A stretch of 64,000 nt of DNA from Geosiphon pyriformis uo1 (taxonomy: Eukaryota > Fungi > Glomeromycota). Shown here piece by piece: positions 1 through 64,000 of the stretch. How positions within the stretch are numbered: position 1 is the first letter of the stretch; every line of letters begins with the position of its first letter. The notes under the pieces are model-generated. The model worked only from the letters and a program-made list of their open reading frames with translations. It was not told the origin of the DNA and did no database searches. The translations under genes and the position numbers were made by a program. The stretch is from NCBI GenBank assembly GCA_016748015.1, contig JAAOMT010000607.1, positions 186,001 to 250,000 on the forward strand. Reading direction: 5' to 3'.

Positions 1-111
1 ATACAAAAGACTCTAATCAAAACTTTTAGATATTATCAATGAGATCAATTATTAAGTACCAAGTTATAGATTTGTTATTTGATTTGAGACCTCAAATAAT
101 TACCTATAACA
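1..111 (+). repeat. 3' end of a family-A LTR (truncated by window edge)
   Basis: Matches the end of the family-A LTR (…ttatttgatttgagacctcaaataattacctataaca); not followed by a PBS. Confidence 0.8.
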
Positions 112-232
112 ATATTAACAAAAAAATTCCCAAATATCTATAGATTTTATCTTTTTTGGCTATCAAAATTGGTAGGTTATTGATCCTTAAAGAGACAACT
201 TTAATACTCTAATTAATAAAAATAGCCATCAT

Positions 233-1069
233 TGTTACTTATAGAAATTTAGGAATTCTTAATAAAAATATAAAGTAATTAATTAGAAATAGACATAGTA
301 AAAAAAAAATTTTAGGATTTTTTTTAAGAAATTACAAGATTTTAGAAATTTCTGGATTTTTGGTTAAAGAAATTAAAAGAATTCAAAAAATCTCATATAA
401 TATTAATTATATATATATAAAAAAAGTATTAAAAACAGAAAAAAAAGGCTGTTCAAAATTAATATTAACAATTAATTAAATTATTCAATATTTTTTCCTT
501 CAAAAAATAGTTTTTTACAACTTAAAATAGAATCAAATTACATATCAATAAAATATTAATTATCCCCTAAATCCATATTAGTGTTATTTAATTAAAAAAT
601 AGTAATTAATTCTACTTTATCAACATTTTATGTTAATAAAACCCAATATTTAACCATATTAAACCAATAACTCTTAATTACAGCTATTAACAAGATACTA
701 ATTTTTTATTTTTTTTATTTTTTTATTTTTTATTTTCTGTTATTTTGTTTATTTCTTTGTTGTTTACTAATTAATTAAAAAATTAATATATAAAGTTATT
801 AATGTAAAAAAAAAACTGGTAAAAGACTTATAAAACAAAGGATAAAAACTTGAAAATTAAGGATAACTTACCAAAAAAAACTAGCTATCAAGCTAAAAAA
901 AAATTCACAAAATAAGTTTCCAAAAAAATACTAAAACAATCATTGAATTTTTGTTTATTATACAAAAAACTCAACCAAAATCTTCAGAATTACCAATATT
1001 ATCAAGCTATTTAGCACCAAGTTACAGATTTGTTATTTGTTTTAACACTTCAAATAATTACCTGTAATA
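233..1069 (+). repeat. E1 5' LTR
   Basis: Starts TGTTAC and ends cctgtaata (decayed TAACA); reverse-complement homolog of the other family-A LTRs; followed by decayed PBS tttgttgttctctgtaag. Confidence 0.85.
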
Positions 1070-1133
1070 TTTGTTGTTCTCTGTAAGATATAATCCAGCA
1101 AAAAACCAGCATCAACAACAATTATCTGAAACA

Positions 1134-2011
1134 ATAACAGAATTAGAAGAAATAGAAACAAACTACTTAAGATTTATAAAAGCTTTATTTCAACACTATT
1201 AAACTTACCTCAGATTGACAAGTAACTATTGGCCAGCAGAATTAGTCTTCAATTTTTACATCAATAAAAAAATTAAATTCTATTTAGGAGACCAAAGAAA
1301 TCTGGAAGCAGCACTCAACAATTTTTATAATAAATTACTTTAGAGCACCATACTTCCAAAAAATCATTTTTTTGCTCCATTAATCACAAAAATCAACAAG
1401 AAAATTGAGAAGCACACCCAACAAAAATTTTTTATTATCTTTGCAGACAACAAAAAAAAATTACAAACATTAACAGAAACACTAAAAAAAATACAACCAC
1501 TTACATAGAAAAAACCAAGAGTAGTTTCACTTATTCACTTGTTATACCATTATATATTAAGAAATACCATCCAAATAACATCAATTATGATCACATTAAA
1601 AACACTATTACTTAGAATATTATTTCAAAACAATCAAGAAAAAGCCAGATTATTAAAAATCTATAACAATTTCTTTAAAAAATTTAAATTGTAACCAACA
1701 ACTCTATTAGAACTTTGATTACTGCCATCCCAACCAAATTTCAAAGCCACTAGTCTTTGGAAAAAAACTGACTTAGAAAAAGAAAAAAAAAAACAATGAT
1801 TAGAAAACTTATAATCAAAATTCAATTCCAAAAAACCTGGAAATCCAAACTCTGATTGTTTTAACTCAGCAAAATTCAAACAATCCAAATCTCACTTCTA
1901 TTGTTTCCCAAAACATATTTCCAGTAATCATAATTAATTTATTAATTGCACCAATTACCACTATTCAATTACAACCATAATAACAGCAACTCATATTAAT
2001 AGCATATATAC
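1134..2011 (+). pseudogene. gag: E1 gag N-terminal remnant
   Basis: Translates with stops to TNYLRFIKALFQHY…AELVFNFYINKKIKFYLG, homologous to ORF 35430..35639. Confidence 0.75.
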
Positions 2012-2853
2012 TGTTATAAGTAATTATTTGGGGTCTCAAATCAAATAACAAACTCATAACTTAGTGCTTAATAACTGTTACAATTAATATTCTTTGAAGA
2101 TTTTGGTATTTAAAGATTTTGGTTGAGTTTTTTGTATAATAGACAGAAATTCAATAGTTGTTTCAATAGTCTTTTGGAATCGCAATTCCATCAATTTTTT
2201 TTCTTTAGCATAGTAACTGGTTTATTTTGGCAATTGTGCTTTTTTAGTAAGCTATTTTCAATTTCCGAGTTTCTTACTCTTGTTTTATGGGTCTTTTACC
2301 AGGCTATTCTTGACATCAATAACTTAATACTTAATCCTTTTAATCAGTTAGTAACACAACAAAAGAAAGTAAAATAAAAAAAATAAAAAAAATAAAGAGA
2401 TAAAGAAATAAGCCAAGACAATAAAGAATTAGTATCTTATTAATAGCCATAATTAAGAGCTATTGTTCTAGTATGATTAAGTATCAAATACTATTAACAT
2501 GTAGTGTTAATAGTGGGGAGAGTAATTTGAAGGGTAAATAGTTATTTTATTAATATTGCTGATTCTATTCTGTCTTTTCTACTTTTAATGCTCTTATTAT
2601 ATATACATAATTTAAGTTTTATGAGATTGCTTATATTCTTGAGTGATGTGCTATGATTCCTTAAGCAATACTTATATTGTTAAGCAATGTGTCATAATTT
2701 TCTAATATTGCTCCATATTGCTAAACAATATGCTATAATTTCTGACAATGCTTCATATTGCTAAGCAATGTGTTCATATATTAGCTACTATTCTTTTATT
2801 AGTCTATTTGTTTTTTCTAATATTTTTTTGTATGTTTTTTTCTATGAGTAACA
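2012..2853 (-). repeat. E2 3' LTR
   Basis: tgttataag…gagtaaca, with a decayed PPT and ORF3 stop immediately to the right. Confidence 0.85.
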
Positions 2854-2866
2854 TTATTTTTTCTTT

Positions 2867-3052
2867 TTAATATTGAACTCTATTAAAATTTTTATTTTAA
2901 ATTAAGTCTATAACTTTTCTTTCTAATATCATTTGTTCAACTCTGTTTCTTATATCTTCAATTTGTGAGTTGTTTATTCTTCTCTATTGGTTAATAGTTA
3001 TTGTTTCCATGTTAAGATGTAGCAATATTTCTGAGTAGTTTTGAAATATTGT
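2867..3052 (-). pseudogene. E2 ORF3 C-terminal part (N-terminal part at 29343-29788)
   Basis: IFQNYSEILLH…VQY* homologous to the E3 ORF3 tail; continues across the TCGT/TTGT TSD. Confidence 0.7.
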
Positions 3053-3934
3053 TGTTACAGGTGATTATTTGAAGTCTCAAATCAAATAACAAACTTGTAA
3101 TTTGGTGTTCAATAGCTAATATGGTTGGTAATATCTGAAGGTTTTGAATAGATCTGAAGATTTTAAATTAAGTTTTTTGTATAATAGACAGAAATTCAAT
3201 GGCTGATGTTTGTAATGTTTTTTAAATAGTTTTTCCAATTTCTGTCTTCAGTGTGATGGCCAGTTTATTCTGGCAGTCATGCTTTTCTGGTAAGCTATTT
3301 GTTAATTATATGTTATGTTTTATTTTTATTTCTGGGTCTTTTATTAAACTATCCGTGATGTTAATTATTCAGTGTTTATTTTCTTAATCAATTAGTAAAC
3401 AACTCAAAAACAACAAATAAAAAAAAATAAAAAAAATAAAGAAATTAAGCCAAGACAATTAAGTTAGTATCTTGTTAATAGCTGTAATCAAGAGCTATTG
3501 TTCTAGTATAGTTAAGTATTCATTATTATCAACATGAAGTGTTGATAGTAAAAAATGAATTGAGATAGCAAATAGTTATTTATTGATATTTGTGATTTAG
3601 AAGATTGCTTAGATGAAATTTAAACTAAGAGGTCTGTTTTTTTCTGTTTCTAATGCTATTATTATATATACATAATTTACTTTACATAAAAAATCTTTTT
3701 TCTTTGCTAGATTTTCTGCAAAATTTTCAATTTCTTAAAACATCCAGGATTTTTTAAAAAATCCTCAACTTTTCTGAAATATCTTGGATTTTTTGAATAA
3801 TTCTGAATTTCCTAAAACATCTAAGATTTCTTAAAAAATCATCTTTTCTCTGCTTCTATTCTAATTGGCTAATTTATAATCATGTGTTTTCTCTTTTTGA
3901 TTATGTATTATTTTCTTTTTTTCTAAGTATAATA
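3053..3934 (-). repeat. E3 3' LTR
   Basis: Near-identical to 28533-29338; PPT adjacent at 3935-3948. Confidence 0.9.
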
Positions 3935-3948
3935 TTATTTCCTCTTTT

Positions 3949-4595
3949 TTAATATTGAGCTCTATCAAAATTTCCTAACATTCTTTTTTGTAATAATTTC
4001 ATAACTTTTTTTTTTAAAATTAATTAATTTATTTTCTCCTGGAGTTCCTTAAACTAGTTGTTGATTATTTTTTCTTATTGATTAATGAATAAGCTACTAA
4101 TTTCTGGTTGCAATAGTATCTCTGGATGGTTTTGAAAAATAGTGTATATTTGGTAGATAGTTTTGATATATATATATGAATTAGATTTCTTTCCAATAAA
4201 GTTTTCTATGTCTTGTATAATTTTCTATTCAAAGACTCTTTTGGTTTAATCTGTATGAAAATTTTGGATCATTAATTTTTGTTCCAGATGCCAATAGCAA
4301 TATAAAACTAGAAATTGTTCTATTTATTAATTCCAATTTTTTGTTGTCATCTCTTCTGATTGAACATTAATAGTTGGTTTTTTGAGAGCACTTTTCACTT
4401 TCTCAACAATTTTGTTGACATGATTGCTAATTTCTTTGTGTGTTCATTGATATGGTGTAGTCTTTTCCCTTTTTTTTTAGTGTTTTTATAGCAGATGGTT
4501 TGATGATTGATCATTATTTCCATGTCTGTTTGTTGTTAATTTATAGTTTAAAATAATTGTTGTACTAATTAATAAATATGGTTAGGAATTTCTAT
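3949..4595 (-). pseudogene. E3 ORF3 (uncharacterised, post-integrase)
   Basis: EIPNHIY.LVQQLF.TIN.QQTDMEIMINHQTICY…IYQIYTIFQNHPEILLQ…NFDRAQY*; homologous to family-B ORF3. Confidence 0.7.
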
Positions 4596-4659
4596 TTTTT
4601 GATATCTTTTGTCATGTGTTAATTTCTTTTATATAAAGTTCTAATATCTCATTTTGACA

Positions 4660-6040
4660 TGTTTGTGTCAATGATTATTATTGGTTCCAGATCTTGTGGA
4701 ATCTTATTTGGTTGAACTAGTATTCTCTGTACTTTCAATTGTGGAATATTATTAATAAATAATAATGCTATATTATAGTATGATTTTAGTTGATCTCTAT
4801 GTGCTGCTTTAATTAAGATTTTGTTGTCTCATCTCAATTTATAAGCTCTATTTCCTAGAATTTTTTTTATGTAAAATGGTCTGTTCTATTTGGGATCAAA
4901 TTTTCCACTTTATTGTTTTTTCACTTTGGTATGATATAAAAGTACTTTGTCTCTAATCTTAAATTCAACTGGTTTATCTGATAATTGGTTATTATGTCTT
5001 TTTTTTTGTTTTTTTGTGACTTTTGTATGTTATTAGCTGCTCTTTGCTATTTGTTTTCTAGAGTTTTTATTAAATTATATGTTTTTCTCAACAATATTTC
5101 TTGAAAATTATCTTTTGTTATTGGTTTAGTTAAATATGTCTTAACTTTTATTTTAACTGGTAGTATTGCTATTCTACCATATATTAATTCAAATGGTGTT
5201 GCTTGTGTAGTGTCTTGCTTCATTGTCCAGTAAGCAAATAATACTAATGATATAAACAAATCTTATTCATCTTGGTTTTCTTGGCTAATTTTGGCAATTG
5301 CTTTACACAATGTTCTATTGAATCTTTTAACTAAGCCATTGGTTTGTGGATAATATGGTAATAATAGTAGTTATTTAATTCCAAATCTTTGACTTAATTC
5401 AGCCAATATTCTGTTCACAAAGTGAATTTTTTGGTTTAATAACAATTTTTTTGGACATCTATGTTAACAAATTAGATCTTAATAAATGAATTCAGCTATG
5501 AATTCTGCATCTACTTTTTGAATTGTTTTTGCTTCTGGCCATTTTATAAGATAGTTCATGGCTACTGCAATATATTAGTTTCCTCTGCTAATTATTGTTA
5601 ATAGTCTGACTAAGTCAATTTCAATTCAATTAAATGGTTGTCCTATTTTAATTGGTCTTAATGGCTTGCTGGGTTTTGTTCTTCCTTTTTTTTGACAAGT
5701 ATTACAATTTTGAACATATTAGATAATGTCTAAATACATTGATGGCCAATAATATTGTTTTTTGGTTTTTTTTATAGTTGCTTTTTTATGAAAATGTCCT
5801 GCTGTCAAATCTGAATACATGTTAAAAAGTATTGTCTCTTTTTCTGGTTTTATAATTATTTTAGTTGGTTGATCTAAATTTTTTCTATTCTTTTGGTAAA
5901 GTATATTTTAATGGTTGATAAAATATTTTGCTTGTTGTTTTATGTTGTTTTGTTTTTTTTGAGATAATTTCTTCTTGAACTACTAAATATTAATATAATG
6001 TTAGAGTTGTTGATATTTTTGTGTATTTATTTTTTTGTTA
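4660..6040 (-). pseudogene. pol: E3 integrase (HHCC, DDE, GPY/F-like)
   Basis: AGHF…YYWP…CNTCQ; GLVKRFNRTL; LFAYWT…TPFELIYGR (ORF 5047..5259); ends EPIIII. Confidence 0.85.
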
Positions 6041-6079
6041 TATTTTTTGGGTTAAAATGTTTTTAGATTTGTTTTATTC

Positions 6080-7380
6080 ACAACAAACTGTCAGCATTTC
6101 CATTTTCTTTTCTTTTTTTATAATGCACTGTATAATTAAATAATGATAGTTTTATTTTCCATCTTGTATAATGATTATTTCCAAATTTTTGTTTCTGAAT
6201 TGAAGTCAATCCTTTGTGATCAATATATACATCAAATTTTTGGCTTAAATATTCCTTCTATTTGATGACTGCATAGTAGATAGCTAAGTGTTTTAGTGCT
6301 GGTGTGCCATAATTCTTTTCTGCTAAACTCAAACTTTGGCTGGCATATGCTACTGGATGTTCTTGTTCATCTGGTTTTTTCTGGGATAGTACAGCACCCA
6401 ATGTTTGACTTGATGCATTGGTAGTAATAATAAATGATTTGTTGTGATTTGAATAGATTAGTACTGATGCTTAAATAAGCTTTTTTTATAATATGTTGAA
6501 AGCTTCTTGCTGGATTTCTGTCCACTTGTATTTGACATTCTTGGTTTGAAGCTGGTAAAGTAGTTAAGCCAGTTTAGAAAAGTCTTTAATGAAATAATAG
6601 TAGTAACCTGCAAATCCCAAGAATGCTCTTAATTCTATTAAGTTGGTTGGTACTGGAAAGTTTTTGACTATTTCAATTTTGTCTGGATCTGTTTTAATAT
6701 TATCTTTGCTCATAATATGCCCTAAAAATTTCAGTTCTGTTTTGTCAAAGAAGTACTTAGTTGTATTTAATTTTAATCCAGCCTGTTTGAGTCTTTCAAA
6801 CACTTGCTGTAGATAATATAGATGATCATTAAATGTCTTTAAGAATACATTAGTGTTATCCAAATATATGACTACTGATTTCCATAGCAGTCTGGTATAA
6901 ACAATTTCTATGAGTCATTAAAACATGGCTGAGACATTCATCAAGCCAAATGGCATTACTTCAAACTCGAAATTTTCCTCTCTTGTTGTGAATACAGTCT
7001 TCTCTTTATTGGCTGAATTCATGGGTACTTGTCAATAACTACTATCTAATCTAGTATTGAAAACTATTTGTTTCCTCTGAAAGCATCAAATAATTCTTGA
7101 ATCTGTGGAGTTAGATAACTGTCTCTACAAGTTACTTTGTTGAGTTTTCTGTAATTTACACAAAAATAGATCTTCTATTCTTTTTATAGACAAGTACTAC
7201 TGGTAATAATTATAAACTTATTGATGTTGAATTAATCTATTGTCTAATATCCAATTGATCTCTTGTTGGATGATTTTATGGCTTGCTAATGGTACTTGGT
7301 ATGCTCTTTGTTTAATTGGTATTACATCTCTAATCTTGATCTAATGTTGAATTATGTCAGTTCTGCCAAATTTATTTTCA
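6080..7380 (-). pseudogene. pol: E3 reverse transcriptase and RNase H
   Basis: MPFGL; YLDNTNVF (decayed YLDD); LRAFLGFAGYY; TNAS…LGAVLSQ…HPVAYASQSL. Confidence 0.9.
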
Positions 7381-7780
7381 TTGGCAAAAATGTTGTTAAG
7401 TAACATTTTAAGCTATATATGTTGTAGTGGGTCTAAATTTCCCAAATTCATTTGTTTCAATTGTTCTGATTGGGACAGATAACATTCTTTTTGTTCATAT
7501 ATTGTTTGTGATGTAATATCTACATATTCACACAGTTGTAAAAAGTCTGGAATAGAGTTTGGTGGTTGATTTTCTACTTCTGTGCTTATATATTCAATGA
7601 TTCTTTTTGGTATTTCTATGACATCTCTAATTGTATTGTAAATGGAAATTTTTATGTGTTTTGGGCTTTTGGCTGATATGTACAGATTAGTAAGTCCAAT
7701 CTTTTCTGATTTACAAATTGTAGCTTTTGCTTCAAACATTTAAGCCTGATTTTTTACTTTTCTTTCTATGGTTACCATGT

Positions 7781-8681
7781 TGTTACAGATAATTATTTGG
7801 GGCCTCAAGTCAAATAACAAACCTATAACTTGGTACTCAATTAATGACTAAGTGGTAATATCTGAAGATTTTGGTTGAGTCTTTTGTATAATAAACAGAG
7901 ATTTGATGATGATAGTAATTTTTTGGAATCACAATTCTTGTCTAATTTTTTTCTTAGCTTGGCAGTCAGATTTACTCTGACAGTCATGTCTTTTTAGTAA
8001 GCTATTTGTTAATATATATATAATTTTATCTGTATTTTTGGGTCTTTTATCAGGCTATTCTTGACATTAATAACTTTGTGTTTTAATCCTTAATCAATTA
8101 GTATATAACAATAAAATCAAAGAAAAGAAAAAAAAAGAAAATAAAAGGAAATAAAGAAATAAGCCAAGGCAATTCGTAAGTTAGTATCTCATCAATAGCC
8201 ATGATCAAGAGCTATTGTTCTAGTGTGGTCAAGTATAAATTACTATCAACATTTTATGTTGATAGTAGAAAGTGGATTGAGATAACAAATAGTTATTTAT
8301 TGATATTTGTGATTTTAGAAGGTTGCTTAGATGAAATCTAAACTGAGAGGTCTCTCTTTTTTTTTGTATTTTTTAATAATTATGATTTGTAAGTCTAATT
8401 AACTCTGAGTTTTCTTGACTAATTTTCTAATTTTTGATACTACTGCTATATATATATATTTGAGATTCCTTAATTTCTCAATTTTTCATACCAGGAATTC
8501 TGCAATTCCTTTGAAAAGAATCCTAAAATTCTGGAATCCTGTAATTCTTTATATGAGAATTTTAAAATTCCTGGAATCCTGCAATTTTTTTAAGAAAAAT
8601 TTTGAAATTCTATATTTACTACTTCTACTTTTAATTGGCTAATTTATATGCTAATATACTTCCTATATTCTATGAGTAATA
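7781..8681 (-). repeat. E4 3' LTR
   Basis: tgttacag…gagtaata; near-identical to 22078-24222 once T1 is removed. Confidence 0.9.
8193..8217 (-). promoter_or_regulatory. Conserved LTR hairpin with palindromic TGATCA loop
   Basis: CAATAGC-CATGATCAAGA-GCTATTG; family B has the compensatory stem CAATTGC/GCAATTG. Confidence 0.55.
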
Positions 8682-8695
8682 TTATTCCCTTCTTT
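8682..8695 (-). promoter_or_regulatory. Polypurine tract of E4
   Basis: Sense AAAGAAGGGAATAA abutting the 3' LTR; same sequence at 31523-31536. Confidence 0.85.
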
Positions 8696-9337
8696 AATAT
8701 TAAGCTTCTGTAAAATCTTCTAAATTTTTCTTTTGTATCAATGTTGTTGCTGTTGTATATTCCTCATTATTGCCACAGCATGTGCCTATTAATGACAATT
8801 TCTTGTTGCAATTAATGCATATGAGCTTTGGTCAGCAATAGATAGATTGTTGTGGTGTAATATAAATGTAAGAGTTATAAGTAGTGGTGCTGGTGGGTGT
8901 TGTTTCTTCTTCCTTCTCTTTTCTTTTTCTCTTATTGTTATTTTCTTCTCCTTTCCAAGTTTTTGTTAGTTTATCTTGATTATTGTTGGTTCTTCAGACT
9001 TGGTTAAAATTCCAGATAAGTTCTTTTTTTTGCTTTCTTTTTCTATTGTCATCTTAAGAGAGTATTGATAGTAGCTCGTTGTGGTTCTCATTGGCCCATG
9101 AAACTTGATAAGCTTCTCAGGTGGGTTTTTTTTCTTCTTTCTCAAACTCAACAAGTGGTCTTAACATAATAATAGACTTGAAGTAATCACACGTGGCTGG
9201 TACATATATGTGATGACTGTTTAGGCTAAGTTGGAGCTTCTGCATATTCTACTTGAGTATTATATTAGTCTTGAACAACTAGTCATTACCAATGAATGCT
9301 TGGTACTGCATTGCTTCTATCACAAGAACTTTGATGG

Positions 9338-10404
9338 TGTTATGAATAAACTGGATGGAGTAGAGAAATGGTAACATTTGGTGCTCTCAATTATTGGTAA
9401 TACATCTTCTGTGTAACTCTGTTGGCTTAGTCTTAATTGTCAATTTCTGAAAGTCTATTCCTGAATGTGAATTTACTTATTGAGTTCTTTGGTTATAAGG
9501 CACAAAGTTAGTCTTTTGTCAATTGCAACATTTTCTGTAAATGTGAGCTTTTTTCTTCAAGTTAACAAGTGCAGTTGTTAGGGTCTGACATTGTCTTTTT
9601 ACTTTTTTAGTAAGCTAACAAAATAATGTTAATATCTAAAACTTAGGAGAAGCTTCTCTCTTTTACCAGGCTATTATGAAGTCTATTCCCAGACAGTTGA
9701 TTTTACTATGTTGTTATTCCACAAAAAAGAAAAAAAAAAAAGAAAAAAAAAAAAGATAAATTAGTATCGTCAATTGCCATGATTAAGAGTAATTGGTCCA
9801 AATCATTAATAGTTCAAAGTGGTTATGCTAAGAGCATCTGTCCTAAAATAAAAGTACAAGACAATGGTTAATTTGTGTAAATTTCATGAAGTTTGAGAAC
9901 ATGAATTTGTGATTCTGATTTCTTTAATAATTGGTTTATTTCAGGAGATGAAAATAGAAAAGATAATAAATAATAAAGGGGTATGGATATTTGATTCTTG
10001 TTTAGAGGTCCATATCTATTTGTCTGTTCTTTTTCTAACTTCTACAACTACTTGCTTTTATACATTCTTTTGGTTTTACAGGATTGCTTTCAATTGTCTC
10101 ACTATTGCTAGCTATTGCTTTGTTATTTCTGTTATTGCTTTGTTTTCTATGTTATTGCTAGTTATCTTATGTTATAATCCATTTATCTAACATTATTACA
10201 TGTTATTCTGTGTTATAACACATTATTCTATGTTATAACGTATTATTTAATGTTATTGTACACTATTCTGTGTTATCCTGCATTATAACACATTATCTTA
10301 CATTATAATACGTTATCCAATATTATTGTGCACTATTCTGTATTATGTCATGTTTTGGTCATGTTTCTTCATAACTTTGAATTGGTTTTTCTACTCAAGT
10401 AACA
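9338..10404 (-). repeat. E5 3' LTR
   Basis: tgttatga…gtaaca; homologous to 18421-19498, 43193-44303 and 52453-53097. Confidence 0.9.
10148..10350. repeat. Degenerate tandem repeats in family-B U3
   Basis: Units like tgttattctgtgttataacacattat; also at ~19230-19445, 44025-44235 and 52830-53045. Confidence 0.75.
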
Positions 10405-10418
10405 TTATTTCTCTTTTT

Positions 10419-11135
10419 TTAAAATTGAGCTCCTGTGAAACCATATGTATCTGTTATTGTGGCTTCATTTGTGTAATGTTTGATTGTTGCTTCGAGTATT
10501 GTCTTTTGTAGGTTTTTGAACTGTTAATTGGTTATTCATTTTATATTGTTAACTGTTATGGTTTTCATAGATCCATTCAGTAGTATATTTGGACAATGTT
10601 GGAAGGCAGCATATAGTCGGTATGCTGCTTTGTAATATAAGGTTAAGTTGTTTCTTCCTACAAATTTTTCTACTTGTTGTATTGCTTCTTTGTTGAACAT
10701 TTTCTGGTTGAGGTCTTTATATGATGTTTTTAAGTCAAGCTGTTCTCCAATTTTGTAGAACCAATAGGCTGGTAGAAGTCTTTCTTTCCATTCCTAGATA
10801 TTGTTTTGGGGAGTTTGGTTTCACGAGATAAATATTCTTTAATTTTTTCTATCTCGGAGACCAAGTATCTTCTTTTGTAACCTTTTTCTCATTTTTTGCC
10901 TTTTTCTTTTCCATCTCCTATCCGAAAGCAATTTTTTTTTCCAACATTGCTTTTCGGGCAGTGGATAGGGGAAAAAATGTTTAGTTCTAATTGAACTTTT
11001 GTCCTCTTCTCTCCTGCTCTTATTTTTGTACTGTATCTCTTTTTTATCAATTATTATTTCTATTTGAGATGTCAATTTTTGAATTGTTTTAAATAATTGT
11101 TTAGATAATTTTAAAATTTGATCTGAAAGATCCAT
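10419..11135 (-). pseudogene. E5 ORF3 (uncharacterised, ~240 aa)
   Basis: MDLSDQILKLSKQLF…AYWFYKIGEQLDLK…YYKAAYRLYAAFQHCPNILL…GFTGAQF*; own ATG ~80 nt after the IN stop. Confidence 0.75.
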
Positions 11136-11215
11136 GTTAAAATTTCTATTGTTTCTTGCTGCTTTTTGGATGCTATATATATTTGAATTCCCCAATTTAA
11201 TTTGTTGCCTGTTGT

Positions 11216-12580
11216 CTATATTTTAATGATGATGATTGGTTCCAGATCTCGTAGTATATCTTCTGGTCTGATTAATGAAATTTGTGTTCCTAGTTGAGGT
11301 ACTGATAACGATGACTGCTGTTTTGCATGATAAATTTTCAACCAATTTCCATGTGCTACTTTCTTTAAAATCCTGTCTTCCAATCATAATTTGTAAGCTC
11401 TATTTCCTAAAGCTTTGTGTATGTGAAATAGACCATCCCATTTTGGGTCGAATTTTCCACTCTACTGTTTCTCAGCTTTTATATGATATAACAGTACTTA
11501 GTCTCCAATCTTGAATTCCATTGGTTGTTCTGATAGATGTTTATCATGTCTTTCTTTTTGTTATTCTTGAGTGTGACTAATATTGTTAGCTGCTGTTCTT
11601 CAATTGTTTTCCAATGTTTCTATTAGCTGGTACATTTTTTGGTATAAGGTAGCTTCAAAATTCTCTTTGTTAATTGTTTCTGTTGAATATAATAGTATCA
11701 CTCATCCAATCAATAATGTAGCTTTTTTTCTATAGACTAGTTTGAACAGTGTAAACTGAGTCATATTTTGTTTCAATATTTGGTATGCAAAAAGTACAAA
11801 AGGTATGAATAAGTCCCATTCTTGTCTGTTTTTATGACTTATTTTTACTAGTGCTTTGCACAGTGTTCTATTAAATCATTCTACCAGTCCATTTATTTGT
11901 GAGTGATATGGTAACAATAAGAGTCTCTTTATTCCAAACTGTTGGCTTAGTTCAGTTAGTGTATTATTAACAAAGTGTGTTTCCTGATCAGATAATAATT
12001 CTTTCAGACATCCATGTCAGCAAATTAGGTCTTGATGCACAAATTTGGCTACTGTTTTGGCATCAGCCACTTGGATTGCTCTGGCTTCTGGCCATTTTGT
12101 AAAATAATTTATGGCTACAGCAATATAGTAATTTCCTTGGGATGTAATTGAAAAAGGTCCAACCAAATCAATTTTAATTCTATCAAATGGATTTCCAATT
12201 GGAATTGGTTGAAATGGTTCTGTTGATCTTGCTTCTTCTCTTCACTGGCATGAGTCACAATTAAGTACATATTCGAAAATGTTTTTGTATATTATTGGCC
12301 AATAGTATAAGTTTAGAGTTCTTTCAAGAGTAGCATTTTTGTTAAAGTGTCCTGCAGTCAGATCTAAGTACATGCTATATAATATAGTTTCTCTTTTACT
12401 GTCCTTAATTAATTGTTGTAAAGTGGAGTGGTTTTGGCGTTCTTATTGATATAGTTGGTTGTCTTAAATAAAATAATTTTGGGCTTGTTTTTGTATGGTA
12501 CTTTGTTTCTGTTGAGATAATATCTTCTTAAAATATAGTGTTGATAAGTACTGATGTAATTATTGATAAGTGAGTGTGTT
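11216..12580 (-). pseudogene. pol: E5 integrase
   Basis: AGHF…YYWP…CDSCQ; IDLVGP; NYFTKWPEA; DQETHF; GLVE.FNRTL; ends RDLEPIIIIKI*. Confidence 0.88.
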
Positions 12581-12619
12581 CATGGGTCTGGGATTAGGTT
12601 TGTGGTATTCTTGACAAAC

Positions 12620-13920
12620 TGTTGGCATTGGTATTCTTGGATCCTTTCTTGTAATAGACTTTGAGTGGGAATTGTTGCAAATAAGTACTCTATCTCACAT
12701 ATTTTCTTTCTAGTTGTAGATTATTAAGTAACCAAATAAGTCCTTTGTGATTGATATATAGGTTAAATGGTTGACTGAAGTAATGTTTCCAAGTTTGTAT
12801 GATCCAATAAATGGCAAGACATTCCAGATCTGTTGTGCTGTAATTCTTTTCTGCTGGGCTCGTGCTGCAACTGGTATAGACAACTGGATGTTCTCTATTG
12901 TCTGATCCTATTTGTGATAAGACTACTCCTAAAGTATTTTTTGAAACATCCATAGTGACAATAAACTGTTTAGTGAAATCTGGGTAAATCAGGATTGGGG
13001 ATGTGATCAATCACTGCTTGAAATAGTCGAATGCTTTTTGTTGATCTTCTTTCCACAAGTACATTACATATTTGAACAACAAGTAATGAAGTGGTTTTGC
13101 AATATTCAAGAAATCTTTGACAAATTGATGATAATATCCTGCCAATCTTAGAAATTCTTACAATTCTCTGAGATTAATTGGGACTGAAAAATTCTTGACT
13201 TTTTGGACTTTATCTGGATTGGGTTTGACTTCATTTTTGCTGATTACATGTCCTAGGAATTTTAACTCAGTTTTTCCAAAGAAACATTTATTGGGGTTGA
13301 GTTTCAATCTGGCACTATGAAAGCATTTGAAAACTTGTTGCAGATGAAGCAAATGATCATCGAATGTTTCAAAAAAGACATTAGTGTCGTTTAGATATAC
13401 TACTACTGATTTCCACAGGATTTCTTTGTATACAATATCTATGAGGCATTGGAATATGGCAGGAGTATTGCAGAGTCCAAAAGGCATTACATTAAACTCG
13501 AAGTTTCTATCTCAAATGATGAACACTGTTTTTTCTTTGTCTTTGGAATCTATTTTGACTTGTCAATAACTACTTGCTAGATCTAATGACAATAACTATT
13601 TTTTTTTCTTAGATTTTCCAGAATTTCTTGGATGAGGGGAGTGGAATAATTATCTCTTTGCATGACACTATTTAGTTTTCAGTAATCTATGCAGAATTGC
13701 ATCTTCCTGTTTTTCTTGATAACCAAGACTACTGGAGAGGACCAAGAGCTTAATGATTCTTTGATTAAGCTGTTGTTAAGCATTTGTTGGACTTCTTGTT
13801 TAATAAAATTGTCATCTGATGGGGGTACTCAGTAAGCTTATTGTTTAATAGGTTGAGTGTCTTCCATATCAATCTAATGCTTTACAATATCAGTACATCC
13901 AAACTTATTTTTGTTGGCAA
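12620..13920 (-). pseudogene. pol: E5 reverse transcriptase and RNase H
   Basis: ORFs 13158..13487 (MPFGLCN…YLNDTNVF) and 12690..13010 (DVS…LGVVLSQ…EKNYSTTDLECLAI). Confidence 0.9.
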
Positions 13921-14419
13921 AGACATTGGCATACTGATTCAGAAGGACTTTGAATTGCATTTGTTGCCAGGTATTTAAGTTTCCTAAATTCAATTTATTG
14001 ATTTCTTCTGGTGTGAACAAGTAACTTTCTTTTGGCAAATTCCATACTTGTGAGATAATGTTGCAAAATAAGAATAGCTGTGCAAAATCTAGAATAGACT
14101 GGGGTTTTTCAGAATGTTGAATGTCTGGTAAGATGGAACCAATAAAGGTTCTTTTGGAGATTTTAATTACATCTTCTGTAAGATTGTGAATGGGAATTTT
14201 GAAATGTTTATGGGCTTTGGCTGGTAGGTATAAGTTAGCAACATCAGCTAGAGAACAGATTTCAGGATCAGCTTTAAATAACAGGACTTGATCTTGGATC
14301 TTTCAATTCACCTTGAGAAAGTATTATTAGTAAGGGGGAATGAAGATAACTGTGTTGGTGTAGATAAGTTCTACCTGGTTACTGTCTTTTTCTGTGAAGT
14401 TGATTGGTACGTTTTCTCT

Positions 14420-14850
14420 TCTACTTGATCTAAACCCATTAATTCTTCAGGTAGTGAAGCCTAATTCTTCTTAAGTTGTTACTGAAATTAATTGGGGTAT
14501 TTTGATTAGGAATAGAAAAATAGCTTGGGCAATCTTTTCTTGTGATTCTATTTTGTAGGATCTGTTCAAATTGTTCTGTAGCATCACGATGATGTTTCCC
14601 ATGTAACTGGCATTGATGATTTCTCTTTTTACATTGATTTCCCTTTTTGCTAAGCTGGATCAAGAGACAACTTGTACTATTATACTAATAGGGATTTTTA
14701 ACACTATCTTAAGATCTATTTTTTCAAGAGAATGTGGGGCTATAATTATGGATGATTGTCCAGGATATCATAGGTCAAAACCAGTATCAGTGTCATACAC
14801 TCTTTTAGGGCAAATTCTTTTCTTATTGTTACTGTACCATTTTAGCTCTA
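14420..14850 (-). pseudogene. dut: E5 dUTPase domain
   Basis: DTDTGFDL; SSLAKKG; INASYMGN; KIAQAIF; GFRSS. Confidence 0.85.
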
Positions 14851-15009
14851 GTTCTTTGGATAGGTTGGAATATGTGAGATACTGTTCTGTTTCAGTATCC
14901 TCAGTTGGATTTTGAAATGACATGTCCTTGGTAATCAATATTTCTTCTTCTTTGGGCTCAAGTAATTTGGTGATTGAAAACAGTATTCTTGGAGGTGGAT
15001 TAAACATAA

Positions 15010-15630
15010 GATCACATTTGTTGCAGTACTAAAAGTAACAGGGGATCAAACAGTGATTGCACAGTTTGGTATTTAAATCAGCTAACCTTTGCTTTTGTTC
15101 TTCTCAAGTCAAAGCCAATTTCTAATATCAGTTTTAAAATGCATCTGGGTTATCCATGAAAAAATTATCTATGGGATAGTTAGATCTATTATATTCAGAC
15201 ATCAAGGGTTGTTCTTAATTTCTTATATCTCTTCAGGCGTGGTGTCTTTGGCTTTGGCATTTGCCATTCTCCAAATTTTATGATCATTGTGTGAATAACC
15301 ATCCAGTCTGTTGAGTGCTTGTTTCCAAGCATTCTTAATGGGGGTCTTTTTTCATATCCAATCATTGATTAATATGGTGTATTGACAAGTCTTGTCACAT
15401 ATTCCTCTTCTACCAGGCACATCATTTCAAAGTTCTTCATCAGGCAAGATCTCACTACATGTGAGGCACAGCATGTTGTTCCACTTGCTTTGTTGTTTTG
15501 TTCATCCAAATTTTTCTAGTACATAAGGTCTGTAGTAGTATTTGGTAGTGGTGGGCCATTTTTTATTGTCTCCAATACATGCACTTATAGTGGATAGCTT
15601 CTTTTCACAATCAATACATATTAGTCTTAG
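15010..15630 (-). pseudogene. E5 Cys-rich domain between protease and dUTPase
   Basis: CIDC…YYYRPY…KWNNMLCLTC…PGRRGICDKTCQY…LCNHCLIPCYF.YCNKCD. Confidence 0.7.
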
Positions 15631-15859
15631 AGGTTGGTAAAATAGATTTCTTTGGTCTGAAGTTACATATTCTAGTGATGATGATTGGGGCTTTTCTTTA
15701 GCTCTGCTTTTTTCTTTTTCTTCCCAGATTGGTGGTGGGAGTAGTTCAGTTTGATAGTTGTTTGCCCATAAAACCTAATAGATCTTAATAGTTAGTGATA
15801 GTGGTATGTCTTCAAATTCAATAAGGGGTTCCTTTGTATGTTGGATTTTGAAGTGTCCA

Positions 15860-16330
15860 CACATAGCTGGAACTTGGACATGCTATTCATTGAATATAAG
15901 TTGAAGTTCTTGGATGTTTCAGTCGAGAGTAGCATTGGCTTTTGACAACTAATCATTTCCTATCAGAGCTTGATATTGAATAGCTTCTATAACGAGTACT
16001 TTAGTAGGGATCTGAATCTTATTAATCTTGAAAGAAAAGTTGTTAATTTCTCTTATTAGGGTTTTTGTGTTTCCATCTGCTATAATAATCTAGGCAGTAG
16101 TGGCATAGTCTACTCGGCAATCTAGTTGGTTCATGAACTGCTTTATAATTATACTACCGGCTGATCCACTATCTAGGATTTATTTAATGTTTATTCCTCC
16201 AACTCTGGCATCAGTGTATAGGGCTGCTATTGGTTTATCCTGATTGATGGCTGCTTCACTAAAAAGACTATGGATGTTCAAATTATTGATGTCAAAAAGA
16301 AATATCGCAGCTAAAATGGTGTCCTCAGTA
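15860..16330 (-). pseudogene. pol: E5 aspartic protease
   Basis: ILDSGSAGS…ADGNTKT…ALIGND.L. Confidence 0.85.
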
Positions 16331-16399
16331 ATAGTGGCTGGTGGAATATTGCTTTTTGTTTGCTTGAAAGATTTGGAGGTTTGTTCTACATTCCTTTTT

Positions 16400-18359
16400 T
16401 CCATGAGTGTAGATTTATCAAAACTCTGGTTTTCTATAAGACTGAAATAGAAAGCTTGATTTAAGTATCCAGTTGGCACTGGTTAAGATTGGGCAGGACT
16501 GCGAGGGATTGGTCAAGATAGTCTACTGTTGGTTTGCACCTGATTGTTGTTGGGATTCCTCCATCCTTGATTATAGTCTATGGCTCAAGATCTGGGCTGG
16601 CTGTAAGGGGGAGTTTAATAGTGAAAAATTACTTGTGTCATTGGTGGTGGTTGATAATAATTCTGGGGCAGTAGTTGAGTATATAGGACTTGTTGTGCAT
16701 ATTGGGATGATTGATTTTGAGATATGAGATATTGGGATATCATGCTTTGCTAATATCTTGGTTGCTGGTATTGGTTTCCTTGATTTTGGTCCATTATTTT
16801 TTTTCTGCAGTCATGAGCAATGTGTCCAGGTTTTTGGCAGTAGTAACTGTTGCGGGGATCGGATCTTTAGAGTTGTTGCTGTGAGTATCTATTGTTGTTA
16901 TTTTCTCTTTATTGTGGTGGTTAATAGGTTCCTGTGGTATTGGCTAGATATTTTTCAATTTTCTGAGTTAATTTTTTACTTAATTGAGTTATTTTGGCAT
17001 TGATATCAGAGGTTCCATTGATAGCCAAATTGACAGCCTGTGTGTGGTTTACTTCTTGCTTAGCTGACTCAAAATCACGAGTGAAAGTAACTGTTTCTTG
17101 TAGGTTTGTCAGATGACAAGATTGTACAGATTTTAGAAAGCTGTTCCTTAGTTCTTTAATGAATTAATTGAGAACTTGCATAGTATAATAATAATTCTGC
17201 TTGATGGCTAAGATTTGTCGAAGAACCTGATTGAACCTTTCGAGATAAGTAGTTACTATTTCATGGTTGTTTTGTTTTATTATACTGAATTGATTTTCAA
17301 TTAGATGAGTGTATTAGGATCACATAAGTATTACAAAAATGCAAGCTTAAACTCTGGAAAAGAAGTAGGCTTCTCTACAAAGCTTTGGTACCATGAATTG
17401 GCAGTTCTGGTCAGAAAAAATGGCAGTGCCTAAATTGTGCAGTCATTGTTCCAACCATTAGTGGTAATTGCTTTCTTGGCATCTGTGATTCAAGAGTATA
17501 CATTATCTTCTTTGCCAGAGAATTTCTCCAATTTAATGATATTTCAGTAAGCCATGATCCAATTAATGAGTGAGGTGTCACTGGTTATGTTTAAAGAAAT
17601 TGGTGTTCATGTATTCGAGTGTTTTCTGGGTGCTAATGTTGGTTGTTTCTCTTTGTCACTTGAACCAATAGGTTATAAGATAGCTGTTCTTTCTATCAAG
17701 AGAAATGCTGCTTCTGCTGGATTTTGTGCTAGTAGTTGTTCTCAATTTGATGTGTTTCTTTCTATTGAACTGGCTGTTGGAGTAAGATTTCCAAACAGTG
17801 ATCTGTATTCTCCTAGTGATTTGTTCCAACTGTGTTGATTTCAAGGATGTAGATTTCTAGGAGTTCGTGGTGTTTTCGACTGGGTTTCTGGGGGTGGGTT
17901 GAATACAATTCTACTTTGGGGTGTCTGATGATATAATGGAGTTGTTGGAAAGAAGAATCTTGGTTTCTTGTTGATCATGGATTTGTCTTGGACAGTTGTA
18001 AGATTATTAGATCCGTACTTGTATTTTTCAGAGTCAGATTCTACTGGTTGTTGTACTTGAGAGAATTGTTTTGTTACATAGTGTTTAATGTCTGTATTGA
18101 CTATGTGTAGAGTTTCAGTAATTGTTTGAGTAGTAGTAGTTGTTGAGTATCCTAGTAAGCTTTGATAAATTTGTTCTCTAAGTTTTCTTGTATCAGTTGT
18201 ACGGCCTAATAAGTAATCAATTTTTGCGTTAATATAATTGCAAAAATCACTTTTTGTGATGGTGGTTTCTGCTGATATTCCTAGATCTTTTCAAAAGTAT
18301 TGAAATAGTGCTTTTCCATATAAGAAATGGTCCTTTTCTATTGTTTCAATAGTCGCCAC
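16400..18359 (-). pseudogene. gag: E5 gag
   Basis: GTG start context at 18357-18359; capsid region MAY…LEKFSG…ANSWYQSL…QFIKELRN; decayed zinc knuckle near 16830. Confidence 0.8.
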
Positions 18360-18402
18360 TTTTGTGTATCTTTGGAGTGCTCTGTCTCTGTGGATTTATA
18401 AT

Positions 18403-18418
18403 CTCACAGAGAGCACCA
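18403..18418 (-). promoter_or_regulatory. E5 primer-binding site (probably elongator tRNA-Met)
   Basis: TGGTGCTCTCTGTGAG, 2 nt inside the 5' LTR end. Confidence 0.8.
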
Positions 18419-18420
18419 AA

Positions 18421-19498
18421 TGTTACGGATAAACTAGGTAAGATAGGAAAATGGTAACGTTTGGTGTTCTTAATTATTGGGAATGCATTTTCTATGTAAT
18501 TTTGTTGGCTTAATCTTGATTATCAGTCTTTGAAGATCTGTTCCTGGATGTAAATTTACCCATTGAGTTCTTTGGTTATAAGGCACAGAGTTTGCTTTTT
18601 GTCAATTGCAACATTTTCTATAAATATGAGCTTTCTTTTCCGAGCTAACAAGTGCAGTCATTAGGGTCTGGCATTGTCTTTTCACCCTTCTGGTAAGCTA
18701 ACAAAATAACATTAATATCCAAAACTTAAGGGGAGCTTCTCTTTTTTACCAGGCTATTATGAAGTCTATTCTCGGACAGTCAATTTTACTATGTTGCTGC
18801 TCCACAAAAAATAAGAAAAAAAAAGAAAAAAAAAGAAAAATAAATTAGTATTGTCAATTGTTGTAATTAAGAGCAATTGGTCCAAATCATTAATAGTTTG
18901 AAGCGGTTATGCTAAAAGCATCTGTCCTGAAACAAAGGTATGAAACAATAGTTAATTCGTGTAAATTCCACAAAGTTTGAGGACATAAATTCATGATTCT
19001 GATTTCTTTAATAATTGGTTTATTTCAGAAGATGAAAATAGAGAAGATAATAAATAATGAAGGGGTATGAATATTTGATTCTTGTCTAAAGGTTCATATC
19101 TATTTGTCTGTCTTTTTTCTAACTTTTACAACTACTTGCTTTTATACATTCTTTTGGTTTTACAGGATTGCTTTCAATTGTTTTGCTATCACTAGCTATT
19201 GCTTTGTTATTTCTGTTATTGCTTCATTTTCTACATTATCACTAATTATTTTATATTATAATCCATTTATCTGATATTATTACATGTTATTCTGTGTTAT
19301 CCTGCATTATAACATATTATTCTATATTATAACACATTATCCAATGTTATTGCAAGCTATTTTGTGTTATTCTGTGTTATAACATGTTATCTTACGTTAT
19401 AACATATTATTCAATGTTATTGTATACTATTCTGTGTTATGTCATGTTTTGGTCACATTTCTTTATAACTTTGGATCAGTTTTTCTACTTGGATAACA
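18421..19498 (-). repeat. E5 5' LTR
   Basis: tgttacgg…gataaca; pairs with 9338-10404. Confidence 0.9.
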
Positions 19499-19502
19499 AT
19501 AG

Positions 19503-22021
19503 GTACTATGATGTTATTGATTTCAATTGGTAAGTAGTTGATTTCTCCAATTGGAGTTTTGGTCACTCTATTGGCTATTATGATCTTAGTGCTGGCAGCA
19601 TGATTAACTCAGCAACCTAATTGGTTTATGAGTTGTCAAGTAATAATGCTGTCTACTGATCCATTATCTAATATGAATTTGATAGAATGGCCATCAATTT
19701 TAGCATTAGTGTACATGGTAGTGATCAGTTTTTTTTTGAGTGCAGCTTTACTAAACAAAAGTGTAGATGACAGTTCTTCGAGTTCAAACAGGAAGATTGC
19801 TGTTAGTGATTTGTTGTTGGTAATAATGGCTGAAGATATGTTGCTGGTAAGTGGTAAAGTTTGGTTGGTTTCTATATTATTGGGTGAGACATTTTCTGGG
19901 GTAACCAAGAAACTTAAATAGTGTTAAAAATTTGGGTTTAAAACATGCCCAGTTTTCAAATTCCGAGAATGTAATCCTGTTGGTTGGTTAGAGAAGCTGG
20001 GAATTGGTTAATAAACAACCATTACCAATCTTCAGTTTTGAATAATTCTTGATTTGGGATTTCCTGCTGTCATCTGAGCTGGGTTTGGTGGCAGTGTTTG
20101 AAATTGCTGAGATTGATAAATTACTGGTGGTGGTGGTTGATATAGTACTTGCAACTGTGGTTAATAAATTGGAGGTTGATATACAAGTGTTTAATAAATT
20201 GGCTGCTGCATTATTGGCAAATAAGTCAGTTAATATGGAGCTGAGTTTTATTGATAATTCAGAATTTGAAACTGGCAATCAAAGTTTCAATATTGATTTT
20301 TTGATTATTGGTTATTTAAACATTGACAGCAGTTGATTTGTAAGTGTCTTTGTCTACCACAATAGTAACAAGTGCATGTTTCTTGCTGCCACTGTTAATT
20401 GGTTAATGATGCTGGATGTGGTTAATTTTGGAAACAATTGGAGTTTCCTTGATTGCTGTGTTATTGTGGTGGTTAATAGATTGCCTGATTGTTGTTAGTT
20501 AAGTATCCCTCTAATTTCTAATTGATCAAATCACTAAATTGCTTCAATTTGGAATCCAAGTCAAATAATCTGTTCATTACTAGATTTACTACTTGGGCAT
20601 GGTTGGTTTCTAATTCAATGGCTTCAAAATCTTTGGCATTGGTAATTACAGCTTGCAGGTTGGCTGGATGCAGTGGGCATATGCATTGCAGGATGCTACT
20701 GTGTAATCTATAAATAAATTGATTTAGGATTTGGACTACTGTAAAATAATTGGTGTTAATTGCTTGTATTTGGCACAAATTTCTATGGAAGCATTCCAAG
20801 TAAGTGGTAACAGCTTCAGTTTCTCCTTGTTTTATGGTGGTAAAGGTATTGGCTAACCAGTTAATGCTGTTATTGTTGCTGAAGTATTATAGAAATTTAA
20901 GCTTGAAAACATTGAAATCTTGGAGTTTGTTGATCAAGCTTTGATATTAAGAGTCAGCAGTATCTTGGAGAAAATAGGGGATGGCTTGTATGACTCTGGC
21001 ATTATTTCATCCATTGGCTGCAATGGCTTTTTCCACATCATTTAGCCACACTTGGGTGTTGTTCTCTTTGCTAGTAAATTTTTTGAGTTTTGCTATTGAG
21101 ATGTAGGCCATTGGGTCCAAGTTTGGTTGTTGTGATGGTTGAAGTGGTAATTGCTAAGGTAGTATTGGTGGCTGTTGAAGTTGTTCAGCAATTGGATTAA
21201 TTGGTTGCTAATTAATAATGATTTCTGAAGGTAAGTTTTGCTGATTAATTAACTTGGGGTTTAAATTGTTCTGTGTTTGCTGGGTTTGAATATTCAGAGT
21301 TTTAATTTCCAGATTTTCTGCAATTAGCTTTTGATAATTAAATTCTTGATTCTCTTTTTTTTTTTTCTGAGGCCATTATTTCCCAAGGACTTGTAGTTCC
21401 AAAATCTGGTTGAGGCAGTAGTAATTGAAATCCTGATGACATTGATAATTGTAATTGAAATCTTTCAAAATACTTGCCATAAGTTCTTAATAATTCTGCT
21501 TTTTTTTGTTTACTTTGAAATGGAAATTGTCCAAATGTTAATGTCATGTTTGATGTGGACACAGCTGTTGATGTAATATTGATAGTACTTCTGGGTGTGT
21601 AATGATATGATAGGTAGAATAGAAATTCAAGTCTGGTTTTCTTTCAAATGAGTGGTTATATTCTTTGAGGTATTACTGCTGATGTTTGTAGTTTTCTTTT
21701 GTCTTTGTTTGCATAGGTAATTGGATATCTTTATTGAGTGTGAATTTTAATTTCTTTATTAATTTTAGTAAGAATTGCTGTAAAATCATAATTTGTTGGT
21801 AGGTTGGTATTTTGGATTAATTTGTTGTAGAAATTTCTCCTTGCCAAGTCAGTTTCTGCAGGTACTCCTAACAAATATGAGATCCTTTTATTGATGTAAA
21901 AATTGAAAACTAATTCTGCTAATAAGTAATTGTTGGTTAATTCTAAGTGTTGACAGTAGTATTAAAATAAGAATTTGGCAAATCCTAAATGGTTTGTCCC
22001 TATTTTTTCTGGTTCTCCCAC
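19503..22021 (-). pseudogene. gag: E4 gag and protease N-terminal part (protease continues 9337-9170)
   Basis: ORFs 19636..19908 (IKFILDNGS), 20518..20799 and 21338..21562; CYYCGRQRHLQINC knuckle at ~20330-20372. Confidence 0.85.
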
Positions 22022-22077
22022 TTTTGAATTATTGGTGCTGGTTTTCTGTAGAATTATACCTTACAAGGAACACTAAA

Positions 22078-24222
22078 TGTTACAAATAATTATTTGAAGT
22101 CTCAAGTCAAATAACAAACTCATAACTTGGTGCTTAATTGATGGCTGAGTAGTAATATTTGAAGGTTTTAGTTGAATTTTTTGTATAATAGACAGAGATT
22201 TGATGATGATATGGTACAAATTATTTATAGTCATCAAACAATTTATATAATTTTAAATTGTATCTAGTCTTCCAATTTTAATAATATTAAAAAACTAAAC
22301 TGTAAATATGATAGATTAAGTTCTTTTCTTTCACATTTATGGTTTAATTTTTTGAATTATATTATAATTTATAAAGTTATTAAAGTTTAAATTAGCCACT
22401 TTTATTATTAATCTTTAATTTTCAGATGCCGATCAATCATTAAAGTTACATTATCATGTGATAAATCATCAAAGTATTATTATTTTCAGAAAGGCTTTCA
22501 ATTAATATTAATCTAATCTTTAGATGGTCACTTTTTTATAAAGATATAATATCTTTTGGCTTGTATGTCTTCTGCTGGTGACATAGCATCATTAACCATG
22601 AATATTCCATTCACACCACCACTATATTCAGTTGTCATTATTGAAACAGAAACCCAGATATCAATATTGTTCACACTAGGCATCAAAAAAATTGTAAAAG
22701 TACTATGAGTGATTGTTAGAGAATTTGGAAATGTCATTTGCACTCTATTTGTAATCTTGTGTTATTATAATGTGGATACTTACTTTGAATTTACAAATAA
22801 CCTTTCAATGACTATAATGTTGTGTTTCAAAGAATTGCTTGGATCTAAGAGATATATGAAATTTTCTGTAATAAAGATTTCTGGTTAAATTTAATATTTG
22901 AATGATGAATATATCAAAGAGAAATATAACAACTAAAATACCTATTATGTATTCAACTGAATCATAATCTAGTTTTAGAATTGGTTCCTAGGCTGTAAAA
23001 GAAATTTCAATTGTTGAATATTTCAACAACTTATTAGAATGTGATATATAATAGCTTATCACAATAATCAAGAAACTTACATCAGTTGGTGTTAATTTAG
23101 GGGAATCAGATTAGAATTGAAAGATCTTTGGCTTTATTTTGATTAAGAAAACTGAAGTTGTCTTAAAGCCCATAATCTTGAATAGCTCTTTTTTATTAGT
23201 GTTGTATATTTTCTAACAAGTTCATTTTGATGCAAAAAATGTATAAAACGTATTAGTTTAAGTAGATAAAACCCAGATTTTTTTGTAAAAGCCTAATAAA
23301 CTTCTTACTTATAAATAATATATTAAAAACACATATATATTAACCAATAAAATTTAATTATATAAATAAAAACATGTGAAGATCATCATTTAAAATTTTG
23401 GACTGATCTACATTTTTGATGATTATAAATGGTTTGCACTATAGTAATTTTCTGGAATTGCAATTCTTGCCCAATTTCTTTTTCAGCTTGGTGGCCAGAT
23501 TTACTTTGGCAGTCATGCCCTTCTAATAAGCTATCTATTAATATATATATAATTTTATCCATATTTCTGGGTCTTTTACCAGGCTATTCTTGATGTCAAT
23601 AACTTTGTATTTTAATTCTTAATCAATTAATATACAACAATAAAATCAAAGAAAAGAAAAAAAAAATAAAAAGAAATAAAGAAATAAGCCAAGGCAATTT
23701 ATAAGTTAATATTTTATCAATAGCCATAATCAAGAGCTATTGTTTTAGTGTAGTCAAGTATAGATTATTATTAACATGAAATATTGATAGTAGAGAGTGG
23801 ATTGAGATAGCAAATAGTTATTTATTGATATTTGTGATTTTGGAAGATTGCTTAGATGAAATCTAAACTGAGAGATCTCTCTTTTTTTTGTATTTTTTAA
23901 TAATTATGATTTGTAAGTCTAATTGACTCTGAGTCTTCTTGACTAATTTTCTAACTTTTGATACTACTGCTATATATATATATTTAAGATTCCTTAATTC
24001 CTCAATTTTTCACACCAGGAATCCTAGAATTTCTGGAATCCTGCAATTTTTTTGAGAGAAATTCTGGAATTTTGAAATCTTGTAATTTCTTATATAAGAA
24101 TTCTGAAATTTCTAGAATCCTGCAATTCCTTTAAGAGGAATTCTGGAATTCCATATTTACTATGTCTACTTCTGATTGGCTAATTTATATGCTAATATAC
24201 TTCTTATATTCTATAAGTAACA
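22078..24222 (-). repeat. E4 5' LTR (interrupted by T1)
   Basis: Colinear with 7781-8681 apart from the 1230-bp insert; decayed PBS to its left. Confidence 0.88.
22212..23441. mobile_element. T1: non-autonomous Tc1/mariner(pogo)-like TIR element
   Basis: TA duplicated (22210-22211/23442-23443); ~25-bp imperfect TIRs tggtacaaattatttatagtcatca / tgatgattataaatggtttgcacta; absent from the partner LTR; no transposase seen. Confidence 0.8.
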
Positions 24223-24329
24223 ATGTACTGGCCATATGGCAAAATAGAAATTGGTTAACAAATGAAGATAATTTCTCCTTTGTCAATAATCTTTTTCTCT
24301 ATTATATTAATTGGTATATCTATTCTCCT

Positions 24330-24760
24330 TATGGATCCAAATCCACTAATCTCTTTAGCTGTAATTCCTAATTCCTCCCTATTTCTTATTAATATTAATT
24401 AAACTACTTTAATTAGAAGCAGGAATATTGTCTGTGCTATTTTTTCATTTGGCTCTATGATATAGGCCTTTTTTGAATCATTCTGTAATATTGTAATAAT
24501 ATTTTTGACATATTTTACATCAATTATTCCTTTTTTTATGTTGATTCTCTTTTTTGCTAAACTAGATCTAGATGCTAATTGAACTATTGTTGTTGCTAGG
24601 ATTTTCAGTGCTATTTTCAAATCAATACAGATGCATAAATGTGATTCTAATTTGATGGCATTTTTTCTGGAATATTTCAAATCAAATCTTGTATCTGTAT
24701 CATGTGCACATTTCAGAATAATATCTTTATTGTTATCACTAAACCATCTTAATTTCTGTT
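24330..24760 (-). pseudogene. dut: E3 dUTPase domain
   Basis: ORF 24399..24962: AHDTDTRFDL, RSSLAKK, GIIDVKYVKN, EKIAQ; GFGS downstream. Confidence 0.85.
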
Positions 24761-24959
24761 TTTTAAAAAGATTAAGAAATGTGATGTATTGTTCAAGATT
24801 TAAATCGGAGTTTGAATTGTCATTATTATTATTGCCATTTTGAACAGAGCTAGAACTATTGTTGTTATTGTTATTAGAGTTTAAATTGGGATTGAATATC
24901 GATTCTAATTCTGATGCACAGCTGTTAATTGGTTCTTTTTTTTCAGAGATTGTGTAGAT

Positions 24960-25600
24960 CATGCATGCTGGTGAATTGTAAATAAGATTACACTCATTAC
25001 AAAGAATTAAGCAGTATTAACAAAGTCGAGTGTTTAGCTGCTCTAACTGCTATTCCTGTTTTTTTCAAGTGAGTGCTAGGTTCTGGTAATATTCATGAAA
25101 TTGCTCTGAGTTGTTCTTGACATTGTCAAAAACATCAAAAATAAGAATATATTTAGGTTCAGAAAAAGAAAGTGGATTGTTTTTAATTTCCTGCAGTTTG
25201 CTAAATAAAGCATCTTTAACTTTAGCACTTACTATTCTCCAAATTTCATGCTCATCATGTGGATAACCTTCTAAATGTTTGAGTGCTTACTTCTAGATGT
25301 TATCAATCAGAGTTTCTTTTTTTACTCAGTTATTTATAAGAATCATGTATTGGCATGTTTCATCATATGTTCTTCTTTACTTAGAAATGTCATTTCATAT
25401 TTTTTCATTTAATAGAATAGTTCTACATGCAAAACAAAGTTTGTTGTCTTATTTTTCTTGTTTTTTTGGTCATCCAAAGCATTCAAAGACACATGAATGA
25501 CAATAGAACTTTGTTGCAGTTGGTCATTTCTTATTGTCACCACAGCATATGCTTATTGTGGACAATTTTTTGCCATAATCAATGCATATTAGCTTGGGTT
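24960..25600 (-). pseudogene. E3 Cys-rich domain
   Basis: Homologous to 61038-61630 (…CQYMILINNWVKK…LEGYPHDEHEIW…CNECN). Confidence 0.7.
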
Positions 25601-25859
25601 AATGATAATTTGGTTGATGAATGGTGGAGTACAGTATATAAGTAAAGATAGTGGCTGGTGTTAATTCTTCTTTTTTTTCCTTTTTTTTTTTCCTCTCAAG
25701 TTAAAATCAGTGGCAGCTTATTGTAGTCTTTTTTGATCCACAAAACTTAGTAGGCTTCCCAGATAGGTTTATTTTTTTTTCTTTCAGCTCTATTAGTGGT
25801 GTTAGTAGGGTGATGCTAGATTTAAAATGACCACAAATTGCTGATACTTGAGTGTGGTG

Positions 25860-28470
25860 GCTGTTCTGGCTGAGCTGTAATTTTTGGGTAGTCCAATCAA
25901 GTACAGTATTAGCTTTAGCCAGTCAATTATTACTAATGAAAGCTTTGTATTGGGTGGTTTTTATAATTAGGATTTTAATAGGTATGATAATGCTGTTGAT
26001 TTCAAAAGAAAAGTTATTGATTTTGCTGATTGGAGTTTTGGTAGCTCTATTAGCAGTAATAATTCTGGTATTGGCAGCTTAATCAACTTGGTAACCTAAT
26101 TGGTCCATGAGTTGTCATGTAATAATGCTGCCTGCTAATCTGCTGTTAAGAATCAGTTTGATAGACTGATTATTAACATTGAGATCTGTGTATATTGCAG
26201 TAATGAGTTTGGTGTTGAAAGTGGCTTCACTAAAAAGAGGCATTGTTGATTCTTCAAGTTTGAAGAGAAAGATGGCTGCAAGTAATTCATCTTTAGTAAT
26301 GGTTGCTGGAGATATATTGTTGGTGAATGGTTTTTGGTTGGCTTTTAGGTTGTGAGATGTGGCATCTTTTGGGATGACCAGAAGACTTAAATAGTTTTGG
26401 GAATTTGGATTTTAAGTGTATTTGGTCTCTGAACTCTACTGTTGTGATCCTGATGATTGGGTTAAGGAACTGGGAATGGGTTAGTATATAACTATTACCA
26501 ATCACCAGTTTTGTTGAGTATAAATGACTTTTGGCCTTTAATTTCTAGATATTAGATGAGCTGAATTTGATGGCAGTGTTTGAATTGATGGGTTTTGATA
26601 AATTATTTATGATGGTGAAGTTTGATAAATTATGAGTGTTGCTGGTTAATAAATTGGTGGTTGATAAATTGGCTGTGTAATTGGTAAGTAATAAAGCTGA
26701 TATTGATGTTGTTTGTTTGATAAATTGTTTGTGTAATTCGAAGTCTGAAATTAGCAATTGGAATTTTTATATTAATTCTCTAATTGTTATGTATTTAATC
26801 ATAATCAACAATCTTTTTGGATGTGTTTATGTTTACTGCAATAATAGCAATTACATGTTTTTTGTGACCATAACTGATTTGATGATAACAAACATGATTA
26901 ATTCTGGATCCGATTAGAATTTTCTGAATTTGCATGTCATTATGGTGGTTGATAAATGGTCTAATTGTTATTAGTTAAATATTTCTCTAATTTTTAATTA
27001 ATGAATTCCATTAATTGTTTCAGTTTTGAATCCAAGTCAGATGATCTGTTCATTACTAAATTGACAGCTTGGGCATGATTGGCTTTTAATTCAGCTGATT
27101 TTAAATATCTGACATGGTTAATGACATCCTGAAGAGTAGCTGGACATAATGAGTGTATACATTGTAATAGGCTGCTGTATAATCTGTGAATAAACTGATT
27201 CAAAATCTGTAATACTATAAAGTAGTTTGTATTGATGATCTGAATTTGATGCAGATTTTAATAAAAGCATCCCAAGTAAGTAGTGACTGCTTCAGTGTCT
27301 TCTTGTTTGATAGTAGTGAAATTAGTTGCTAAGTAATTAATACTGTTATGATTGCTAAAATATTGCAGAAATGCAACTTTGAATGCATTGAAATCTTGTG
27401 GTTTGTTTACAAGATTTTGGTACCAGGAATTAGTGGTGTTTTGTAGAAAGTACAGAATGGCTTGTATTGTTTTAATTGTTGGTGATTATTGCTTTAGCTA
27501 CATCATTAAGCCAAACTTAGACATTATTTTTTTCACTGGTGAATTTTTCTAACTTGGCAATAGATGCATATGCCATTGATGCAACTAATGGTTGTTGTGG
27601 TAGTTACTATTGAAGTAGTTGTTGCTGTTGTTGTGGTGGTACAACAGCTGGTGGTGGATTTATCACGATTTCTGGAGGTAAGTTTTGCTGATTAATAATG
27701 TTGGGATTTGGATCATTCTGATTTTGTTAAGTTTGATTAGTCAGGATTTTAATTTCTGAATTTTCTAAGATTGGATTTTGGTAGTTAAATTCTTGATTCT
27801 CATCTTTTTTTTCCTCTGATTCAGTTACTTCCTAAGGACTCATGGTTCTGAAATCTGGTGGAGGTGGTGGTAATCAAAATCTTGATAATGTTAATAATTA
27901 CAATTTAAATCTCTCAAAATATTTACCATAGATTTCTAATAGGTTGGCTTTTAATTGTTTATTTTGGAAGAGTATTTGTGCCAATAGTGTTTTTGTATTT
28001 GATATGAATACACCCACTGATGAAATGTTAATGGCACTTCTGGGTGTATAGTGGTATAATAGATGAATTGGTAATTTAACTCTTATTTTCTTCCAAGTAA
28101 GTAATTGTATTCTCTGAAATGTTACTGCTGGTGTTTATAGTTTTCTTTTGTTTTTGTTTGCATAAGTGATTAAATATCTTTGTTGCATGTAATTTTCAAT
28201 CTTTCTGTTAATTTCAGTAATAATTAATGTAAAGTTATAATTTACTGGTAAGCTGGTGTTTTGAATTAATTTGTTGTAAAAATTTCCTCTTGCTGATTCA
28301 GTATTTACTTGTGCTTCTAAAAAATAGAAAATTCTCTTGTTAACATAGAAATTAAAGGCTGATTCAGCTGATAAGTAATTGTTGGTTAATCCCAAGTGTT
28401 AACAATAATACTGAAATAAGGATTTGGTAAATTCTAAATGGTTTGTCTCTATTTTTTTTGATTCTGCCAC
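25860..28470 (-). pseudogene. gag: E3 gag and protease
   Basis: ORFs 28135..28395 and 26994..27203; protease LILNSRLAGS. Confidence 0.82.
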
Positions 28471-28532
28471 TTTTGAATGGTTGTTGTTGGTGCTGATTCT
28501 TTGTAGAATTATACCTCACAGGAAGTACTAAA

Positions 28533-29338
28533 TATTACAGGTAATTATTTGGAATTTCAAATCAAATAACAAACTTGTAACTTGGTGCTCAATAGCTAAT
28601 ATAGTTGATAATATCTAAAGGTTTTGAATGGATCTGAAGATTTTGGATTGAGTTTTTTGTATGATGAACAGAGATTTAACAGTTGATGTTTGTAATGTTT
28701 CTTAAGTAGTTTTTCCAATTTCTGTCTTCAGTATGGTGGTTAGTTTATTTTGACAGTTATGCTCTTTTAGTAAACTATCTATTAATTATATGTTATGTTC
28801 TACCCTTATCTTTGGATATTTTATTAGGCTATCTATGACATCAATTATTTAGTGTTTATTCTTTTAATCAATTAGTAAATAACCTGAAAGCAACAAAATA
28901 AATAAAATAAAGAAAATAAAGAAATTAAGCCAAAGCAATTAAGTTAGTATCCTGTCAATAGCTGTGATCAAGAGCTATTGTTTCAATATAGTTAAGTATT
29001 TATTGCTATCAACATAAAGTGTTAATAGTGGAAAATAAATTGAGATAACAAATAGTTATTTATTGATATTTGAGATTTGAAAGATTGCTTAAATAAAATC
29101 TAAACTGAGAGGTTTGTCTTTTTTTGTTTCTAATGCTATTGCTATATATACATAATTTTTTTTACACAAAAAATTCTTTTTCTTTGCTAGATTTTCTGCA
29201 AAATTCTCAATTTCCTGAAACATTCAGGATTTTCTGAAAAATTCTCTTTTCTCTGCTTCTATTCTAATTGGTTAATTTATAATTATGTGTTTTTCTCTTT
29301 TTGATTATGTATTATTTTCTTTTTTTCTAAGTGTAATA
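28533..29338 (-). repeat. E3 5' LTR
   Basis: Pairs with 3053-3934; PBS remnant to its left. Confidence 0.9.
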
Positions 29339-29342
29339 TCGT

Positions 29343-29788
29343 GTATAGTCAATAGATTGTTCTAATATATAGTGTCAGATTTGTTTTTTTTCTAATAATG
29401 TCTTTGATATTTTGTATTATCTCTGAATTGAATATTCTTTTAGATTTGTCAAAATATAATTTCTGAATATTCAATTTTTGTCCCAACTAATAATAACAGT
29501 ATAATATTGGAAGTTGTTCCATCTATTGATTCCAATTTTTTTTTGTGAGTTTCTTGGTTGGAACTATAATAAGTATTTTTCCAAAAGTGCTTTTCATATT
29601 TTATCTGACCAGTTTTGTGTTTGGTTTTGTGGTTGCTGATATAATATATTCTTTGTTTTTCTTTTCTATTTGGTGTTTTAATAGCAGATTGTTTGGTGGT
29701 TAACAACAATTTCTATGTTCAATTGTTGTTGGTTTAAGGCCTGAAATAATTGTTAAGCTAAGGTGTGAATATAATCTGGTATTTCCAT
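29343..29788 (-). pseudogene. E2 ORF3 N-terminal part
   Basis: aaaATG at 29786-29788: MEIPDYIHTLA.QLFQALNQQQLNIEIVVNHQTICY. Confidence 0.7.
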
Positions 29789-29854
29789 TTTTTTTGTTGC
29801 TTTTGTTACATATACTGTGGTTTTATATACTTTTTTGGTCAATTAACTTGATGT

Positions 29855-30612
29855 GTTTGAATCAATAATTATAATTAATTCCAGATTTCATGAAATCTTA
29901 TCTGATTAGACTATTATTTGTTGTACTTTTAGTTGTAGAATATTACTGATTAATAATAATGCTGTATTGTAGTATGGTTTTAATCAATTACTATGTGCTG
30001 CTTTGGCTAAAATTTTGTTGTTCCATCTCAGTTTGTAAGCTCTATTTCCTAGAATTTTTTTAATATGAAATGGTTTAACTAAGTCAATTCCAATTTTGTC
30101 AAATAGTTGTTTCACTTTAATTGATCTTAGTGGTTTATTGGATTTTGTTCCTTCTCTTTTTTAATAAGCATCACAATTTTGAACATATTGGATAATGTTT
30201 GGATACATTAATGGCCAATAATATTTTTTTTTGGTTCTTTCTATGGTTGCTTCTTTATGAAAGTGTCCTGCTGTTAAATCTGAGTACATATTGTATAGTA
30301 TTGTTTTTTTCTTTGATTCTGTAATTACTCTGAGTGGTTGATCTGAATTCTTTCTGTTTTTTCAATATAATATATTTTAGTAAGTGATAAAATATTTGGA
30401 TTGTTGTTTTATGTTGTTTTGTTCCTTTGGAGATAATTTTTTCTTAAACTGCTGAGTATTAATATAGTATTAGAGTTGTTAATATTTTTGTGTATTTATT
30501 TTTTGTTATATTTTTGGGTTAAAATGTTCTTAAATTTGTTCTTTTCTTTTTTTGTAATATATTGTATATTTAAATAGTGAAAGTTCTATTTTCTATCTAG
30601 TGTGGTAGTCAT
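29855..30612 (-). pseudogene. pol: E2 integrase (core deleted at ~30075) and RNase H end
   Basis: HHCC region joined directly to the GPY/F region; ~0.7 kb missing relative to E3. Confidence 0.75.
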
Positions 30613-31522
30613 TGTTACAGTTAATTATTTGGGGTCTCAAAGCAAATAACAAATCTGTAACTTGGTGCTTAGTTGATATATTGATAATATTGGTAATCTG
30701 AAGATTTTATTAATCTGAAGGTTTTGATTGGAGTTTTTTGTATAATGAACAGAGATTCAATAATTGTTTTATTTATAGCTTCCTAAAACCACAGTTTCAT
30801 TAATTTTTTTCTTAGCATGATGGTCAGTAATCTTTCTGGTAAGCTATCTTCAATTGAGTGTTCTACTTTTATTTCTGGGTCTTTTACCAGTGCTATATTC
30901 TGACATCAGTAACTCTGCGTGTTATTCTTTTTAATTAATTAGTACACAACAACAAGAAAATAAAGAAAATAAAAGAAAATAAAGAAGTTAAGCCAAGATG
31001 ATTAAGTTAGTATTCTATCAATAACCATGATTAAGAGCTATTGTTCCTATGTAGTCAAGTATAGATTACTATTAATATAAAGTATTAATAGTGGAAAGTG
31101 GATTGAGATGACAAATAGTTATTTATTAATATTTGGAATTTGGAAGGTTGCTTAAATTAAATCTAAACTAAGAGATCTCTTTTTTTTTTGTATTTTAATA
31201 ATTATGATTTGTAAGTCTAATTGACTTTAAGTTCCCTTAACTAATTTTCTAACTTTTGATACTACTGCTATATATTCATAATTGAGATTTTTCAATTCCT
31301 CAATCTTTCACACCAGAAATTCTGGAATTCCTGAAATCTTGCAATTTCTTTAAAAAGAATTCTGGAATTCTGGAATCCTGCAATTTCTTATATGAGAATC
31401 CTGCAAAACACTGGAATTATGCAATTCTTTTGAGAAAAATTCTGGAATTCCACATTTACTATGTCTATTCTGATTGGCTAATTTATGTACTAATATTTAA
31501 TTTCTATATTCTATGAATAATA
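30613..31522 (-). repeat. E6 3' LTR
   Basis: Pairs with 35703-36547; PPT adjacent. Confidence 0.9.
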
Positions 31523-31593
31523 TTATTCCCTTCTTTAATATTGAGCTTCTGCAAAATCTTCTAAATTTCTCTTTTGTATTAATGTTGTTGCTG

Positions 31594-34500
31594 TAATTTC
31601 TATTGCTATTTTTTAAATCTAATTTTTATACATGACTGGAGTTTTTAACTATAGTGGTCTGTCCAGAATATCCAAGTTCAAATCTTGTATCTGTATTATG
31701 TGTATATTCAAACATAATATTCTCATTATTATTATTGAATTGAGTTAATTTCTGCTTTATTGTAAGATCTAAAAGCGTGATATATTATTTAGTGTTTGAA
31801 TTGGAGTCTAAATTGTTGTTATTTTCAATGCCATATTAAGTAGAATTAGAACTATTGTTTTTTGTTATCATCATTGTCAGAGTTTAAATCAGGATTGAAA
31901 ATTGATTCTAATTCTAATATGCAGCTGTTGATTGGTTCATTTTCCTCTGAAATCATGTAGATTATGTATGGTAATAGATTGTAGATGAAGTCACACTTAT
32001 TACAATATTAAAAGTTACAAGAAATCAAACAGTGTTAACAAAGTCAAGTGTTTAACTGCTCTAAGCATTGTTCTTGCTCTTTTCTTATTGGTGCTAATTC
32101 TTGGTAGTGTTTGTAAAATTGCTCTGAATTCATTGGCTCTAAGACAATATTCAGGTTTGGGCCCCAGTCAAGTTCTATGAGTTTTGGTGAGTTGTTTTTG
32201 ATTACTCTGATTTCTTTAGGTAATGCTCCTTTGATTTTTGTGAATGTTATTTGCCAAATTTTGTTGTTGTTGTGTGGACAACTATTCAAATGTTTTACAG
32301 CTTTTTTCCAGGTGGCTTCTATTGATATCTTTTTTCTAATCCAGTCACTTATCAGAATCATGTATTGACACAATTTGTTACACATTTCTTCTTACTTAGA
32401 AATGTCATTCCATATTTTTTCATCTAAAAAAGTTTCTTCACAAGCCAAACATGATTCATTATCTTATTTTCTTATTTGTTTTGGTCTTTCAAAGTGTTTA
32501 AGGATGCATAAGTGGTAATAAAACTTAGTTGCCATTGGGTATTTCTTATTATTGCCACAGCATACACCCATTGATGACAATTTCTTGTCACAATCAATGC
32601 ATATAAGCTTTAATCAATGATAGTGAGACTGTGGTGGTGGAGAGTAGATATATGAAGTATACATAGAAGTAGTTGCTGGTTCTAATTTTTTTTCTTTTTC
32701 TTTTCTTTTCTCTTTTCCTCTCAAGTTCAATTTGGTGGTAACTTGCTTTTGTTGTCAGTTTATAGTATTTGGTCAATTTCCTGGGTATGTTCTTCTTTCT
32801 TCTTTTCTTTCTCTTTGTCATTCTAGGAGAATATTGGCAGCAGTTCATTGTGGTCATCATCAGCCCAGAACACTTGATAAGTTTCTCAGGTAGATTTCTC
32901 TTTTCCTTCCTCGAATTTGATAAGTGGTGCTGGCATGGTGGTAGTCTTAAAATGGCCACATGTGGCTGGTACATGTGTGTGTTAACTGTTCTGGCTAAGT
33001 TAAAGCTCTTGTATAGTCTAATTAAGCATCATGTTGGTTTTGGACAGCCAGTTGTTGCCAATGAATGCTTAGTACTAGTTTTCATTACAAGAACTTTGAT
33101 GGATATAATAATGCTATTAATTTTAATAGGTAAGTTGTTTATTTTGCCAATTGAAGTTTTGGTCACTCTATTGACTATTATGATTCTGGCACTGACAGCA
33201 TGATCAACTCAGTGACCTAATTGGTCCATGAATTGTCTTATAATGATGCTGCCAGCTGATTCACTATTTAAGATTAGTTTAATGTGCTGCCCATCAATTT
33301 TACCATCTGTATATATCACAATGATGAGTTTTAATTCTAAGATGGCTCCACTAAATAGCAGTGTTTTAATTGGTTCTTCAAATTCAAAAGAAAAGATGGC
33401 AGTAAGTGATTTGTCCTCAGTAATGGTTGCTGGCAGTATATTATTAGTAAGTGGCTGCTTTTATTTGACTTTTAAGTTGTTGGATGTGACATCTTCTGGG
33501 ATAACCAGAAGACTTAAATAGTTCTGGGAACTCGGATTTTGGATGTACTCAGTTTCTGAACTCCACTGGCATAATTTTGATTGTTGTATAGATGAGCTGG
33601 AGATTAGTTAATAGACTATTATTGTCAATCTCCAGTTTTGTTGTGTCATTCTTGGCCTTTGAATTCCAATTTGAGGTAAGTTTTGTGGCAGTATTTGGAT
33701 TTGTTGGGGCTAATATACTAATTGTGGCCGTGGTTGATAGATAATGGGTGCTGTTGGCTGATAAAGTGGAGTTTGATACATTGATGGTTAATAAATTAAC
33801 TGGTGCATTATTTGGGTGTAATGAGATGGGTATTGATCCTGATTTGGATACTAATTTGGAAGTTGAAACCAGCAATCAGGATTTTGATATTAATTTCCCA
33901 ATTATGAATTGATAGAAAAATAACAATCAGCTCTTATATAACCTTGTTTACCATAGTTGTGGCAAATATACATCTCTGTCTGCTATGATTGATTTGATGA
34001 AGTTAAACACGACTGATTTTGGAAATAATTAGAGTTTTCTGAATTATTGCATTGTTGTGGAAGTTGATAAATTGTTTGATTGTCAGCTAAATATTCCTCT
34101 AATTTTTGATTGATGGAATCACTGAACTGTTTCAACTTAAAGTCTAATTCAGATGATTTGTTCATCACTAGATTTACAGCTTGGACATGGTTAGCTTCTA
34201 ATTCAGTGGCTTCAAAATCTCTAGCATTGATGACTGTGACTTGTAGATTGGCTGGATGCAGTGGGCATATGTATTGTAGGATACTACTGTATAATCCATG
34301 AATAAATTGATTTAGAATTTGGACCATTGTAAAATAGTCAGCATTGATGACTTGGATTTGGTGCAGATTTCTGTGGAAGCATCTCAAGTAAGTAGTGACT
34401 GCTTCAGTTTCTTCTTGTTTAATGGTAGTAAAGGTATTTGTTAAATAGTTAATGCTATTATTATTACTGAAGTATCTTAGGAATTCAAGCTTAAATGTAT

Positions 34501-35639
34501 TAAAATTTTGGAGTTTGTTGATCAAGCTTTAATACCATGAGTTAGCAGTATTCTAAAAAAAATATGGAATGGCTTGCATAGCTCTGGCATCATTTTATCC
34601 ATTAGTTGTGATAGCTTTTTTCATGTCATTAAGTCATACTTGAGTGTTATTTTCTTTGTCCATGAATTTTTTGAGCTTTGTGATTGGTGCATATGCCATT
34701 TGTGTGATCAGTTGTTGCTGTTGTACTAGTGGTGGTTGAAGTTGTTGTTGTAGTTATTAAAGTGGCTGTATTGGTTGTTGAAATAGTTGCTAAATCAGTG
34801 CAATAATTGGCTTAATTGATAGTTGATTGATGATGATTACTAGAGATAAGTTTGGTTGATTAGATTGGAGTTTTGATTGTTTAGAGTTTGCTGCTCTGAA
34901 GTTTGATTATTCAGAATTTTAATTTCCAGGTTTTCTAGGATTGGGTTTTAATAAGTAAATTTCTGATTGTTGTCTTCTTTTTCTTTTAATTCTGTTATTT
35001 CTAAGAATTTGCAGTTTCAAAATCTGGGAAAGGTGGCAGTGATCAGAGTCCTGATAGTGTTGGCAATCATGATTTGAATTCTTTAAAATAATTGCCATAA
35101 GTTTTTAATAGCTTTGTTTTCTTTTGTTTACTTTGAAATAGGAGTCACTTAAATATTAATGTTGTATTTAACATGAATACATCTGCTAATGTAATATTGA
35201 TTGTACTTTCAGGTGTGTAGTAATATAATGGTTATGTTGGGGATTCGATTTTTTGTTTCTTCCAGTTTGGTACTTAGATTTCTTTTGGTATAACTGTTGG
35301 TGTTTGTAACTTTCCTTTACTTTTGTCTGTATAGGTAATGGGAAATTGTTGTTGAGTGTATCTTTTAATAGTTTAATTGATTTCTCTAATGATTGGTGCA
35401 AAACTATAATTTTATGGGAAGCTGGTGTGTTAAATTAATTCTGTGTAAAAATTCTTTCTTGCTGATTCAATGTCGACTGGTACTCCTAGGAAATTTTTGA
35501 TTTTTTCATTAATGTAAAAATTGAAGACTGATTCTACTAGATAATAATTGTTGTTTAATCCTAATTGTTGGCTGTACTGTTGAAATAAGGATTTGGCAAA
35601 TCCTAAATAGTTTGTCCCTATTATTTCTGTTTCTGCCAC
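31594..35639 (-). pseudogene. gag: E6 gag-protease-Cys domain-partial dUTPase
   Basis: ORFs 35430..35639, 33983..34525 and 32044..32385; protease LILNSESAGS; HNTDTRFEL. Confidence 0.82.
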
Positions 35640-35684
35640 TTTTGGAATGGTTGTTGCTGGTGCTGGTTCTTTGTAAATTTATAT

Positions 35685-35700
35685 CTCACAGGGAGCACCA
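35685..35700 (-). promoter_or_regulatory. E6 primer-binding site
   Basis: TGGTGCTCCCTGTGAG, 2 nt from the LTR. Confidence 0.8.
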
Positions 35701-35702
35701 AA

Positions 35703-36547
35703 TGTTATAGTTGATTATTTGAAGTCTTAAAGCAAATAACAAACTCATAATTTGGTACTTAGTTGATATATTGATGATGTTGATAATCTGAAGATTTTAT
35801 CAATCTAAAGGTTTTGATTAGAGTTTTTTATATAATAAACAGAGATTCAATGATTGTTTTATCTATAGCTTCCCGAAATCACAGTTTCATCAATTTTTTT
35901 CTTAGCATAATAGCTGGTAATCTTCCTGGTAAGCTATTTTCAATTGAGTGTTCTACCCTTATTCCTAGGTCTTTTATCAATGCTATATCCTGACATCAGT
36001 AACTCTGCACATTATTTCTTTTAATCAATTAGTACACAATAATAAGAAAAGAAAGAAAATAAAAGAAAATAAAAAAGTTAAGCCAAAATAATTAAGTTAG
36101 TATCCTGTTAATAGCCATGATCAAGAGCTATTGTTTTTATATAGTCAAGTATAGATTACTATTAACATGAAGTATTGATAATGGAGAGTGAATTGAAATG
36201 ACAAATAGTTATTTATTAATATTTGGAATTTGGAAGATTGCTTAGATTAAATCTAAACTGAGAGGTCTTTTTTTTTTGTATTTTAATAATTATGATTTGT
36301 GAGTCTAATTGATTCTGAGTCTTCTTAACTAATTTTCTAACTTCTGATACTACTGCTATATAACCATAATTGAGATTTCTCAATTCCTCAATCTTTTACA
36401 CCAGAAATTTTGCAATTTCTGAAATCCTGCAATTTCTGAAATCCTGTAATTTTTCTGAGAGGAATCCTGAAATTCCACATTTACTACATCTATTTTGATT
36501 GGCTAATTTATGTATTAATATTTAATTTCTATATTCTATGAGTAACA
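35703..36547 (-). repeat. E6 5' LTR
   Basis: tgttatag…gagtaaca. Confidence 0.9.
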
Positions 36548-36551
36548 TTAT

Positions 36552-39500
36552 CTCCAAATTTTTACTTTTAAATTAATTGTGATTAGTATAGATGTCGAAT
36601 TTTTGGCTTAAGTATTCCTTTTATTTCATAACTGCCTAATAGATAGCTAAATATTCTAATGCTAATATTCTATAATTCTTTTTGGCTGGACTTAAACTTC
36701 AGCTGGCATATATTACTGAATGTTTTTTTTCATCTGGTTCTCTCTGTAATAATACTGCTTCCAATACTTGACCTAATATATTAGTAATAATAATAAATGG
36801 TCTGAATAGATCAATACTAGTGCTTAAATGAGTTTTTTTCTTAAAGTGTCAAAAGCTTCTTGTTGTTTTTCAATCCATTTGTATTTTACATTCTTGGCTT
36901 GAAACAAGTAGAGTAATTGAGCCAATTTGAAGAAGTTTTGAATAAAGTGTTAGTAATATTCAGCAAATCCTAAAAATGTTTGTAGTTTTCTCAAATTTGT
37001 TAATACTGGAAAGTTTTTGACAATTTCAATTTTGTCTGAATCTGTTTTAATATTATTTTTGCTCATGACATGTCTTAGAAATTTCAATTCTGTTTTGCTG
37101 AAAAAGCACTTGGTTGTATTTAGTTTCAATCCTGCTCTTTTTAACCTCTTGAACACTTGCTGAAAATAATACAAATAATCATCAAATGTTTTTGAGAACA
37201 CATTGGTGTTATCCAAATATATGACTACTGATTTCCATAGTAGTCTAATATAAACAATTTCCATAAGTCATTAAAATATGACTGAAGCATTGGTTAAGCT
37301 GAATAACATGACTTTAAATTTTCTTTTTTTTTCTGATAGTAAATGCAGTTTTTTCTTTGTCAGCTGGATTTATGACTACCTGCCAGTAATCACTATTTAG
37401 ATTCAGTGTTGAAAACCATTTTTTTTCTTCAAAAGTGTCGAATAATTTCTGAATATATGGAGTTGGATAGCTGTTTCTATGAATAATACTGTTAAGTTTT
37501 CTTTAATCTACACAAAAGCAAAATTTTCCATTTTTTTTATGGATTAATATTACTGATAATAACCATAGATTTATTGATGGTTGAATTAATCTATTGTCTA
37601 ACATTTTGTTGATTTTTTATTGGATTATTTTGTAACTGACTGGTGGTACTCAGTATGCTTGTTGTTTAATTAGTATTGCATTTTCAGTCTTAATTTAATA
37701 TTGGATAATGTCAGTTCTGCCAAATTCATTTTTACTTGTAAAAATATTTGTAAAATTGTTAAGTAATATCTTGAACTGCATTCTTTGAAGTGGATCTAGA
37801 TTTCCCAAGTTTATTTATTCCAATTGTTCTAGTTAGAGCAAATAACATTTTTTTTGTTCATATATTGTTTGTAATATAATGTTTACATATCTACACAGTT
37901 GTAAAAAATCTGAAATAGTACTTGGTAGTTGTTTTTCGACTTCAGTGCTTAAATATCCTATGGTAGTTCTTTTTGGTATTTCAATAACATTTCCAATTGT
38001 GTTGTGGATAGGAATTTTTATGTGTTTTGGACTTTTAATTGATATGTAAAGATTGATGAGTTCAATTTTTCCTGATTTACAAATTGTAGTTTCTACTTCA
38101 AAAATTTGAGCTTGATTCTTTACTTTTCTTTCTATAATTAATATGTACTGATTATATGACAGAATGGAAATTAATTGATGGATAAAGATAATTTTTCTCT
38201 TGTTAATAACTTTTTCCTCTGCCATATTAACTGGTATGTTTATTCTATCTGTAGATCCAAATTCACTTATCTCTCTTGCTATTATTCTTAATTCTTCTTT
38301 TTTTTTACTAATATTAACTAAACTATTTTAATTAGAGATAGAAATATTGCTTGTGCTATCTTTTTATTTGGTTCAATAATATATTTTTTTTCTGAGTTAT
38401 TTTGTAGCATTGCAATAATATTTCCTACATATCTTGCATTAATTATTCCTCTTCTGATGTTAATTCTTTTTTTCACTAAGCTAGATTTAGATGCTAATTG
38501 AACTATGGTTGTTGCCAGAATTTCCAGTGCTATTTTCAGATTAATGCAGGTGTGTAAATGTAATTCTAATTTAATGGCATTTTTTCCTAAATATCTAAGA
38601 TCAAATCTGGCATCAGTATTATGTACATGTTTTGGCATAATGTTTTTATCATTATCATTGAACTATTTCAGTTCTTGTTTTTTTGTAAGGTTAAGAAGTG
38701 TAATATATTGTTTTGGGTTGGAATTAGAGTCCAAATTGTTGTTATTGGTATTGCCATTTTGGACTGAACTGGAACCATTGTTTTTATCATCATTGTTAGA
38801 GTTTGAATAATGATTCTGATTTTGCTTTGTAGCTGTTAATTGGTTTTTTCTCTTCAGAAATTGTATAAATCATGTGCAATGATGGATTGTAAATGAGGTC
38901 ACATTTATTACAATATTAAAAGTCACAAGGAATTAGACAGTATTGACAAAGTTAAGTATTCAGCTGTTCCAGTCATTGTTTTTGTTCTTTTCTAATTAGC
39001 TTTAGGTTTTGGTAATGTTTGTGAAATTGTTTAGGATTATCTTTGATGTTATTCAAAATATCAAAAGTCAGGATATATTTTAGTTCAAAAAGTATTAGGA
39101 GATTATTTTTAATTTTCAGTATTTTACTGAGTAAAGTATTTTCTGCTTTTGCACTTGCTATTTTCCAGATCTTGTGTTCATTATGTGAATAACCTTCTAA
39201 TCTTCTTAGTGCTTATTTTTAGGCATCATTAATAGGCTTTCCTTTTCATATCCAGTTATTGATTAAAATTGTGTATTGACATAATTTGTTACATGTTCCT
39301 CCTCCTTGCCCAGAAATGTCATTCCACATTTCTTTATCAGATAAAATGATTTCACACACAAGACAAGATTTGTTGTCCCATTTTTTTTGTCTTTTTGGTC
39401 TTCTAAATTGCTTGAAGACACATAGGTGGCAGTAATACTTGATTGCTGTTGGCTACTCTTTATCATTGTTACAGCATGTGTTTATTGACAACAATTTCTT

Positions 39501-39562
39501 GTCACAATTGACACAAATTAGCTTGGGTTGATGATAATTTGGCTGTGGTTGAGTAGTAATGA
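36552..39562 (-). pseudogene. pol: E2 pol segment: Cys domain, dUTPase, dUTPase-like, RT, RNase H
   Basis: ORFs 38318..38638 (dUTPase), 37833..38225 and 36950..37264 (RT, YLDNTNVF). Confidence 0.85.
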
Positions 39563-40220
39563 TGTTATGGTTGAAACCTATACTTCTTATTAATTATCAC
39601 ATGTATTAGCCACTAATGTCACATAATTAGTCACTCTATTTTTAAATAGTGATCATTGACCTGATCATTGACCACTTTTAATAGTTATATAAGCAATGAA
39701 TCTCTTAGCTGTAGAAAAGCATGTAAGAATTAATATAAAAGAAATCAAGGAAATAAAAGTAATAAAATAACAACTTTATCTCAATATTTCTCTTCTTGTT
39801 AATTTCTTTTTCTCTACCTTCAAGTATCTGAACATCTTAAAAATAAAAAATTACTTATTGGTTATTTTTTACTTTTTTCCTGAAACATGTAATTGCAGCA
39901 TTTAAAGATTATTGAATAAAACATGACTGAAGAGTACATCTAATACCTGATATTGAATTCTAAGAGTGCTGACATAAGGCATAGAATTATACCAATGTGT
40001 GATCATTTGTTGACAGTATGAACTATCCCTCTACTTTCAGATTTCCCAGTTATTATTTAAAAAGTATAGTGACTAAGATATTTTATGAGACTGATCTTAC
40101 ATATTGAATCCATACTTATTCAATTCACTCTTTAAAGTTGAATTCTTTTTGATTCCTTTTATCACTCTACAATCCTGTTCTCTTTTGCTATTCATTAGCT
40201 TGTTACTTCAACCTATAACA
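39563..40220 (+). repeat. E7 5' LTR
   Basis: tgttatgg…ctataaca; direct repeat of 56432-57088. Confidence 0.9.
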
Positions 40221-40226
40221 TAAAAG

Positions 40227-40243
40227 TGGTGCTCTCTGTGAGG
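40227..40243 (+). promoter_or_regulatory. E7 primer-binding site
   Basis: TGGTGCTCTCTGTGAGG, the same PBS as families A and B. Confidence 0.8.
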
Positions 40244-40272
40244 TTGTCAAAATCCACTTTGTTTCTTATTGT

Positions 40273-43192
40273 ATAAGTGATTATTTATACTTGTTACAAC
40301 AATTAAAAGAACATTTTAAAGCACATAACAAAAATAATCTAGACTTTATTAAACTCAATCCTTTGCTCTTCTGCTTGATTTGCTTCTCCATTGAAGAACA
40401 ATTTAGCAAACAATTTCAAGACTTTTGGAACTAGTTTTTAAACAAGCATTTAGCTGAAACCTACACATCTTATACAACATATTATTTTAATCAAGCTTAT
40501 TTTGAAAACAATTTTGAAAAAAGAAACAATAGCATCAATCAGCTTTTATATTCCACAACTTTTGAACAACAGCCCTCTGATTTCGAATATCTGAATCATC
40601 AAATTCACATTTGGATTGCTGCCCATCAATCAACTGAAACTTTTTTTAAAACAGAAAAAAAAAGCTATTAAACTGCTTCTATTTTTAATTTTTTTTCAAG
40701 TAAATCAGAACATTTCACACAAACAGTTATTCCTAAACCAATAACCCAAGACTCTATGCAACAAAATATTCTGATTGCTCTCCAAGGTATACAGACTGCT
40801 TTAGGGCAAAGAAACAATACCCTATTACTACTATTCAGAGGTGATGCACAAGATTCAATTGAATAGTTGGATAATTTTGAAAAAGCTGCTACAGCCAACC
40901 AGTATGATAAAGAATACAAGTTCCAAATTGTTGGTGGCTACCTCTAAGACTCTTCTGCTACTTGGTTCTTATAAGAAACAGATGCCAATGCTTAACACAA
41001 AATAATCAGATGGACACTAACTAATGCTAAAGAAAAAAATATCTCTTTTACTATCCAGTTTAAAACCAAATTCAAAACTCCAATATTAATATCCAAATGA
41101 CACATGAAATTAGAAAGAAGAACCCAAGGCCCTGGAAAAGTAGTGACTAAATATGCCAAAGCTATCAGAAAGCTAATCAAACATATAGATTCTGGGAGAA
41201 ACTGAACAGAAGAGCAAAAAATCTATTCCTTCACAAAAGAATTAAAAATCAATCTATTGTATGCTTTTTGGTCTCTCTTGGCTTTAAAAGACAACTCAAT
41301 AATGGATATGGCTATTGAACTGGCACAAAGAATTGAAAATAACCAAAAAATACATTTGAGATCTATATTTCCAGTTTTTGCTTCTGCTCCTGCCATGGCT
41401 CCAGCTTCACAAATAACTGCTACTTCTTTTGCCACTCATACTCAAGACTCCAATGAACAATTAATAGACAAATTTACTGCTAACTTTGCTCAGTTATTAG
41501 AACTATTAGCCCAAGCAGTTAGAGACAATCAGCAACTCCAAAGACCCAGATTTGAATCCTGTTTTAATCAGTTCTAGCAACTCCCTTATCAAAGACAACA
41601 AAATTGTGGTCCATCTGTGTATTATTACTGTAGATTAAATGAACATATTTTCAGAGATTGCAATAATTCTCCTTTGTCTCCTTCAGTTCCTAGAAACAAT
41701 AACAATCAAAACAACAGAACTATTAACAATAATACCTCTAATTAAAGACTCAATCATGCCAACATCAATTTCTTTGGAAAGGATCTCCTAGTTGAAGCCA
41801 CTGTTTATTAGTCTTTAAACTGATAGGTGTACCTCTAAAGGGTGAGAGTACAAGCCAACCAGAAAAAAACCCTTTTTTCACTTTTAACTTAATTGATAAT
41901 AATCATAAAATAGATGAATTAGCAATCAACACTTCTGAATCAACAAAAAAGAAAAAAAAGCCAAAGTTGATTTCATTCTAGATCCCAACAAAGTCTCAAC
42001 TTCCACTGCTGATAACAATAAGCCACCAAAAGCCAAGGTTTTTAAAAATTTTTTAAAGTTAGAACTCCCAAAAATAGTACAAAAATCTGGTTTCTATTCT
42101 GTTGTCAAAAATCTCATAGAAACCCCAGCTTATATTATCTTTGGCCAGTTAATAATTCATCCTCAATTCAGAAAAGATTTTTACAAATTACTATTTCCAA
42201 AAAAAAAAACACCAAAGACCAACAAATGCCTATGTCAAGCTGAACTTGCTGACATCAGTAATGTTACCCCTTTTATCTGTAAAACTCAAGTGGCTGGTTA
42301 CTTCATTGATCTGATCCTGAATAGTAGATTATCTGTTAGTGTCATTGTCAAATACTTTTTAGAAACAATTGGTAGAAAGATTGATGAACCATCCACATGA
42401 CCAATAACCAATGTACATAGTGACAAGAAAAAAGGTCTGGGCATAGCCAAAGCTGTTTCTGTCCGAATTAATGGCATCAACATTGAAACTGACATGGAAG
42501 TATCTGAAGCAAAAGAATACACCATAATAGTTGGCAATAAATGGCTCAAAAAAATTAAAGTCTTGCTTGATTATGAACTCTGTGAACTGATCATCAAATG
42601 TGATAAAAAACCTATTGTAGTTAAGTGTCACTATTAAACAACTCCTTTAGTACCCAAACAAAGCCAAGAAGAAAAACAATCAGATGAATCAAATGATGAT
42701 GAGAGTGATAATAAAGAAGATCAAAAAGAACAAAAAAAAACTGTTAAACTCGCCTATACTATCTTTACCAGCAATGGCAAGCCACTAGACAATATTAAAG
42801 CTAACAAAGAAGGAATCATGGTAAATGGCAAGCTGATCTGCTGGTTCTACTATGATATCCTCAGAAAAATCTTTGACAGAAAATCTGGCAAAAAAGCCAA
42901 ATACAGTTATTGGTAACATGATCTTTGTGCACAGTACTGGTGTAATAAACCTTTACCAAATGATAAATGCAAATCTTGTTTGATCTATTACAAAAATTGG
43001 AAACCAATTAGCTTGATACTTCAAGAAAAACTTAAAAAAATACAAAAGTCTTTTGAAAATAAATCACCTGAAATTCAATTACTAGTTATAGAACAAAGAA
43101 AACCTTCTCCTGAAGAAAAAAAAATAGACATTGAAAATTTGTTGGCTAAAAATAGTCTAGTTATTTTAAAAGAAAGTGATGCTTTTAAACAC
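40273..43192 (+). pseudogene. gag: E7 gag and protease
   Basis: LFRGDAQDSIE.LDNFEKAATANQY; RTQGPG; decayed knuckle ~41620-41662; protease LILNSRLSVS…TIIVGNKWL. Confidence 0.8.
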
Positions 43193-44303
43193 TGTTATGA
43201 GTAAACTTGGGGGATAATGGAAATGGTAATATTTGGTGCTTTCAATTATTGGTGATGCATTTTCCATGTAATTCTGTTGGCTTAGTCTTGATTATCAGTT
43301 TTTGAAGATCTATTTCTGGATGTAAATTTATTTGTTGAGTTTTTTGGTTATAAGACACAGAGTTTGTCTTTCATTGATTGCAACATTTTCTGTAAATGTG
43401 AGCTTTCTTCTCCAAACTAATAAGCACAGTCATTAGGGTCTGGCATTGTTTTTTTGCCCTTTTGGTAAGCTAACAAGATAATATTAATATCTAAAACTTA
43501 GGGGGAGCTTTCCTCTTTTACCAGGCTATTATGAAGTCTATTTTCAGACAGTTGATTTTACTATGTTGCTGCTCCACAAAAAAAAATAAGAAAGGAAAAA
43601 AAAAGAAAAAAAAAAGAAAAAAAAAAAAAGAAAAAATAAATTAGTATCATCAATCACTGTAATCAAGAGTGATTGGTCCAAATTGTTAATAGTTTGAAAC
43701 GGTTATGTTAAGAGCATCTGTTTTAAAACAAAGGTATAAGACAAGGATTAATTTATGTAAATTCCACAAAGTTCAAGAACATAAATTTGTGATTCTGATT
43801 TTTTTAATAATTGGTTTATTTTAGAAGATGAAATAGGGAAGATAATAAATAATGAAGGAGTATGAATATTTGATTCTTGTCTAGAGGTTTGTATCTATCT
43901 GTCTGTTTTTCTAACTTCTATAACTACTTGTTTTTATACATTTTTTTGGTTTTACAGGATTGCTTTCAATTGTCTTGCTATCATTAACTATTGTTTTGTT
44001 TTTTCTGTTATTGCTTTGTTTTTCTATGTTATTGCTAGTTATTCTATGTTATAACACATTATCTGATATTATTACATGTTATTCTGTGTTATTCTACATT
44101 ATAACACATTATCCTATATTATAACGCATTTATCTAATGTTATTGCACACTATTTTGTGTTATCCTGCATTATAACATGTTATTCTATGTTATAACATGT
44201 TATCCAACGTTATTGTACACTATTCTGTGTTATGTCACGTTTTGGTCATGTTTTGGTCACTTTTTCTTCATAACTTTGGATTAGTTTTTCTACTTGGATA
44301 ATA
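43193..44303 (-). repeat. E8 3' LTR
   Basis: Family-B LTR; PPT AAAGAGAGGGATAA at 44304-44317. Confidence 0.9.
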
Positions 44304-44317
44304 TTATCCCTCTCTTT

Positions 44318-45030
44318 TTAGAATTGAGCTCTTGTGAAATCATATGTATCTGTTCCTATGTCTTTGTTTATATAATGTTTGATGATTGCATTGAGTATTG
44401 TTTTTCATAGGTCTTTGAACTGTTGATTGGTAATTTGTCTTATGTCGATCTATACAACAGTATGTTTGGACAATATTGGAAAGCGGCATATAGTCAGTAT
44501 GCTGCTTTGTAATATAAGATCAGGTTTTTTTTCTCTACAAACTTTTCTACTTGTTGTATTGCTTTTTTGTTGAATGTTTTCTGGCTGAGGTCTTCATATA
44601 GTGTTTTTAAGTCAAGTTGTTCTCCAATTTTGTAGAACCAATATGTTGAAAAAAGTCTTTTTTTCCATTCCTGGGCATTGTTAGGTGTCCACTCTCTTGT
44701 TTTAGGGAGTTTAGTTTCATGAGCTAAAGCTTCTTTTATTTCTTCAAGCTTGGAGACCAAGTATTTTCTTTTGTAATCTTTTTCTCATTCTTTGCCTCTT
44801 TCTTCTCCACCTTCTGTCTGAAGACAATTTTTTCTCCAACATTGCCTTTTGGGTGGTGGGTAAAGAAGAAAATGTTTAGTTTTAATTGAATTCTCATCCT
44901 CCTCTCTCCTGCTCTTATCTTTGTACCATATCTCTTTTTTATCAATTGTTATTTCTATTTGAACAGGAGATTTTTGAATTGTTTTAAATAATTGTTTAGA
45001 TAATTTTAAAATTTGATCTGAAAGATCCAT
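44318..45030 (-). pseudogene. E8 ORF3 (second family-B copy)
   Basis: ORFs 44785..45282 and 44494..44760 read in one frame from ATG 45030; ends …AQF* beside the PPT. Confidence 0.75.
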
Positions 45031-45109
45031 GTTGAAATTTTTATTGTTTCTTGCTGCTTTTTGAATGCTATATATATTTGAATTCCCCAATTTAATTTGC
45101 TGTCTATTG

Positions 45110-46457
45110 TCTACATTTTGATGATGATGATTGGTTCCAGATCTTGTGGTATATCTTCTGGTTTGATTAATGAAATTTGTGTTCCTAGTTGAGGTACTGA
45201 TGATGATAATTTCAGTTTTGCATGATAAATTTTTAACCAATTTCCATGCACTACTTTCTTTAAAATCTTGTCTTCCAATCATAGTTTGTAAGCTCCATTT
45301 CCTAAAGCTTTGTGTATATGGAATAGACTGTCCTACTTTGGGTTGAACTTTTCACTCCACTATTTTTTAGCTTTTGTACGAAATAACAGTACCTGGTCTT
45401 CAATCTTGAATTCCATTGGTTGTTCAAGTAGGCAATTGTCATGTCTTTTTTTTTGTCATTTTTGAGTATTACTAATGTTATCAGCTGCTGTTCTTTGATT
45501 GTTTTCTAACATTTCTATTAGCTAGTATGTTCTGTGGTACAAGGTAGCTTTAAAATTCTCTTTGGTGATTGTTTCTGTTAGGTAGGACAATATTTCTTGT
45601 TTGATAGGTAATGTAGCTTTCCTTTTATAAACTAATTTGAATGGTGTGAAATGTGTTGTATTTTGCTTTAGTGTATGATATGCAAAGAGTACTGAAGGTA
45701 TGAATAAGTCCCATTTTTGTTCATTTTCTTAACTTATTTTTGTTAATCCTTCACACAGTATTTAGTTAAACCATTCTACCAGTCCATTAGTTTGTGAGTA
45801 GTATGATAACAATAAAAGACATTTTATACCAAACTGTTAGCTTAATTCTGTTAATGTATTATTGACAAAATGCATTCCTTAATCAGATAACAATTATTTC
45901 AGACACTTATGTCGGCAAATTAGGTTTTAATGTACAAACTCAGCTACTGTTTTGGTATTAGCTACTTGAATTGCTCTGGCTTCTGGCCATTTTGTAAGAT
46001 AATCAATGACTACAGTAATATACTAATTTCTTTTGGATGTAATTGAGAGAGAACCAACCAAATCAATCCCAATTTTATCAAATAGATTTTCAACTGGAAT
46101 AAGTTGAAGTGGTTCTGTTGATCTTGCTCCTCCTCTTTGCTGGCATGCATCACAATTGAGCACATATTCGAAAATGTCTTTGTACATCATTGGCCAATAG
46201 TATAAATTTAGTGTTTTTTTGAAGGTAGCATCTTAGTTAAAGTATCCTGACATTGGATCTAAGTGCATGCTATATAGTATAGTTTCTCTTTCACTGTCCT
46301 TAATTAGTCATTGTGAGGTGAGGTGGTTTTGGCATTCTCATTAATATAGTTGGTTGTCTTGAATAAAATAATTTCAGGCTTGTTTTCATATAGTACTTTG
46401 TTTCTGTTAAGATAATATCTCCTTGAAATGTAGTGTTAATAGGTACTAATGTAGTCA
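45110..46457 (-). pseudogene. pol: E8 integrase
   Basis: Colinear with E5 integrase (CDACQ, GIDLVG, KWPEA). Confidence 0.85.
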
Positions 46458-46476
46458 AGATGTGTATAAGAGACAG
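46458..46476 (+). other. Nextera/Tn5 mosaic-end adapter (assembly artefact)
   Basis: Exact 19-mer AGATGTGTATAAGAGACAG at the point where ~1.1 kb of RT/RH is missing relative to E5. Confidence 0.95.
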
Positions 46477-49476
46477 GAATTGTACTTTTCTATTTTTTTT
46501 TGTGACTAATACCACTGGAGAAAACCAAGGGCTTAATGATTTTTTAATCAGTCCATTGTCAAACATTTGTTGTACTTCTTGTTTAATCAGATTATCACCA
46601 AATGGGAGTACGTAGTAAGCTCATTGTTTAATCAGTCGAGCGTCTTCCATATCAATCTGATGCTTCACAATGTTGGTGTGTCTGAACTCATTTTTGCTGG
46701 CAAAGACATCAGCATACTGGTTCCGAAAGACTTTGAGTTGCATTTGTTGCAGGGTACTTAAGTTTTCTAAATTCAATTTATTGATCTTTTCTGGTATAAA
46801 CAAGTAACTTTCTTTTGGCAAATTCCATACTTGTGAGGTAATGTTACAGAATAAAAATAATTGTGTGAAATCTGGAATGGACTGGGGTTTTTTAAGATTC
46901 TGAATATTTGTGGATATGTAACCAATGAGGGTTCTTTTGGGGATTTTAATGACATCTTCTATGGGATTGTGGATGGGAATTTTGAAGTGTTTATGGGCTT
47001 TGGCTGGTAGGTATAGATTAGCAACATTGGCTAGAGAACAGATTTTGGAACTGGCTTCAAATAACAAGGCTTGATCTTAGATCTTTTGATTCACCTTGAA
47101 GATGTATTGTTGGTATGGGGGGATGGAGATAATAGTGTCAGTATAGATAAATTCTACCTGGTCACTGTCTTCTTCTGTGAAATTAACTGGTATGTTTTCT
47201 CTTCCACTTGATCCAAACCTGTTGATTTCTTGGACAGTAAGGCCTAATTCTTCTTGGGTTGTTACCAGGATCAATTGGGATATTTTGACTAAGGGTAAAA
47301 AGATAGCTTGGGCAATCTTTTCTTGTAATTCTATTTTGTAAAATCTGTCTGAATTGTTCTGTAGTATTATAATGATGTTCCCTGTGTAACAGGCATTTAT
47401 GATTCCTTTTTTTATGTCGATTCCTTTCTTGACTAAACTAGATCAAGAGACAATTTGTATCATTGTACTAACAGAAATTTTTAATGCTATCTTAAGATTT
47501 ATTTTTACAAGAGAATATGAGGCTATAATGATGGATGATTGTCCAGGATATCATAGATCAAAACTGGCATCGGTGTCATATGCTCTTTCAGAACAGATTT
47601 CTTTCTCGTTGTTACTGTATCATTTTAGCTCTAATTTTTTGGAAAGATCGAAATACATAAGATATTGTTTTGTTTCAGTATTTTTAGTTGGATCTTGAAA
47701 TAACATGTCTTTGGTAATCAATACCTTTTTTTCTTTGGGCTCAGATAGTTCAGTGATTGGAAACAGTATTTTTGGAAGCAGATTAAACATAAGATCACAT
47801 TCATCACAGTACTAAAAGTGATAGGAGATCAAACAGTAATTGCACAGTTTGGTATTCAAATCAGCCAACCTTTGCTCTTGTTCTTCACAAGTTGGGGCCA
47901 ATTCCTGATATTGGTTCTGAAATGCATCTGAATCATTTGTGAAGAAATCATCCATGGAGTAGTTGAATTCATTATATTTGGGCATCCAAAAGTTGTTCTT
48001 GATTTCTTGTATCTCTTCAGACATGGTATCTTTGGCTTTGGTGCTTGCCATTTTCCAGATTTTGTAGTTATCATGTGGATAACTGTCCAGCCTGTTGAGT
48101 GCTTGTTTCCAAGCATCTTTGATGGAGGTTCTCTTTTGTACCCAATTGTTGATTAATATGGTGTATTGACAAGCCTTGTCACATGTTTTTCCTCTGCCAG
48201 GCACATCATTTCAGAGTCCTTCATCAGGCAAGATCTCATCACATGCGAGGCATGGCATATTGTCTCACTTGCCTTGTTGCTTTGGTCATCTAAATCTTTC
48301 TAGTACATAAGGTCTGCAGTAGTTTTTGGTGGTGGTGAACCATTCTTTATTGTCTCCGATATATGCACCCATAGTGAATAGCTTCTTTTCACAATTAAAA
48401 CATATTAGTCTTAGAAGTTGGTAAAATAGATTTCTTTGGTTCAAAGTTACATATCCTATTGATAACAATTGGAGCTCTTCTTTAGCTCTGCCTTTTCTTT
48501 TTTCTTTTCAGGTTGATGGTGGGAGTAGTTCAATTTGATAGTTGTCTGCCCATGAAACCTAATAGATCTCAATGGTCAGTAGTAGTGGTATGTCTTCAAA
48601 TTCAATAAGGGGTTCCTTGATATGTTGGGTTTTAAAGTATCCACACATAGCTGGGACTCAGGCATACTGTCTGTTGAACATGAGTTGAAGTTCTTGGGTG
48701 TTTCAGTTGAGAGTAGCATTGGTCTTTGACAACTAATTATTTTCTACTAAAGCTTGATATTGAATAATTTCCATGACAAGTACTTTGATAGGAATTTGGA
48801 TTCTATTAATCTCGAAGAGAAAGTTGTCAATTTTTTCTATTGGGGTTTTTGTGTTTCTATCTGCTGTAATAATCCAGGCAGTAATAGCATGGTCTATTCA
48901 GTGACCTAGTTGGTCTATAAGCTGCTTTGGGATTATGCTACCAGCTAATCTGCTATTCAGGATTAACTTAATGTTTATTTCTCTGACTCTGGCATTGGTG
49001 TATAGGGCCATTATTGGTTTATCCTGATTGATGGCTGCTCCACTAAAAAGACTATGAGTATTCAAATTATCAATGTCAAAAGGAAATATCATGGCTAAAG
49101 TGGTGTCCTTGATAATAGTGGCTGGTGGGATATTGCTTTTTGTTTGCTTAAAAGGTTTGGAGGTTTGCTCTACATCTCTTTCTTTCATAGATGTAGATTT
49201 ATCAAAACTCTGGTTTTCCATGAGACTGAAATAGGAAGCTTGATTTAAGTATCCAGTTGGTGCTAGTCAAGATTGGTCAAGATGGTCCACTGTTAGTTTG
49301 CACCTGATTTTTGTTGGAATTCTTTCATTCCTGATTATAGTCTATAGCTCAAAGTCTGGATGGACTGTAAGGAGAAGTTGGATAGTGAGAGATTGCTTGT
49401 GTCATTGGTGGTGGTTGATAATAATTCTGGGGTGGTGGTTGAGTGTACAGGACTTGTTGTGCATATTGGGGTGGTT
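46477..49476 (-). pseudogene. pol: E8 gag tail, protease, Cys domain, dUTPase, dUTPase-like, RT start
   Basis: ORFs 48898..49221, 47812..48204, 47077..47274 and 46621..47067, colinear with E5. Confidence 0.85.
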
Positions 49477-51494
49477 GTCTGGCTCAATTTGGAGGAATTC
49501 TTGGTTCTGTTTATGTTTTTATCATCATTGTTTCCAATGATCAGGTTTTCCAGTATATTAAGGTAAGTTTGTTGATAATTTTGGTAGTTTGGATTGGTTT
49601 GCTGATTGGTTCTGGCACGGTTTGGATTCCTCTAAATCAACGCATTCTGGTTCCACATGGGCTGATTTCGGGCCTCGGAACGCCAATTCGGGTTGGCTAT
49701 CATAAGCTGTTGCTGGTAAGCTCCTTGATTTTGATACGTGGTGGGATATTGGCGTGGTATTGGCGTGTACTGGTTTCTGGGCATTTGGGGCACGTAGTAA
49801 TTATTTTTGCATGCTTCCTGCATCATTCGCATTCAACATTGACTAATTAAATGTCCTACGCATTTGCAAAAATGGCAGGCGCGCGTTCCTGTTCTGAATT
49901 CCTGGCGTGACGAGCAATTATTTCGACTGTTGCTGACTTCCTGGCTGCATCTTTGGGGTGGTTGGTATGTATTTTTTTTCAGATCCGGGATGAGGTAACT
50001 TTCTATTTTATTAGAAAGTTCCTCCCCTAATTGCGTTACTCTTTTCTTTAATGTTTCTGTCTTATTTTTCTCCATTACCATGTTAACCATTTGACTATGG
50101 TTAGCTTCTTTCTCAGCCAATTCAAGGGCTCTGGCGAGCATAACGGCTTCTGGTAAGGAATTAGAGTGGGCAGGGCGTACTCTTCCTAAAATGCTGCTTT
50201 TTAATCCTTTAATAAACTGATTTAAAACCTGAGGATCAGTGTAGTATCCTTGTTCAATTGCTTCAATCTGACGGTGAATTCGATTGAATCAAGCAAGGTA
50301 TTGGGTGACAGTTTCACCAGTATTTTGCTTGATAGTATTGAATTCGTTCTATAGTTGGATTACGGCATTTGGGTTGTTAAAATACTTTAGGAGTGCATTT
50401 TTAAATTCGGCGAAGCTTGTGGGTTTTGTTTCCAGACTTTGATACCACGAGTCGGCTGTGTCTTTCAGGAAGAAAAGTAATGTTTGAATTGCTCTTTGGT
50501 CATTCCAGTTATTTGCCTGGATGGCTTTTTGTGCTTCTCTGAGCCATGTGTGCATGTCCGTTTCTTCTTCCTCTCTTGAGAAATCTGTTAGTCTTGCAAT
50601 ATATGGTGTGGTTATTTCGTTGCCATTTTCTATTGGTGGGTTTATTGGTCTAAGAGAAAGTGGGATGATATTTTCTTGAGCGTTCCTAAAGGTGGCTTCC
50701 CTTATATCCGGTTCTTCCTCTTGATTATGAGTTTCTTGGTTTCTGGACTGGCTGCTTGTTTCAGTGACTGGTCTTGTAATTGTTTTTTCACTGGTCTTTT
50801 TTTCAGATTCCGATTCAGACTCCTCTTCACGGTTTTCAAACCCCGTTCTAAATTTTGGCTGAAAAAGAGGGTTTTGGAATAGTGATGAATATCCTCCTGT
50901 AATTGGTATGTCTTTCCAGTTACGTTGTTTAATTTTATCAGTATAACTAGGAGTTCTTGGCATTTGTGGAGTTAATGTTGATGATGATGCAGCTCCTAAT
51001 GGAATTTGTATCTTATTTTCTGGTAAAAAATAGTATGATTTATCTTCTGGTGAATAAATACATTGTTTTTTTATTGATTGAGTGACAGTTTTCTTTGGCG
51101 TTTGAGCTGGTGTTCCTAGTTTTTGCTGGTTACTTTCCTGATTAGTTTCTAAATTTTCTTTGGTTTTGTTGGCGCATTCCCTAGTGTTTCCTGTGGATAT
51201 TGGAAAATTTTTGTTGGCGTATTGCTCAATTTCTCGATGGATTTTGACAATAGTTGCAGCTATTACTGCTACTTCTTTTGTAGTGTATTGTGATAATTCT
51301 CTATACAATCCAAGTTTTGCGTCGTGTGGTTCTTCTTCCTTTCCTATATGATAATTTATTCTGGCGTTGATATAATAAGTGAGGGCAGATTCTACTGGAC
51401 AACACCTTTCTGGTAATTCAAGATCACTTTGATTTTGTGTGTAAATAGCATGACAAAATTCAAGAACAGTAAGATTAGGGGTTTTTGTTGCCAC
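49477..51494 (-). pseudogene. gag: E9 gag
   Basis: 381-aa ORF 50349..51494 plus ORF 49833..50141 with the CHFCKCVGHLISQC knuckle. Confidence 0.88.
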
Positions 51495-51576
51495 TTTTGT
51501 CTTTTCCTTTTTAGCAATGAATTATTGCTAATTATTATTTCTTTTTTGATTTTCTTTCCTTGTAGGGTTTACCAAA

Positions 51577-52452
51577 TGTTACGGAATGGTTTTCTTGTTA
51601 TATTTAATTGCTGATATCCCGTTTTAATTGCAATCAGTCTTTCGTGAGTTCCTCAATTCTATTTGTGTAATAATGTTACTGTTATACTGAAGGCTTTCTT
51701 TTTACTGTTGTGATGTAAGTTATTCTTTGATTCTTGATTGTTGTGTGTGTTTATGTACTCCTTTTCAGAGGCTGAACTGAAATCTACCCACTGTCTGGGG
51801 TCTTCTCTGAGGCTATCTTTGCAATTGCCTGATGTGTTTCTCTAATCTAGAAACACAAAATGTTAATGGTTTTTAGCGCTTTTCTAATTCTCACAATAAA
51901 GCTTTTATCAATTAGTAACAACGTGAATAATCTTGATCAAGGATTATTTTTCCAAGGGATTCAGTTAATGAATGATAGTTTCATTCAATAAATAATACAA
52001 GTAAGTTTCTTAATATTTTGGGTTGTGATAGTTCCATTTTAAATATTTTTTTCATTTCTTTTTGATTTTAAAAGGTTTCTTGGGATATTTAATTTGAAAG
52101 TATGATTTAAAGTGAAGTTTGTTGGATAAAATTGGATCTGTTGCTTGATAAGTTATGATTTTTATTACTTGATTGATTATTTTCCAATATTAAAACTATT
52201 GTATATATACATGTTTGTAGTTCTACAAAAAAACACATTGTAATACTTTCTTTTTGATATTTCAACCTGGTGTTTGCTGCTATCACCAGTTGGTGTTGGC
52301 TGCTATTGTGAACTGGTGCTTGCCACTATCACGAGATGGTGTTTGCTACTATGTTAATCATTACCTTTCTAAGATCATTACTGTGCTATATTATGATTGA
52401 ATAGTTTGTATTATTTTTATGATTCTTTTTGCTAAATTCTTAAACCATAACA
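51577..52452 (-). repeat. E9 5' LTR (family C)
   Basis: Reverse complement of 57363-58237; PBS at 51558-51574. Confidence 0.9.
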
Positions 52453-53097
52453 TTGTCAATCGCCATGATCAAGAGCAATTGGTCCAAATCATTAATAGTT
52501 TGAGGTGGTTATACTAAGAACATCTGTCCTAAAACAAAGGTATGAGACAAGAGTTAATTTATGTAAATTCCACGAAGTTCAAGAACATGAATTTGTGATT
52601 CTGATTTCTTTAATAATTGGTTTATTTTAGAAGATGAAATAGGAAAGATAATAAATGATGAAAGGGTATGGATATTTGATTCTTGTCTAAAAGTTTGTAT
52701 CTATCTGTTTGTTTTTCTAACTTTTACAACTACTTGCTTTTATACATTTTTTTGGTTTTACAGGATTGTTTTCAATTGTCTTGCTATTGCTAGCTATTGC
52801 TTTGTTATTTCTGTTATTGCTTTATTTTCCTACATTATTGCTAGTTATCCTATATTATAACACGTTATCTAACATTATTACATGTTATTCTGTATTATTC
52901 TGCATTATAACATGTTATCCTATGTTATAACACATTTATCCAATGTTATTGCATGCTATTCTGTGTTATCCTGTGTTATAACATGTTATTCTACGTTATA
53001 ATGCATTATCCAATGTTATTGCATGCTATTTTGTGTTATGTCATGTTTTGGTCATGTTTCTTTATAACTTTGGATTGGTTTTTTTACTCAGATAACA
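52453..53097 (-). repeat. E8 5' LTR remnant
   Basis: Matches 18851-19498. Confidence 0.88.
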
Positions 53098-53101
53098 ATG
53101 T

Positions 53102-54400
53102 ATCCATGTGATACAACATACCATTACCACCAAAGAAACTTATCTCATCTATTTAAAGCCTTATCAATCTAATTAACACAATAATAAGTTTATCAAGAAA
53201 GAGATAAACTGGATGAAAGATCTTAGATTCATACAAAAAACCAAAAGTGGATGGGCTTTTCCAGTTGTAGTAGTATCCAAAAAAGATAGAACCCTATGCT
53301 TCTGCATCAATTACTGCTAACTAAATGCCATTATTATAAGAGACATGTACCCACTCCCCAAAATTGATGTAATGCTAGATAAATTCAATAGTGCTGCTTT
53401 CTTCTTAATTATTGACTTAACTGTTGAATTCTGGCAAGTAAAGATAGATCCAGAAAGCAGAAAGAAAACTGCTTTCATTACCAAGTATGGCACCTATAAA
53501 TTCACAGTCATGCTTTTTGGTCTCACCAATACCTCTCCTACCTTTCAACACCTAATAAACAAAGTGTTTAAATCAGTGAAAAAAAACTTTGTTCTAGTTT
53601 ATTTGGATGATATAATAATATACTTAAAAACCTGGAATAAACACCTTGAATATTTGCAGAAAATTTTTGATCTGCTTAAAAATGCTGGCCTTAAGATCAA
53701 CCCAATCAAATCTTTCTTTGGATGCCAATCCACCCAGTTTTTTGGTCATTTTATTACAAAAGATAGAATTTTCTCTGACCCAGCTAAAGTTGAAAAAGTT
53801 CAGAACATTAAACAACCAATGAATGTTTCTGAATTACACTCTTTCTTTGGTTTGGCTTCTTATTATTGCAAATTTATTAAAGATTTCTCCAAAATCGCCT
53901 TTCCACTTAATCAGCTACTTAAAAAAAATGTCAATTATCACTGGAGCACTCATCAACAAAAAGCTTTTGAAATTCTAAAGAAAAAACTTGTTACTGAACC
54001 AATTCTTAAGTAATCTGACTTGGACCAACCTTTTATTCTCCATACTGATACATTTAACTATGGACTTGGTGCTGTCCTGTTACAAAAAGATAAAGATGAT
54101 AGAGAATATGCTATAGCATATACCAGTAGATTCCTTACACCAGCAGAAAAGAACTATTTAATAACTAAACAAAAATGCTTAGCAGTAGTTTGGACTACTA
54201 ATTATTGGGATCAATATCTTCTTGGTGCAAAATTCTTAGTGGTAACAGATCATCAAGCCTTGGTTTGGCTACACAACAAAAGAAAGCTGGAACACAAATG
54301 GATAACTTGCTGAATACTTTACTTAAACAAATTCAACTATGACATTCAACACTACAAAAAAGCTAATTATCAAAACACTGACACTCTCTTCAGACTTATT
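53102..54400 (+). pseudogene. pol: E7 reverse transcriptase and RNase H
   Basis: ORFs 53345..54013 (YPLPKID, YLDDIII) and 54020..54313 (LHTD, LGAVL, VVTDH). Confidence 0.92.
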
Positions 54401-54479
54401 ATCTAATAATAGTACAACCTCTTAACCAAATCAACTTAATTATTAGTAACTCTCTTATAAACAAACACAATAATGAATT

Positions 54480-55787
54480 TGGACAACTATTTTGTCTTAA
54501 TAGAATTTTTGGGTAAAGGACAATACTTACCGAATTACACTTAACCGCAAAGAGAACATTTGTGCAAACAATCAAATTTCTATTTGATTTACCAGAACCA
54601 ATTATATAAAAAAAACAAAAAAGATCCTAACCATCCCCAAAGAGTCATAAGATTTAAAGAAAAAGAAATTGTGATCTATAACATGTATACTGATCTATTA
54701 GCTGGACACTTTGGAAAAACAAAAACAATTCAGAAAACATTAGCTTGCTATTATTGGCCTACCTTGGAAAAGAACATTGCTGAATACATTAAAACCTATG
54801 GCATCTGTCAAAGAAAAAGCAAACCCAATCACAAAGAAGATATCCACCCAATTTCTGTTGGTCAACTATTTGACAGAATTAATATAGATGTTGTTAGATC
54901 TTTAACAATAACTTCTAATAACAACAAATACATTATTACAGCTACTGATTATCTTACAAAGTGAGTAGAAGCAAGAGTTATTCCAGACCAAACAGCAGTC
55001 TCAATAGCCAATTTTATTTATGAAGATATTATCTGCTGTTATGGCTGCCCCAAAAAACTTTTATCTAATAGAGGAAGAGCTTTTCTCAGTACACTGGTTG
55101 AAGAACTTTGTAAAAAAATGGGAATACATTATAAACTTTCTTTTTCTTACCACCCTTAAACAAATGGCCTAGTGGAACATTTCAATAGAACATTATATAA
55201 AACTCTAACCAAAACCAGTAAAAAAACAAACTTATGGAACAAAATACTGCCTTTAGTATTGTTTGTTTATAAAACTGTGAATTATGACATAACAAGTTAT
55301 AAACCTTTTTATCTGTTCTATGGATGCATGGCAACACTACCAATAGAAACTAATATTAAGATAATACTCTTTGAAGAAATCACAATAGGAAATTACAAAG
55401 ACATTTTGCAAAGAAGACTTAGTACTATTCTTGACTCCTTGGTAAAAACATGAATAATTGCTTTTGAAAAGATAAAACAGTTCCAAGAAAAGCTCAAAAA
55501 GAAAAAAACTTATAAAACACTTTTTTTAAGTATTAATAACTTGGTATTAGAATATTGTTTAGACAAAGACAATGTCTATGGTGATAAATTCTCTAACTGG
55601 TAAAAAAGACCCTTTATAATCAACAAAGTTTTGAACAATGGTTCTTATATTCTTCAAGATCAATTTAGAACAATCTTCAATGATTGTTCTGTTCATGGTA
55701 CATAATTTAAGAAATATTATAAATGACCTGATTGGTTGTCTGTTGTAGTAATACCAACCCAATTAATCAGCAAAAATCAAGTATAAA
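54480..55787 (+). pseudogene. pol: E7 integrase
   Basis: ORFs 54560..54964 (AGHFG…YYWP…ICQ; IDVV; TDYLTK) and 55172..55453. Confidence 0.88.
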
Positions 55788-55790
55788 TAA

Positions 55791-56425
55791 ATGCATTATT
55801 TCCAAAACAAAGGTATCTTCAATCAACATAAACAATTATTTTCTGGATCAAAACATTTAAAACGTTTTCTATACTCTCTATAAGTATTGAATCAAAAATT
55901 ATTCAAATACTATTTTGACTATTGGAAAACAGACCACCATAACTAATAACAGTGAAACACATACTGTTATTAAACCAAAAAAAACTACTACCAGAAGAGA
56001 AAAAATTGGTAGCAAAATAGATAAATACTTGTTAGAAAGTATAACAGCAGCTATATTTCTACTTTCTAGCACAATTGGAAAAACAATTCAAAAAATCTTG
56101 CCTATAAACAAAAATTTGTCATATAGAAGGCAATTAAAATTTTATGGTTGTCTTGAAAAAATCATAGGGGATATAAAACTTTTGAAGAAAACAACTTCAG
56201 AAATACAGGCAGAAATTTTGGGCATTATATGATTAGATGTCCCAAGAGTTTTAACTATTATTAAAAAAGCCAAAACTTTAATACAAAGATTTGGTCTCTT
56301 GGATACAAAACTCATTTTACCTTAAGTACTATATATCTTATCCACAAAAAACTTCAACAAACTAGTTAGCTTTGAGATTACATCATGAATAGCTTGATTT
56401 TACCAAAGCTCAATTTCTTTGGAAA
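55791..56425 (+). pseudogene. E7 ORF3 (divergent)
   Basis: ATG 55791 just after the IN stop; ORF 55915..56232; tail …DFTKAQF beside the PPT. Confidence 0.55.
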
Positions 56426-56431
56426 AAATAA

Positions 56432-57088
56432 TATTATAATTAAAACCTATACTTCTTATTAATTATCACATGTATTAGCCACTAATGTCACATAATTAGC
56501 CACTCTATTTTTAGATAGTGATCATTGATCTGATCATTGACCACTTTTGATAGCTATATAAGTAATGAATCTCTTAGTTGTAGAAAAGCATGTAAAAATT
56601 AATGTAAAAGAAATCAAGAAAATAAAAGTAATAAAATAACAACTTTATCTCAATCCTTCTCTTCTCACTAATTTCTTTTTCCCTATCTTCAAGTATCTGA
56701 ACATCTTAAAGATAAAAAATTACTTATTGGTTATTCCTTACTCTTTCCTGAAATGTGTAATTGCAACATTTAAAGATTATTGAATAAAACGTGACTGAAG
56801 AGTATATTTGATATCTGATATTGAATTCTAAGAGTACTGACATAAGACATAGAATTATACCAGTGTGTAATCATTTGTTGACAGTACAGATTATCTCTCT
56901 ACCTTCAGATTCCCCAGTTATCATTTGAAAAGTATAATAACTGAGATATTTTATAAGACTGATCTTGCACATTAAATCCATACTCATTCAATTCACTTTT
57001 TGAAGTTAAATTCTTTTTAATTCCTTTCATCACTCTACAATCTTGTTCTCTCTTGCTATCTGTTAGCTTGTTACTCCAACTCATAACA
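56432..57088 (+). repeat. E7 3' LTR
   Basis: Direct repeat of 39563-40220. Confidence 0.9.
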
Positions 57089-57092
57089 GTAG

Positions 57093-57362
57093 TGTATGAT
57101 GTATAGGTAAAGGTTGTTGCTTGGTGTTTTTCTTCCTCTCTTTCTTTCCCTTTTCCCTTTTCCTCTCATATAGACATTAATAACAAGCTATTGTGGTCCT
57201 TGTCAACTCATGAGACTTGGTAGGCTTTCCAAGGAGGTCTTTTTTTCTCTTTTTCCAATTCAATTAGTGGGACTTGAGTAGTATTAGTTGGTTTAAAATA
57301 ACTGCACATGGCTGGTACCTGAGTGTGCTGACTGTTTTGGCTGAATTGTAATTTTTGAGTGG
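57093..57362 (-). pseudogene. pol: E2 protease C-terminal fragment
   Basis: ORF 57208..57396: TQKLQFSQNSQHTQVPAMCSYFK. Confidence 0.75.
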
Positions 57363-58237
57363 TGTTATGGTTTAAAAATTTAGCAAAAAGAATCATAAAA
57401 ATAATACAAACTATTCAATCATAATATAACACAGTAATAATCTTAGAAAGGTAATGATTAACATAGTAGCAAACACCATCTTGCTATAGTGGCAAGCACC
57501 AGCTCACAATAGCAGCCAATACCAACTGGTAATAGCAGCAAACACCAGATTGAAATATCAAAAAGAAAGTATTACAATGTGTTTTCTTATAGAACTACAA
57601 ACATGTATATATACAATAGTTTTAATATTGAGAAATAATCAATCAAGTAATAAAAATCATAACTTATCAAGCAATAGATCCAATTTTATCTAACAAACTT
57701 CACTTTAAATCATACTTTCAAATTAAATATCCCAAGAAATCTTTAAATCAAAAAGAAATAAAAAAGAATATTTAAAACTGAATTATCACAACCCAAAGTA
57801 TTAAGAAACTTACTTGTATTATTTATTGAATAAAACTATCATTCATCAACTGAATCCCTTGGAAGAATAATCTTTGATCAAGATTATTTACATTGTTACT
57901 AATTAATAAAAGCTTTATTGTAAGAATTAGAAAAGTGCTAAAAACTATTAACATTCTGTGTTTCTAGATTAGAGAAACACATCAGGCAATTGCAAGGATA
58001 GCCTCAGAGAAGACCCCAGACAGTGGGTAGATTTCAGTTCAGCCTCTGAGAAGGAGTACATAAACACACACAACAATCAAGAATCAAAGAATAACTTACA
58101 TCACAACAGTAAAAAGAAAGCCTTCAATGTAACAGTAACATTATCACACAAATAGAATTGAGGAACTCACGAAAGACTGATTGCAATTAAAACGGAATAT
58201 CAGCAATTAAATATAACAAGAAAACTATCCCATAACA
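57363..58237 (+). repeat. E10 5' LTR
   Basis: tgttatgg…cataaca; TATA-like gtatatatac at ~57605; short U3 repeats at ~57465-57550. Confidence 0.92.
57998..58054 (+). promoter_or_regulatory. Conserved covarying RNA structure in the LTR (putative cis-acting RNA element)
   Basis: ATAGC-CTCAGAG-AAG-ACCC…GGGT-AGA…CAGC-CTCTGAG-AAGG; families A/B use CTGGTAA/TTACCAG at the same position. Confidence 0.55.
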
Positions 58238-58239
58238 TT

Positions 58240-58256
58240 TGGTGAACTCTACAAGG
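58240..58256 (+). promoter_or_regulatory. E10 primer-binding site (different tRNA from A/B/D)
   Basis: TGGTGAACTCTACAAGG, 2 nt after the LTR; E9 has TGGTAAACCCTACAAGG. Confidence 0.75.
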
Positions 58257-58319
58257 AAAGAAAATCAAAAAAGAAATAATAATTAGCAATAATTCATTGC
58301 TAAAAAGGAAAAAACAAAA

Positions 58320-60330
58320 GTGGCAACAAAAACCCCTAATCTTACTGTTCTTGAATTCTGCCATGCTATTTACACACAAAATCAAAGTGATCTTGGATTA
58401 CCAGAAGGGTGTTGTCCAGCAGAATCTGCCCTCACTTATTATATCAACGCCAGAATAAATTATCATATAGGAAAGGAAGAAGAACCACACGATGCAAAAC
58501 TTGGATTGTATAGAGAATTATCACAATACACTACAAAAAAAGTAGCAGTAATAGCTGCAACTATTGTCAAAATCCATTGAGAAATTGAGCAATACACCAA
58601 TGAAAATTTTCCAATATCCACAGGAAACACTAGGGAATGCGCCAACAAAACCAAAAAAAATTTAGAAACTAATCAGGAAAGTAACCAGCAAAAACTAAGA
58701 ACACCAGCTCAAACGCCAAAGAAAACTGTTACTCAATCAATAAAAAAACAATGTATTTAGTCACCAGAAGATAAATCATACCATTTTTCACCAGAAAATA
58801 AGATATAAATTCCATTAGGAGCTGCATCATCATCAACATCAACTCCACAAATGCCAAGAACTCCTAGTTATACTGATAAAATTAAACAACGTAACTGGGA
58901 AGACATACCAATTACAGGAGGATATTCATCACTATTCCAAAACCCTCTTTTTCAGCCAAAATTTAGAACGGAGTTTGAAAACCGTGAAGAGAAGTCTGAA
59001 TCGGAATCCGAAAAAAAGACCAGTGAAAAAACAATTACAAGACCAGTCACTGAAACAAGCAGCCAGTCCAGAAACCAAGAAACTCATAATTAAAAGGAAG
59101 AACCGGATATAAGGGAAGCCACCTTTAGGAACGCTCAAGAAAATATCATCTCACCTCCTCTTAGACCAATAAACCCACCAGCAGAAAACGGCAATGAAAT
59201 GACCACACCATACATTGCAAGACTAACAGATTTCTCAGGAGAGGAGAAAGAAACGGACATGCACACATGGCTCAGAGAAGCACAAAAAGCCATCCAGGCA
59301 AATAACTGGAACGACCAAAGAGCAATTCAAACATTATCTTTCTTCCTGAAAGGCACAGCCAACTCGTGATATCAAAGCCTGGAAACAAAACCCACAAGCT
59401 TTGCCAAATTTAAAAATGCACTCCTGAAGTATTTTAACAACCCAAATGCCGTAATCCAACTACAGAATGAATTCAATACTATCAAGCAAAATACTGGTGA
59501 AACTGTCACCCAATACCTTGCTCGATTCAATCGAATTCACCATCAGATTGAAGCAATTGAACAAGGATACTATACTGATCCTCAGGTTTTAAATCAGTTT
59601 ATTAGAGGATTAAAAAGCAGCAATTTAGGAAGAGTATGCCCTGCCCACCCTAATTTCTTACCAGAAGCCATTACGCTTGCCAGAGCCCTTGAATCGGCTG
59701 AGAAAGAAGCTAACCATAGTCAAATGGTTAACATGATAATGGAGAAAAATAAGACAGAAACATTAGAGAAAAAAGTAACGCAATTAGGAGAGAAACTTTC
59801 TAAGAAAATAGAAAGTTACCTCATTCCGGATCCGAAAAAAAATACATACCAACCACCCCAAAGATGCAGCCAGGAAGTCAGCAACAGTCGAAATAATTGC
59901 TCATCACGCCAGGAATTCAGAACAGAAATGCGTGCCTGCCATTTTTGCAAATGCATAGGACATTTGATTAGTCAATGTCGAATGCGAATGATGCAGAAAG
60001 CACGCGAAAATAATTACTACGCGCCACCCCAAATGCCCAGAAACCAGTACACGCCAATACCACGCCAATATTCCACCACATATCAAAATCAAGGAGCTTA
60101 CCAGCAACAGCCCATGATAGCCAACCCGAATTGGCGTCTCGAGGCCTGAAATCAGCCTATGTGAAACCAGAATGCGTTGGTCCAGAGGAATCCAAACCGT
60201 GCCAGAACCAATCAGCAAACCAATCCAAACTACCAAAATTATCAACAAACTTATCTTAATATACCAGAAAATCTGATCATCAGAAACAATGACAGTAGAA
60301 ACATAAACAAAACCAAAAATTCTTCCAAAT
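58320..60330 (+). pseudogene. gag: E10 gag (N-terminal extension, capsid, CCHC knuckle 59937-59978)
   Basis: One reading frame broken only by point nonsense changes. Confidence 0.9.
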
Positions 60331-60399
60331 TGAGCCAGACAATACCACCAGCAGTTGCCACCAAAGATAGCAGCCTCGCAGCTATTTTTCCTTTTGAAT

Positions 60400-60840
60400 T
60401 AGAGGAAAACGAGGCTATGTTCAGTGGAGCAGCATTGGACGAAAAATGCCCAATCACTGCTATGTATACGGAAGCCACTGTAAACAATACCCCAATTAAA
60501 CTTATCTTAAACAGCGGATCCGCTGGAAGCATCGTAACACTTCAACTAGTAAACCAACTGGGTTTCAAAGTTGATCGTGCTGCGATGTCCCAAATCATAA
60601 CAGCTGATGGAAATACAAAGCTGTCTCATGGCGAAATTGACTCATTCCTTTTCGAAATTAACGGCATAGTAATATCTACAAAAGTATTAGTAATGGATGC
60701 TACACAATATCAAGCATTAGTAGAGAATGACTGGCTAACAAAAGCCAACGCCATCCTAGACTGGACCACCCAAGAGCTTCTAATCAATTATAATGGCCAT
60801 CAGGCCAAAATTCCAGCCACCTGTGGCCACTTCCAAAAAC
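60400..60840 (+). pseudogene. pol: E10 aspartic protease
   Basis: IKLILNSGSAGSIV (catalytic D>N) and ALVENDWL. Confidence 0.88.
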
Positions 60841-61037
60841 CCAGCACCAACCAAAGACCTACCTTCGAATTTGAGGAAAATTCAGCACTACCAGCCATCA
60901 AAACCTATCAGCTCTTTTGGGCTGATGACCAAAGAACAGGACTACCAGCCATACCAATGTGGACCAGTGAAGAAAGATCCGAATGGAACCAGGTAAGTTC
61001 ACAAAGAAACCACCAGTGACGCAGACCAAAGCTAGAA

Positions 61038-61630
61038 TGCTCGGTTTGCAAGAAGAAACTCTCGTCTATGACTGTGTGCAGCGCACCGGACGAAGATCCA
61101 AGAAACTCCACCCACTACTATTGTAACCGTTGTAACAAAGAAAAATACAGTTACCCAGAAAGACATGGAAAATGGGACAAAGAACTGTGCCTCACTTGTG
61201 GAGAACCATTACCAAGAGGGTGCGACTGGAACAACATACCAGGCAGAGAAGGAACGTGTGATGCAACTTGCCAATACACAATCTTCATCTGTGACTGGGT
61301 AAGAGGAAAAATGCCGTTTAAAGCAGCATTCAACAGAGCATTAAGAAGACTGCAGCACTACCTACATGATGAAAATAAGTTATACAACACTACACAAGCC
61401 AAAGTAAGAGAAGGAACCGCCAAAGAAATACGACGTTGGAAAGAGTCAGCCAAAATAGCTGACGAAGTCACTAGCTACAACATGTTCGACCCAGTAGACA
61501 AATTCCAGGACTACTACCAACAACTATGCCCCATTCGACAAGAGCAAGAACAATACCTCGCCCAAATCAACACTTATCTCTGCGAAAACTGTCTTATCCC
61601 GTGCCAAAATCAGTGCTGTGAAGAGTGTCA
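61038..61630 (+). pseudogene. E10 Cys-rich putative zinc-binding domain
   Basis: CSVC, CNRC, CLTC, CDATC and CENCLIPCQNQCCEEC, in frame between protease and dUTPase. Confidence 0.75.
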
Positions 61631-61779
61631 AGACGAAAGGGACTTAGAAAAAAAAATGGAAATTGAGAATCAGCAGTCTCAAAATCAATCAATAAATCAA
61701 CAAGACTCACCTGACAGTCCCGAGTCAGAAAAATTTGTAGCCTATACTGACCTAGAACAGGTGACCGACATCCGATACT

Positions 61780-62200
61780 TTGACAACAGGCACTTAGGAA
61801 TAATACCCAAAAGAGCCCATCCAACCAATACTGGATTCAATCTATGTTATCCAGAAGACCAATCCACAACGTTACCACCCAAGAGCATTACCAAAATCGA
61901 TCTAAAAATAGTGGTTGAAATTCCGCCAGGAATAATGGTTCAAATGGCGTCGCAATCAAGCCTCGCGAAAAAAGGAATAAGCATTCAAGGAGGAGTAATT
62001 GACTCTTGGATACACTAGAAATTTGATGGTTTTGCTACAGAACAATTCAGAAAAGCCTTATACCATTGAATCTAAGGAAAAAATTGCACAAGCAATTTTC
62101 TTACCATTGGTAAAAATTGGGAAATTCGTGCCAGTGAAAAATTGTGAGGAATTGTCACAAACAACGAGAGGAACTTTTGGTTTTGAATTGACAGGAAAAG
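61780..62200 (+). pseudogene. dut: E10 dUTPase domain
   Basis: HPTNTGFNL, SQSSLAKKG, GGVIDS/GYTRN (1-nt insertion ~62007), EKIAQAIF, RGTFGFELTG = motifs 1-5. Confidence 0.92.
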
Positions 62201-62249
62201 GAATTGAAACAAATTTCACTAAAACAATAGAGGAAAAAGGCAAAGTAAT

Positions 62250-62500
62250 TAAAAATGAGCAGTCCATTATGTTCCTACCATATGGAAAATCAGAAATAAG
62301 AATAAAAAGGACAATTAAAGAAAAAGACCTAATATTTGAGCTCTACCCAGAAACTTGCCAACAGTTTCTCATAGGACTTACTAACCTTTTTATTCCAGCT
62401 GATAAAGCTCAATGGATAAAAATTTCTATTGCAAACACCACAGAAGAACCTGTCTACATTCTGGAAGATACCATCATTGGATACCTCGGAATGGAGCTAG
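62250..62500 (+). pseudogene. E10 degenerate second dUTPase-like domain
   Basis: LPYGKSEIRI…IKISIANTTEEPVYILEDTIIGYL echoes dUTPase beta-strands without the catalytic motifs. Confidence 0.45.
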
Positions 62501-62699
62501 AAAACGCGTCAACACCACAAGAAATTCTAAATTTCCCAGAAATTGCCCTCTACTGTGAACTCACTTCAATAGATTGGCAACAACTGTTAGAATGCTATCA
62601 ATTTACGCCAGAAGAATTGGCCAAATTAAACATTGGAACAATGGATCCTGACCAACAGTGACAATTAAAAGCATTAATTTTAAAATACTCTGATATATT

Positions 62700-64000
62700 T
62701 TCAAGAAATGGTGAATTTGGAAAAACCAACTTGGTTCAACACCAAATCCCCACTGGAGATGCCAGATCTGAAAAACAATGTGCTTACCGTGTCTCACCAA
62801 TGGAACATAATTTTATCAGAGAAGAAGTTCAAAGCATGTTGGAAAAAGGAATAATACAACCATCAATGAGTCTATGGTCCTCACCAGTTGTTTTAGTAAG
62901 GAAAAAGAACGGAAAAATTAGATTTTGCGTTGACTATCACAAAATAAACAGCAAAACAACCAAAGACTCATACCCAATACCATTAATTGACAAAATCTTT
63001 GACATTTTGGAGGAGCAAAATGGTTTTCTACACTGGACTTGACCAGTGGGTACTGGCAAGTGGAAATAGACCCAAAAGACAGACATAAAACAGCATTCAC
63101 AACACAAAATGGCAATTATGAGTTCAATGTAATGCCATTTGAATTAACAAACACTCCCGCGACATTCCAAAGACTAATGGACGTAATTTACTCCAGAATC
63201 CTGTGGCAATCCGTTGTTGTCTACTTGGATGATACAAATGTTTTCTTGGCAAAATTCATGGATTATCTCCAACATTTACAACAAGTTTTTGAGAGATTGA
63301 GACACGCTGGACTTAAACTAAATCTAGAAAAATGTTTCTTTGGGAAAAATGAGCTAGCATTTTTAGGACACGTAGTTGGAAAAGATGGAATAAAACCAGA
63401 TCCATTAAAAATAGACAAAGTAAAAAATTTTCCAGTATCTCAAAATGTTTCAGAAGTTAGAAGCTTTTTAGGACTCACATCTTACTACTGCCGCTTTGTA
63501 GAAAACTTTTCAAACATTGCCAAACCCCTTAATTACCTACTATCTAAAAATGTGAAGTTTGAATGGACTGAAGCACAACAAAAAGCTTTTGAGTACCTTA
63601 GACAAAAGCTCATTGAATCACCAATAATGATCTATCCGAATTTCAACAAGAAATTCATTTTGGCCACAGATGTCTCTAGAACTGGACTTGGAGCCATTCT
63701 GTTACAAAAAGATGATAATAGAAGAGAACGTATAATCACTTATGCCAGCAGAAGTTTCAGTACGGCAGAACAAAACTACGCAGCACATGAACTTGAATGC
63801 TTAGCAGTAGTTTGGAGTTGTGTTCACTTTGACACATATTTACAGTACCAATCCTTTGAGATTACGACAGATCATAGAGATTTGGTCTGGTTAAATAACA
63901 AGAAAGCACTAAAAAGAAAATATGCCAGATGGTCACAAATGTTAGCACCATACAATTATATTATCAAATACAAAGAAGGTACCAAAAATGCTAATGCTGA
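62700..64000 (+). pseudogene. pol: E10 reverse transcriptase and RNase H
   Basis: WSSPVVLV, RFCVDY, LDLTSGYWQ, YLDD at 63222-63233, LATD, NYAAHELECLAVVW, TDH; frameshift at ~63010. Confidence 0.95.

Follow-up and report, generated by a model that had tools for sequence, protein, structure and literature searches.

The window analysed here is a stretch of 64,000 nt of DNA, at the end of which (positions 57363-64000) lies a dead and heavily mutated Ty3/gypsy LTR retrotransposon, likely from Geosiphon pyriformis (copy E10, family C). On the plus strand, an LTR is followed by Gag, protease (PR), a 205-aa Cys-rich domain, a dUTPase, a second domain of predicted dUTPase fold, reverse transcriptase (RT) and RNase H (RH). 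Pfam recovered Ty3 capsid/Retrotrans_gag, aspartyl protease, dUTPase, RVT_1 and RT_RNaseH in that order. The 5' LTR (57363-58237, 875 bp) has inverted ends TGTTATGG/CCATAACA and is 92-95% alike to an inverted copy at 49475-52452. Two nucleotides past it, a primer-binding-site-like motif, TGGTGAACTC (58240-58253), starts with TGG. ORF1 likely begins at a GUG (58320-58322) in the context CAAAAGTGG. The Gag N-terminal domain (58320-58700), which belongs to no named family and shares 28-33% of its amino acids across families, precedes the capsid (Ty3_capsid/Retrotrans_gag, 59214-59696; Pfam E 7e-9 and 3e-12) and a CCHC zinc knuckle read in the sequence (59937-59978). Next come the aspartic protease (60471-60782; Pfam), whose catalytic motif is NSG in E10, and the Cys-rich domain (61020-61634). 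A frameshift near 62005 breaks up the trimeric-type dUTPase (61800-62193; Pfam), which is followed by a motif-less pseudo-dUTPase (about 62221-62505), assigned by predicted fold and homologous to the gypsy PR-RT spacer. RT (62734-63374; Pfam) contains YLDD within 63213-63239 and a frameshift near 63004, and the window edge cuts the C-terminal motif of RH (63564-63998; Pfam). The integrase (IN) and ORF3 of E10 itself lie past the window end.

The first-pass annotation described gag through dUTPase of E10 as a single reading frame. The five ORF starts it named do share a frame, but that frame (58299-62015) contains 8 stops, and the frameshift places Pfam positions 4-72 and 73-128 of the dUTPase in different frames. 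The same annotation missed a spliced antisense copy whose template is 57363-62569 (minus strand), represented by contigs from two studies (runs X2 and X3). The source of these contigs is not E10 itself but a family C copy with fewer mutations, and their loose end behind 62569 aligned weakly to the family B IN (score 22; other place 21), too weakly to support a deletion derivative. No sense-strand transcript was seen, with X2, X3 and X4 covering families A and B in scraps only.

Pfam and sequence comparison bore out the domain order proposed earlier, complete in families A and B and extending through RNase H in family C. The family B copy E5 (9338-19495, minus strand) has the whole order, including IN and ORF3. 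The family A copy E3 spans 3050 to about 29250 and is complete if one discounts a nested insertion (7781-24222), which is flanked by a 4-bp duplication (ATGT/ATGT) and interrupts the dUTPase-fold domain of E3. A reading of E3 as lacking the Cys domain and dUTPase was dropped after this insertion had been mapped. The elements show TGTTA...TAACA ends, TGG after the LTR and 4-bp duplications; TGTNR termini are typical of Gypsy according to the available part of PMC2836005. The Ty3/Gypsy order PR-RT-RH-IN is present together with Ty3-like Gag and RT, and the best PDB sequence match of the profile was Ty3 RT (E 4e-30). Transitions account for 98/104, 145/149 and 120/125 of the differing sites in LTR and copy pairs. 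The copies were probably killed later by the host through C-to-T/G-to-A change.

The proposed GUG start of Gag held up across copies: CAAAAGTGG is identical over its 9 letters, and in frame, in six of seven copies from three families, and none of these six has an in-frame ATG between the LTR and the GTG. Where the GUG lies, two of six database proteins carry M, which counts against a GUG start. We consider GUG initiation likely from the sequence. A feature on which the first-pass annotation was silent is the separate integrase gene. In E5, a stop closes RH and IN begins 13 nt later at its own ATG in a different frame (11216-12583, minus strand, 455 aa); in E3, IN is likewise a separate ORF past a stop at the RH end. 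Database proteins of the same RT-RH clade mostly end within 75 aa past RH (26/30), versus 3/56 in the sister clade, and some of these early ends may be artefacts of short metagenome contigs.

Assignment of the elements outside the chromoviruses, as suggested previously, agreed with the E5 integrase, on which Pfam found H2C2, rve and SH3 only and no chromodomain (one copy, 455 aa). In an RT tree containing no named fungal chromovirus, the window copies fell apart from proteins of Tanacetum, Chara and Haematococcus, which we infer to be chromoviral (trees were built with FastTree from 146 and about 320 columns, for the most part on unnamed sequences). Scans of IMG/VR gave no match, and a JGI scan gave one locus from 153 pattern matches. 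We asked whether the lineage could be an already catalogued clade with the same domains, whether Tmt1-, Ylt1- or SN_1006-like or listed in Repbase or the published Glomeromycotina library. Non-chromovirus fungal lineages and dUTPases between PR and RT are both in print (PMC2864245, available part), and most G. pyriformis transposable elements are stated to derive from known sequences, with LTR elements making up 41.2% of the genome (PMC11952901, available part). Against this, no paper in the literature searched joins Geosiphon with dUTPase, and matches to the Cys domain were limited to G. pyriformis and environmental records among the sources checked. We regard a catalogued identity as unlikely, though it fares best among the alternatives. 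The lineage is abundant in G. pyriformis, and no account of its gene set was found in the literature searched.

The state of the first dUTPase is best seen in an environmental relative, P0015, in which a single open frame runs from the Gag end through PR, the Cys domain, dUTPase and spacer to RT. Its dUTPase scores 73 bits in Pfam (cut-off 22) and contains AAYDL, SRSS, GGVIDSGYTG, EKIAQ and RGIQGFGSTG, the five dUTPase motifs in canonical order. The corresponding domain of the working ancestor was likely an active trimeric (class 1) dUTPase, judging by these motifs.

The second domain, claimed earlier to be dUTPase-like, does have a dUTPase fold in the predicted model (pLDDT 80.4; the underlying alignment included 38 spacer rows). 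Foldseek returned 18 matches at E<=0.001, all dUTPases among the matches listed, and in VIA-align ranks 1-22 all had the fold of dUTPases or dCTP deaminases (best Z 10.7, rmsd 2.2, 87 aligned), with the next unrelated rows at Z<=5.3. The structural matches included herpesvirus pp71/UL82 and ORF10, which are dUTPase-related. None of the catalytic motifs I-V was found in its alignment, and there was no dUTPase match in Pfam or NCBIfam. Its profile matched the PR-RT spacer of gypsy proteins that have no dUTPase (54 rows chosen with our own motif) at 95.6%, with a score of 49.9 versus <=9.9 in 20 shuffles, and matched the element's own dUTPase at 1.6-1.7%. The domain is therefore no invention of this lineage, and its earlier placement in a lineage-specific expanded gene set has to be given up: the spacer match is present in 65 of 119 other gypsy polyproteins without dUTPase. 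The spacer domain is found in 54 of the 56 proteins of the animal-type sister clade, all of them lacking a dUTPase. A wider spacer profile matched dUTPase at 84.4% (score 33.9; 15 shuffles <=14.8) after removal of P0281, a true dUTPase row whose inclusion gave 93.5%. The relation between spacer and dUTPase is visible only through the fold model and this wider profile, not by direct profile comparison.

These comparisons bear on whether the dead domain could be a tandem duplicate of the element's own dUTPase that completed a single-chain enzyme like that of herpesviruses. The two domains adjoin and have a common fold, and the top structural match is the EBV dUTPase. However, the profile favours the general gypsy spacer over the neighbouring dUTPase, and the domain occurs throughout most of a sister clade without dUTPase. 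Moreover, the first domain holds all five motifs, whereas herpes dUTPases have them in a split arrangement. The same dUTPase also occurs without the dead domain in P0316, which has the Cys-domain end, and in P0281 and P0313, which have no Cys domain. We consequently judge duplication quite improbable. The accessory modules are separable among these relatives.

The Cys-rich domain follows the pattern Cx2C-x24-Cx2C, Cx2C-x19-Cx3C, a helical bundle and Cx2C-x3-C-x4-Cx2C, from which three zinc sites are predicted as likely. Proteins of G. pyriformis make up 17 of its 18 matches (best 85% identical), and it is also found in five environmental sequences. Searches gave no family at E<0.05 in Pfam, NCBIfam and PHROG, and nothing at E<=0.001 with Foldseek in PDB and BFVD, where a RING (E 0.42) and a LIM (E 0.64) came closest; the best VIA-align result (Z 6.1) spanned three helices. 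Because the model has a pTM of 0.46 and there is no fold match, any role for this domain is a guess.

Selection on the accessory domains, as proposed before, is supported by A-type pairs and by identity between families, with all codon alignments being protein-guided and thus biased toward apparent conservation. Against a transition-matched neutral null, 0/500 shuffles reached the observed value for the Cys domain in two A-type pairs, 0/500 for dUTPase, 8/500 for the dead-domain half, and 0/500 (family A) and 1/500 (family B) for the ORF3 C-terminal part. In comparisons of different families, synonymous sites have almost reached saturation (pS 0.66-0.74), and identity is 36-43% for the Cys domain and 32-40% for the dead domain. 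The closest pair, B1 versus B2, showed no departure from the null for PR (64/500), Cys (327/500), dUTPase (86/500), the dead domain (57/500) or the ORF3 N-terminal part (121/500), and being indistinguishable from neutrality it lends no support to selection.

The neutral B1-B2 result for the Cys domain would fit a view of this domain and ORF3 as passenger host DNA with no role in transposition, as would the replication of close relatives without a Cys domain (1 of 119 other RT matches has one) and the confinement of all 36 ORF3 relatives to G. pyriformis. Nevertheless, the frame and cysteines of the Cys domain are kept in five G. pyriformis sequence groups and the five environmental sequences, it lies in frame within the open ORF of P0015, and the A-type pairs beat the neutral null. 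Passenger DNA is accordingly very unlikely.

ORF3 of E5 (10419-11135, minus strand) encodes a predicted soluble protein of about 240 aa and has a TATA-like box about 40 nt upstream; its C-terminal part recurs in E3 (4006-4398, minus strand; HMM E 6e-18). The description of ORF3 as non-Env was well founded, as all five proteins had no signal or membrane segment, the maximal 19-residue Kyte-Doolittle mean being 0.44-0.79, and Pfam gave no family of note. It is extremely improbable that the lineage formed infectious, endogenous retrovirus-like particles with ORF3 as an unusual envelope: ORF3 does occupy the env position and its profile matched one HIV gp160 chain (E 0.003), but it has no hydrophobic segment, 1-3 Cys only and no Pfam Env family, and the gp160 match points to chance because it was the sole one at E<=10 among 177,635 sequences that contain many Env chains.

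We favour, with a probability of roughly 75%, a working ancestor that likely made a GUG-initiated Gag-RH polyprotein comprising the Cys module, which likely bound zinc, a likely active dUTPase and, as an inherited part, the motif-less domain of predicted dUTPase fold, with IN and ORF3 separate. The polyprotein was likely one chain of roughly 1,900 aa and would have been cut by the protease within the particle. The dUTPase probably removed dUTP at the site of cDNA synthesis, a function that would count in resting spores, where the host supplies little dUTPase. We find it similarly probable that the dead domain served gypsy Pol from early on as a structural element or scaffold and predates the adjoining active enzyme. 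The Cys domain, presumably made 1:1 with Gag, might have bound nucleic acid in the particle, for which we see slightly less than an even chance; a protein adaptor against host silencing is a less likely alternative. ORF3 would be a separately expressed, soluble regulator, and very probably no envelope.

More tentatively, a dead dUTPase that has escaped annotation may sit between PR and RT throughout a large non-chromovirus Ty3/gypsy branch spanning sponges, corals, arthropods, frogs and early fungi, and the ancestor of this branch would therefore have had a dUTPase. On this proposal, somewhat less likely than not in our estimation, the ancestral dUTPase took on a structural role within Pol, and the lineage in Geosiphon acquired another, active dUTPase by capture, along with a new triple-zinc domain. 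If true, retroelement dUTPases are not merely scattered late captures. The dead fold seems common and unannotated in gypsy Pol, and the question of where retroelement dUTPases came from thereby becomes open to testing. One element unites a zinc-type domain without a named family, an integrase encoded by its own gene and a start that is likely non-AUG.

Among fungal Gypsy elements, dUTPases are reported in PosPlaTy3-5 of Postia placenta, Phanerochaete elements and Tuber Tmt1, and PosPlaTy3-5 has the Ty3/gypsy order with dUTPase between PR and RT, as here (PMC2864245, available part). The Tmt1 of PMC1142308 is a different, plant element. The Postia elements are treated among chromodomain-containing elements, whereas the E5 integrase has no chromodomain, and the available part of PMC2864245 does not describe a Cys domain, a second dUTPase fold, a separate IN or a conserved ORF3 in the fungal dUTPase elements. 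Gypsy polyproteins of the animal, non-chromovirus type (Ephydatia, Acropora, Cordylochernes, frog), which form the sister group of the window's clade in the RT-RH tree, share the motif-less beta domain in the PR-RT spacer but have neither dUTPase nor Cys domain, and IN is fused to Pol in 47/56. A "dUTPase-like" domain between PR and RT in the Pol of planarian Burro (PMC6431247, available part) and a dUTPase domain in the gypsy Pol of the PNMA-ancestor metavirus (PMC11011659, available part) have been reported; if these are the dead spacer domain, it has already been met case by case. The BIV dUTPase, as far as PMC4261571 is available, likewise shows dUTPase fold or ancestry without activity, and BIV replication needs it. 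In contrast to the dead dUTPase-related proteins of BIV and herpesviruses, the dead domain here belongs to a retrotransposon, where it adjoins an intact dUTPase that seems to be younger.

The bdelloid rotifer elements Juno, Vesta and TelKA resemble the E10 lineage in having dUTPase between PR and RT, no chromodomain and non-Env ORF3s (PMC5408684, available part). The term "virus-like" in the first-pass annotation was overstated because there is no Env and these similar elements are published. Of the features whose combination it held to be undescribed, the pairing of a non-Env ORF3 with a dUTPase that lies between PR and RT is published for fungi and rotifers; the Cys domain had no Pfam or fold match in the databases searched. 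According to the same part of PMC5408684, rotifer ORF3s are diverse, comprising GDSL esterases, DEDDy exonucleases and TM or Env proteins, unlike ORF3 here, and Juno has an extra Zn knuckle after dUTPase, whereas the E10 lineage carries its 205-aa Cys domain before it.

The domain combination found within this Ty3/gypsy lineage is real, selected and undescribed. Decayed LTR elements are stacked throughout the window. In E10, the family C copy from 57363, Pfam recovered capsid, protease (PR), dUTPase, RT and RNase H (RH) in the order claimed by the first-pass annotation. The element opens with an 875-bp 5' LTR on the plus strand (from 57363; inverted ends TGTTATGG/CCATAACA), directly 3' of which the sequence reads TT-TGGTGAACTC. 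The five ORF starts proposed to form one reading frame do share a frame, but it is not open, with eight stops within 58299-62015. Because the dUTPase and RT are broken by frameshifts (near 62005 and 63004) and the protease motif is NSG, E10 is a dead copy. The extra RT base at 63004 occurs in about half of the depth of sequencing run X1 (6,971/14,686), and the broken frame may be common to a family C subfamily.

The whole domain order is present in the family B copy E5 (9338-19495, minus), as had been proposed. Treating the family A copy E3 as an incomplete element was ruled out once a nested insertion at 7781-24222 was mapped, which is flanked by a 4-bp duplication and interrupts the domain after the dUTPase. 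Target duplications at 7781/24222, 9338/19495, 43193/53099 and 57363 are all 4 bp; their central dinucleotide is TG, CA or TA, as would be expected if CpG targets had decayed. Family C copies at 49470-52452 (minus) and 57363-60349 (plus) form an inverted pair, 95% alike, and the left copy is truncated upstream of the protease before running into family B sequence. A fourth gypsy family (40900-43190 and 53100-56200, plus), interrupted by a B element, has PR followed by a short Cys-rich insert of another kind, then RT, RH and integrase (IN), with no dUTPase match across those two segments.

The first dUTPase domain of P0015, a related database protein, has all five motifs (Pfam 73 bits). The domain that follows, at about 62221-62505 in E10, has none of them. 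That this dead domain has a dUTPase fold was borne out with its predicted model (pLDDT 80.4; 38 spacer rows in the folding alignment). Foldseek returned 18 rows at E ≤ 0.001 to dUTPases, and each of the VIA-align ranks 1-22 was a dUTPase, a dCTP deaminase or a herpesvirus derivative (top match Z 10.7, rmsd 2.2, 87 aligned; Z ≤ 5.3 after rank 22). The history implied by counting it in an expanded gene set of this lineage did not hold, as the domain matches the general PR-RT spacer of gypsy polyproteins far better than its own dUTPase. For this comparison we used 119 other RT-bearing matches to P0015, from the best 120 of 6,888. A profile of 54 spacers picked by a motif among the 119 proteins, a partly circular pick, matched 65/119, including named proteins of Ephydatia, Acropora, Cordylochernes and a frog. 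In profile comparisons, the Geosiphon dead domain reached 95.6% against this profile (score 49.9; 20 column shuffles ≤ 9.9) versus 1.7% against its own dUTPase, and the general spacer reached 84.4% against dUTPase (score 33.9; 15 shuffles ≤ 14.8). In the RT-RH tree, the animal-type clade has the dead domain in 54/56 proteins and dUTPase in 0/56, whereas the clade with the window copies has them in 1/30 and 3/30 database proteins, respectively. This distribution of the dead domain suggests that it is likely old and that the live enzyme was gained later. Cys, dUTPase and dead-domain modules assort separately: P0316 combines the end of the Cys domain with a dUTPase but lacks the dead domain, dUTPase is the sole module in P0281 and P0313, and P0237 pairs the dead domain with a different Cys insert.

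A search of 1.84 billion representatives with the 205-aa Cys domain between PR and dUTPase (61020-61634, plus, in E10) gave 229 matches at E ≤ 0.001. Among the 150 listed, the 148 pieces of at least 60 aa formed five groups at 68% identity (37, 34, 31, 21 and 12) plus 13 singletons. By name, 17/18 matches were from G. pyriformis, the best being 85% identical, which makes this fungus the likely host, and 20 source-checked matches, picked partly as outliers, comprised 17 from G. pyriformis and three ENA records. Two further environmental members were JGI locus L001 (E 2e-10) and JGI protein P0316 (E 2e-6). P0015 is a single open frame of 1064 aa that runs from the end of Gag, across PR, Cys, dUTPase and spacer, and on into RT. 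The domain has 10 cysteines conserved at ≥ 75%. Its layout is two Cx2C-paired sites, then a helical bundle, then one more cluster of cysteines, and judging by this pattern it putatively binds zinc. Its model (pLDDT 78.8, pTM 0.46) had no Foldseek match at E ≤ 0.001 in PDB or BFVD, where the top rows were weak RING and LIM, and its best VIA-align match (Z 6.1) was limited to three helices. The metagenome fragment L001:1-1349 has PR and the Cys domain after a different Gag-PR linker, with a CpG o/e of 0.15, like the window. Relatives in the same RT clade (P0219-P0229, P0237, P0239, P0257 and P0281) have Cys clusters of different, shorter types in the PR-RT interval, suggesting that this spacer is a hot spot for inserts of the zinc type.

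The GUG start proposed for Gag is likely. CAAAAGTGG was found in 6/7 copies across three families, where it is in frame with an N-terminal domain that is conserved and no ATG lies in frame from the LTR to the GTG, but 2/6 database proteins have M at this position. Since mutation in the window runs from G to A, a change from ATG to GTG is an unlikely direction, and ORF1 probably initiates at GUG. RH terminates at a stop codon in three elements, E5 and E3 among them. IN of E5 has its own ATG 13 nt after the RH stop, in another frame. The domains identified in this IN were H2C2, core and SH3, with no chromodomain. In the window-copy clade 26/30 proteins end ≤ 75 aa after RH, a count that short contigs may inflate, versus 3/56 in the sister clade.

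All 36 matches to ORF3 of E5 (11135-10419, minus) were from G. pyriformis. It is conserved and non-Env, as claimed: its profile links families A and B, detecting family A copies (E 6e-18 and 6e-10), and a hydrophobic segment is absent. A TATA-like box lies upstream in both B copies. A contig continuing from the family C LTR has a frame ending GAQS-stop before the polypurine tract; because this resembles the GAQF-stop of family B, family C likely also has an ORF3. Residues 1-135 of the G. pyriformis gene model P0176 are a third type of ORF3, which is divergent and may belong to family C.

Transitions made up 98/104, 145/149 and 120/125 differing sites in LTR/copy pairs. Their frequency was 0.33 per CpG, against 0.09-0.13 for the remaining C sites. 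Across the pairs 3055/28535, 9338/18421 and 49790/57363, transitions were 94-97% of differences; every CpN context was affected, CpG at roughly three times the rate of the others. This decay looks methylation-driven or RIP-like. Because copies differ almost only by CpG-heavy transitions, plain dN/dS misleads, and selection was assessed against a null keeping substitution types (500 shuffles, protein-guided alignments). The proposal that the accessory domains are under selection stood for A-type pairs, which have fewer amino-acid changes than this null: Cys (0/500 in two pairs), dUTPase (0/500), the dead-domain half (8/500), the ORF3 C-part (0/500) and the N-terminal domain of Gag (2/500). It did not extend to most of the B pair, in which IN (0/500) and the ORF3 C-part (1/500) were constrained but PR (64), Cys (327), dUTPase (86), the dead domain (57) and the ORF3 N-part (121 of 500) were neutral against the null. 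Most of these neutral parts differ almost solely by later transitions. Between families, pS is 0.66-0.74, and the Cys and dead domains retain 32-43% identity in protein-guided alignments.

In runs X2 and X3, which represent two samples from two studies, contigs omit 68-201-nt pieces of E10. Among 15 contig joints listed (22 more exist), X2 has 14, X3 shares 13 of those 14 and X1 has none. At seven joints the plus strand reads CT..AC, and minus-strand donors are GTATG, GTAAG, GTAGG or GTGAG. The apparent spliced antisense copy of family C covers 57363-62569 (minus) and has 14 or more introns, each 68-201 nt long. The contigs have G/C where E10 has A/T (185 vs 16 in X2), so they come from a copy less mutated than E10. 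Most antisense exons have stops in every frame, and our reading, from strandless contigs of runs unregistered as RNA, is a spliced non-coding antisense RNA of family C. Antisense lncRNAs derived from transposable elements occur in Blumeria (PMC10648671).

We propose that a single polyprotein of about 1,900 aa would be cleaved within the particle and that its dUTPase would restrict uracil in cDNA, a role argued for retroviruses in non-dividing cells (PMC4531489; PMC2864245). The Cys domain would most likely bind nucleic acid, and ORF3 may act as a soluble regulator. The dead domain may serve structurally, for which the dUTPase of BIV, inactive yet essential, is a precedent (PMC4261571).

Our literature search, mostly of main texts outside subscription journals, found no description of this lineage, nor any of gypsy spacers that hold a dead dUTPase fold. 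A dUTPase in gypsy Pol is known from Postia, Phanerochaete and Tuber (PMC2864245) and is reported for planarian Burro (PMC6431247) and the PNMA-ancestor element (PMC11011659). Rotifer gypsy elements resemble the Geosiphon lineage in having both a dUTPase in Pol and non-Env ORF3s (PMC5408684).
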